Origin: Phaeosaccion multiseriatum
Taxonomy: Eukaryota > Protista > Ochrophyta, other classes
Length of the DNA: 64,000 nucleotides
Assembly (NCBI GenBank): GCA_965112735.1
Contig: OZ218954.1
Coordinates: forward strand, 4,278,001 to 4,342,000
Reading direction: 5' to 3'
This document shows positions 1-64,000 of the stretch, piece after piece. The position numbers and the translations under genes were made by a program. The notes under the pieces are model-generated. The model was not told the origin of the DNA. It was given only the letters and a program-made list of their open reading frames with translations, and ran no database searches. Positions within the stretch are counted from its first letter, which is position 1, and the number at the start of each line of letters is the position of its first letter.

Positions 1-314
1 CTGATATCGACCCTCGACATTCAACACCCCCTTCCTTTCCCTTCTTCTTCTTCCTCCCTCTTATATTATGATATGTACACCCCCCCTTTAGTCATGAGGA
101 TAGAAGAGCTGCGGCCCGATCGCCGATTGTCAGTGAGTGAGCCACACGCTCACTCACTCAAGCAACTCACTCCCTCATCCCTCACACCCTCCCTCACTCC
201 CTTCCATCCTAACTTAATAGCCTCTATGCTCTCTCTCTCTCTTATCTCCCTCTCGCCTCTCAGTATCTCTATGCACATCTCTTTCCTCCCTCCCTCCCTC
301 TCTATCTCTCACTA

Positions 315-3300
315 TCAACAGCCCCGCTTTTTGGCATGCCCCTTCACTGGCGCCATACACCGTACACACTTGGCATTCAGTGCCCCCAATACATCCTCTG
401 CGCAGCTCTCACAGGCCAGCACCTCACAGCGGCAGGGCGTAAAGCAGCGGGTGGCAGGAGCGTCCATGCAGATGCGGCAGTCAGAATCCACCACGAGAAT
501 CTGTGAGTGTATGATGATGTGTAGAAGAGGGGTGGAATCAATTACGCAAGAGATTACGTAAGGGGGTAGAATAGGCAGGCAGCACAGGGGACGCAAGTGA
601 CGGAGATTGTGCACAGTTTTGATTTCCTGTGAGCGTATCAATATTGGACACCACAAATGGAGTCGATATCAATTAGTACACAGCCTTCCGTCCCGATACC
701 ACCCAGCCTCCTCACCCATATCCCTCTTACATCCTCTCTGGCCCATACGCTTCTGACTTACATCCAGTGTGCCGCGGATGCTTCTGGAGTCAGCAGGGGG
801 GATGGAGAGGGGCGGGCTCCGGAGCTGTCCTTCTGAGAGCTGACGAGCGGCCTCCACACTCACCACGCCGTTTTTCTGCACAGGAAGTAAAAGGGGGGAG
901 GGGGAGAAGAAATGGAGATAGAGAGGAAAGAGGATAGAAAGAGAGGGGGGGGGGTGGGGGGGACAGAGGAAAGGAAGTCAAGTGATACTCTTCCTCGTCC
1001 CCTCCCTCCCTCCCTCCCTCCCTCCCTCCCTCCCTTTCTCTCTCCCCCAGGCGCCCCTTCACTGACTTTCCAGGGGGAAGGTAGTCAAGTATCCCTCGCA
1101 CTTGATGCTCTCTCTACATCTCTCTCCCTGCACCTCTCTCTCTCCCCCTCTCTCTTTACCTCTCCCTCTCCCTCTGCCTCTCTCTCCCCTCCACCTCCTC
1201 TCCCTCCCTCCCTCCCTCCCTCCGTATCACCAACACACTCACCAAGAAGGTAGTCAAGTGCCCCTCGCAGTTGATGCCCTGCAGCACCTCTCTGAGAAGT
1301 TCCCAATCCCCAGAGTCCGCCACTGACGCCGCCCCCGCTGCAGGAGCAGCAGTTCGAGATGATGCGGCAGCAGCAACAACACTAGAAGCCCCTCCTGGAC
1401 CGTCCTGGGGAAGAGGGGAATGAGTGGTGAGAGAGGCAAGTGCGGAGGGGAGGACATTGGAGAGAGAGAGGCGAGAAAGCGGGGAGAAAGTGGAGAGGAA
1501 GAGAAGGAGAAAGTGGAGAGGAAGAGAGAGGGTGAGAGGCGGGTGTGGGGATGGGTGGGGTATATAGGTAAAGGCAGTGGGGAAGGGAAGGGAGGGGAGG
1601 GGTTGAATGAAGGGATGAACAAAGGAAGGAAGGAAGGAAGGAAGGAAGGAAGGAGGCACCTCCCTCTCCCTCTCCTTCCACTGCCATGCCGACGCACCAC
1701 GAGCATGGCCTCCCATTTGATGTCCATCCTGCCTGCAAGCTCCTTGACCACCTCAACGCAGTTGAACTTGTTGGCCTTGAGCACAGACGTCACCTCGTCT
1801 GACCACATACATACACACATACGCACAGAGAGAGAGAGAGGGAAAGAGAAAGACGAGACAGACGAGGAGACCAACGCACATACAAAGATAGAGAGAGCGG
1901 GAGAGACAGAGAGAAGCAGACCCGTGCATACACCCACACACGTATAAAGAGAGAGAAGAGTGTAAGCCATACGCACGGGACGGAGGACGCATGACTTGTC
2001 TTTAGAAGGCCCCTTTCGTCCTTCCCCCTCCCTCTTCCCCCTCCGCTCCCCTTCACCCTCCGCTCCCCATCCACTACCCTCATCCCCTACCTTCTCCACC
2101 GCATCCCTTGCTGAAGTAGTACTTGACCGCCGTCGGACTAGTCACAAGCGTTCCTTGCACCACAGAGCGGACGTAGTTGACGAGGTCACCCAAGGCCACG
2201 ACTGAGGTCAAGAGATGGCAGTGGATGGGGAGGGGAGGGGAGGGGAGGAGAGGTGAGGGCCAGGACTTGGAGAAAAAAGGCGACATATATTGTAAACGAA
2301 ACCAAACCGACCAACCAAACACGAGCACAGGCACACACACGCACGTACGCACGCACGCACCTTGAGGTGCCCCGGGGGGCACGCCAGCCCCTGCCTTCTC
2401 TGCGGCCTTCTCTGCCCTCTTGAGCCTCTCCTTCTCTTTCTTGGAAGAGCGCCTCTCCACCTTCAGCGCCTCCTCCCTCTGCAGCTCCTCCACCAGCCGG
2501 GCTGCAGCGGCGTCCGCAGCGGCGGTCTCTTCGGCGGTTGGTGGAGGAGGTGGTGATTCAGCGCCACCAGCCGCCTTCCCCTTCTTCTTCCTCCTCCTAT
2601 TTCTGCTGCTGCCATTACCCCCATTCATGCCGTCAGCCCCGCCTACATCGCCGACTGATCCAGTAGAAGGAGGAGGGGGGGAGGGGGAGCGCGAGGGGGA
2701 GCGAGAGGAAGGGCGCAGGGGCACAGAGGCAAAGGACTCTCGCGCACCCGCCCCTGCGCCGGAGTAGGGCTGGCTAACACGCGCCGTGGAAGTGACTAAT
2801 TTTAAGATACAAACGGGGGGGTGTGTGTGGGGGGGGGAGGTATATAGAGAGAGAAAAGAGGGAGAGGGTGGGGGAGGGAGGAGGGAGGGGGGAGGGAGGC
2901 AGGGAGAGGGAGGCAGGGAGGGAGGGGGGGAGGGAGGGAGGGAGGGAGGCAGGCAGGGAGGGAGGTCAGTGTGCGACGGTACATGGATTGCTATGCTGCA
3001 GTTGTGTCTTCTCTGTCACCAGCACTCAACGTTCCCTCCCTCCCTCCCTCCCTCCGACTTACCCTCTTCTTCTTCCTCCTCCTCTAGGTCCTGCTCTTCC
3101 TCGGCCTTCTTGAGATGCTTAATCACTTTCTTGGCCATTTTGCGTTGTTTGTCAGTGAAGTGCTAGGGTTGGGTGGGGGGGGGGGGGGGCAGCGGATGGG
3201 GAGCAGTGTCGAGAGGCAGGGAAACGGTGAGGGTGAGGGTGAGGGTGAGGGTGAAAGTCTACTTCGAGGGAGAGGAGCGTGAGTGCCTGCTCAATCCCTC

Positions 3301-4692
3301 TTAATTAGCGTCAATACCCTCCTTATCAACGTTAAATGTCCCCCTTGCCAAGGTGACTGCCCGCCATATAACAATCTGCCCCTCACCGTTTGGCAGTTCC
3401 CGCACGGTGCGCCGGCCTTGACGGAGGCCTTGACGCAATAGGCACAGTACATGTGGAGACACGTGTCACAGTTCAGGAGAGCGTTCAGGTCTTCTTCACA
3501 CACCTTGGGGGGGGGGGGGGAGGGAGGGAAGGAGGGAGGGAGGGAGGGAGGGAGGGAGGGAGGGAGGGAGGGAGGGAGGGAGGGAGGGAGGGAGGGAGGG
3601 AGGGAGGGAGGGAGGGAGGGAGGGAGGGAGGGAGGGAGGGAGGGAGGGAGGGAGGGAGGGAGGGAGGGAGGGAGGGAGGGAGGGAGGGAGGGAGGGAGGG
3701 AGGGAGGGAGGGAGGGAGGGAGGGAGGGAGGGAGGGAGGGAGGGAGGGAGGGAGGGAGGGAGGGAGGGAGGGAGGGAGGGAGGGAGGGAGGGAGGGAGGG
3801 AGGGAGGGAGGGAGGGAGGGAGGGAGGGAGGGAGGGAGGGAGGGAGGGAGGGAGGGAGGGAGGGAGGGAGGGAGGGAGGGAGGGAGGGAGGGAGGGGGGA
3901 GGTGGGCAAGAGCAGCGTCAGCAGGGAGAGAAAGGAGAGAGAGAGGGGGTGTGGAAGGGTAGTGTGAATCGCAGGAAGGGTGAAGAGAGTGCTGGTGCCT
4001 CTACAACTGAAAGGGAGGGGTGAAGAGGGCGCCTCGACGCACGTGCTACTTGTGAATAAACCGCGCTGTACCCTCACCGTGAAGTCGCAATTAGGGGTGG
4101 TGCATAGGAAGGAGCAGTCCCTACACACTAGGTTTGAGCAGCATCTGCGGAGCGGGGAGCGGAAGGGAGGAGGAGGAGGGAGGGGGGAAGAGGAGCATCA
4201 GACGCTGGGGGCTCGGTAGGCAAGCTCTCTTTCTCTCTCTCCCTGGGTAAGTTTTGCAACACAGAAGACGCAATCCGCGTGAGCACCACGCGCGCACCTG
4301 CAGTCACGGTAGCATGCTTCGCAAGTGACATTGATGCATGCGTCCGCCGAGCAAACCACTCCGGGGTTGTCGACGTCCCCCTCCGACGGGAAAACGCCTC
4401 CAGCCTTCTGCACATTAGCGAGAGAGAAAAGGACAGAGAGGAGGGGGGGTTACAGACAGAAAGGCAGGCGGGCAGAGAGCAAAGGAGAGAGAGAACCCGA
4501 GAGAGTAGAGAGCTTCAGAGGGGGGAGGAGGCGCGGGAGAGCGCGCGCGGGAGAGGAAATAAGCGAGAGCGGGAACGACGATCCAGCCAACTAGCCCGCC
4601 CCCGCTTGCTGCAGCTGCCCACGTACCACTTCAACCACGGTGCAAGTCGCCAAGCACGTGACGCACGCACATGCCTCCTCCTCGTCCGCCAT
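315..4692 (-). CDS. Multi-exon Cys-rich N-terminus / SAM / C-terminal RING protein (paralogue A)
   Basis: ATG at 4692 (MADEEEACACVTCLATC); Cys-rich exons at about 4255-4415, 4075-4145 and 3385-3503; SAM-like DWELLREVLQGINCEGHLTTFL / KNGVVSVEAARQLSEGQL...DSRSIRGTLD; last exon RING CRICMDAPATRCFTPCRCEVLACESC...CVRC, stop at 315. GT-AG introns filled with microsatellites. Confidence 0.8.
3521..3896. repeat. (GGGA)n intronic microsatellite
   Basis: Near-perfect tetranucleotide run; source of the GGRE/PPSL pseudo-ORFs. Confidence 0.98.
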
Positions 4693-5484
4693 GCTTTTGT
4701 TTTATTCCATGCCAAAGCTCCTCAAAGGGACCCCTTTCAAAAAGGAGGGAAGCTGAAATTCAAACACAGATTGGACCCCTTGGGAAATGTGGCCCTTCCT
4801 TCCCTTTCTTTGAGGGAAGGAGGAGATGAAAAATTGGAATGAGAAGAGAGGAGGGCAGAGGATTTAAATAGTTCGGATGAGAAGAGAGGAGGTAGGGAAG
4901 GAGGGTGCTCCACTGATTTTGATGTTTATATTTTGCTCCCATCCCAAACTCTTGCTTTTTTGTTGCGTTTTTACTTTTTTACCAATTGGTTTTTACTACT
5001 GTACCTCTTTTTTCTCCCCGTTCCCTCTCCTCCTTCCCTTCTCCTGCTTCTCTTCTTCTATCCCACCTACCCGCATCACACTTCACTCCCTCCCTTGCCT
5101 TGGTCCAGACGAGGGGACAAGGACACGAATGGAGACATTCCATGATAACAAAGCCCAGCAACTCTCATTTCAAAGCCTCCTCCTCCCGCCCCCATCCATC
5201 CCCCACCCTCCTCTCAGCACCGCCATGTGGCTGTGGCTGTGGCTGTGGCTGTGGCTGTGAGCCATCACTGATCAAACTCTCCGTTCTCTCCACCCACACC
5301 CCTCCCCCCACCCTCCTTATCTCCTACCCCCTTCTCCCTCCCAACCTCGGCACCCGGCCGACGACAGACAGACAGACAGACGGACCGACCGACTGACCGG
5401 CCGACTGACCGACAGACCAACCGAACGACCAGACAGACAGAAGGGCAACTCCAACTCACATATCCAAATCAATCGATCCACTGA

Positions 5485-12447
<6,963 letters not shown>

Positions 12448-13014
12448 GTTTGCCAGACGGGTGGTAACCCCACTTAAATCCCCCCCCCCCCCCCGCCCCC
12501 TCTCCGAGGTCCCTCGTTGGCGCCAAACGCGGCTCTTTGGTGGCCTCCTCCTCGTCCCAGGCAAGGACGCTTCTGCGGCTCAGCACAAGACAAGTAGGCC
12601 AAGGCGGGCGCCCCCAAGACGCTTCAAAGTAGGCTTTTTCTCGCCGGGAGAGGATGAGAAGGAGCCGCGCTCCCGGTACCGCCCACTCTTGAAGCACCTA
12701 CCCGTGTCCAAGCGAACAAAGCTCTTGTGCTTGCTGATCGACTTCCGCAACGAATGCTCTGCGGAGAGAGGCTGCCGAAGGTCCGTCTTATCTCAAAAAT
12801 AACCTTTCTCTTTTTGGCTCTTTCAAGCTGCATAGGGCAACCCGGGGGTGGGAGTCCAAAGAGTAAGGCAACAAAACTGGCGTACGTCTGGTTTTCGAGC
12901 AGAGCGAGTTTACGAGTCGATAGTATCAAAAAGTGGAGGACCGACTGACGAGAGGGCCCAACGGCCCGTGCGGCCACGTAAGACGTTCACCCCACCGGGG
13001 TATAGCAAGAATCG

Positions 13015-13422
13015 TCGACCCCTGATACACTATCCGCTATCCGCTATCGCCGGGGCCCGATAGCGCGCTATGACAGCCTCCGAGCCAGGGCAGTGACGAC
13101 CCTTCCCGGAACAACTCTCAGTAGCCTCCTAGAGGCCTACTGCTCACTCCAACCCTCCTACAAGTGACGTAGAAAAGATGATAGACGCGCTACTGTCCTA
13201 CACCAACCTTCACTTATTGCTTGTCCTGACACCTGTCCTAGTGCCTTGTCCTTGTTCCTTCCCTTGCCCTCTCTCGCCTACTTGCCACACCGCGGCCTCG
13301 TCACTGAATCCCTCCCACTGCCCCGAATCTGACCAAAATAGACGTCCTCGATATCCAATGTCGATGTCCTGCCCATACACTAACAGCTATCGAGAATGTG
13401 GCGATAGTGTATCAGGGGTCGA
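13015..13422. mobile_element. MITE copy 1 (TCGACCCCT TIR family)
   Basis: Perfect 20-bp TIR TCGACCCCTGATACACTATC (13015-13034) / GATAGTGTATCAGGGGTCGA (13403-13422); GAATCG directly repeated on both flanks. Confidence 0.9.
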
Positions 13423-14186
13423 GAATCGAGCATTCACAACTGTGGAAAGAGGAGGCGACGCGAGTACGGCGTCGCAAGAGTTGTAGCAAGTGCCGAAGAG
13501 CTCAGCGCGGTGAGAAGGACAGCGAAGGGGCGGAGCAGCCCAGCAGTCCACCGCGTAGAAGGGGCTGGCAGCGACAGCAAAAGTTTCCCCACCCGCCCGC
13601 CCCGGGGGGATGAGCGGGATTATCGGGAAATCCAACGGGGTGGATGGGAGTAAGGGCGAGGCAGACGCGTCTGTCCCGCCCTGCTTTGGCCCCTTACCCA
13701 GTTAGTCTTGACTGAGTGAGAGAGCGCTCGAGGTGAAGGCGTATGGGTAGTATTTGGTGTCAGGACGTAGTGGACTGAAAAGGATGGACTATCAGCGGGG
13801 GCGTCAGCGATGGGAAGGGGCAAGAGGCGGGGTGCAGTTTAATTTCCTTTGGAACAGGAAGGCACTGCTCCTTCCCCTACTCGCTACTCGCCCCCTTGGC
13901 CTTCCGGCCGGCCTCCCTCTTCCCCTTCCGCCAAGTTTATAAAATTATATGCAACCATTCTGTTTTGTAATTTAAAAAAAAAATAAAGTGGTTTTTCCCC
14001 TGCGGTCAGCTTCTTCTCCCTAAACTCTTTTCCCTACTTTGTGCGTGTGTTGTCTAATTGAACCACCGCTCTCAAGTAGGTACCGCGCTCTGTAACCCTT
14101 CTATCTTTCGTAGAAGGCAGCCCCCTACCCTCTCCTCCCTGCCAGGAGGGTATACATCATCTAGACCTATTTACGCGTCCCTGTCC

Positions 14187-14218
<32 letters not shown>

Positions 14219-14292
14219 GTCTCTCTTATCTGTCATTCTATCTGTCTCGCTATGGTTGCACTCTACTCCTTCCCATCAGGGCTCTCCATTGC

Positions 14293-14554
14293 AGACCGTC
14301 GTCGGTGCTGGCTGTGTGGAGGCCTTCATCTGCGAGGTGGAGAAGCCCAACCGAAAGGGTGGGCGTCTCTTCCTGCGTCTCTATTAGGCAGCGACGGGTG
14401 TGAGGTTCGTGGTCCTAGTGCCTGGGCCAGAGGACCACGAACCTCACACCCGTCGCTGCCTCATAGAGACGCAGGAAGAGACGCCCACCCTTTCGGTTGG
14501 GCTTCTCCACCTCGCAGATGAAGGCCTCCACACAGCCAGCACCGACGACGGTCT
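14293..14554. repeat. Long inverted repeat, 124-bp arms, 14-nt spacer
   Basis: 14293-14416 is the reverse complement of 14431-14554 with one mismatch seen. Confidence 0.95.
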
Positions 14555-16570
14555 CCATCTCACGGCGCCTCTGGGGCAGACTGGCCCGCAGTTGCCGACA
14601 GGCCTCGGCCCTCACCTCCCTCGCCGATAGCCCTCGGCAGCGCTCTGGGCCCAGCACAGCGGCCATGCTGCAACTCTTCGTCTCCCTCCTCCTCCTCCTC
14701 CTCCTCCTCCTGCTCCTCCTCCTCCCCTTCCTCCCCCCCCCCCTCTCTCCCTCATGGTTGCACGGCTCGTCCGTGGAGGTGTGCTCGCTGATGCTCGGTC
14801 CCCGTCTCGTGGCGAAAGCCTTCAGAACTCCCTCCCCCCTTCTAACACCTCTATAACTATAAAATGGCTCTGTAGCCCCCACCTACCGCCGACCTATTTT
14901 GTCTCGCTCCGAATCAAGCGGGCTGCCTTCCCTTCCTTTTCCCTTCCCTCGCCCTCTTCTTCTTTCCTTTACTTACAAAATTACCACCACCATCTCCATC
15001 TTGCCCAGCCTTTCCTTGTCTTGGTAAAAAAACACGCCATTAACCCACCTCCTCTAATTCCTATCCGCCCCCCGCCCCCCCCCAAACTCCCCCCAAACAC
15101 ACCTTCTTACGCGATACGAGTGCGTGTGCCCGTCCGTACCCATCGACATTATATCGAGGATACTCTCTTGGCGACTTGGGCCCATACACATACATATACG
15201 GTATCGAGTCCCATATTCCCACCCCTCCCGCTGACTTAAGGGAAGTGATGTGGCACCGCTCGAAGCGGCCCGGTGCCAGCCGGAGCAGGCCTGCCCGTGC
15301 GAGGGAGGCGATACTTAACTCCCGTCGTTCGGCGAGCGGCAATGGGCGATCCTCTGTGCTGCTTTCCTTCTCCTCCTTCTCCTCCGTTTCCGCCGCCCGA
15401 GCCTCGCCGCGCCATATCGAAGCGCAGTCTCCTCCCAGCAGGGGCTGAGCCCTGCCGCTGCGTCCGCTCCTCCTCCTCATCATCCAGCTGCCAACACAGC
15501 CTCACTGCTGCCGGGGCGGACCCTTGCCTCTGCAGTCGCTCCTGCGACCCCTGGTTGGGCAGTCTCCTCCCACCCAGGCCTGACCCCTGCCGCTGCTGTC
15601 GCTTCTTTCGCTGCTGCTGCTCCGTATCCTGTTCCCGCTCCCAGGAGAGTCTGGTGGCGACCGGTGCCGACCCTTGCCGCTGCTGCCGCTCCTGGTCCTG
15701 CCCGCCATACCAGGGTCTCCTCCCGGCCGGTGCCGACCCTTGCCGCTGCTGCCGCTCCTTCTCCCAGTTGCTGTCGTCCTGCGATCGCCTCGTGGGGCGA
15801 GGTCGTCGTCCTGACCCCTCCTCCTCGCCTTTCTCCCGTTGCTCCAGCACTGGCTCGGAGCGTGAGAACCGCTGGCACGGCAGCGGTCGCCGAACCAGCC
15901 GCACCGTATCCTCCTTGGCCAAAAGATTCGTCTCGTCACTTGCTCGGCTCCGTCCGATACCGGCGGCCCCTGCGGCCCCTGCGGCGACAAGGGCTTCGCT
16001 CGACCTGCACCTGGAGAGTCGTGAGCAAGCGGCTGTCCCCTCCTCGGGCTCCCCCCTCCCTTCAACCATGTAGTCGTCCTCTGCGCTAACGGAGGTGGCC
16101 GAGGAGGACGAGCTGCCCATCCGGCTCCGAATCACCTCCAGGCCCTTCCTGGCCCTCGCCCTGAGTGCAGCAGCGATACCACGGCTACCACCGCAGCTTC
16201 CTCGCGTCGTGGTCTCGGCGCCACGGGCACTCACGACACTATCCTCCCCCGAGGCGCGGGACTCTTCACTCCCCCCCCTTCTGATAGCACCACTACCACC
16301 ACCGCCGCCATTGCCCCTAGCGGCAGGACTCGAACCTCCACTACGTGGGCCGCTTCTACCCGTGCTATGGGGATGCCTAAACTCCAGCACAGTGCTGGAA
16401 GAGGGTAGAGGCTCTGAGAAGAGTCTACTCAGCCGCATGCCTTCGACGCCCTCCTCATCGGCAGCTCGCGGAACTGCAGGCGACGTCCGCTGATTGAGCA
16501 TGACCCGCACTTCCTCATTCAGCACATTGTAGTAGGGGCTCGATTTTCTGCACAACGCAATCCCCGACAT
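14415..16570 (-). pseudogene. Disrupted or uncertain gene: Ser/Arg-rich RQQRQGSAP repeat region, apparent frameshift near 15410, 3' part ending in the fold-back
   Basis: 455-aa ORF with five RQQRQGS-type repeats; a protein-like sequence continues in another frame (AAETEEKEEK...YPRYNVDG, GT donor near 15139); last segment RLYEAATGVRFVVL resembles longin/sybindin-type ends. Joining these pieces into one gene is inference. Confidence 0.45.
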
Positions 16571-17003
16571 CTCCTCCCCCTCCTTCTTTTCGTGTTTCTC
16601 CAATCCAACTTCAACCCTTGTCGCTAACCGTACTGCAGGAGCAGCAGAGAGCAGCCGCGCTGAATGGAGACATCACTGGCCCATCTCTTCGACGGGGTTC
16701 TTCCCTCTCCTTACTTTATATTGATCTGTCGTTGATGCGTCTCGACTCCTGAAGCTCACGGCGCGAAAAACCGGGCGATATCGGTGTGCGTAGGAACACA
16801 CTAAGTCAACGGGACAACAATAAAAAACGGGGGGTACGTGTGCCATCCCATTCGCTTGAGTACTTTTTGATTCAAAACATCTGCACTCAACTCCTGTGCA
16901 GCTTGTACCATCCATGGGACTGCCCTCCCTCCCCCAATACAAGACAGCTGCACTTAGTAGTCCAAGCCCTATTTAAAGGGGGGGAAAGGAGGAGATGCTT
17001 TGA

Positions 17004-19427
17004 CTACGGATTACCACCCGTAGCCATGGAGGCCTCCACAGCAGCTCTTGCCGCCGCATGCGCCAAGGCTTGCACCATGTCTCTGGTCATGTTGCCCGCC
17101 CCCCCGGACCCCATGCTAGCCATGGCTTCGTCCGCAGCCTGTTCGGCCGCGTGGAGAATAAGGTCCTCCATGTTGACGCTTCCGTCGCTGCCCCCCCCCG
17201 CGTCATACTCAGCATTCCCCCCACCCGCAGCCCCCTCATCCCCTTCGTAAATTGCGCCTGCTGTCACATCCGTCCGGTGTCTCCGCTCCGCTTCCTCCTG
17301 CAGGGCCTGTACGACATGGGGGGGTAAGGTGGGGAGGACGGCCTGCATCGCCCGCTGCTGCATCTCCGCAGACTCCTCTTCGCTCATGCCCTCTTCTGCC
17401 TTGAGTGACCCTGGCCCCGACTCCACCAACGCCAACACGGCCTTGTCCACCGTTCCTGTGGTGTAGGTAGAGGCCGGGTTGTCGTACGGGTAGTCTGAGA
17501 AGCCGTCGCCAGTCGGCCCGTACGGAGAAGCCTGGCACCCCACTGACTCGGTTGGAACCACCCCACCACGGGCTCCCCTCTGCTGTCGTGCGCTTCTCCT
17601 CGTCGCGGCTCCTCTTGTCTCTCTGGTCGCCTGTGCTGCGTACGGCGCAGCTCCTGCGTGTGCTGCGTACACCTGCTGCTGCTGCAGCTGATATTGATTG
17701 TGCATCGCCGCTTGGGCATACCCGTATGCGCCAGCTGCGTATCCCCCCTGCAAGCATAGTAGTAAGGGCCGGGTAGAGGTATATGGGGAGGCCAGGGTAG
17801 AGGGAATGGGTCGCAGGGAGGAGAGAGAAGACAAGAGAGGGCTGAGGGGGGCAAAAAAAACAAAAAACAAAAAGAGAGGGAGAAAAAAGCAAAGCAAAAC
17901 AGCCGGATTCGATACGACAGGGCATGCATGCATGCAGGCATGAAAGGAGGGGGGGGGGGAGAGAGAGGTCCTCGGCCCCTCCTCCCAACCAGTGATACGA
18001 CCCTGCTCCGCTCCCTCCCTCCAAGCCTTCAACCAACCAACTCTTGAGCCGCAGAAAGAACACCAAAAAGTCGGTGCCAAGTCGGTCGGTTAAAGTACCA
18101 TCCCCCAGGACCAATCACTCACTCACTACGCACCCCACTCAGTCCAATACGTAACCATTAGAAAACTACCCCAGTCAAGTCCAGTCCAGTCCAGTCCAGT
18201 CTAGGCAAGTCACCAAATTACCCCCCCCCCCCCCCCAAAACCCACAGCCCAATCTCACCTCCAGCTGCCCGGGTGGCACGTCACCTTCAAGGTACAGTGT
18301 CTGCTCCCTCCTGGGGTTCGTGTCGAAACTCCGCATGGTAAGGAAGCCGGTCTCCTGCAGCTGCCGATTGGCCTCCTCCACCGCTGCCCCGGCCTCTGCC
18401 TCCTTGTTAAACATGCCCACGAAGTAGTCCTTGCACTTATACGTCACTCTGGCGCGGTACCTGAGGAGGATGAGGAGGGGTTGTGACTCACTGTGACCGT
18501 GACTATGACCCACACACACCCTCACATATCCACAAAACACCACACCACACCTCACCCACCCAACCCCACTCTCCCACTCCGCCCCCCCCCCCCCCCAAAA
18601 CGCAAACACGCACGCACTCAGCTACGCACACCCCACCCCACACACACACATACACGCACCTGCCCCTGTAGTAGGTGACATTTCGGTAGGTGGGAGACAA
18701 AAAGTGGCCGAGTCGGGTACCGTACTCCCTCCGCTGCCTCCAGTTGCGGTCGCGTTTGTTGGATATCGGCCGTAGGGTGCGACCCCTCTCCTTGCTCTGC
18801 CTCTTCTCCAGGGGGGTTTGGTCGGCCCACGCGCACAAACGTCGGAGATTGCGTGCCAACATCAGCCTCAGTTTCTCCTGTGAGACAGAGGATTAGAGGA
18901 TTAACACGGCAAGAGGGAAAAGGTCAGAGGACAAAGTAACGTCAGCTTCTCATGCTTGAGCGTGCCATTGGATGGGATTGCTTGACCAATCAACTACATT
19001 CAATCAAGCTCAGTCAGTTTGTTTCGGCGTTGTCCTTTGGGCCGTGGTAGTTGCCCACTTCAGGGCTGCAGCACCTGAACGCTGTCGCCTGGGGCTAAAC
19101 GAAACAGAGGAGGGAAAGGTCCCATTCAATTGAGTCCATCGGAAGAGGGCGGAGGAAGCTGCCCACCTGGCTAGGTGCAGCAGCCAGGGCGAGCGTCTCG
19201 CTCCCCGTCGCCTCCCCCATTCCGTCCCCTCATCCTCTCCCTCCCTTCTTCCATCGCCTCACCTCTCTGATGATGACATCGTTGTTGCCGGTGCTCCTCT
19301 GCTCGGGCGTGAGCTTGGCAAGCTGCATGAGCTCCGCCATGGCGCGGCTGTTTCTGTCCAGTAGGTACTCTACCTCCACCGTGTCAGAGGCAGGCCTCGC
19401 GCTGGGCACGACCGCCGTGCTCGCCAT
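17004..19427 (-). CDS. SS18/SSXT-like N-terminal domain + AP2-like DNA-binding domain + Q/Y/G/A-rich tail
   Basis: Four exons in consistent phase: 19427-19263, 18877-18660, 18460-18259, 17747-17004. VEYLLDRNSRAMAEL...LMLARNLRRLCAWAD (SSXT pattern); SPTYRNVTYYRGRYRARVTYKCKDYFVGMFNKEAEAGAAVEEA (AP2 pattern). Confidence 0.75.
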
Positions 19428-20231
19428 TCTTCCCCTTCTTCTCGCTACTTAGTACTGAGGGGGAGAGCCCGCACCCCCTCCTTTCCTGCCGCGACCCTAC
19501 CCCCTTCCCCCTTTCCTCTGAGCTGGGCCAGTGCTGTCTCCTATTCTCCTGCAGTGCTCCCTCTTGCGTCTCTCTCTTTCTCTCCCCCCTGCTGAGGTCG
19601 GGGGGCGGAGCGGAGCAGAAAAGGAAAGGAGGCAGTTGAGAAAAGGGTCACGGCAAGGGCAGAAGGAGGGGGGGAAGGGATGGTCAATGAAATGCGGCAC
19701 AAGAGGCCGCAATAGATTGAGTGCTAGCCCCTCTTCTCCTCGAACTTTTCTCTCTCCTGCCCCAGTTGCCGTTTGAACAAATACCCGAGGGAATACAAGA
19801 ACTAGATGGATGCGGTCCCGCCACGCTTCCAAGAAGAGATCTCAAACATGCATCTCCATCTCACCTCAACCTCTACACTTCGCAGCTGCCACAAAAGAGG
19901 CTACTTTTACTGTCGCAAAAGGAAAATCAGGATCAGGCACCTGCTTCGGTTTCCAGTCTGAGGTTGTCGGTCACACGTTGTGGGTGGAGATGGGTCAACA
20001 CGATTTCAACCCCCCCGCGAAAGAAAACTGAAAGCAAGGTGCTGCAAGGAGGAGGCAGCATAGAAGCAAGGGCGCAGGAACAGCAGCAGTAGCAGCAGCA
20101 GGGGCGGGAGAAGCGAGTATCTTCGGAGGGAGGGAAGAGAGAGGGAAATAAAGGTTGATATCCTCCTTCAAAGTACGTTGTGTTTTTTTCATTCTTCAGT
20201 GCCTCCTCCTCCTGCCCCCCAGAGGTCGGCC

Positions 20232-23089
20232 ATGACAGCAGGTCCTTCTGCTGGCTCACGGCGTGGCACTCTGCTGGGAGGGGTGGGTGTGTTCGCCCTG
20301 TGCGCATGGCAAGTTGGCGGAGCAGGAGCAGCAGTTTCGGGGGGGCGGCATCAGCAGCAGGGGAGAAGGAGCATTAACGCCTTTGTCGGTGGTGGGAGTG
20401 TAAGGAGCCTGCGTAAGCAAGGACCTGGCAGTAGGGGTGTCAGCAGGAGGGTTGGCAGCAGTGCGCGCCGCGAGGAGGCGGGAAGACCTGCAGCAAGCAG
20501 ATGGAACAGAGGGAGGAGCATTAGCAGTAGCACCGGCAATAGTTTGATTGTAGAGGCCTACGGGGTTGATGGTAGCAGGCGATCGGCGACAGCAGCAGCC
20601 GGGCCACCGTCAAAAAGATCAATGAGGGGAGGAGGGTTCCTGGCGTCTGCGTTGGGCAAGGTGGTCGACCGAGTGGAGTCGGCTCGCACCCGAGTGAACC
20701 TCGGACCAGTTGGTGATATGGTAGCAGCACCGGCACCAGCAGCAACCCCCACCACCACAACGGAGCCGAAAGTGGGGATCGAAACTGTCTTCAGTACGAC
20801 GCCAAGCAAGCTCCGTCAATTCTTAAAAGTTACCAGTTTTTTTGTGGTGAGTCATGATGATGATGCATTCGTGGGGGCGAAATGAATAAAGGGGAAGGAA
20901 GGAAGGAAGGAAGGAGGGGAGGAGGGGAGGAGCGAGGAGCACGACGGGTGCGTATTGGGCCTAAAGGGTCTCCTTGCTTCAGGGCCTCCAGTGTCTCAAG
21001 CCAGCCACATCCCCTCCTGTCCCCTCCTTCTACGCCCACCTCCTCGTATCTGTCTCTGCCTGTGTACCCACCTCTCAGCTGTGGTACACCTTCAACGTGG
21101 GGTACAACATCTTTAGTAAGCTTGCACTGAATCAAGTGCAGCTTCCATGGACCATGGCTGTGGTGCAGCTTCTCACGGGTAAGTGAGACCAAGTGAGAGA
21201 GAGACTCTTCGCCAAGGGGGAGGAGCAACAACCACGCCAATAACCTAAACAGGACTCTACTAGAGTCTGACAGCGGGCGCCCCTCTTTCGTGGATACAAC
21301 CTCCTTCCTTTTTACTTCTTTCCTTTGTCCGTCTGTAACTGCTGCTCTCTGAATAACTACTACTACTACTACTACCACTACAACTACAATTGACAACAAC
21401 ATCAAAACATCAACACCCCCCCCCCCCGCAGGCATTCCTTACGTAATGTTCTTGTGGGCAACGGGCCTGAGGAAGAGACCTAAGGTCAACCTCTCGCACA
21501 TTAAAGTCATCACCCCTCTCGCCCTTATGCACATGTGCGCACACCAGGCCGCAGGTCAGTAAGTCAGTGAGGGGGAGGAGGAGGAGGAGGAGGAGGAGGC
21601 ATATGGGCAAGCACACAGGCACCTGCCATGTGCACACACATGCACAACACACGCACGCACACTCACAGCCCCACCAGCCCACCTCCATCCACACACACAT
21701 AGTCATCCACCCACCCCCGCCCACACAAAGCCGACGACCCCACGCCCTCTCCCCCCCAACGAACGACTTCCCGACCCAACCCAACCCAACCTAACTTCAA
21801 CCCTACCCTACCCAACCACCACCACAACCACCACTACACAAAACAGTCATCAGCATCAGCGCAGGGGCAGTGGGCTTTGTGCAAATCGTCAAGGCTGCTG
21901 AGCCCATCTTCACCAGCGCATTGAGTGCCATCTTTCTACGCCAGCTCCTCCCGCCCTTTGTGTACCTCACACTGGTGCCGGTGGTGGGCGGGGTGGCACT
22001 TGCCTCTCTTAAAGAGCTGTCCTTTTCTGTAACAGCTTTTTTGGCGGCGATGGTGTCCAATACTTGCGCGGCGAGCCGGAGCGTGTATGGGAAGGTGTGC
22101 ATGGGCAAGGACAAGGGGGAGAACATGGACGCCGGAAACCTGTAAGTAGTAGGGGATGTGGTGGGCGGGGGTGGGGGGGTGTGGTGGTGGAGGAACAAGA
22201 GAGCCATAGTACCGATGTGGGGGGGGCGTAGAAAAGCAAGCTACGGAAGCTAACTCTCTCTTGCTTCTCTCTCTCTCTGTTTTTCTCTCTATCTCTATCT
22301 CTTGTTTCTCTTCGCGTCCTCCTTTACCTTGCTTGCTGCTCTTGGTCCGTAGGTATGCGGTGATGACGCTCATCGCTTCCCTAGTGCTGGCACCCATTGC
22401 GTGGTCTCAAGAAGGTGCGAAGAGTAGAGTGGGCGTGCATATGGGCAGACAGGCCTGGTGGTTTGATGAGGAGGTGCCCAGTCTCTCCTCCCCGTACCCA
22501 TCTTCTCACCCTTGTACACGCATGTACATCACGCACGCACATCTATCCATTTATCTCCTCCTCCTCCTCCTCCTCCTCCTCCTCCTCCTCCTCCTCCTCC
22601 TCCTCCTCCTCCTCCTCCTCCTCCTCCTCCTCTTCCTCCTCCTCCTCCTCAACAGGGCGCACCGCTCGCGCAGCGTGGGACGCGGCCATTGCCGGTGGTG
22701 CCAATGCCGCTCGGCTGAAGCAACAGTTCCTCCTCAGCGGGATGTTCTTCTACCTGTACAACGAAGTGGCGTTCTACTGCCTCAATGAGATTCACCCGGT
22801 CACGCACGCAGTGGGCAACACCATGAAGCGGGTGGTGATGATCGCGGTCAGCATTTTGTTTTTCAAGCACCACTTTACGCCCTTGGGAGCCGTTGGAGGG
22901 GCTACGGCCATTGCTGGAGTGTTGAGCTACAGCCTTGCGAAGGCGCATGCGGACAGAGGCTTGAAGAATAAGGCTGCGGTAGCGGCGGCGGCAGGAGGTG
23001 ATGGCGAGGAGGGGGGCGGCGATGACGACGGCAGCGGAGTGGAATTGCTCAGCGGTTGGGGTGGAGAGGAAGACATCGAAGTACTCTGA
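20232..23089 (+). CDS. Plastid phosphate translocator (triose-phosphate transporter family)
   Basis: Motifs LWYTFNVGYNI, GAVGFVQIVKAAEPIF, LVPVVGGVALASLKELSF, FYLYNEVAF, HPVTHAVGNTMKRVV across six exons; about 200-aa N-terminal extension with a hydrophobic stretch followed by an S/R-rich region. Confidence 0.93.
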
Positions 23090-24071
23090 GGAGAGAGAGA
23101 GGCAGGGAGAGGGACGTGGAGCAATGGACAGATACTTACGTACTCTTTATCGAACTTGGCAGGGCGCCTGATTCGGCGTGCCGAAAGCTTGTTCTGGACG
23201 GCGAGGTACCCCCAGCTCGATCTGCTTCGATCTGCCCGGGCAGTGTGTGGCGTGTGACGTGTGGTGTGGTGGGTGCGTAGCAGAGCAGAGCAGGGAAGAA
23301 GAAGGGGTTGGATCGATTGAATCGAATCGAATGAACTCAATGGAGAAAGGCTCTGGATCGGGGTAGGGAGACAGAGTGTCTCACATGGGTACATTCGATT
23401 CGATGCTGTCGTCCAGTTTGGCCCTGAAGGAGGGGCCGTAAAGGACGGCAAGGAGAAAGAGGCAAGAGCGCTGAGTTAGATATATTGTACGTATCAGCTC
23501 AGCTCCGGGGGGGGGAGGGGGGGGCGACGCGTCAGCAGTGGTGGAGACGGAAGGGGCGGCGCGAGTGCGCGTGGCGGAATGGCGATATGAACGACGCAGC
23601 CTTCACGTTCTTTTATAGCAGGGAGTAGTGGGAGGACAAGTAGCAGCAGCAGCAGCAGCAGCAGCAGGGGCGATTTGTGACACACTGATACACTGGACCC
23701 GCATGAGTGCCGATCGGTTCTGTGACTTGTGAAGAGGGAGAGGTGAGAAGTGTGGGTGTGTGGGTCGGCGGAGTGGAGGTGAAGTGGAGCAAGCTCTTGT
23801 TTGTGGGTTGGAGATGGAGGTGCAGTTGCGGTTTACATATACTTCTTTGGATGTCCATGCAGAGGAAGGAGGAGGGGGGGGGAAGGGTATTAGAGAGAAA
23901 TGCAGAGATGGGACGAGTTTGTATCAAGAGTAGATGGTTTTGACGCCGGTGCCAGCACTGCTGCAGCCACAGGTAGACATAGAGATACAGAGATGGCAAT
24001 AGTATTAAAAGATATTTACAATGAAAATGAAGTCGCTTGCAAGTGAAAGGGTGAGTCCCTCACCCCAGCTG

Positions 24072-25082
24072 CTACACGTCACAAATCGTAACAACTCTCG
24101 ATCGCTGAACTCTCTCCCACTGGAGCTGCTCGCTGCCCTTCTTGGGCACCACAAACGGCATGTGACCAGAGAAGTCCGCGTTGGGGGTCATTGGCTTGTA
24201 AATGTATCTCTTCCAACGGAGGGAGCGGTTGACGCGTACTATTCGCCTCGTCTCGGCGAGATCCATCTCCCTGTTTCTTCTCCTCTCTAAACCCGCAATT
24301 AGGAAGGCACCAACAGCTCTGAAGCAGGTTCGCATGAGGCGCCATCTTTTACGAACGAGGAGTCGAGTTTCTTCCTGCTCCTTCTTCTTCCCCCTCTTCT
24401 TCTCCTCCTCCTTCTTCTTCCTCTTCTCCTTCTTCGTCTTCTTCTCCTCCTCCCCCTCCTTCTCCTCCTCTCCCCCCTCCTCCTCCTCCTCCTTCTCCTC
24501 CTCCTCCTCCTCCTCCTCCTCCTCCCCCTCCTTCTCCTCCTCTCCCTCCTCCTCCTCCTCCTCCTCCTGCTCCTCCTCCTCCTCCTCCTCCTCCTCCTCC
24601 TCCTCCTCCTCCTCCTCCTCCTCCTCCCTTCCCCCCCGCTCCTCGTCCTCCTCCCGGAAGAAGATGAGGACCTTCTTGCTGCGGGTCCCTCTCCCGGGTG
24701 GCGGCGTATTCGGTGCAGTTGCGGTGGTATTGGAAAACAACTTCTTCTCTTCCCGGTGGATCAGACTGTGCTTCTGGGACAGCTCTCGGCGGTGCTGCCT
24801 TTTCCTCGCATTTCGAACGAAGCGCCTCGCCAGACTGGCAACGGATGCCACAGACGCAAGGCCGGGAGAAGGCGGGGGAACCTGCTCTTGGGCTTGTTGG
24901 AGGCGGAAGCAGAGGAGATCCCGCTCTCGTTGGAGAGCCCCTGTTGTGGACAGGGACCTCCCTCCCCCCAAAGTTGAGCCGATCTCAAGCTTGAACTCAC
25001 ACGACTCGCCCTCCGTCCCGTTGTTGTCGTCTCCCAGCTTCTTGACCGGCCTCTCCTTCATGGAAGTCTGACTCTCTCCCAT
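24072..25082 (-). CDS. Hypothetical protein with central poly-Glu/Lys tract
   Basis: Uninterrupted ORF with non-repetitive flanks (ASLARRFVRNARKRQ; RKRWRLMRTCFRAVGAFL); no family recognised. Confidence 0.5.
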   Translation of the reverse strand: MGESQTSMKERPVKKLGDDNNGTEGESCEFKLEIGSTLGGGRSLSTTGALQRERDLLCFRLQQAQEQVPPPSPGLASVASVASLARRFVRNARKRQHRRELSQKHSLIHREEKKLFSNTTATAPNTPPPGRGTRSKKVLIFFREEDEERGGREEEEEEEEEEEEEEEEEEEQEEEEEEEGEEEKEGEEEEEEEEEEKEEEEEGGEEEKEGEEEKKTKKEKRKKKEEEKKRGKKKEQEETRLLVRKRWRLMRTCFRAVGAFLIAGLERRRNREMDLAETRRIVRVNRSLRWKRYIYKPMTPNADFSGHMPFVVPKKGSEQLQWERVQRSRVVTICDV

Positions 25083-25879
25083 CGTCCCCGCTTGCCCCAG
25101 GGCCCCAGGCTCGAGGTAGAGGTTGTCCGCTGAGCTTCGACATCTCCGTCTCTGTCCTTCTGACAGTCGCAAAGGGGGCAGTTGCGAAGGCCACAGCCCG
25201 ATTCTAGTCGACATTCAGTCGTCGCTGCACAAGGTCTTGTGTACGTGAAAGTAGAGTATAGAGTGAAAGGTTTTATGTTCTTTCCCCCGCTCCTATGTGG
25301 GCTTTTGCTTGCTGCTTCCGCAATTGAGTGCAGCGTATACGTGGTGTGTTCGTTGCGTCCTTTGGGGCCTAGGCGTGGCTTGACGTTCGAAAACAAGGTC
25401 AACAACAAAGGAAGAAAGGAAGAAAGCTTTCAACGGATGGCAGCTGAAGGGGGTTTTATGTGTAACGGCATTCGATTTATCAATTTATCACAGCCGTTAC
25501 TCTCAGTTTTCCCCCGGTTGGTTCAATCATGCTGGGAATCATGCGCCTTTATAAGCCGCTCTAAAAAGCGTGCTCGCTCAAGCTCAGCGACTTAGCTCAA
25601 TGCGTGCTCCATGTTCAGTCTAGTCGAGAGGGAGAGTCGAGGTGGTCGAGTCGGAGAGTCGAGAAGCTACCGAAAACGCAGCCACGTACCGGACCTGTCC
25701 TCCCGGCCTTCCCAGGAGTACCCGCCCGCTCTCCCCCTCTCTCCATTGATACAGTCTCTATTTGGTTAGAAAACTGGATGAGAAATTCATCTAAACTTCC
25801 TTCCCTCTCGCAACTCGCTCCTTCCCAGCACCTCATCGCTCGTTTCCCGGGTGCCCCCCCCCCTCCGGCGTGTTTCCCA

Positions 25880-26131
25880 TACGTGGGACGCTACTGCTCC
25901 TCCTTCTCCTTCCACCTTGACCTTCTTGTCTAGCTTGACGCCGCAGGCCTGGTATGTCTCCGGCGGAATCACCTCCGCGTCCTCCCCGACCTCGTCGTAA
26001 GTTCCCCGTGGGGAGGGCTTCGGGTAGAGGCCGGTCCACCCGAAGAGGATGAGCCCAATGACCTTCGTGAGGCCACAGTCGAGGCCTGCTCTCTCCATCT
26101 TGGGGACACCGTCATCGGAGAGGGCGTCCCC
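25880..26131 (-). pseudogene. Duplicated last-exon fragment of the neighbouring GFA-like gene
   Basis: DDGVPKMER...ILFGWTGLYPKPSP...KLDKKVKVEG matches 26785-27025 with an internal deletion; upstream exons absent. Confidence 0.85.
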
Positions 26132-26732
26132 GTAACTGAAACGGCAATTGCCCTCTCATCACTCCCCCCACCCACCCAACCACCCACACCACACACGCGC
26201 ACACACACATACACACACACACGTGTAGTTGGGTTTACTCTTTTGCCAAGTCGGTACGTTTCTCTGGACCCTGACGTGCCACCTGATACCCCTCCTCCCG
26301 CGTGAGGGGCCTCCCCCTGGAGATCGGGATCTGTGATTTGGAGCATTCAAGCTCCCCAATGCCTCCAGAGGCCTCCAACAGCTTTATACACGGGCAGGGC
26401 CGTTCATTAGCGTGCCACCTCGGCCCGATGAATAGGTCGGTACAGCATGCCTCGAGCCTTCACACCATACGGCACCTTTCCAGGCCCGGCCCTATTCAGT
26501 AGCCCTGTCGTCCTCCTCCTGCGCCTGCTCCTCCGGCTGCTCCTGCGGCTCCTCCTCCTGTCACTACTGCTACTACTACTACTACTACTACTACTACTGC
26601 TGCTGCTAACACAGCACTACAACTCTTGCGGCTTATAACGTGGGCACCACCCCTTTTTAAAAGCAGCTCCGGAAATCGTGAAACCTGGCAGGAAAGAAAA
26701 TCCCGTCCTCCCCTTCTTCTTCTCAGACCACG

Positions 26733-27856
26733 CTAAGCCTGCTCCTTCGTCTCTTCTCCTCCTCCTTCTCCCTCTGCCCCTCCTTCAACCTTGACCTTCT
26801 TGTCTAGCTTGAAGCCGAGGGAGTGGTACGTCTCCAGTGGAATCAACTCCGCGTCCTCCCCGAGCTCGTTGTAAAGACCGATGGTGGTGTCAGCCTTTTG
26901 CTCTGGGGAGGGCTTCGGGTAGAGGCCAGTCCATCCGAAGAGGATGGGCCCAATGAACTTCTTGAGGCCATAGCCGATGTCAATCCTTTCCATCTTGGGG
27001 ACACCGTCGTCGGGGAGGGCATCCCAGTGCTCACGGTTCGCACAGTGCCCCATGAGACGAGCAGCTGTGGGAACGAAAGGAGGAAGCAAGCAAGGAAGCA
27101 AGGAAGGAAGAAAAGAAGGGAGAGAGAGAGGATATTTGGATCGCGATCGATGTAAGTTCTCTGAGACAACTACAGCTGCGGGTTTGTAACCCACCTAAGG
27201 GGAAGCCCGGGTCCGATCCATCTTCGTTGGTGATGGTATTCTTGTTCAAGGGTCGCATTGCCAAAGGGAACCCCTTGCCGCCCAGCATTATGATGACGGT
27301 GTTGCAGCACGTGCAGTAGGTCCGGCTCGCTTTGGACTTCGGGGTGGCTATGATGCTCGCCATCTTGTCCTGCCCCTTGACGAACTCAATGTCCTTCACC
27401 CAAAAGCCTGTAGGTGGGGGGGCGGGCGCGAAAGCGTTGTGAGCAGAGAGGGACGAGAAGCGAAGCGAGGCGATGAGAAAGGGCAGCCAGGAACCGCAAC
27501 AGGAGATATAGTTGCTGACTACTACAGAGCAGAAAGGACTAACCACCCGCAACCCTCCGCTCGTATTCTTTCACCTGCAATTGATGCCCCGTGTGTGTTC
27601 GGCTCGAAGAGAGAGATGTTCTTGGTGCCAGCCGTGGCAGCCTTGTCATCCACATATCTGAGCCAATGATCGAGTGGATGGGGCTCGCAAAAGTTAATTT
27701 AAGAGCATTCTTTGCCTTGCCTTCCGATCTCCGATCTCCGTACTTAGCGTGGGTGGTGCAGCAGTCGCAGAAGCAGTCATGGACATTCGCAGGTTCGCCA
27801 TTCAGCCTCAGCTCCACTTCCCCGCAAGCGCACTTGGATATGTATGGAGCCGGCAT
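26733..27856 (-). CDS. GFA/CENP-V (Mss4-like Zn-binding) domain protein
   Basis: CACGEVELRLNGEP...DCFCDCC and RTYCTCCNT motifs; four exons join in phase through GT-AG introns. Confidence 0.8.
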
Positions 27857-28513
27857 CGTTAGGGATCTGTAAGGAGAAAGGGTTAAGGAAGATCGTGGAA
27901 GAGGGAGGGGAGTGAAAAAACTGTAACTGTAAATTTCGTTTCCTCTTCCTCCTCCTCATCCATCGTTGTCGTCGAGAGGGCAGAGGAGAGAAGAGCGGCA
28001 GCAGTCATGAACAACTTCATAATGGTGCGTAAGCGAGGCTGCAGGAAGGGATGCTCTGCCTCTCTTCACCCCCTCAACTCCTGACCCTTATCCACTTTGC
28101 TGTGCTTCTCGGCTCCATGTACTCTACGGTCCCCTTCTCTCCCATCCACGCTACGTTCCTTCCTCATCCATCAAGTTCGTGGGCGTTATCCTAGCGTATC
28201 AGGCCGTCAACGCGGAGGCTGACTGGGCGAAGGGCGGCTGCTTCTTCATCGCGATTCAGATGTTGCTTTGGTCAATTACCAATGGCCTCAAGTAGTAGCA
28301 GTAGGAGCATCACAACAACACCCACCCCCCCCCTCTGTCCGCCCCCCATCTCTGCCCTCTTGTGCGGAGCGATCGCAGCGGGGCGTGGTGAGTGTGGGGG
28401 GCGGGGCGGCGGCGTTTCAGTTCGGCACGCTCACGGCAGGCTCACTCGCCGGTGTAGCACAAAGTAGGCAGCGGGAGTAACACCAACAGCAGTCCCGTAT
28501 CATCGGCAGCAGC

Positions 28514-30070
28514 ATGAGCCACCCTGTAGACACCAACCGGATGACAATGATGCTGGAGGACAGCCTACGAGCGCTGGCGTGGCAGCCTCACGCATTGCCA
28601 TCGCTGCTGAGGAGCGGTGGGCATATGTCGGCGTTGCTCTCGCTCTCCTCCGACCCCCGCCGCTGCGGTGCACTGACGCTCCAGCAGGTGAGTGAGGAGA
28701 AGAAGCGCCTTTTGCTCGAGAGAGTAGATGGGAGAGAGAGACTCAGAGAGAGAGAGAGAGAGGTGGGAGGAGGGGAGAGAGCGAGCGAGCGAGAGAGACG
28801 GAGAGGGAGACAGAGAGAGAGAAGAGGAGAGATAAGGGGGGAGAGAGAGGGAGAGAGAGAGGAGAGAGGGTACTAACCTCCCTCACACTGATGGCCCTGC
28901 TTTTTCTCGCTTTGTGTCTCCCCTTGGATGGTACTGGATGGTAGGCCTACCTCCTCGCCGATATTGCGTGGAGATACTCCGAGATACTTATTCGCGGTAC
29001 CCACTTGATCAGCAGGTCTGTGTCGGTCGGTCGGCTGGTCCGTCAGTCTCAGTCTTATCTGATGTACCTTCTCTCAGTTGCAAAACCGATCCATCACAGC
29101 ACCCTTAAAAAACGCAATGTTGGTAACTCCACCGAATCTGTTTTTCTCCCTCTCCCACCTGCTCTCTCCTCTCTTTTCTTCGCACGCGCTCTCTCCATCT
29201 CTCTCTCTCATCTCTCCGCCTCTCCCCCTCCATTCCCCCTCCCCCTCCCCCTCTCTACGTCTCTCTCAATCCCTCTCTCTCTCTGTGGGTTACAGACCGG
29301 ACAGAGCTGCAGTGGGGCGGGTGGTGCAAGCTAGCATGGAGGCATGCGCTCACTTTCTCGCATCCATCCAGAGTGGAGTTGCTGCAGCAGGAGAGGAGGG
29401 GCGCGAGGTGAGGCACGTATGGAGAGGTGCGAGGGACGGACGCACGGGACAGCGCGACGCATTGCATCTGCGGCCTCAGCGCCAGCTTCACTACTTTGCC
29501 CCCCCCCCCCCCCCCCCCTCCCCTTCACTCTCAGTTTCACTTTCTGTGTCAGTTTCGTAAAACTTTCTCAGCACCTCCTCCCCCTCTCCCCATCCACTGC
29601 CTTCCTCAGCCTCAGCTTCAGCAAATGGCGACTGAGGTGGTGCTCAGGGTATCGGATGCCGCTAAAAGACTCTTACTCTACGCCCAAGAGGGGCCAACCC
29701 TCGGCTCAGGCTCAGGCTCAGTCGTGCCTCCCCATCCACTGCCATCCCTCCTCGGCCCGAGCGTCGGCTCGGAAGTGCCTCCCCACGTGCTGTCCTCGTG
29801 TGTGTGCGTGCTGCTCCTAGCCGCCGCCGGAGAGGCCACAGGAGAGGGGCCTTTGGTGTCAGGACATGGGCGTTTAGTGCCAGGACAGAGGCTGGCGCAG
29901 ACCGCGCTGGAGCTTGCCAGACCGGTACGTTGCTTGGGTCAAGGGGGGAGAACAAGGCGTGGGTGTGTGTGTGTGGGCGGAGGGAGGGGCAGGGGTGGGT
30001 GGGAAGGGGGTGTGGGTTGTGTGGGCCGGCGGGTGGGCTGTAGTGGGTGGTGGGGTGGCCGTGTGAATTA

Positions 30071-30119
<49 letters not shown>

Positions 30120-33100
30120 TGTGCTTCCACGACCTTCCCACACGGGCACGTGGTGAGGCTGAAACTGAAATTGACACACGCCTCCCCCTGCCCCCCCCCC
30201 CCCACCCCCTCCCCGACAGATACTCTCCCACGAGCGACTATTGCCCGTTCTCCTACCCGCCCTACTGCGTGCCACACACTCAGAGGTGCTTTTCAGGCTC
30301 TATGAGGCGGCGGAGTGGGGAACGCCTTCCCCTCAGCATCAGCATCAGCCTCAGTCTCAGCCTCAGCCAGTGCTGCCCTCAAGGTTCAGGGTACTGTCAC
30401 AAAGCTGGCCAGCTCTGGCGGGGACGTTTTCGCATCTGGCGAGGAGGGGAGGGGAAGGGGAGAAGAAGCAGGGGCAGGGGCAGTTTTGGCAGGCTTTCTC
30501 GTCTATCCAGAGCATTCTGCGGCTGGGGGAAGAGGGAGAAGTTGAGAATCATAGAGGAGGAGGAGGAGGAGAAGGACATACAAGTGGGAGAAGGAGGAGG
30601 AGGAGGAGGAGGGGTGATGCCTGCTGCTCGCCTTCGATGCTTGCGGCGGCCTTTGTCGCGGCAGGAGGCATGCTGCACGGCCTGGCAGGGCGTGTCGTTG
30701 CCTCCTCGGATACCGCTGCTCCTTACGATGATGATTCTGCGGGAGGGACAGGAGAGGCAAGACAAAGAGCAAGTAGTGGAAGTAGAAGAGGAGGAGGAGG
30801 AGGAGGAGGAGGAGGAGGAGGAGGAGGAGGAGGAGGAGGAGGAGGAGGAGGAGGAGGATGGGAGGAGGCGGTGAATGCTGGTCTATGGGAGGCCTCTTGG
30901 GCTCTCGCCCCACTGCGGACGTTGCTGGACGCCTTGCTGGGGAGGGTGCGGAGGGGGACTGTTCGGACTGTTCCCGCTGGAGGGGAGGAGGAGTGGGGTC
31001 AGCCTGCCTGCCCTGCCAGCTGTGAGTGGGATGTTACGTCTGCGGCGGTGTTTGGGCTTGCCTATGGCTCTACGCAGTTGATTGGTCCAGGAGCAGCAAC
31101 AGTACCAAATCGTGATAGAGCAGTTGGTAATACAGAGGAGGCACTTGGTGGGCTTGATGTGGACAGCATCATCGTGGCGCTGGGAAGCTGTGTGCACCAG
31201 GGGCCGGTGGCTCGACGCTTAGCCTTGGCAACGGCTGCACCAGCAGAAGTACGTTCTTCAGTTGGTTCTTCAGCAGGACGGACGCCGCTGCTTGTGAGCG
31301 TGTATGCAGCTCTGGGTGCGCTTCTCTCTCGGCCCCGCACACGGCCACAGACGCGCCTGCATGTGCTCACACAGGCTCTTGCGGCTGCGAGAGGCGCCCA
31401 TGTGGCGAGGAGGCTTCATCAACGCGCCACCGCCGCCCCTGTGAGTGAGAGTGACTGTGGTGGTGGTGGTGGTGGTGGTGGTGGAGGAGGAGGAGGAGGA
31501 GGAGCAGGCGTCGCGGGGAAAGATCCTTCGCTGCGCACGTCGACAATGCTGACGGAGGGAATGGAAGTCGGGTTAGGGATGGGGACTGAGATTGGGATTG
31601 GGCCTCTGCCCACAGAGCTGTTGTCGAGGGTGCTCTTGGCCTTTGTGGGGCCGTTGGTGGCGTCTCTGCAATTCAGACTGCGGAGGTGCGCCGCTGCTGC
31701 TGCTGCTGCTGCTGCTGCTTTAAACTCCTCCTCGAGCGACGCACCGCCCCGTGGGTACTTCCCTGTGGAGGATGAGGAAGGCGAAGGAGCGGTGGCGCTG
31801 CTCTGCGTGGAGCTGCTATCGCTCTGCGCTGCCCCTGGTGGTCGGGGTCAGGGTCAGGGCCCTCCACCCTCGGGGCAGGCGTATCAGCAGCAGCAGTATC
31901 AGCAACAGTTGATAGTACAGCAGCAGCAGCGGCAGCAGTTGGTCCTTCAGCGTCTGTTGGAGTCGCTTGACGAGTGGCCCTTTCTTCAGCTGGCGGTGCT
32001 GTCTAGAGTGTCCACTCCAGAACTGTTTGAAGAAGTACACGGAACGGCCGCAAGGGGGTGCGAGGGCTGCTGGCTGGTACGATACAGTACAAGTAGGGCA
32101 GGGGTAGGGCCGATGGGAGAGGGGGGTGAGGAGGAAGAGGAGGAGGAGGCTGATGATCGCAAAGTAGCAGCCCTGCGAGCGGCTTGGGTGCGGCAACGGC
32201 AGCGAGAAGAGCAGGGGCAGCAAGTGCAAATGCGAGTGCACAGAGGAAACAATGGCAGTAGATGGGGTGGGTTAGCGCAGCTGGTGGAGCTGCACGGAGG
32301 AGGAGGAGGAGGAGGAGGAGGAGAAGGAGGAGGAGGACTGGCGACTGGGGGTTGCGCTCTTAGGGACGAGGAGATGGGAAGCAGGTTGGTGGTGCACCTG
32401 CAGGCCGCTCACAGATGGCTGGGCAGTGTAGGCCACTTCGCCGCTCTGCCAGCCTCCTCGCCCATCCTAGCGCCACTGCTCCTGTATCACCAACTGCGCG
32501 AGGATGAGGGGGGGGAGAAGGGCATGACTGCCATGTACATAGGAAACGGGCATAGGCGCGAGCAGCAGCCAGAGGGAGGAGGAGGAGGAGGAGGAGGAGA
32601 AGGAGGAGGAGGAGGAGGAGGAGGAGGAGGAGGAGGAGGAGGGGTGGTGTGCGTCAACTTGGTCGGGCTCCTCCTCTCTCTCTGCCAACACACGCTGGAC
32701 CCGTGTAATGCGCTGGCCCACTCTCTGCTGTGGCAGGTGCTGAATCAGCCCTACCTCCTCCAAGCCGCCGCTGCTGCTGCTGCTGCTGCTGCTGTATCAC
32801 CAACTACTGTAGGAGATGGAGATGGAGATGGAGAGAGCCTTAGAGGGAGGCTCGCGTGCCGATACGCGGTCGCCGCTGCCCAGAGCTTCCCCACGGCTAC
32901 CTCAGCATCCAGCCTGGCCACTGCGGTTGGGCTTTTAGTGGGCGGACTTGGGTATCACAGGACCATGCAGAGCGCCGCCCTGTACACTGTGGGGGTGCTG
33001 AGAGCGAGGGCGCTGCAATTGCTTGGTAATGTTGGTCGTCATGATGCTGCCGCAGCAGTTGGTCATACAGCAGCAGGTGTTGGTGGCGGGGAGGGGGAGG

Positions 33101-33581
33101 CGGCAGGGGTGGGGGTTCTTGCTCTCCTTTTCGGTCTACTCAAGGTGTGCTCACTGGACCTTCTTCCTCACCTCATGTCCGAAGTAGAGCTGCTGTTGCT
33201 TGGCGACGACCTGTCACCAACCCACACAGAGCGGGCCTTTTCCGTGCTCTACGACTCCATCTCGCATCGCTGTGAGCCGGGCCGGAGGAATGACTTGGCC
33301 TACTGGTATCTCCGATTGGCGAATCAGCATGAGGCGCTGGTGATACGGCAGCAGCAGGAACAGCAGAAGTTGGTGGTACAGGAGCAGCAGCAGCAGAGAG
33401 ACGGGGTGAAGGTGGCTCCGGGAGAAGGGAAAGGGGGGGGAGAGCGCGGGGGAGGAGCGGGAGGAGCGGGTGGGGTGGGCGGTGCAGTTGGCGATACAGC
33501 AGCAGTACTTGGTGATGCAGCAGCGGTTGGTGATACAGAAGGGTCGAGACGGGAGACTGTCGGCGCTTCTTCCTCTCTCAG

Positions 33582-33616
<35 letters not shown>

Positions 33617-33681
33617 GTCAACCACGAAGGGGACAGAGGAGTGTGGTAATTTCGCCCAGTGGGATGCAGAGCATGCTGTAG
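28514..33681 (+). CDS. Large helical-repeat protein, PEX8-like, C-terminal PTS1-like tripeptide SML
   Basis: Long terminal exon; blocks ALAHSLLWQVL, YAVAAAQSFPTATSASSLATAVGLLV, LLKVCSLDLLPHLMSEVELL and LYDSISHRCEPGRRNDLAYWYLRL follow the pattern I recall for PEX8 C-termini; ends -SML*. Upstream exons approximate. Confidence 0.65.
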
Positions 33682-34106
33682 TCTTAAACGGAGATGGACT
33701 TCCAAACTGTTGAGTGTCCCACAAACTCACTCCCACACGCGCGGAGGGAACGGTGAGAGAGAGAAAAGGTAAAGAAATCATCTTTTTCTTTGTGCATATT
33801 CAAAAGAGTGGCCAATAATGTGGCCGAAACTCCCGCTGGCAATTTACTGAGCGTTCAGTACTGGAGGCCACCAGACCAGAGGAACAGGGGAAGCAGATGT
33901 TCGCCATGAATGCACGCTTTCATCAGTCCTCCTCCCTTCCTCCTTCCTTCTCGTCAAGCAGTCCTCCTTCCTTCGTGTCAAGCAGTCTCCTTCCTTCGTG
34001 TCAAGCAAGCAGTCTCGCATCTTCCCTACCACTCACTCTCAACCCCTCAACCCGTTCTCGTCAAGCAATCCTCCCTCCTTGTCAAGCAGTCCTCCCCCAT
34101 TGTTCT

Positions 34107-34682
34107 TCAGTCGTTCTTCGTGTCCTCATCGGCAGTCTTGGCGGGAAACCAAGGCACGAGGCGGGATGTGCTTTTCTGAGGGAGTCGATGACAGGAGGGA
34201 AACGGGGCAACGGGGGCATGGGTATGGGGGAGGGGGAAGTGGTTATACAGTATGGAGAGGAAGTCCTCGGGTCCTACCCTCTCTGTCCTGACCCCACGTA
34301 CCACACGCACCTGGTACTGCTCGTACTCAGGGTACTTGCGACGTGTGATACCCTCCGTCATTGTCGTACTCCCCTGGAACAGCAGCATCAGCACCACCAC
34401 CCCTACGAAACTCCAATTGAGATCAGCGACCTCCTGCCACGTGTCGGCAATAGAGGCATTGCTGTTTGAGGGAGGCGGGTGGGGATCGGGTGGGCGGGTG
34501 GGTGGAGGGAGAAACGGAGGAGGAAGGGGAAAGGGGAAGGGACGATGTAAATAGATGTATGGTTCTGTAAGGGGTAGCCCAATACGAAGGGCAGCTTGGT
34601 TCAGTAGCGGGTCCCCCCACACGCACACACACACGCACACACACGCACACACACGCAGACACACACACGCACACACACGCAT

Positions 34683-34718
<36 letters not shown>

Positions 34719-36857
34719 CTTCACACACGCAAGACGCACAGACAGCCACACACACACTTACACACACTAGCCCTCCCTCTCCCTTCTCTCCCTCCCTCTC
34801 TCTCTGTCAGTCGCTGTCCTTCCGCTCTCTCTCTCTCCCTCTCCCTCTCCCTCCCCGCCCCCTCTCTCTAGGTCGCCCTGGCTCACCTAAAGAGGGCGAA
34901 GGCCACCCACACGGTCTGCTCGAAGAAGAAGTTCGGATGCCGACACAGGGCAAACAGTCCTGAGGTGCAAAAACCCTTCGCGTAGTCGCCATCTGAAACT
35001 GTAAGAGGCTTGCCCGCGGCCTTGAGTCTATACTTCTCCGATTGAAAGGACCACTGCTGCTGGTCGGCCACAGCTTCTCCTATTATCGCCTGGAGACAGC
35101 AAAAACAGCAGCACAGGAAGGACGGAGGGAGGGGAAGAAGGAGGGAGGCAGGGAGGGAGGGAAGGAGGCAGGGACAATGAGTGATGATTCTGATGAAGTT
35201 GCAACAACTTTAAAACAAAAAAAGAACAACAATGGGAGGGGGGAAGAAGCCAACATGGCAACAGGAGATTAAAGAAAAGGAGAGAAAGAGAGAGGGGGGG
35301 GGAGGAGGAGAGAAGGAGAGAGTGTGGAGAAAGAGAGAGGGAGGGAGACGAGGAGAGAAAGAGAGAGAGTGTGTGGAGAAAGGTATAGGGAGGGAGAGGG
35401 AGAGAGAAAGAGAGAGAGTGTGTATATGTATGCTTCTCACCAGGAACATGGTCGTGGCCGCAGCGGCGTCGAACCGGTTCAGAGCAGTGCCTCTCTGGGC
35501 ATAGGCGAAGGCGAGGGGCAGAGTGATGGCCATCAACAGCACGTGTTGGAATATGCTGATAAAGAGCAGGTTGAACACCGGCCACAGAAGCTTCGGGATG
35601 ACCTGCTCACTCACACCAAGCCATGAGGAGAGGGAAGGGGTGTGAGAGGAGTATTGAGCAAGAGGAGAGGAGGGAAGGCGCGGGAGTGATGAGCACTCGT
35701 CCAGGGTGCAGCAGGAGCAGCAGGAGCAGCAGTAGGAGCAGCAGCAGGAGCAGCAGCAGCAGCAGCACCACCAGGTCTCGCAACCGTAGCTATGGCAGCT
35801 CTGGTAACAACTGCCTGCTAAGATCGGTCCATACCTCTTCTACCCATATGCCTGCTCACCTTTCTCAGCTCTAACCACCTGTAGTCCTCGCCCTCCCAGG
35901 CGTAGCCTCCCCTGATGTGCGAAGGAACAAAGGAAGGAAGGAAGGAAGGAAGGAAGGAAGGCGTGGGAAGTGTACATCGCCCGAGTAAGAGATGCGGCAA
36001 TGGGGAGAAGACGGAGCAAGAGGAAGAGAGGTTTCCCACAGGGGCAGAAGGATATGTCTATGAGTGGAGGATACAGTGACTATCAATGTAGAAGACAATT
36101 TCATAACGAACAAGAGAGAGGGAGAGAGACAGAGTGACGGAGAGGCCTAGGCCCTACCGGCCATCTCTACCCTCCTTCCCAAAGCGCACCTCCTCCAGAA
36201 GTTGAAGGTGAGACGACATCCCCATAGAGTGACAAGGAGGGCCATGAGCAAGCAGCGAGGGTCCAAGTGGGATGCGAAGAGGGGCGACTCTTCGTCTGCA
36301 CCCTTCAGCCCGTACTGCCCTTCATCTTCACCGCCCCCCGATCGTGCGGCAAATATCCATGCGTACACCACTGGGGCGATGCTCCACAGTCTATCCACGC
36401 TGTCTCGGTCGTGGTGGAGAGCGGAGGAGGCAAGGGGAGGGGAGATGAGCTAACCATTTTTTTGCCTTACCACCGCATACGTAAGTCTCGGGGACACACG
36501 CTAACCAAGGAAGGACATAAGCAGCAGCGCAGCACTCAGTAAAGTAAATCCAGATCTCGCTTGCAACCACCCCCTTCTTTTCAGCTTCCCTCTTTGTTCC
36601 GTTGATTTTTGTTCGTTGCCTTGAGACACACACACGTACGTCGAGCAGTTTCCCGTAATGGTACTCGACAGGAACGAGTACGCGGCACACAGCGCACAGA
36701 GCAGCATTGCAGCGATGAGTGGGTTGGATTCGCCCGAGGAGAGCGCAAGGAGCGACCGAGGCCATTCCGTCACAGGGGACGCCAAAACTGCTGGCAGCTG
36801 CTCGTGCCAGAAAGGCTCCAGCACCCCGCTCACGAGCGAGTGGATACAGCACGCCAT
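34107..36857 (-). CDS. DUF1295 (steroid 5-alpha-reductase-like) membrane protein
   Basis: [88 protein letters not shown] over seven exons. Confidence 0.93.
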
Positions 36858-37005
36858 CTCCCGTTAGAATGCGTCGAGTGTAAGTAGATGCGATGGTGGT
36901 GATAATTGTTGAAGAGAAGAATTACGCCCTAGAGAGAGAAGAAATTTAAGGCAAGTGGTTGTCCAAATCTGTGAGCACATCCACTCACGCCTTTCAGTTC
37001 TTGGT

Positions 37006-37231
37006 GGCTGCGCCGGCCGTAATCAGTAATCAGCCCCCGGCTGGAGCATAATCAGTAATCAGGTCGGCTGCGCCGGCCGTAATTACTAATCAGATAGGTC
37101 GAGGCCTAGGCCTAGAACCGCCGGCCTAGGGAGAAAAAATGGCCGGCCTAGAGCGGCCAACGGCCGCCGGCCTAGGCCTAGAGCGGCTGTAGGCCGCTCG
37201 GCCTAGGGCCTAGAGCATAGGCTTCTAGGCC
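37006..37231. repeat. Cluster of TAATCAG doublets and GGCCTAG motifs with GCCGGC linkers
   Basis: GGCTGCGCCGGCCGTAAT twice, TAATCAGTAATCAG twice, many GGCCTAG copies. Confidence 0.75.
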
Positions 37232-37239
37232 AGTCTGGA

Positions 37240-37766
37240 GCCGACTCCCCAGACGCGCCCTCTCCGGAGCTCGCGACCCAACCTATGCCCACCCGGCGCA
37301 TATGCTAGACCTAACCCTGAGTAACAACATTTGCAGGACGGCCTTGCATGTGCTTCACACGGACACCAGACCGGGAGCGGCAGCAGCCCAGCCACAGCGA
37401 GACCCGCAAGGAGCGACACTAGCTACAGGGGCATCATCATCTACGAACGAGAGCGCGTTCGCCTCTCCACATTCGCCATCGAAACCCACGGTCGACTCGG
37501 CGCACAGGCGCAATCGCTCCTCCACGCACTCGCCGAGCACGTGGTGACCCTCACGGGCCGCACTGGCTCCTCCACCACCAAGCAAGGGCCACGTCCTGAC
37601 CAGACTTCGCTGTCCCCTCAGCTGCAGCCACCAGATACGGCTCTCGGAGCGCGAGCGCGCCTTCCTGGGTCGGCTCAACCGCGGAGCCGGTCCTGCACTC
37701 CCCCTCGCTCCCGCCCTAGAGGGGGAGTAACCGGCCCCTCGAGGGCCCCGGAGACACAGCGATACC

Positions 37767-37822
<56 letters not shown>
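37240..37822 (+). mobile_element. 5'-truncated, degraded non-LTR retrotransposon end, restriction-like endonuclease (CRE-like) type, with (CA)n tail
   Basis: Frameshifted LDLTL...PGAAAA...ETRKERH(Y)...FAIETHGRLGAQAQSLLHALA, typical of RLE C-termini; 3' about 200 bp plus (CA)n repeated at 44990-45208. 5' boundary approximate. Confidence 0.75.
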
Positions 37823-37824
<2 letters not shown>

Positions 37825-37911
37825 AGCGACCCTGGTTCCTGGTCCTGGCCGGCGCCAGCCGGCCTGGTTCCTGGTTCTGGGCTGGCCTGTCTCAACCATG
37901 TGAGGGGGCGA
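37823..37911. mobile_element. Right-end fragment of a related TIR element (CTGGTTC-doublet type)
   Basis: Shared with 44894-44952; ends ATGTGAGGGGGCGA, similar to the MITE right TIR; contains GCCGGCGCCAGCCGGC also present in MITE copy 2. Confidence 0.6.
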
Positions 37912-38880
37912 CTGAGTCAGTGGGGCCGTGACGACGTGATGATGCTGCAGACGGTTTCAGCGATGCTTGTCAAGGGCATTGCAGCAGCCAAGTGTACCGA
38001 CATGGAGTCCTGGCTGACGGCCATCAAGGCCTGGATGGCAGTGGACGACGAGCTGCAGAGCGTTAGGGCGGGGCAAGTGCTTGGCGAGGGGCCTTTGCCC
38101 GGGCAGGAGTGGGGAGGAGGCAGAAGCAGCAGCGGCGGTGGCACCTCAGCGGGGCCGAGGGCGAGCGGCGAGGTGGGCTTACTGAGTCTCATGCACGCTA
38201 ATCGTCACACACGTACGAGATGGACCTTCCGCTCTTTGGCGGCTGTGGCTGAGGCGATGGTGACAGTGCCGGCCATTGGCGCCTACTACATGGCGCCGCT
38301 CAACACCGACTGGATGCTCCGGCATGTCTGCAACATGCACTTGTCGATGTCGACTTTGTCTGTCGGTGGGGGGGGGGTGGCAGTGGATGGGTGGACAGAG
38401 CTTCGGCGGAGGAAGTGGCGACACATCTTCGGGCCTTTGAGCAGACGTACCGCCCGGGGTGTAGCGAACATCTTTGGTCGGTGGAGGAGGAGCAAAGTGG
38501 GGCAGCGGCAATCATGGTAGGGGCAGAGGAGGCAGGGGCAGAGGTGGGTGAGGGAGTGTATGACCACATGGTGCAGCAGGTGGCTGGGGCAAGTGGGGCA
38601 GGAGCGATGGCAGTGGCTGGCATTGTTGGCAATGGCAATGGGAATGGCAACAATGGCAGGCCGCCATCGTGTCACTGGTGGGGAAGCGGTGGTACACAGA
38701 CGCCTCCGCTCCGTCTTCGCTCATTTGGATGCTGCAAAACAACCTCGCTCAGCGGCTGCGCCTCACCATGACCCTTGCTGCGCATGATGCCAACGGCACG
38801 CCAACCAACTTTAAGTGCCCGTGGGCGAGGTCGAAGTGGATGTTCCTGCGGGAGGGAAGGGCATCATCTTTGCAGCTAGC
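37912..38880 (+). pseudogene. Unidentified coding fragment between mobile elements
   Basis: Protein-like, non-repetitive sequence spread over three overlapping frames; no clean start; bounded by TIR elements. Confidence 0.35.
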
Positions 38881-38901
38881 TCGTACGAAGATCGACCCTG
38901 G

Positions 38902-39117
38902 TCGAGCCCGACCCCTGACACGCTATCCGCTATCCGCTATCGCCGGCGCGCTATCCGCTATCCCGGCGATCGCCGGCGCGCTATCCGCTATCCCGCCGCC
39001 AGCCAGCGCGCTATCCGCTATCGCCGGCGCCAGCCGGCACGCTATCCGCTATCGGCCGGCGCCAGCCGGCGCGCTATCCGCTATCGAGAAAGTGGGCGAT
39101 AGCGTGTCAGGGGTCGA
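38902..39117. mobile_element. MITE copy 2
   Basis: TCGA(gcccga)CCCCTGACACGCTATC ... GATAGCGTGTCAGGGGTCGA; interior made of GCTATCC and GCCGGC motifs; CCCTGG on both flanks (38896-38901, 39118-39123). Confidence 0.9.
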
Positions 39118-39561
39118 CCCTGGGCAAGACTGGCACCTGGCACCGAATGAGTGGAAGTAGTACGTTCCCGTATCGGAGGGCACCGGATGAGATGAGGTGG
39201 TGGTGGTGGTGGTGGTGGAGGAGGAGGAGGAGGAGAGGAGGAGGAGGCAGGCATTCTTTCAAAAGAGAGAGATTTATCTTCATAAAAGTAGTACGTTCGA
39301 GTACGTAGTAGTACGAGGAAGGGGGAAAAATAAGCAGATGGACCCGTTTTGCGCGCTAAAAATAGTAGCTGCATTGCCAAAACGCGCTTTAATTATAAAA
39401 ATGAATTAATCAACACAATGCGTAATTCGTCCCTTCTCTTGTGCACGCATGGGAGGATGGAGAGGCGCTGTACAGCCCCCTCCCCGCGCCCATCTTTTCT
39501 CCATCACCCCTTATCCCACCTCTCTCTATCCGTCTATCTGTCTCTCTCTCCCTCTCCTCTC

Positions 39562-39596
<35 letters not shown>

Positions 39597-39944
39597 CCAC
39601 AGTCCACAGTGGCTGCATCCAGCCACGCGTGAGTCCTGCGTCTACAATTATTTTTGGATCCGTCTCCTAAGTCGTGTGTCTAGTAACAAACAGATCATGG
39701 ACATCTCGGTGAACCCATCGCCATATCGTCATCGCCTACCGTCTCCTTCGGTGTTTTGTTGCACGCGCAGAATCTGAGCAAAGCAACGGCTTCGGCAAGC
39801 ATTTTGCCGCCAAAAAGTCACGCAAAAACAAAATCAAGCCACCCCCAGACACTGCACATTATTCACCCTGCAAGGGGTCGTTTTGTTGTCCCCCCCTGTC
39901 TGTGCGCCCCCCCCTCTCCCCCTCCTTCCTCCTCCTTGTGTTAG

Positions 39945-41336
39945 CTAGCTGCAGGCTCCCAACAGGCGGGCCGCCAGATCAGCCTTAAGGCCCTCGGTTG
40001 ACATTTCTCTCTTCGACAGCTCTTTTTTCAAATCTGAAACCCTGAGAGCCTTAATTTCCGCCGCGCTCAGAGCTCCTCCTCCTCCTCCTCCTCCTCCTCC
40101 TCCTCCTCCTCCTCCTCCTCCTCCTCCTCCTCCTCCTCCTCCTCCTCCACCTCCTCCCCCTTCTCCCATGTTCAAGAGTACTACTCCTATGTTTATATTT
40201 GCTACTCCTACTCCTCCTCCTTCTCCTCCTCCTCCTCCTCCTCCTCCTCCTCCTCCTCCTCCTCCTCCTCCTCCTCCTCCTCCTCTTCCTCCTCCTCCTC
40301 GTCCTCCTCCTCCTCCTCCTCCTCCTCCTCCTCCTCCTCCTCTGGCTCCCAACAGGCGGGCCGCCAGATCAGCCTTAAGGCCCTCGGTTGACAGTTCTCT
40401 CTTCGACAGCTCTTTTTTCAAATCTGAAACCCTGAGAGCCTTAATTTCCGCCGCGCTCAGAGCTCCTCCTCCTCCTCCTCCTCCTCCTCCTCCTCCTCCT
40501 CCTCCTTCTCCTCCTCCTCCTCCTCCTCCTCCTCCTCCTCCTCCTCCTCCTCCTCCTCCCCCTCCTCCACCACCACCTCCTCCTCCTCCTCCTCCTCCTC
40601 CTCCTGTTCCTCCTGCTCCTCCTCCTCCTCCTCCTCCTCCTCCTCCTCTGGCTCCCAACAGGCGGGCCACCAGATCAGCCTTAAGGCCCTTGGTTGACAG
40701 TTCTCTCTTCGACAGCTCTATTTTCAAATCTGAAACCTTGAGAGCCATAATTTCCGCCGCGCTCAGAGCTCCTCCTCCTCCTCCTCCTCCTCCTCTGGCT
40801 CCCAACAGGCGGGCCACCAGATCAGCCTTAAGGCCCTTGGTTGACAGTTCTCTCTTCGACAGCTCTTTTTTCAAATCTGAAACCCTGAGAGCCTTAATTT
40901 CCGCCGCGCTCAGAGCTCCTCCTCCTCCTCCTCCTCCTCCTCCTCCTCCTCCTCCTCCTCCTCCTCCTCCTCCTCCTCCTCCTCCTCCTCCTCCTCCTCC
41001 TCCTCCTCCTCCTCCTCCTCCTCCTCCTCCTCCTCCTCCTCCTCCTCCTCCTCCTCCTCCTCCTCCTCCTCCTCCACCACCACCTCCTCCTCCTCCTCCT
41101 CCTCCTCCTCCTCCTCCTGCTCCTCCTCCTCCTCCTCCTCCTCCTCTGGCTCCCAACAGGCGGGCCACCAGATCAGCCTTAAGGCCCTTGGTTGACAGTT
41201 CTCTCTTCGACAGCTCTTTTTTCAAATCTGAAACCTTGAGAGCCATAATTTCCGCCGCGCTCAGGAGCTCCTCCTCCCCTCCTCGTCCTCCTCCTCCACC
41301 ACTAGTCTGGGACATCTTCTTGTCGTAGTTGCACAT
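39945..41336 (-). CDS. Five tandem SAP domains joined by poly-Gly linkers
   Basis: LSAAEI(M/K)AL(K/R)VSDLKKELSKRELST(K/E)GLKADL(V/A)ARL five times, all in frame; true start may lie in upstream exons. Confidence 0.8.
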   Translation of the reverse strand: MCNYDKKMSQTSGGGGGRGGEEELLSAAEIMALKVSDLKKELSKRELSTKGLKADLVARLLGARGGGGGGGGAGGGGGGGGGGGGGGGGGGGGGGGGGGGGGGGGGGGGGGGGGGGGGGGGGGGGGGGGGGGGGGGGGGGALSAAEIKALRVSDLKKELSKRELSTKGLKADLVARLLGARGGGGGGGGALSAAEIMALKVSDLKIELSKRELSTKGLKADLVARLLGARGGGGGGGGGGAGGTGGGGGGGGGGGGGGGGGGGGGGGGGGGGGGGGEGGGGGGGGGGGGGGALSAAEIKALRVSDLKKELSKRELSTEGLKADLAARLLGARGGGGGGGGGGGGGRGGGGRGGGGGGGGGGGGGGGGGGGGEGGGVGVANINIGVVLLNMGEGGGGGGGGGGGGGGGGGGGGGGGGGGGGGALSAAEIKALRVSDLKKELSKREMSTEGLKADLAARLLGACS

Positions 41337-42119
41337 GGCTGAGCTTCCTGTCCCCCGCAGAGGAGATGGGGGGAGGGGGGCAGAGGGGGGGCGAGAGAGA
41401 GGCAGAGCAGGGGGACGGGGAGAGAGAGAGAGAGCGAGAGAGAGAGAGAGAGAGAGAGCGAGGACAGAGAGAGGAGGGAAAGGGAATTGAGCAGCACAAG
41501 CGTTACTTTGTGCGCAGTACAAGCGCGCATGGTGTTGGTGTTGAAAGACTTACGAGCAAGTCTTCAGGCCTCCTCGTCTTCAGGCCTTCTCGCTAAAGAG
41601 CGCCACCCCTTCTTCCCTCCCGCACCCTCTCCCTCCCTCGCTCCCCCCTTCATTTCCTCCCTCCCTCCCTCCCTCATTTACTCCCTCCCTCCCTCCCTCC
41701 CTCACTCACTCACTCACTCACCACACAAGTTGTTTGAAGGACTTGCTTGATTGTGCGAGAGCCTTTTGTGGTGTGTGCTTGATATTGTGCGAGAGCTTCG
41801 GTTTATTTATTTCCATTTTCTGTAAATTTTGTTCACGAGCGCCGATTGAGGATTGAGCAAGCGCCGAGAAGGGCGACGGAAGTCAACAATTCCATCGCAC
41901 TGAAACGCAAACCAAAAGCCCTCCCTTCTTCCGTGCTTCTTCCCATTTTAGAGGGTACTTCCTTCTCTGCGAGGAAGCGTGGGACTACTACACAGTACTG
42001 GGGAGGAGTTTCAGAACTGTCGCGCAACGTGCATCATCTTTGCAATAATACCATTTGAACAGTGGCACAGCACCAACAGGGAGAGAGAGAGGGGAGGCGT
42101 AGAGGGCAGCAGCAGCTAG

Positions 42120-44595
42120 ATCATCGCCTTCAAGCTCCCTCCCAACCTGACAGACTCGGAGCTGGGGAAGGCAGACCGACTCTGCGTGCAAGACAGCGTA
42201 GACCTCCGGGAGGAGAAGGATGCGTCTGCGCTGCACGACCGTTTGGATGAGTTGAGGGAGAGCGTACTCGGCCGGGGCGGTGGAGAGGGGTGCGGTGAAG
42301 ATAGAGTGGAGGATGGGAATGGCCATCACGACGGCGTGGCTTCCATCGCAAGCCAGGAGAACTTCTATCTGATGTACTGCTTCGTGAGGTGAGTGGGTGC
42401 TTGTGCGCGGCCGCACGCGGCCGACACTTCAAAAATGTAACAGGATGGATGAGGGGAGATGGGGGAAGCGGAGCAGCAAATTTAGCAAAAAGGAGGAAAG
42501 GGAGAGAGGAGGGACGCTTTATAAAACGGGGCTCGCGATCTTGGCTTCCCTCCCACCGAACCCCTCCTTTCCCCACTCCGCCCCCGCCCCCACCCCCTCC
42601 TTTCCCCTCTCCTCGCGAAAACAGGGACTTTCGACACGTGCAGGGTTCCGTCCAGAAGGGGGTCCTTGACACGCTCGAATGCGTGGTGGAGGACCTTGTC
42701 CAGCACATTGAGCCCTCGCCCTTGTCCCAGCAGGCGCGACGCAGGGCCAGGGGCAAGAGATGGGGGGAAGACTGGGCTTCGGCGGGCATGAAGCAGGAAG
42801 GCCGGGACACAGGAGCAGAGGACAGTGGGCAGGGGCAGGGACAGGGACAGGGTCAGTTCCTGCAGGTGAAAAATGCCTTCCAGATTGCTGTCTTCTTTCT
42901 GTTTACGGTCACGATGAAGGCCGAGGCCGTCTTCTCCAACAGCAAGGAGAACGAGAGTCTCGAGAGACAAGCCAACGGGAGAGGGGGAGGGGCGAGAGGC
43001 GGCAAGAAGAAGGGCCCCGCGGCGGGCGGGGATGCCGCAGCAGCAGCAGCCGCGGCGGCAGGAAGAGAGCTTCAGTGGGAGACCGCGAGAGAGGGAGCGC
43101 TGTCCATCCTAGTGGAGGCCCTTCGCTGCGACCGCTCCCGCTTGTGGCACTTGGGCATCCCTGCGGAGGACTTTGTGAACCTCTTCCTCCGCTTGGGCTA
43201 CAGCCTACTCGAGCTGCCCCACACCATGCTCGCAGGTAGCAGGCTCGTCAAGCTGCTGGCCTTTCAGCTCGTGACGCTGTCTTTCCAGGCTTCGCAGAGT
43301 GTCACCGCAGGGGTCAGTGCATGCATCTTACAAATGGTCAACGCGCACGATCACCTTCCCCCCGCCATGGCGGAGTTGTGCAGAGGGCTGGCAAGGGGCG
43401 AGCACAGGGACTCCCGCCTTGCCGCCGATTTGCTGAGAGAGCTCGGCAGGATGGACCTCAACCACGCTGATGCAGGTGCGTGCGTGCAGACGACACGGGG
43501 AGAGGTTGGAGAGAGAGAGAGAGAGAGGCAGAGAGAAGGGGAGATTAAGAGGGGGTGACTCGTTGGTTCATTCGAGTGGGCCCACCCAACCTCTGCGGCC
43601 TTGCAGGGACTTGTCTATACCTGAGACTGTTTGGGGGGGTTGGCGCTTCCTACCCAACCTACCCCTTCCCCTCTATCTCGTCTCGCACCTCTCTTCTTTC
43701 TTGGACCCCTTGGGCCTCCTCCTTTCTAGGGCGGCGAGGCTGTTCTTCGCTCCTATCCCTTGCCTCCCGTCCCCCTGCCCAGTCCTCCCCTCCCTCCCCT
43801 CACTTCCCTTCCTCCCCCCTCTCCTCTCCTCCCCGCCCCTCCCCACCCATCCTCAGTCCTGACACACCTCCCACCCTGTTCTGACACCCACCCACCCCAC
43901 CCACCCCCTCTGTCCTGACACCCACCCACCGACCCTGTCCCGCCCTCAGGCAAGAACGCTGCCGGAGTGCGTAACATGTCCAAGTTCCTTGAGGAGATGA
44001 GCACTGCCTTGCCCGGTGTCGTGCTTGCCAACCTCTCTGTACTGCTGCCTCACTTTCAAAGCGAGCCCTATGCCATTCGCAGCGCGCTGGCGGGCTGTCT
44101 GGCCAACATCCTCTGTGCGGGTGCCGAATATGAGAGGAGGGAGAAGGATCATGCGGCCGGCAGGGCAGTGGAGCAGGAGGGGGAGGAGGAGGAGGAGGAG
44201 GAGGATGGAAGCGATGGACAGGTAGGAGGGGAGGGGCTTCGGCGCATCGTAGCGCGAGAGAGGAACAGAGACAGAGAGAGAACAGAACGTCTGGGGGGGC
44301 AATGTGTTTTGTGTTTTTTTGAAGGTTTGTTGCGGTGCAAGTTGCTGCCCCGCCCCCCCCCCCTCTGTAACTAATGCCCATCCACTGACATCCACTGCCA
44401 TCCCATCCCATCCCATCCCCTTCATCCATCCACCCAGGTGAAGGTTGATACCAAGACGCGAGACAAGCTGCTGGACATTCTGGAGAAGCGTGTCAGGGAC
44501 GTCAACGCCTTCTCTCGATCCGCCGTGCTCAAGGCCTGGGCCACCCTCAGCGAGGAGAGGGCCGTTCCGCGCAATCGAATCCAAGATGTCGCCAG
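42120..44595 (+). pseudogene. NCAPD2: Condensin I subunit CAP-D2 (Ycs4/Cnd1) N-terminal part, truncated
   Basis: LWHLGIPAEDFVNLF, LAADLLRELGRMD, GVRNMSKFLEEMS, LLPHFQSEPYAIRSAL, RDKLLDILEKRVRDVNAFSRSAVL; expected start reads ATC after an in-frame TAG; no further CAP-D2 exons seen after the 44596 donor. Confidence 0.85.
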
Positions 44596-44888
44596 GTGAG
44601 TGGGTATATTATGTCCATATATGGGTTTGTTGAGAGAGAGCGAGCGAGGGAGTTTGCTTGGGAGGGAGGGAGGGAGGGAGGGGGTTGGGGATTTGGGGAT
44701 TTGATTCAAAGGGTATGTTTGTCCCCTCCCCCGCTCCCCCTCCCCGGCGGATGAGGGATGGCGGCAGTCAAGCTCAAGCTCCGATCGATCCTGCTCGCTC
44801 CTCTTTGCGGGAGGCGGCCGGCCGCCCCCCCCCTACCTCACCCAGGCAACTCTGGTGATGGTGGTGGTTGGGGGGGGGGGGTTGGCGC

Positions 44889-44952
44889 GGTTCTGAGCGA
44901 CCCTGGTTCCTGGTTCTGGGCTGGCCTGTCTCAGAACCATGTCAGGGGCCGA
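44889..44952. mobile_element. Second CTGGTTC-doublet TIR-element fragment
   Basis: Matches 37823-37911; internal inverted repeat GGTTCTGAG/CTCAGAACC; ends ATGTCAGGGGCCGA. Confidence 0.6.
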
Positions 44953-44970
44953 GTAATGAACTCTCAGAAC

Positions 44971-45161
44971 TCGACCCCTCACATATCCTCGTCCTGACCA
45001 GACTTCGCCGTCTCGTCAGCTGCAGCCACCAGATACGGCTCTCGGAGTGAGAGCGCGCCTTCCTGGGTCGGCTCAACCGCGGAGCCGGTCCCGCACTCCC
45101 CCTCCCCGCCCTAGAGGGGGAGTAACCGGCCCCTCGAGGGCCCCGGAGACACAGCGATACC

Positions 45162-45213
<52 letters not shown>

Positions 45214-45404
45214 TCCACACTTTCAGTTTCTTAGGTGATTCCTATTAAGTCAATAAAGACCTTACCCCCTCACATATTATCACTATCCGCTATCTGCTAT
45301 CCGCTATCGCCGGCTTTGGGGGGGGCGTGCTATCCGCTATCGCCGGCGCCAGCCGATCCGCTATCCGCTATCGAGAATGTGGGCGATAGTGCGTCAGGGG
45401 TCCA
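44971..45404. mobile_element. MITE copy 3 carrying a nested retroelement fragment
   Basis: Left TCGACCCCTCACAT, right GATAGTGCGTCAGGGGTCCA, GCTATCC array at 45281-45372; flanks CAGAAC/CTGAAC (5 of 6 match). Confidence 0.8.
44990..45208 (+). mobile_element. CRE-like retrotransposon 3' end with (CA)n tail
   Basis: Near-identical to 37592-37822. Confidence 0.8.
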
Positions 45405-45728
45405 CTGAACAGCTTCTTCCTTCTTTTCTTCCTGCCGATCCTCCTCTGTAACCTATCCCCACCACACTCTACACTGCAAGCACACGAGATCTGCTCCTGC
45501 GCCCCACACCTCTAGTTCCTGACCATCGTCCCTCCCTTGCCAGTCCGCGAAGAGTCGTTTTCCCGAGGGGACGAGAAAACATCCCCTTCTCCTCGCCTCT
45601 CGCGCTCGCTCCTGGCGGCGCGGTATATTCAGAGAGCGCGCCAGCACTAGGCTGTCTGCAGGTCGAAACTCAGTTTGTGAACAATAAATTTTAAATTTTT
45701 CTTTCAACAGAGGACAGCAAGATTGGAA

Positions 45729-46943
45729 CTAGCCGTTCTGCCTGCTTCGCCTCCTCGGCGGCTCGTCGTTCGCCTCTTTGCCCAGCTCAAAGCCGTACAG
45801 AGTCATGAGCACCTTCACCTCCCTTGACATGGCCTCGATGCAGAAGAAGCCCGCTGCCTGCAGAGCCTGCTTCGCCCTCACCTCGTCAAGCAGCTTCCCG
45901 CGGTGCCTCGTCCTCCCTCCTGATGCCTCACCACTACTCCCACCTCCCCTTCCGTCACCGCCGCTACCAATCGTCTCGGAGGTGATCCTACTGCTGCCAC
46001 TGTTGGTGCTAGCCCTCCTCTCCGTGCCCAGCCTCCCATGGCGCCCTCGGGTCAGCAGGCTCTTGATGCTACCCGTCGTGACGAACTGCACCACAGCTGC
46101 AAAGCCCTCCTCGGTAAAGTCCACGCCGTCAAACGTCACCTCCACCTCGTCCTTGTCCTTGCCCTTGATGCCCATGAAGCCACGCCCCGCCAGGTCCAGC
46201 ATGGTGGGGAGACTGCCTGCAGCCCTTTCATGCCTGTCCGGGCCGTCAGAGCTCCTTCCCTCTCCCTCAGTCTTGTCCATCAGCAGCTCTATCAGAGGTA
46301 TGCTCAGGGTAGTGCGTGTCTTTGCTCTTAATGTGACCAGCAAAAACTTTGTGCAAGAGAGACTGATCTGTCAGTGCTGCCATTGGGCCCCTCACAGCAG
46401 TACTGGGCTGGTGTGGTATACCAGTGTATTTCCTCTACCTCGGCCCCGGCCTTGAGTAGCGTCCTCACAGACTCAGGACAGCCGAATCTTGCTGCACCAT
46501 GCAAGGCGTCTCTACCCTCCACCCTGCCCCCACACCTCAAAAGGTACGACACGATCATGGGGTGACCTGTTGACGACCTACCCTCCCGCAGCCAAGGGAA
46601 CAAGCCCATTGCAATCCCCTTTGTTCACATCTGCAACTTCCTCCACGAGCCCCTGACTGAACTAATGCGAAGTTGGCCATTCGGTGCAACGAGGACAAGC
46701 GGAGTCTTCCTGTCACCATCCTCATTATCGGCTACCTCTCCTCCTCGCCTCGCATCAATGTCCATCTCTTCACCGAGTCAAGAAGTCGATGGTGGACAGC
46801 ATCGCTGCAAGGTGCGAAATCTCCGCTGCAAGGTGCGAAATCTCCTCCCCAACATCAACAACATCACCGACGCCCTCCCCCTCGCTGCTGCTTCCATCAC
46901 ACCACTCGTTAATGCGCTGCAGCGCTTCTTCCACAGTCACCAT
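45729..46943 (-). pseudogene. Ankyrin-BTB paralogue, internally deleted and frameshifted
   Basis: Starts MVTVEEALQRINEW like the intact copy, early stop, most ankyrin repeats missing, BTB-like C-terminus kept. Confidence 0.85.
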
Positions 46944-47325
46944 AATCAAGCGTGTAAAGAGTGAGGCATAACATAATGAGGAAAGGAAAAAGCGTGCCTT
47001 TTGAAGTTACAGAAGCGTGCCAAAAAATAAGCATCTGTGAGTTTGCGTGAAGGTGGAACGCCCCCACCACGTCCATGTACTTCCAAATTTCAGTGCCAAA
47101 TTTTTCCTCTCTCTTTTTCTTCTTTCCTCCCCCACAGAGTGTTGAAGTATAACGACAGTACTACAGTATGTATGTATGTATGCATGAACGCCAGCTCACT
47201 CTTCTGCCTCTCCCTGCCTAGCTCGCTTCGCCCTCCCTTGTACCTCCACCCCGGGGCCCACCACCTCTGGGTGCTGCTCTGAGGGCCACATCACGAGATC
47301 CCTCTCCCCTCTACACCTCCCCATC

Positions 47326-47535
47326 TTAGTACGAGCGGTACAAGCTCATCCGCTCGAGCGGATCCCTCTCCAATAATCTCGACATGTACTGATTGCCAAA
47401 CCTGCTCATAGCAGGCCGATGACTTGGTGAGTGCCGAGAGAACTCCGCGTCATCGTCGTCGCCCAGCAGCGCTTCGAAGCCGTACAGCCCGGAGTAGGTA
47501 CACAGCGCGCGCAGATCCGTGCTGTCTCTTTCCGC
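47326..47535 (-). pseudogene. Possible protein kinase C-lobe remnant
   Basis: DLRALCTYSGLYGFEALLGDDDD...YMSRLLERDPLERMS resembles kinase subdomains IX-XI; short and degenerate. Confidence 0.3.
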
Positions 47536-47751
47536 CTCGCCTGCCCCGCGAGGAGTGCATACCTATAACTTTATCACGTATCGTCTATCCTCTCTCCCCC
47601 ACGTACAGCATACACTACAGAGGCACAATGAACAGGCTTCGTTCACACGAGCTTCGGGCCTACTTTCTTATTCAATACAGAAAGGAGCTATTCATTGGAA
47701 AAGCAAAGGGGGTAAACACAAGCATCTCCTTTGCCAAGGACCCGCTCTGCT

Positions 47752-49830
47752 TCACTTTATCGGCGGCTCATCCTTCTCCTCCGTCTCCTTGGCCAGCTCA
47801 AAGCCGTACAGAGTCATGAGCGCCTTCACCTCCCTCGACATGGCCTCGATGCAGAAGAAGTCCGCTGCCTGCAGTGCCTGCTCCGCTCTCACCTCGTCGA
47901 ACAGCTTCACGCGCTCCCTCTTCCTTTCTCCTGATGCCTCACCACTGCTCCCACCATCTACTTCACCACCGCCGCCGCCGACCGTCTCGGAGCTGCTGCC
48001 AATGATTCCATCAGTGTTCTCTGTGCTCAGCAGGCGACGGCGCCCTCGGGTAAGCAGGCTCTTGACGCTACCCGTCGTGACGAACTGCACCACAGCTGCA
48101 AAGCCCTCCTCGGTAAAGTCCACTCCGTCAAACGTCATCTCCACCTCGTCCTTGCCCTTGCCTTTGATGCCCATGAAGCCACGCCCCGCCGGGTCCAGCA
48201 TGGTGGGGAGACTGCCTGCAGCCGTGTCATGCCTGTCTAAGCGGTTAGGGCTTCCTCCCTCTCCTCGTCTTCCACTCTGCTCAATCTTGTTCATCAGCAG
48301 CTCCATCAGAGGTATGCTCAGTGTGTACTGCACGTCTTTGCTCTTCCCCGTTGTCCTGTCTACCAAACGCACTTGTACCACGCGGCCCTCCTTGGCGGCT
48401 TCAGAGTAGGCAGAGCCGGAGAAATGCTGAGCCAAGGTATTGCAAACACGATCAGAAGCATCTCTTGCCCCTCGTTCTTCGCTCAAAGATGCGGCAACGA
48501 CATCCCCACAATCGCTCTCGCCCACCAAGGCCATGACTGACTTGGTGACGGCAGCGCCCATCTCCAGCAGGAGTGCCGCCACTTTGACTCTGTCTGCCTT
48601 GGACCCTGGCCAAGCAGGGTACCCAAGTCGGGCGGAAACCTTGTTTGCCTTACGAGGACACATGCACACCATCAAGGGGCTGCTTCCCGTGTTGGTCAGC
48701 GCGTCGACCTCAGCCCCAGCCTCCAACAGAAGATACGTCAGCTCCATGCTGCCCCAAACCGAAGCCAAATGAAGGGGCGCAATATTGCCGTCTCGCTTGG
48801 CGTTAACGTTGGCTCCTGCGTCAATGAGCTCGGCAGTTATGTCCACAAGTCCCTTGAGAGTAGCAGTGTGGAGCGGCGTGTTGTTCTTAGAATCCACAGC
48901 GTCGAGGGAGGCACCGAGGCGGATGAGCGCCTTCACACTTGAGGAATTGCCGCACAACGCGGCGAAGTGAAGGGGCGTGCGCTCATCAGAGCTCTTCACG
49001 TCCACCGGCAGCCCTCGACGGACGAGTACGTCGATGAGTTCACTGTGACCGGCAGACGCGACATTGTGCAAGAGAGTCCACGCGCGCACGTCCTTGACGT
49101 TCAAATCCGCCCCTGCCTCCAGCAGCAGGGACAGGGCCTCCACTCTTTCGCTGGCATTGCTCTTGTCCACCCCAAAACAGCAGCAGTATTGGGCCGGCGT
49201 CAATCCACTTCCTCCACTATCCCGCTCATTCACGTCGGCCCCGGCCTGGAGCAGCACCCTCACAGACTCGGGACAGCCCGCGTGTGCGGCATTGTGCAAG
49301 GCGTAGCTACCCTCCACCCTGGCTCCATGCCTCATGAGGTACGACACGATCTCAGGGTGACTGCCGCACCACGCGACGCCCCAGCTCAAAGGGTCAAAAC
49401 CACCTGCAGCTGCAGCCAAGGGTACAAGGCCATTGCAATCCCCTTTGTTCACGTTTGCACCCTCCTCCACGAGCCCCTCCACCAAGGCAAAGTGGCCCTT
49501 CAGGGCAGCTTGGATCAGCGAAGTCTTGCCATCCCATCCATCTTCACATCCCTCTCCTCCACGTCCCGTATCGATGTCCAGCCCGCATTCCTTCAGCAGT
49601 TTCACGCTCCCCCCCATCTGCGCCCCCTTCTCTTCCATGACACTCTTATCCATCGCCCCTAGAGCACAAAGGGGCGTGTAGCCCGTCCTCTTCAGCGAGT
49701 CAAAGTCGATCGTCGAGAGCACGGCTGCCAAAACTAAACTAAGCTCCTCCACACCGACGCCCTTCCCTGCACTGCTGCTTCCCTCTCGCCACTCTTCAAT
49801 CCGCTGAAGCGCTTCCTCCATAGTCACCAT
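47752..49830 (-). CDS. Intronless ankyrin-repeat protein with C-terminal BTB/POZ-like domain
   Basis: ATG at 49830, 692 aa; many ankyrin repeats (TSLIQAA, ALHNAA, TLLHNVA, TPLHFAA, TPLHTAT, APLHLAS); FTEEGFAAVVQFVTTGSV...QALQAADFFCIEAM BTB pattern. Confidence 0.9.
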   Translation of the reverse strand: MVTMEEALQRIEEWREGSSSAGKGVGVEELSLVLAAVLSTIDFDSLKRTGYTPLCALGAMDKSVMEEKGAQMGGSVKLLKECGLDIDTGRGGEGCEDGWDGKTSLIQAALKGHFALVEGLVEEGANVNKGDCNGLVPLAAAAGGFDPLSWGVAWCGSHPEIVSYLMRHGARVEGSYALHNAAHAGCPESVRVLLQAGADVNERDSGGSGLTPAQYCCCFGVDKSNASERVEALSLLLEAGADLNVKDVRAWTLLHNVASAGHSELIDVLVRRGLPVDVKSSDERTPLHFAALCGNSSSVKALIRLGASLDAVDSKNNTPLHTATLKGLVDITAELIDAGANVNAKRDGNIAPLHLASVWGSMELTYLLLEAGAEVDALTNTGSSPLMVCMCPRKANKVSARLGYPAWPGSKADRVKVAALLLEMGAAVTKSVMALVGESDCGDVVAASLSEERGARDASDRVCNTLAQHFSGSAYSEAAKEGRVVQVRLVDRTTGKSKDVQYTLSIPLMELLMNKIEQSGRRGEGGSPNRLDRHDTAAGSLPTMLDPAGRGFMGIKGKGKDEVEMTFDGVDFTEEGFAAVVQFVTTGSVKSLLTRGRRRLLSTENTDGIIGSSSETVGGGGGEVDGGSSGEASGERKRERVKLFDEVRAEQALQAADFFCIEAMSREVKALMTLYGFELAKETEEKDEPPIK

Positions 49831-49837
49831 GGTAATG

Positions 49838-49881
<44 letters not shown>

Positions 49882-50199
49882 CGTTCGGCTGCTCACACTC
49901 ACGTAATACGGTGTGGAATAGAAATTCTTCCTCCAAGCACGCGATACGATACTTTCAAATCCAATTTCCTTGCCGACGCGACCCCCTGAGACCCCCCACC
50001 TCATCGAACCTTGATCGAACCTCACAAACCCGTGGTTGGAGGTCATTTGTGATTTCTCGTGGGACGAGGTGCGTCTCACGGGGCTACTGCGGGCGGAAGG
50101 GAGACTCCACACTTTTTCTTTGTTTAGCTTCGGTTGTATCAAATTGATGAAAGGGATGATAACAGATTCAATCCACAAAAGAACCGCGCCGCAAAATGG

Positions 50200-51165
50200 A
50201 GACGGCACTACGGGCCCTCCCTCCTTCGCTTCCTCGTCGGCAGGTCGTCCGTCTCCTTCGCCAGCCCGAAGCCGTACAGCGTCATGAGCGCCTTCACTTC
50301 CCTCGACATGCATGGCCTCGATACAGAAGAAGCCCACTCCTTCAAAACCTGCTCCGCTCTCACCTCGTCAAACAGAGCCTGCTCCGCTCTCAGCCTTCAC
50401 ACGCTCCCTCTTGCTCTTTCCTGATACCTCACCACTGCCACTCCCACTACCTCTTCCGTCACCGCCGCCATCAACCCCCTCGGAGCTGCTACTAGGCTAC
50501 CACTGACGCCAGCCCTGCCCGCCGTGCTCAGCTGCCCATGAAGCTCTCCTAGCGAGGGCTCTACCGCAGCTCGCGCCGACACATGCGCCACGGTTTGCAC
50601 CATGTCTCGGGTCAAGTCGCCCGTCCCCCCTGACCCCATGCCGGCCATGGGCTCGTCCGTAGCCTGCTCTGCCGCCTGGAGACGAGCTCCTCTACATTGA
50701 CGCTTGCGTTCCCGCTCCCTCCGTCGTCCACGTAGTCCCTGTCCTCAGCATCTCCCTCACCCCCATTCCCAGCCCCGCCACCTACATGAGTACGCAGACT
50801 CTTGACGCTACCCGTCGTGACGAACTGCACCACAGCTGCAAAGCCCTCCTCCGTTAAGTCCACTCCGTCAAACGTCATCTCCACCTCGTCCTTGCCCTTG
50901 CCTTTGATGCCCATGAAGCCACGCCCCGCCGGGTCCAGCATGGTGGGGAGACTGCCTGCAGCCGTGTCATGCCTGTCTAAGCGGTTAGACCTTCCTCCCC
51001 CTCTGCTCAATCTTGCTCATCAGCAGCTCCCATCTACCGAGTACACTCGTACCACACGGCCCTCCTTGGCGGCCTCAGAATAGGCAGAGCCGGAAGAGAT
51101 GTGTCGAGCTATGGCGTTGCAAACATCACTAGAAGCATCTCGCACCGCTTTCTCTCTCTCTTCCT
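50200..51165 (-). pseudogene. Third ankyrin-BTB copy (BTB part only), chimeric with a foreign segment
   Basis: 50800-51150 and 50200-50490 match the intact gene's 3' end; 50550-50780 instead matches 17025-17235. Confidence 0.85.
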
Positions 51166-51439
51166 CAGGGCACGCAGCAGCCAACCATCTGCTGCCATCC
51201 CGACCCAGTCGTAAGCAAGGGACAATAGGGCAGATACTTCAGTACCTCATGCTCAAGCAAGGCCAAACCTCCGGTCGGGGGCTGAGAGAAGAGCAACGGG
51301 AACAATCCACTGCCATGTCGGCCCGGCCTGTGCGTGGTGAGGGTGTCTTCTTGTTCTCGTTCTTGTGAGAAAAGTAGTTCTTCTCCCTTCTTCTCATCAA
51401 CCATTCCTGGCGCGCATCTTGTTCCGTTCTGCCGCGTCG

Positions 51440-51960
51440 CTGTCGCTCATGACATCCGACGGTTCCATGTATCAACCAGTGACTCCAAAGCGCCGAAAGG
51501 CCTCTTGCTCCGCCCTGTGTGTGACGGGAAGCACCTCATGCAGAGGTCCTGCGGGTCTCGTTCGAAAGATGAGGCGCTATTGAAGGCCGGGGAAATCGTC
51601 TCGCACCACCGATCATACGTATTGGGACACACAAAGCGGAGCTGCCCACCAAAGACGTCTTCCCACTCTCGCCGGGGCGGGCCCTCCATGAGCGAGAGGA
51701 CAAAGGCCCAGGTGCCTGAAGACTCATCGTCGTGTCGGGAGAGAAAGTCCCCTATCGTGAAGAGCGTGACAAACAGATCAGAGAGCTCGGGTTGGAATGT
51801 GGGAGTCTCGTGGAAATGGGCTCCAATGATGCTCCTCACTCTGTCCGTCATGCTCAGGCTGATAAATGTCTCTTCCATCTCCTGCACCAACGGGCGCCCT
51901 GGCTCCAGCTCCCACTTGGAGTAGGAGAAGCGATTCCTCTTGTAGGCCTCCTGCACAGAC
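51440..51960 (-). pseudogene. 2OG-Fe(II) oxygenase (prolyl-hydroxylase/Tpa1-like) pseudogene
   Basis: GDFLSRHDD (HxD), WAFVLSL, W...FGGQLRF, SPAFNS; after a 1-nt shift near 51572 it reads IFRTRPAGPLHEVLPV...RRFGVTG*Y, with TGA where Trp is expected. Confidence 0.8.
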
Positions 51961-52084
51961 GCATTGCGCTGCTCAATGTCATCTAAGCTGCGCGTCTTGA
52001 GGTTGTGATTGAAGGCATCGTTCGTGCCTTCCCTGGTGATGTTCCTTGTTTATACCCACTTCTTTTCCTCGCCATTTGATCTCG

Positions 52085-52442
52085 CCTGTGTCGAACCGAT
52101 CGTTCGTGTCGGGCCCGCTGGAGCGCTACGGCTAATCGTCGCCGAATGACGCAAACAGCTCTCGCATAAGCCCTCGTGTCCAGATGTTCGTGCCCCCCAG
52201 CCATGTGGGTGGCGAGTGTTTTCATAAACATCTGAGCAGAAGGACCAAATGCGCCTCAAGCTGATGTGCAAGGCGCATTTGGTCCTTCTGCTCAGATGTT
52301 TATGAAAACACTCGCCACCCACATGGCTGGGGGGCACGAACATCTGGACACGAGGGCTTATGCGAGAGCTGTTTGCGTCATTCGGCGACGATTAGCCGTA
52401 GCGCTCCAGCGGGCCCGACACGAACGATCGGTTCGACACAGG
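52085..52442. repeat. Inverted repeat, 172-bp arms, 14-nt spacer, made of RLE-retrotransposon C-terminal sequence
   Basis: 52085-52256 is the reverse complement of 52271-52442 with no mismatch seen; encodes (DVQ)GAFGPSAQMFMKTLA...RRRLAVALQRA. Confidence 0.92.
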
Positions 52443-52838
52443 ATCCTGGCTGGTATCAACTTTGTTCCAATGGGGAGAACTGATGAGTCAGAGGGCTAAG
52501 TTCCCCGGGGCGGTGAGACATTACTTTTAGACAACCATAAGGGTGTAATATATAATGATCTCGCCACCTCTTGGCCGCCTCCACCGGGTCCTTTACAACG
52601 AACACTTCAATGCCAGGCCCAGCCACGAAAGTCCGGTACTGTGGCGGCAACACGTCCCCCTGAGGGAAGACACGAAAACACTCCAAGCAAGAGGCCTTCA
52701 CGCTCCGAGTGCCAGCTGTAAATTAGATCACCAACGCGATCACATGTTGACAACGATCAACTTGTGTCGCTTGCAAAGTATCACCCTTGCAAGCGAATGC
52801 CACTCTTTCCCGAGCTACTGTGAAGCCTCTGAACAATC

Positions 52839-55800
52839 ATGTCCGGGGGAGGAGGAGGAGGAGGAGGGAGGTTGGAGGCCGAGAAAGTGGTAGGTTCCTT
52901 TGGCATTTTCAGATGAGGGTGGGTGGTGAAAGTTCCGCGTTCTGTGCTGCTGCTCTTACTCAAGCTTCCAGAGGCGGCACTGTGGTACCATCATGGCATT
53001 TACTGCCTCTCTACTTTTTATTGAGCTCGCTCCTGTGGTCTGACAGGTCATCCCCATGTCTTATATCTTTGCCAATTGGGGAGCCCGTCCTTTCTCCCTC
53101 GCCCAACCTTCTCCATTTCTCTCCTTCTTCGCTCCCTCACTTCCTGCTAACACTCCTTTTCGATGCCTAAGAAGGAGTGACATCTACTAAGCAGTACATC
53201 CATACCCCACCCACCCCACTACCCCCCCCCCTTTCCGGTCGGTCGGTATTCGCTCTCCTCCATCCTTCCTTTCCCACAGGGCTTGGTACTGGAGCGCCTG
53301 TCCAACGCCGGCGATGCCTCTGACCGCCGCGCCGCCCTGGAGAGTGTGCTAGACATGGCCAGGAGAGAGCCCAGTGAGGTGGGCAAGCAGGGGTTGCCGC
53401 TCATCATGACGTATCTGCAGGCAGGGCTGCCAGACTCGGACATGACACAGAGTGCCATCGAGATCATTCTCGCTCTCGTGTCTCCGCCCGGGGAAGACGA
53501 AGAAGGCGAGCAGGCCTCATCGGCAGTAGTAGCAGCAGCAGGAGGAGGAGGGGGGGGGGCAGGAAGAGCCAGGGGCAAGAGGCACCGTCCGGGTGTGGCG
53601 GCCAACACCGCTGCCGTAGTGATGGACGACGCCTTCTTCCAACGCGTGCTCGACCTTCTGGAGAGTACCGACATGCTCACTGCCCTCACTGCCGTGCAGG
53701 TAGGGAGGGAGGGTGTCATGTATCATGTATCATTGGTGTCGGGACGGGGGCGAGGACGGTATGTCGCTCATGAAGGGATGAACCAACGAACGAATGAACG
53801 AACCCGTGAAGTCACTCACTCACTCACTCACTCACTCACTTACTCATCCACCAACTCACTCACCCACCCCTCTCTCACTCACTCACTTACTCACTCACTT
53901 ACTCAATCACCCACCCACCCACCCACTCACTCACTCCGTCCCTCCCTCCCACCCTCCCTCCCTCCCTCCCTCCCTCCCACCCTCCTACCCTCCCTCCCTC
54001 CCGCCAGGTACTGCGACAAATCCAAAGGTCGGCTGCCGCATCGCTAGAGACGGCCCTTCTCGAGTGCCCTGCGGTGAGCCCACACACACACACACGGACC
54101 CCTCCTCGCACCTTCATGCGTCATCACCCCATATGCTCTGAACGCCTCCCTCAACTCAACTCATTTCCCTCCCTCGCTCCCTCCCTCCCTCCCTCCCTCC
54201 CTCCCTCCCTCCCTCCCTCCCTCCCTCCCTCCCTCCCTCCTCCCTCCCTCCTCTCTCCCCTCCTCTCTCTCTCTGTTGCAGGGCCTGTCCCGATTGATGG
54301 GCATTCTCGCTGACTCTCGCGAAGAAGGCGTGAGGAACGAAGTCGTTTGCCTGCTGGGACAGCTCACCAGGACCAACATTGAAGGCGAGGACTTCGACTT
54401 CTCACATCCATGCCCTCGACTCCCTACCTCGTGTGCCCCGACTTCTTATGTCGGGTACCCCTTCTTCTTTCCTTACCTTATATCCCTCCCGCTTCGGCCC
54501 TTATCTGAATCCCTTTCACCCTCTCTCTTGGCTCCATCACCCTCTCTCTTGTCTCCATCACCCTCTCTCTTGTCTCCATCACCCTCTCTCTTGACTCCAT
54601 CACCCTCTCTCTTGACTCCATCACCCTCTCTCTTGGCTCCATCACCCTCTCTCCCCTCTCAACATCCCCCACGCTCCCCGCCGCCGTCCCCATCCACTGT
54701 ATTCACCATCCTCGACCCCTTCAGTGAAAAAGTTCGTCGCCTTCCAGGAGGGTTTCGAACGCCTAACCCGCATCATGCTTGACGAGGGCATGCTCGAGGG
54801 AGGCAGCGTCATCGTTAGGGACTGCCTTGACGTGATGCGTAACCTCCTCAGCAGGCAAGTAGTCGCCACCTGTGGTGTGTGGGCGTGTGTGTGTGGGTGG
54901 GTGCGTGCGTGGTTCTGTGTGTGGGTGGTTTGGTGCCTGTGTGCGCGTGGGTGCGGATTGTCCGTTTTGGTTTGGTAGCAGTCGAATGAGAAGTGCAGGA
55001 CCAGCAGCTTTAGATAATACGGCAGCTTGAGTGCCGATAGGCAAATCTGACAGCCGCCGTGACTTTGCGTCTTCCGTCTCTCTCATGTCCCTCCTTCCCT
55101 CCCTCCCTCCCTCCCTCCCTCCCTCCCTCCCTCCCTCCCTCCCTCCCTCCCTCCCTCCCTCCCTCCCTCCCTCCCTCCCTCCCTCCCTCCCTCCCTCGCT
55201 CCCTCCCTCCCTCCCTCCCTCCCTCCCTCCCTCAGCAACGAAGCCCTTGCCACCCGGAACCTTTTCTGCCAGTCGCCCTCTCTCTGCCTGGACTCCTTCC
55301 ATCAGCTGTTGGACATTCGCGTCCTCGCATACCCCTACGCAGTAGAGGGTGACGCCCTCGCTGAAGGAGGAGGAGGAGGAGGAGGAGGAGGAGGAGGAGG
55401 AGGAGGAGGAGGAGGAGGAGGAGGAGGAGGAGGAGACGCCGCTGCCCACCGCTCGGGAATGAGTGACGCCCCCTCGGGATTGAGCAGCAGTGGCGCCCCC
55501 TCGGGACAAGGCCACGGAGAGCTTGTGGAGGGGGTGCATGCAGATATCATGTCAAGGGCACTCACCGTCCTGAAGCTTGTGCTGCACAACCCTGAGGGGG
55601 AGGGGCAGGGAGGAGGAGGAGGAGGAGGAGGAGATCGTATTCATCACCAGCAGCAGCAGCAGCTCAAGCAGCGAGGAGAGCGGCAGAGGACCATCGCTCT
55701 GGCCGGGGATGGCACTCTATCCGCCATGCTTGTGCACTTGGCCTTTAGTCGAGCGACCCCTTACTCCCTCGTGCCTGAGCACTTTCGTATGGAGTGCATG

Positions 55801-58693
55801 ACGCTTGTAGGACGGTTACTGGACGGTTACAACAGCGCCAATCAGTACGAACTAGGGCAGTTGCTTGTTCAGGACGTTGGCGACGGGTCGTTGGAGCTCC
55901 CCGCCCTGCTGGTGGAGGGGGTGCTGGCGGAGACGGATAGGCGCTTTAGTGAGCTTTATCATTTCGTTCTGGGGGCCCTCTTTGAGGGCAATGAGCTCGG
56001 GTGTACTCAGGTGTGTGTGTGTGTGTGTGGGTGGTGTGTGTGTGTGTGTGTAGGTGGTGGTGTGTGTGAGAGTCGTTTATATCGTGCATCCTTCAGCGCC
56101 TTCTCCCTCTCGTTATCCCCCCTCAGCACCCAATCTTCTCTAATCATCTGAGAACCTCCTCCCTCTTCGCATCCCCCCTGGGGCACCCCGAAATCACTAA
56201 ACCTCCTAACCCCGTCACTTTCCCACGCACCCACGCACCCACCCACCCACCCACCCAACGTCACCCACCCACCCACGCACCCTCTCACCTGCTCACGCAC
56301 GCACCCACACCCTCACTCACAGATGGCGAGTCACGTGATCGCCCCCCCCCCCCCTCCGATGGACCTCGACATCAACCAAATGGAGCACTGGGTCGCCCCC
56401 ACACCCCCGGGCAAGATTATGCTTGATCGGATGCGGGCCGCCGCCGGACAACTCGCTTCACTAGAGGCCGCCGCTGCTGCTGCTGTATCACCAACAGCTG
56501 ATGATAGAGGGGGTGTGGATACGGAGGTGTACGATTACAAGGGGGGGGCGGCGGCGGCGACGGCGGCGGAGACGCTGACACAAGGCTGCAAGGTGGGTGA
56601 GGTGATGAGCGTGTTGGTTGTTCATCCATGCTTGTGCTGTGCTGCTAACGGCTCGGTAAACACCCTTTAACGCACCCGTTAAGGGTTAACGCACGTGCTG
56701 ACCGCCCGTTAGGATCAGGTCAGGGTAGGGGGTGTCAGGACAGGACGGGGTCCTATCAACACCCGTTAAGACCCATTAACACCCAGTAACTACCCCAATG
56801 TGGTGCCATCCTTTCATCCTCAGGTGCTTAGCATGCTCTTCATGCATGGGGGCATCGCCACCAAGGAAATCGCTCTACGCATCTCTCTGCCAGACGATGA
56901 CTTCGACGACTTTGACGACGACCATCATAATGGCGCACCACCAACTGTTGGGGTCCGTGGTGGGGGTGGGGGTGGGGGTGCTACGTCTGCCACCACCCCG
57001 CTCCTCCCTTGCATCCTCAAGTGGCTGCAAATCGCGGTAGATCTCCTTCGCTCCGCCTCCTCTGCCTCCTCCACCTCCTCCTCCTCCTCCTCCTCCTCCT
57101 CCTCCTCCCTGCTATCATCATCAGCGGCAATCGCAGCGGCAGGCCCGTCTGATGCCGGTGATCAATCACATTCAGCAGCTGTAGGAGGAGGAAGAGGAAG
57201 AGGAGGAGGAGGAGGAGTTGGAGCCCTAGCCAGCTGTTGCCTCGGTCTCCTCCAGCTCGCATGCCGTTGGCTGCACCGCTGCCCTGCCGCTGCTCAGGAG
57301 CTACTTCAGTCTCCTCTGCTTCTCTTTGTGGTGGAGCTCGCCTCTGCAGATGGCAAACATAAACACAACCAACGGCTACACTCAGAGAGGGAGTCAGAGA
57401 AGGAGTGGGCCTTGGCCCTGACCGCGAGGGAGAGAGAGATGGTGAAAGGGTTGGCTTGCCTCACTCTGGGGCTTGTACTAGAGTATGTGGAGGACGATGC
57501 GTCCGAGCAGGAGCGTTACAGAAAACAGCACCAGCAGCAGCTGAAGCAGGGCGAGGAGCAGGAAAGGGAGAGGACCAGTACCGACGGTGCGAATGGAGGA
57601 GTTGGGGGTGTTAGTTGTGGTGGTGATGGTGGTGGTGGTGAGAGTGCACTATAAGCATCTCGGAGCTCCACCATATAGAGATGCACTAAGGAGTCGTCCT
57701 CCCTCCCTCCCCCCCTCCGTCCCTCCGTCCCTCCCTCCCTTCCTCCCTCCCTCCCTCCCTCCCTCCCTCCCTCCCTCTCTCCCTCTTTCCCTCCCTCTCT
57801 CCCTCCCTCCCTCCCTCTCTCCCTCCGTCTCTTCCCAGGTGGCGGGATGGCAGCGAATGGTGATGGTGATGGGGAGGCCGAGGAGCAGCAGTGGAATCGT
57901 ACTGTGGTGCTGTCTATGGTGGAGGCGAGGGTGGGACTAACGGCCTTTGTGGCGGCCATTGAGAGCGCCAGGAAGCTTTACATGACCGAGAGAGACAAAG
58001 AGGCCAAACGGCAACGCCTCCTTCAGCGCCAACAGCAGCAGCACAGCAACAGTAGTCGTAGTAGCAGATTCACAGATGGCAATAGAGGCACGAGTGTGTC
58101 ATCCGCATCATCATCATCATCATCAGGGCTGTTCCCCGTGGACCCGAACTTTGCGGCGCTTCTTGCGACTGCCGCCACCGAAGTGAGACGCAGGGTAATG
58201 TCTCACTTTACGGGGGGGGGGGGGAGGACGTGGGGGAGGAGGGGAACGTGGAGGGGAACGTGGAGGGGAAGGTGGAGAGGAAGGTGGAGAGGAAGGTGGA
58301 GGGGAAGGTGGAGGGGAAGGTGGAGAGGAAGGTGCGGCGCGATTGGCCTTGCTAAAGATGCAAGAAGAAGAGATTGAGGAGCTGCGGATGGCACTGGACA
58401 GCGCCGAGAGGAGGATTATCCTGACACCAGGCCATGACGAGAAGAGCATCATGGAGGAGGAGCTAAGAGACCAATTGGAGGACACTGAGAGGGCGCTGCA
58501 GAAGTCAGTGAAGGAGGGCAATCGATTACGGGAGGAGGTGGAGGCAGCTCGGGGGGAGAGAGCGATGGATGGAGCGGAGTTGCGGCACAGGGAGGAGGAG
58601 ATGGCGGGGCTGGGGGTGACGGTTACTATGTTGGAGCGGCAGCTGGCGGAGAGAGAGGCACAGGTGGGGAGGTTGGTGATACAACAACAACAA

Positions 58694-58736
<43 letters not shown>

Positions 58737-60772
58737 GGGGAGGGGGGGAGGGGCACGACGGAGCGGAGGAGCAAAGGGACGAGGGGAAGGAGGGGAATCA
58801 CACAAGCTTGCTGTATGATCAACTCGCGGAGATGCAGAAGCGGCTGGACGCTGTCGGTGCTCAACTCGACACAGAGCGGAGGGAAGCGTGTGCGGCAAGG
58901 TTGGAGGCTTCACGCGTGCTTGAGGAGCGGGCAGAGGCGGCGAGGGAGGAGGGGAGGGAGGAGGGGAAGGGTGTGGTGGTGAGTTTGGAGGAGGAGATGG
59001 AGAGGCTGAGGGAGAAGCTCAAGAGGGTGCGAGAGGGAGCCGGAAGGGGCTACGGTGGTGAGGAGGAGGAGGAGGAGGAGGAGGAGGAGCAAGCGGCGGG
59101 AGAGGGGGAGGAGGAGGGGGAGGAGAAGGCGGAACAGGAGTGCGCAGGGAGAGACGGAGGAGGCGGCAGGAGGAGCAGCATGATGCGATTCCAGCAACAG
59201 CAGCAGAAACGGGATCAAACGGAGCAACTGAATAAGGCAAAGGCGAAGGCGGAGGAGTTGGAAGGGAAAGTCGTGCAGCAGGAGAGGTGGCTCAGGGACC
59301 TGGAGGGCACCCTTGCAGGCAAAGTGGCAGAGGCGGAGGCCAAGGGGAGGGAGGCGGCACTGTTTCGGGAGAGAGCGGCAGCGGCGGAGGACGAGGCGGT
59401 GCGGACGGGGGCGCTGCTGGAGGAGGAAAGAGCGCTGCTGGGGAGGGTGAGGAGCGAGGCAAGGAGGGCTGGTGACCTACAGGTGAGTGAGAGGGAGGGA
59501 GGGAGGGAGGGAGGGAAAGAGGGGGTGTGAGGCCAGTTTTGCTTTTGAGCGTACCATTTCTCGAGGCCTTGGCTGAACTGAACGTGTGTCCACCCCCACC
59601 CCTGTTATACTTCCGTGCCCCGTTCTTGCCTCTGTGCTGCCCTCTGTACTGCCCTGATTGCCAGGAGGAGACTCTGCTGAAGCTGACGGAGGCGGCGAGA
59701 GCAGCAGCGTCGGCAACTGAGCCATCAGAGTCATCACCATCATCATCGGGCGGTGGTGATACGGCGGGGGAGGGTCGTCGCCAGAGCACGGAGCACATGC
59801 AGCAGATGCTCACGGAGGAGCTCGAGAAGGCTAAGGGAAGACAAGCCGAGCAGGTGAGGTACATGAGGGGACAGGGAAGTGGGGGGGAGAGGGGAGGGGA
59901 GGGAGAGAGTCAGAGAGAGAGGGATAGAGAGAGAGAGAGAGAGAGAGTGGGGGGGAGAGGGGAGGGGAGGGAGAGAGTCCGAGAGAGAGGGATAGAGAGA
60001 GAGAGAGAGAGAGAGAGAAAGGGAGAGGGAGTGGGAGAGGAAGAGGGAGAGGAAGAGGGAGAGGAAAGCGGAGAGAGAGAAGGAGGAGGAGGTGGAGAGA
60101 GGAGGGGAGCGGAGGGGAGGGGAGGAAAGAAGAGGAGAGAATAAGTAGAGGGAGCCTATCCCTCCTGTCCACTGCCATCCCTCCCTCTCTCACGACCCAT
60201 CCACTGCCATCCCTCCCGCCCGCCCTCACCTTACTTGCTTGCTTGATTGGCGACGACTATAACTTGGGGCACTTGGCAACGACTCACTCTTGACAAAAGC
60301 TGCTGCAGCTGGAGACAGAGGTGCGCGAGGCGAGTGCGAGGGCCGATCGACTGCTCAGGGAGAAGGAGGAGGCTGTGACTCGGGCAAGAAGAGAGGTGGC
60401 GGAGGAGTGGGAGATGAAGCTCTCTCTCGCGCAGGAGGAGTTAGGGACTGCTCGGGAGGAGGCCAAGCGCCTTCGGATGGCAGTGGACGGGCTCAGAGAG
60501 GCCTCCTGGAAGGTGAGTTGGAGTTTGAGTTTGCCTTGAGAGTTTCCTTTGAGTGAGAGTTGGGGTTTGAGTTGCGCCTTTGTGTGAAAGATGCTGATAT
60601 GGACCTGTTCATGAGACCTTACGAATATCGATCCATCCCCACGACCCATTATCGATATCGAATCCGAAAATTAACGAGACGGGTTTCTGTGCCAATCTGA
60701 GGGCGGCCCTCTTCACGGACTTACTTGTGTTGGAGAGGTCGAATAACCCGAACCTGAAACTGAAAACTCGTG

Positions 60773-60825
<53 letters not shown>

Positions 60826-61813
60826 GAAGGTGGAGGAGAGTACAGCGGCCCTTGAGGGGCAGCAGGAGGAGGTGAAGCGCTGGAAGGACGGTTACGAAGA
60901 CCTCATGCGCAATCATACGCAGCTGGAGGAGAGGTACGAGCAGGTCAGGCAGGAGGCGACCCAAGCACTAAACAAGGCGACAGAGCTCGAACAGAGGCAT
61001 ATGGGCGAGAGGGAGGAGGAGGCAGGCAGGGTGGACGCAGAGCGAGATGAGCTTGAAGCGAGATTGAAGGAGGTGCAGGGGTGGCTCGGGGCTTGTGAGG
61101 GGGAGAAGGAGGAGGTGGGGGGCGAGTTGGAGATGCTGAGGGCGCAGCACCGGCAGACGGTTGCGCAGTTGGACGGGGAGCGGCGACAGGGGGAGGAGAG
61201 GGTGAGGGCGTTGGAGCAGAGTGAAGGAGAGCGGCTCATAGCCATTGAAGAGGCGGAGTGTTTGCAGACTGAGCTGCAGCTCTTACGACACCAAGGAGGA
61301 GGAGGAGGAGGAGGAGGAGGAGGAGGAGGAGGAGGAGGAGGAGGAGAAGGAGGAAAAGGAGGCGGGGGAGAGGAGCGTTTCCGCGTCGAGGAGGAGCTCC
61401 AGGAGCTGAAGGACGAGCATTTGGACCTCCTGGCCATGCTCGCCCAGCAGGAGATGGTGAAGGAAGTGGCGTTGCAGCAGGTGGGACAGTGGGGGGGGGA
61501 GGAGGCCGTGGGGCAGGTCTTGCAGGCGGCCAGAGCGGCGGTGGTAGCCAGCTATGGCTTTTATGTTGACTATGATGAGGAAGAGGAGGAGGAGGAGGAG
61601 CAGCAGCAGGAAGAAGAAGGAGAAGAACAAGAAGAAGAACAAGAAGAAGAAGAAGAAGAACAAGAGGAGGAGGAGAAGGAGGAGGAGGAGGAGGGTCAAG
61701 GCTTTGCATATGGAGACGATGGAGGAGGAGGCAGTCGTCACCTACTCAAGGGAGGAGGTGGAGGAGGTGGTGGTGGTGGAGGAGGAGGATCGCAGCAACA
61801 GTACTGCCAATAG
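52839..61813 (+). CDS. USO1: Golgi vesicle tether USO1/p115
   Basis: Head motifs SDRRAAL, GLSRLMGILADSREEGVRNE, KFVAFQEGFERL, EGGSVIVRDCL; long coiled coil; ELKDEHLDLLAMLAQQE; acidic tail. Start exon 52839-52889 inferred; apparent frameshift at poly-G 58212-58224. Confidence 0.9.
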
Positions 61814-62216
61814 GAGGAGGCAAGGGGACGCCCCTGTTGTTGCCCTCGCTTGCATTGTGTCCTCGATTTGATTGAGGTGAAGTCAGTGATGTGCTTGTTG
61901 CCTTTTTTGGGTCAAGGGGGGCATACGCGTGCTCATATGCCTCCACATGTGTCCATACAACCTTTCCTACACTGTGGTGTGCGTGGAGACGTTGGTGGGT
62001 AGGTGTGTGGGTGTGTGCGTGGGTATATTTTGCTCCGTCCCAGGCTGTGTGTGTGTTGGGGGGGGGGGGGGGATTAGGAAGGTTTCTGAGCGATGCGAGT
62101 CGCCAGGGATGTACTGAAGTTCGACGGGCCAGGCCTGTCGCCACGCGGCAGCAACTAACGTGAACGGAAAGTATCGGGACTATTTACTGAAAACGGTAGA
62201 TGTCTCTTCGATGAAC

Positions 62217-63130
62217 CTCCTCTTCCTCCTCTTCCTCCTCCTCCTCCTCCTCCTCCTCCTCCTCCTCCTCCTCCTCCTCCTCCTCCTCCTCCTCCTCCTC
62301 CTCCTCCTCCTCCTCCTCCTCCTCCTCCTCCTCCTCCTCCTCCTCCTCCTCCTCCTCCTCCTCCTCCTCCTCCTCCTCCTCCTCCTCCTCCTCCTCCTCC
62401 TCCTCCTCCTCCTCCTCCTCCTCCTCCTCCTCCTCCTCCTCCTCCTCCTCCTCCTCCTCCTCCTCCTCCTCCTCCTCCTCCTCCTCCTCCTCCTCCTCCT
62501 CCTCCTCCTCCTCCTCCTCCTCCTCCTCCTCCTCCTCCTCCTCCTCCTCCTCCTCCTCCTCCTCCTCCTCCTCCTCCTCCTCCTCCTCCTCCTCCTCCTC
62601 CTCCTCCTCCTCCTCCTCCTCCTCCTCCTCCTCCTCCTCCTCCTCCTCCTCCTCCTCCTCCTCCTCCTCCTCCTCCTCCTCCTCCTCCTCCTCCTCCTCC
62701 TCCTCCTCCTCCTCCTCCTCCTCCTCCTCCTCCTCCTCCTCCTCCTCCTCCTCCTCCTCCTCCTCCTCCTCCTCCTCCTCCTCCTCCTCCTCCTCCTCCT
62801 CCTCCTCCTCCTCCTCCTCCTCCTCCTCCTCCTCCTCCTCCTCCTCCTCCTCCTCCTCCTCCTCCTCCTCCTCCTCCTCCTCCTCCTCCTCCTCCTCCTC
62901 CTCCTCCTCCTCCTCCTCCTCCTCCTCCTCCTCCTCCTCCTCCTCCTCCTCCTCCTCCTCCTCCTCCTCCTCCTCCTCCTCCTCCTCCTCCTCCTCCTCC
63001 TCCTCCTCCTCCTCCTCCTCCTCCTCCTCCTCCTCCTCCTCCTCCTCCTCCTCCTCCTCCTCCTCCTCCTCCTCCTCCTCCTCCTCCTCCTCCTCCTCCT
63101 CCTCCTCCTCCTCCTCCTCCTCCTCCTCCT
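62217..63130. repeat. About 0.9-kb (CCT/GGA)n microsatellite
   Basis: Direct reading; near-perfect. Confidence 0.98.
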
Positions 63131-63644
63131 GCGATAATCTCCTGCTGGTGCTGCACTTGTGCTGGTGCTGCTTGAACGAACGTCTCCCTCTTTCCTTGCT
63201 GCAGGGCCTCCCGGCCTCCCCTCCCCTCCCCTCCCCTTCCCCATGAGTTGCGGCCTCCTCAGGACATACTCACATAGTCACATAGGACAATGGCAAGGCT
63301 ACCATGGCACCATCACGTAGAAAGGCTTGTTGGTTGGGCAGCGCACACACACATACACACACACACACACACACACGCACGCACGCACACACGCACGCTC
63401 ACACGGACGGGGGTACAAAGCGTTGGATCGCGTTCGGCCATATTTTTCTATTCGGCTGCCATCCGTCTTCTTCAACCCCCGACCATCACCCCCCTCGTCC
63501 ATCTTATTCCCCTTCTCGGGCTCCTGCGACCCGTCCGCTTTAACCCTTCGTATCAGAACTCTACGATGGAGCCATGGAAAGGGCGCTCCTACTTCATACA
63601 AAAAGGAGCACGTAGCAGCAACAGGAGGACGGCTAATCTCAAGG

Positions 63645-63924
63645 ATGAAGATCTGTGCTGCGGCCCTCCTCGTGGGACTGCCACTCCTCGCGCAGGCCAG
63701 CTACTACGAGGGAAGCTCAGACGGCATATCTGGCCTCCCTCTTGAGCTTGAGGAGAGGGTGATCGAAGGTGATCGCCTCGCTCGCTCTCTCCAAGGAGCC
63801 TGGGAGGGTGCTTTTTGCTCGAGCGTGTGCACGACTGCCCAGCCGTGCTACGCGGATCCCACCTGCCTGGTCGGGGAAGAGTCTCTCGGCTGCAATGCGG
63901 CTGGCGCGGGCCAAGCCTGCCGAT
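63645..63924 (+). CDS. First exon of a secreted Cys-rich protein (continues beyond window)
   Basis: Signal peptide MKICAAALLVGLPLLAQA; module CSSVC...PCYADPTC...LGCNAAGAGQACR; GTAAGT donor at 63925. Confidence 0.7.
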
Positions 63925-64000
63925 GTAAGTGCGGGGGGCGCCAATGCTGATGCTGAAGAGGTTGCAGTGATGCTGCTGTGGTCGTGGCACCCAGCAGAAT

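What the first reader, a model, noticed from the sequence alone, without database searches (positions are those of the whole stretch)
17004..19427. SS18/GIF-type SWI/SNF coactivator domain fused to an AP2 DNA-binding domain
SS18/GIF proteins normally lack a DNA-binding domain and are recruited by partner factors. Here an SSXT-like helix pair (LLDRN...LARNLRRLCAWAD) is followed by an AP2-like domain and a Q/Y/G-rich stretch like the SS18 activation region. All splice phases are consistent. Inference: a sequence-specific factor that plugs directly into SWI/SNF.
Basis: partly seen in the sequence, partly recalled or inferred. Interest (0 to 1): 0.75.

Follow-up and report, generated by a model that had tools for sequence, protein, structure and literature searches.

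The report
Algal AP2-domain transcription factor gene
A four-exon gene in a genome related to brown and yellow-green algae encodes a probable DNA-binding regulator with one AP2 domain; the proposed built-in SS18/GIF (SWI/SNF-recruiting) module rests on one 20-residue match at noise level, so this is most likely an ordinary, lineage-specific AP2 factor.

Summary
The gene model holds. On the minus strand, four exons (19427-19263, 18877-18660, 18460-18259, 17747-17004) are joined by GT..AG introns with fitting phases. Third-codon-position GC is 0.69-0.86 in the exons against about 0.6 in the introns. The product would be 442 aa.

The AP2 part is supported. A search of exon 3 against 1.84 billion proteins gave 7 hits, and 6 are multi-AP2 proteins that pass Pfam's AP2 cut-off. 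A profile built from their repeats scores exon 3 at 28.5 bits (best shuffle 5.7). The fragment folds as two strands plus a helix, and its best structure match, though not significant, is a plant AP2 domain.

The SS18/GIF (SSXT) part is not supported. Only a 25-aa piece of the second helix touches Pfam SSXT (E 0.17, 11.9 bits, cut-off 26.2). An obviously spurious hit on the first helix scores better. No window over the first helix hits SSXT.

The "activation" stretch is 40 residues and alanine-dominated. No ortholog was found anywhere. A neighbouring gene places the genome near Xanthophyceae/Phaeophyceae.

Both domains straddle introns, and the joined protein was not searched, so SSXT remains possible but unlikely (about 0.1).

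Verdict: new member of a known kind; modest interest.

The parts
19263..19427 (-). Exon 1 (aa 1-55), starting at the ATG at 19427. There is an in-frame stop 8 codons upstream. The donor is GTGAGG and the exon ends in phase 0.
   Evidence: third-position GC 0.855
19314..19373 (-). N-terminal amphipathic helix-prone segment 1 (aa 19-38, contains LLDRN).
   Evidence: Hydrophobic moment 0.56-0.60. No SSXT hit in 11 windows; only a spurious Hda_lid hit at E 0.06-0.07.
18878..19262 (-). Intron 1 (385 bases, GT..AG). It splits the N-terminal helical region.
18660..18877 (-). Exon 2 (aa 56-127 plus two bases of codon 128). It is very basic (net charge +14, 16 Arg).
   Evidence: third-position GC 0.778
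18812..18871 (-). Amphipathic helix-prone segment 2 (aa 58-77, contains LARNLRRLCAWAD). It gives a weak sub-threshold match to Pfam SSXT profile positions 38-57 of 62.
   Evidence: E 0.17, 11.9 bits, cut-off 26.2; hydrophobic moment up to 0.72; no PDB sequence match
18698..18811 (-). Arg/Lys-rich linker (aa 78-115). It is a probable nuclear-localisation and DNA-backbone-contact region (inferred).
   Evidence: Composition; no family hit
18352..18691 (-). AP2-like DNA-binding domain (aa about 118-164), interrupted by intron 2. The first strand (TYRNVTYY) lies at the end of exon 2. The second and third strands and the helix lie in exon 3.
18461..18659 (-). Intron 2 (199 bases, GT..AG, phase 2), inside the AP2 domain.
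18259..18460 (-). Exon 3 (last base of codon 128 plus aa 129-195).
   Evidence: third-position GC 0.806
17748..18258 (-). Intron 3 (511 bases, GT..AG, phase 0). It holds a (CCAGT)n microsatellite and poly-C/poly-G runs.
17004..17747 (-). Exon 4 (aa 196-442 plus the stop codon).
   Evidence: no relatives found
17628..17747 (-). A/Q/Y/G low-complexity stretch (aa 196-235).
   Evidence: A14 Q8 Y6 G5 P1
17007..17522 (-). Acidic Ala/Gly-rich C-terminal region (aa 271-442, net charge about -20). It is a putative activation region (inferred).

Best explanation
This is a real, intron-containing nuclear gene of an ochrophyte (heterokont) alga. It encodes a 442-aa transcription factor with a single AP2 domain.

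The DNA-binding module is an AP2 fold: a three-stranded sheet packed on a helix, at aa about 118-164. It is preceded by a strongly basic linker that probably supplies nuclear import and extra DNA-backbone contacts. The N-terminal 80 residues form two amphipathic helices that most likely mediate a protein-protein contact (self-association or a cofactor). They are lineage-specific, with no demonstrable family membership. The C-terminal half (a short A/Q/Y/G stretch followed by a long acidic Ala/Gly-rich tail) most likely acts as the activation region.

Shown here: the exon structure, the coding signal, AP2 homology of exon 3, and the absence of detectable orthologs. Inferred: DNA binding, nuclear localisation, the role of the helices, and activation by the tail.
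For: - Gene model: canonical splice sites, fitting phases and third-position GC periodicity. The homology-supported neighbouring TPT gene has the same kind of GT..AG introns of a few hundred bases.
- AP2 by sequence: exon 3 searched against 1.84 billion representative proteins gave 7 hits at E <= 1e-3 (best 5.1e-9). Six of them are proteins with 2-5 Pfam AP2 domains above the gathering score (37.9-117.6 bits against 33.3).
- AP2 by profile: a profile of their 26 repeats aligns exon 3 residues 2-33 to profile positions 18-49 at 28.5 bits, against a maximum of 5.7 in 1000 shuffles. It is the only hit in the six-frame translation of the whole window (E 3.2e-7).
- AP2 by fold: AlphaFold with a 7-row alignment gives strand 2-7, strand 10-16 and helix 20-36 at pLDDT 82-88. 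The top Foldseek PDB match is the Arabidopsis TEM1 AP2 domain, and WRINKLED1 AP2 aligns at 1.4 A over 34 columns.
- Splice junction: the exon 2 tail plus the exon 3 head reproduce the spacing of the short-loop AP2 repeats of P0002 ([FY]xxVT, four residues, then R[WY][KR]Ax[IV]xY) (by eye).
- Precedent: AP2-EREBP factors are already known in heterokont algae (6 in Nannochloropsis, PMC3499364; stramenopile AP2 survey in PMC4117751).
Against: - Pfam's own AP2 model does not hit exon 3 or the exon 2 tail when searched exon by exon.
- The exon 2 tail alone is not significant against the AP2 profile (-1.8 bits).
- The Foldseek matches have E > 1.
- The custom profile was built from proteins picked because they match exon 3, which inflates its score somewhat.
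- No transcript evidence and no ortholog was available to confirm the splicing.
Confidence: 0.68

Rival explanations
1. One reading: the N-terminal helix pair is a divergent SSXT/SNH domain (SS18/GIF type) fused to an AP2 domain, so one polypeptide both reads DNA and docks onto the SWI/SNF ATPase.
For: - For the 25-aa helix-2 piece, SSXT is the only Pfam family reported out of 24,736. It aligns to the expected C-terminal helix of the profile (positions 38-57 of 62).
- The segment lies near the N-terminus, preceded by another amphipathic helix carrying an LDxN-like motif.
- From memory (a lead, not a test), LxRNLxxLxAxADxxP matches the most conserved SNH motif of plant GIFs.
- SS18-type subunits are inferred for the last eukaryotic common ancestor (PMC9170682). 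One is found in the Toxoplasma SWI/SNF complex (PMC13377188). The family is therefore not excluded from the SAR supergroup.
Against: - The hit is E 0.17 and 11.9 bits, against a gathering score of 26.2.
- Across about 25 short windows of this gene (many overlapping), only two regions gave any Pfam hit: this one, and a better-scoring, clearly meaningless Hda_lid hit. That is what chance predicts.
- Eleven windows over helix 1 give no SSXT hit.
- Whole exons 1 and 2 give none at E <= 10.
- No PDB sequence match.
- The loop between the helices is longer than I recall for SS18/GIF (from memory).
- The 'QPGY-like' stretch is 40 aa, Ala-rich and has one Pro.
Confidence: 0.12
2. The locus is not a functional gene as modelled: it is a pseudogene, a mis-joined set of ORF fragments, or part of a differently spliced gene.
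For: - No self hit, ortholog or fragment was found in 1.84 billion representatives, in the word-index database or in JGI metagenomes.
- No transcript data were available.
- Exon 4 is largely low-complexity.
Against: - There is an intact reading frame across four exons with canonical sites and consistent phases.
- The third-position GC excess is strong exactly in the modelled frame and absent in the introns.
- The exon 2/3 junction restores an AP2 domain with the spacing seen in real AP2 repeats.
- The ATG is preceded by an in-frame stop.
Confidence: 0.12
3. The AP2 segment is a remnant of a mobile element (AP2 domains ride on homing endonucleases and integrases in bacteria, phages and some protists) rather than part of a host regulator.
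For: - The closest relatives are unnamed multi-AP2 proteins from metagenome contigs.
- Two of them show weak NUMOD1 (homing-endonuclease-associated) signals.
Against: - No endonuclease, integrase or transposase domain was found in this gene or in the flanking ORFs that were scanned.
- The gene has spliceosomal introns, one of them inside the domain.
- Its composition is like the rest of the window.
- It is a single copy in the 64-kb window.
Confidence: 0.05

Closest known systems
AP2/ERF-superfamily (AP2-EREBP, Pfam PF00847) transcription factors of stramenopile algae and other protists, including multi-AP2 proteins
   Same: Exon 3 carries the second strand, third strand and helix of the AP2 domain. 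It is significantly similar to bona fide AP2 repeats. The predicted hairpin-plus-helix fragment is best matched by plant AP2 structures. Heterokont algae are known to have a handful of such factors (PMC3499364).
   Different: It has one AP2 domain, whereas its nearest relatives have 2-5. Tyr replaces the usual Trp in the second strand, and the loop between strands 1 and 2 is short. Pfam's own model does not reach the exon pieces. The N- and C-terminal regions have no detectable relatives.
ApiAP2 factors of Apicomplexa and perkinsids
   Same: Both are AP2-domain regulators in the SAR supergroup with long, poorly conserved, low-complexity flanks.
   Different: Published phylogenies group stramenopile AP2 domains with the plant, ciliate and dinoflagellate types rather than with ApiAP2 (PMC4117751). 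No ACDC or other ApiAP2-associated domain was found.
SS18 / GIF (AN3) SWI/SNF-associated coactivators (Pfam SSXT, PF05030)
   Same: Both have an N-terminal helical region. One 20-residue helix aligns to SSXT profile positions 38-57. A Q/Y/G-containing stretch lies downstream.
   Different: The score is far under the family threshold (11.9 against 26.2 bits) and at noise level. The first helix is not recognised. SS18/GIF proteins have no DNA-binding domain (PMC6507847). The Q-rich region here is short and Ala-dominated.
Fusions of a DNA-targeting protein to SS18/GIF: engineered GRF-GIF chimeras in crops and the oncogenic SS18-SSX fusion (from my own knowledge, not checked here)
   Different: Those are man-made or somatic fusions with a canonical SNH domain. 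Here the SNH identity itself is undemonstrated.

Membership tests
AP2 domain (Pfam PF00847) | Match to the Pfam AP2 model at or above the gathering score (33.3 bits) | tested here: inconclusive
   Searched exon by exon only. There were no hits at E <= 10 for exon 2, exon 3, or the 25-36-aa pieces. The domain is split by intron 2, and the joined protein was not searched.
AP2 domain (Pfam PF00847) | Significant sequence homology to proteins that are themselves AP2 members | tested here: met
   Six of the 7 hits in 1.84 billion proteins carry 2-5 Pfam AP2 domains. A profile of their repeats scores exon 3 at 28.5 bits against a shuffle maximum of 5.7. It is the only hit in the six-frame window, at E 3.2e-7.
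AP2 domain (Pfam PF00847) | Fold: a three-stranded antiparallel sheet packed against one helix | tested here: inconclusive
   The exon 3 fragment is predicted as two strands plus a helix at pLDDT 82-88. The top Foldseek match is the TEM1 AP2 domain, but E is 1.4; WRINKLED1 aligns at 1.4 A over 34 columns. The first strand lies in exon 2 and was not folded together with the rest.
AP2 domain (Pfam PF00847) | N-terminal 'YRG' element (first strand) at the right distance from the second strand | tested here: inconclusive
   By eye, the exon 2 tail (YRNVT) has the spacing of the short-loop repeats of P0002. Alone it scores -1.8 bits, no better than shuffles.
AP2 domain (Pfam PF00847) | Sequence-specific DNA binding | not testable with these tools
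   This needs DAP-seq, a protein-binding microarray or EMSA.
SSXT / SNH domain (Pfam PF05030; SS18, GIF) | Match to the Pfam SSXT model at or above the gathering score (26.2 bits) | tested here: not met
   Whole exons 1 and 2 give no hit at E <= 10. The best result is 11.9 bits, E 0.17, for a 25-aa piece of helix 2. Power is low because the region is split by intron 1 and the joined protein was not searched.
SSXT / SNH domain (Pfam PF05030; SS18, GIF) | Both helices match the profile in order (N-terminal LDEN-type helix, then the RNLxYLAxIAD-type helix) | tested here: not met
   Helix 2 aligns to profile positions 38-57. Eleven windows over helix 1 give no SSXT hit, only a spurious Hda_lid hit.
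SSXT / SNH domain (Pfam PF05030; SS18, GIF) | Long C-terminal Q/G (plants) or QPGY (animals) transactivation region | tested here: not met
   There is only a 40-aa stretch with A14 Q8 Y6 G5 P1, followed by basic and acidic regions. The definition is taken from PMC6507847.
SSXT / SNH domain (Pfam PF05030; SS18, GIF) | Binding to the SWI/SNF ATPase or to QLQ-domain partners | not testable with these tools
   This needs co-IP, two-hybrid or co-folding with the organism's own Snf2/BRM protein, whose sequence is not in the window.

The most novel reading that the evidence does not exclude
The N-terminal helix pair is a highly diverged SNH/SSXT module. This ochrophyte would then carry a natural single-chain fusion of a SWI/SNF-docking module and an AP2 DNA-binding domain, a sequence-specific factor that recruits the remodeler without an adaptor.
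Probability: 0.1. Interest if true: 0.65.

Novelty: new member of a known kind. Interest (0 to 1): 0.27.

Why it matters
As it stands, this adds one more AP2-type regulator to the small repertoire known in heterokont algae. Its flanking regions are lineage-specific and it has no detectable ortholog in current protein collections. That is useful for annotating the genome but not surprising.

It would matter more if the N-terminal helices proved to be an SNH module. That would be a natural counterpart of the engineered GRF-GIF chimeras and of the SS18-SSX fusion. It would also give a direct handle on how SWI/SNF is targeted in stramenopiles, where almost nothing is known. The present evidence does not justify that reading.

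Tried and rejected
1. Pfam on each whole exon: no family at E <= 10. The test has low power because both putative domains straddle introns.
2. PDB sequence searches with exons 1, 2 and 3 and with the helix-2 piece: only chance hits or none.
3. Word-index protein search with exon 4 (inside the stop-free ORF 17007-18080, so that proteins of 197-626 aa were eligible): none. The same search with exon 2 (inside 18506-18892; 71-226 aa eligible, which covers GIF-sized proteins): none at E <= 1.
4. Two metagenome DNA scans, with exon 3 and with exon 2: pattern matches only, with no relative confirmed by tblastn.
5. Single-sequence AlphaFold of exon 3: pLDDT 58.6, uninformative. It was replaced by the run with alignment A1.
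6. A second, degenerate AP2 sheet in the basic linker of exon 2 (NKRDRNW...LGHF): looked plausible by eye but scores -2.5 bits, like shuffles. Rejected.
7. Hda_lid hit on helix 1 (E 0.06): rejected as chance. It served as a yardstick for the SSXT hit.
9. A literature search for SSXT plus AP2 plus fusion returned four papers. By title and abstract none describes such a natural architecture; they were not read.
10. The joined (spliced) protein was not handed to any tool or built in any script. I also had no tool-derived SSXT sequences from which to build a local profile.

Full report
**What is in the sequence.**
The finding's coordinates enclose a minus-strand coding sequence. It starts at the ATG at 19427, with an in-frame stop eight codons upstream, and ends at a stop codon at 17006-17004.

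Reading the three minus-strand frames gives four exons:
- exon 1, 19427-19263 (55 aa);
- exon 2, 18877-18660 (72 codons plus two bases);
- exon 3, 18460-18259 (one base plus 67 codons);
- exon 4, 17747-17004 (247 aa plus the stop).

All three introns (385, 199 and 511 bases) begin with GT and end with AG, and the phases fit. The product would be 442 aa.

Third-codon-position GC is 0.86, 0.78, 0.81 and 0.69 in the four exons but only 0.58-0.61 in the introns read in the same way. That is a clear coding signal in the modelled frame. The neighbouring, homology-supported transporter gene has the same kind of GT..AG introns of a few hundred bases. No transcript evidence was available.

**Where the window comes from.**
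The window is eukaryotic, at 56-64% GC, with no tRNA or Rfam hit. Its ORFs include ankyrin, SAP, KH, condensin, CDC45-like and triose-phosphate-translocator domains.

A translocator exon at 22712-22957 finds Tribonema minus, Discosporangium, Ectocarpus and Heterococcus proteins at about 56-67% identity. Local tblastn gives up to 74% for another exon. The source is thus an ochrophyte (heterokont alga) near the Xanthophyceae/Phaeophyceae. It is not one of the species in the protein collection, and it is not human.

**The AP2 half.**
Both proposed domains straddle introns.

Pfam finds nothing in any whole exon at E <= 10. PDB sequence searches find nothing relevant.

The exhaustive search of exon 3 against 1.84 billion representative proteins gave only seven hits at E <= 1e-3 (best 5.1e-9). 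Six of the seven are proteins with two to five Pfam AP2 domains above the gathering score. The seventh is a low-complexity repeat protein. Each single repeat matches exon 3 at only 8-17 bits, so the significance comes from the repeats adding up.

I built a profile from their 26 repeats.
- It aligns exon 3 residues 2-33 to profile positions 18-49 (second strand, third strand and helix) at 28.5 bits. The best of 1000 shuffles reaches 5.7.
- It hits nothing else in the six-frame translation of the whole window (E 3.2e-7).
- The profile is somewhat circular, because its members were chosen for matching exon 3. Their AP2 identity, however, is independent of that choice.

AlphaFold with a seven-row alignment (A1) predicts strand 2-7, strand 10-16 and helix 20-36 at pLDDT 82-88. 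The top Foldseek PDB match is the Arabidopsis TEM1 AP2 domain, and WRINKLED1's AP2 aligns at 1.4 A over 34 columns. All of these matches have E > 1, as expected for a 36-residue fragment.

The first strand would come from the end of exon 2 (TYRNVTYY). By eye it has the same spacing to the second strand as the short-loop repeats of P0002. Alone it is not significant (-1.8 bits).

I conclude that the gene encodes one genuine AP2-type domain split by a phase-2 intron. AP2 factors are already known in heterokont algae (PMC3499364; PMC4117751).

**The SSXT half.**
The two quoted motifs lie in two amphipathic, helix-prone segments: aa 19-38 and aa 58-77.

To give the family scan its best chance, I cut short windows by reference.
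- A 25-aa piece over the second helix returns Pfam SSXT as its only family. It aligns to profile positions 38-57 of 62, at E 0.17 and 11.9 bits, against a gathering score of 26.2.
- Eleven windows over the first helix return no SSXT hit. They return a better-scoring and plainly meaningless Hda_lid hit at E 0.06-0.07.
- Ten control windows elsewhere in the gene return nothing, including the real AP2 core.

Two lessons follow. First, hits at E of about 0.1 occur by chance at roughly the observed rate in this gene (two regions among about 25 overlapping windows), so the SSXT hit cannot be told from noise. Second, the exon-wise scan is too weak to exclude a diverged domain, because even the supported AP2 core is not seen by Pfam in this way.

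Other searches of the N-terminal region were also empty:
- the helix-2 piece has no PDB sequence match;
- exon 2 has no relative among proteins of 71-226 aa, a range that includes GIF-sized proteins;
- exon 2 has no relative in JGI metagenomes.

The 'SS18-like activation region' is 40 residues with A14 Q8 Y6 G5 and one proline. It is followed by a basic patch and a long acidic Ala/Gly-rich tail with net charge about -20. This is generic for activation regions and does not resemble a QPGY or QG domain in length or composition.

From memory, the second helix shares about half of its residues with the most conserved SNH motif of plant GIFs.

**Prior plausibility.**
A 2019 review states that GIF/SS18 occurs in green plants and animals but not in other protists (PMC6507847). 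Later work infers the subunit in the last eukaryotic common ancestor (PMC9170682). An SS18 homologue has also been reported in the Toxoplasma SWI/SNF complex (PMC13377188). An SSXT protein in a stramenopile is therefore not excluded in principle.

I found no paper describing a natural SSXT-AP2 architecture. The search returned four papers, which I judged from titles and abstracts only.

**Relatives.**
No ortholog, paralog or self hit was found for any exon. The nearest relatives of the AP2 core are unnamed metagenomic multi-AP2 proteins at 30-47% identity over the matched stretches.

**Mechanism proposed.**
- The AP2 sheet inserts into the major groove, as in the solved plant AP2/ERF-DNA complexes (established knowledge).
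- The Arg-rich linker just upstream (exon 2 net charge +14) probably gives nuclear import and backbone contacts.
- The N-terminal helices probably mediate self-association or cofactor binding.
- The acidic tail probably activates transcription.

Only the AP2 homology and the composition are shown here; everything else is inferred.

**Verdict.**
The locus is a new member of a known kind, a lineage-specific single-AP2 factor of a heterokont alga. I put the fusion reading at about 0.1. It is testable with cDNA, a profile search on the cDNA-derived protein, and an interaction assay.

Noticed in passing
window 21431-22957 (+); possibly also 20178-20885 (+): A triose-phosphate/phosphate translocator gene has at least three homology-supported exons, 52-74% identical to Tribonema and Ectocarpus proteins. 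It is transcribed divergently from the AP2 gene, and it gives the taxonomic placement of the window. The ORF at 20178-20885 may be its targeting-peptide exon; this was not checked.
   Followed up: partly
window 39948-41522 (-): A 525-aa open frame has five SAP-domain stretches (Pfam SAP, E 7e-46). I usually see SAP as a single copy, so this tandem array stood out.
   Followed up: no
window 15239-16603 (-): A 455-aa open frame just downstream of the AP2 gene has several repeats of a QQRQGSAPA-type motif, matching a 66-base tandem repeat at 15609-15758. It has no Pfam family.
   Followed up: no
window 30241-33678 (+): A 1146-aa stop-free frame has no Pfam hit at E <= 1e-3. It is the longest open frame in the window and lies in a region of strongly positive GC skew.
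   Followed up: no
window 47755-50337 (-), 42389-43555 (+), 24075-25214 (-), 7396-8790 (-), 5538-6137 (-): These are other recognisable neighbours: an ankyrin-repeat protein, a condensin subunit 1 N-terminal domain, a weak CDC45-like match, a KH-domain protein, and a weak PIP5K-like match.
   Followed up: no
window 18171-18211, 22555-22650, 22254-22302: Microsatellites lie inside introns: (CCAGT)n in intron 3 of the AP2 gene, and a 32-copy CTC array and a CT run inside the translocator gene. Long poly-C and poly-G runs are common in the introns of this window.
   Followed up: no
P0001-P0005 and P0007 (metagenome proteins, JGI/IMG): The nearest relatives of the AP2 core are unnamed proteins made almost entirely of 2-5 tandem AP2 domains. 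P0002 and P0004 also show weak NUMOD1 signals.
   Followed up: partly
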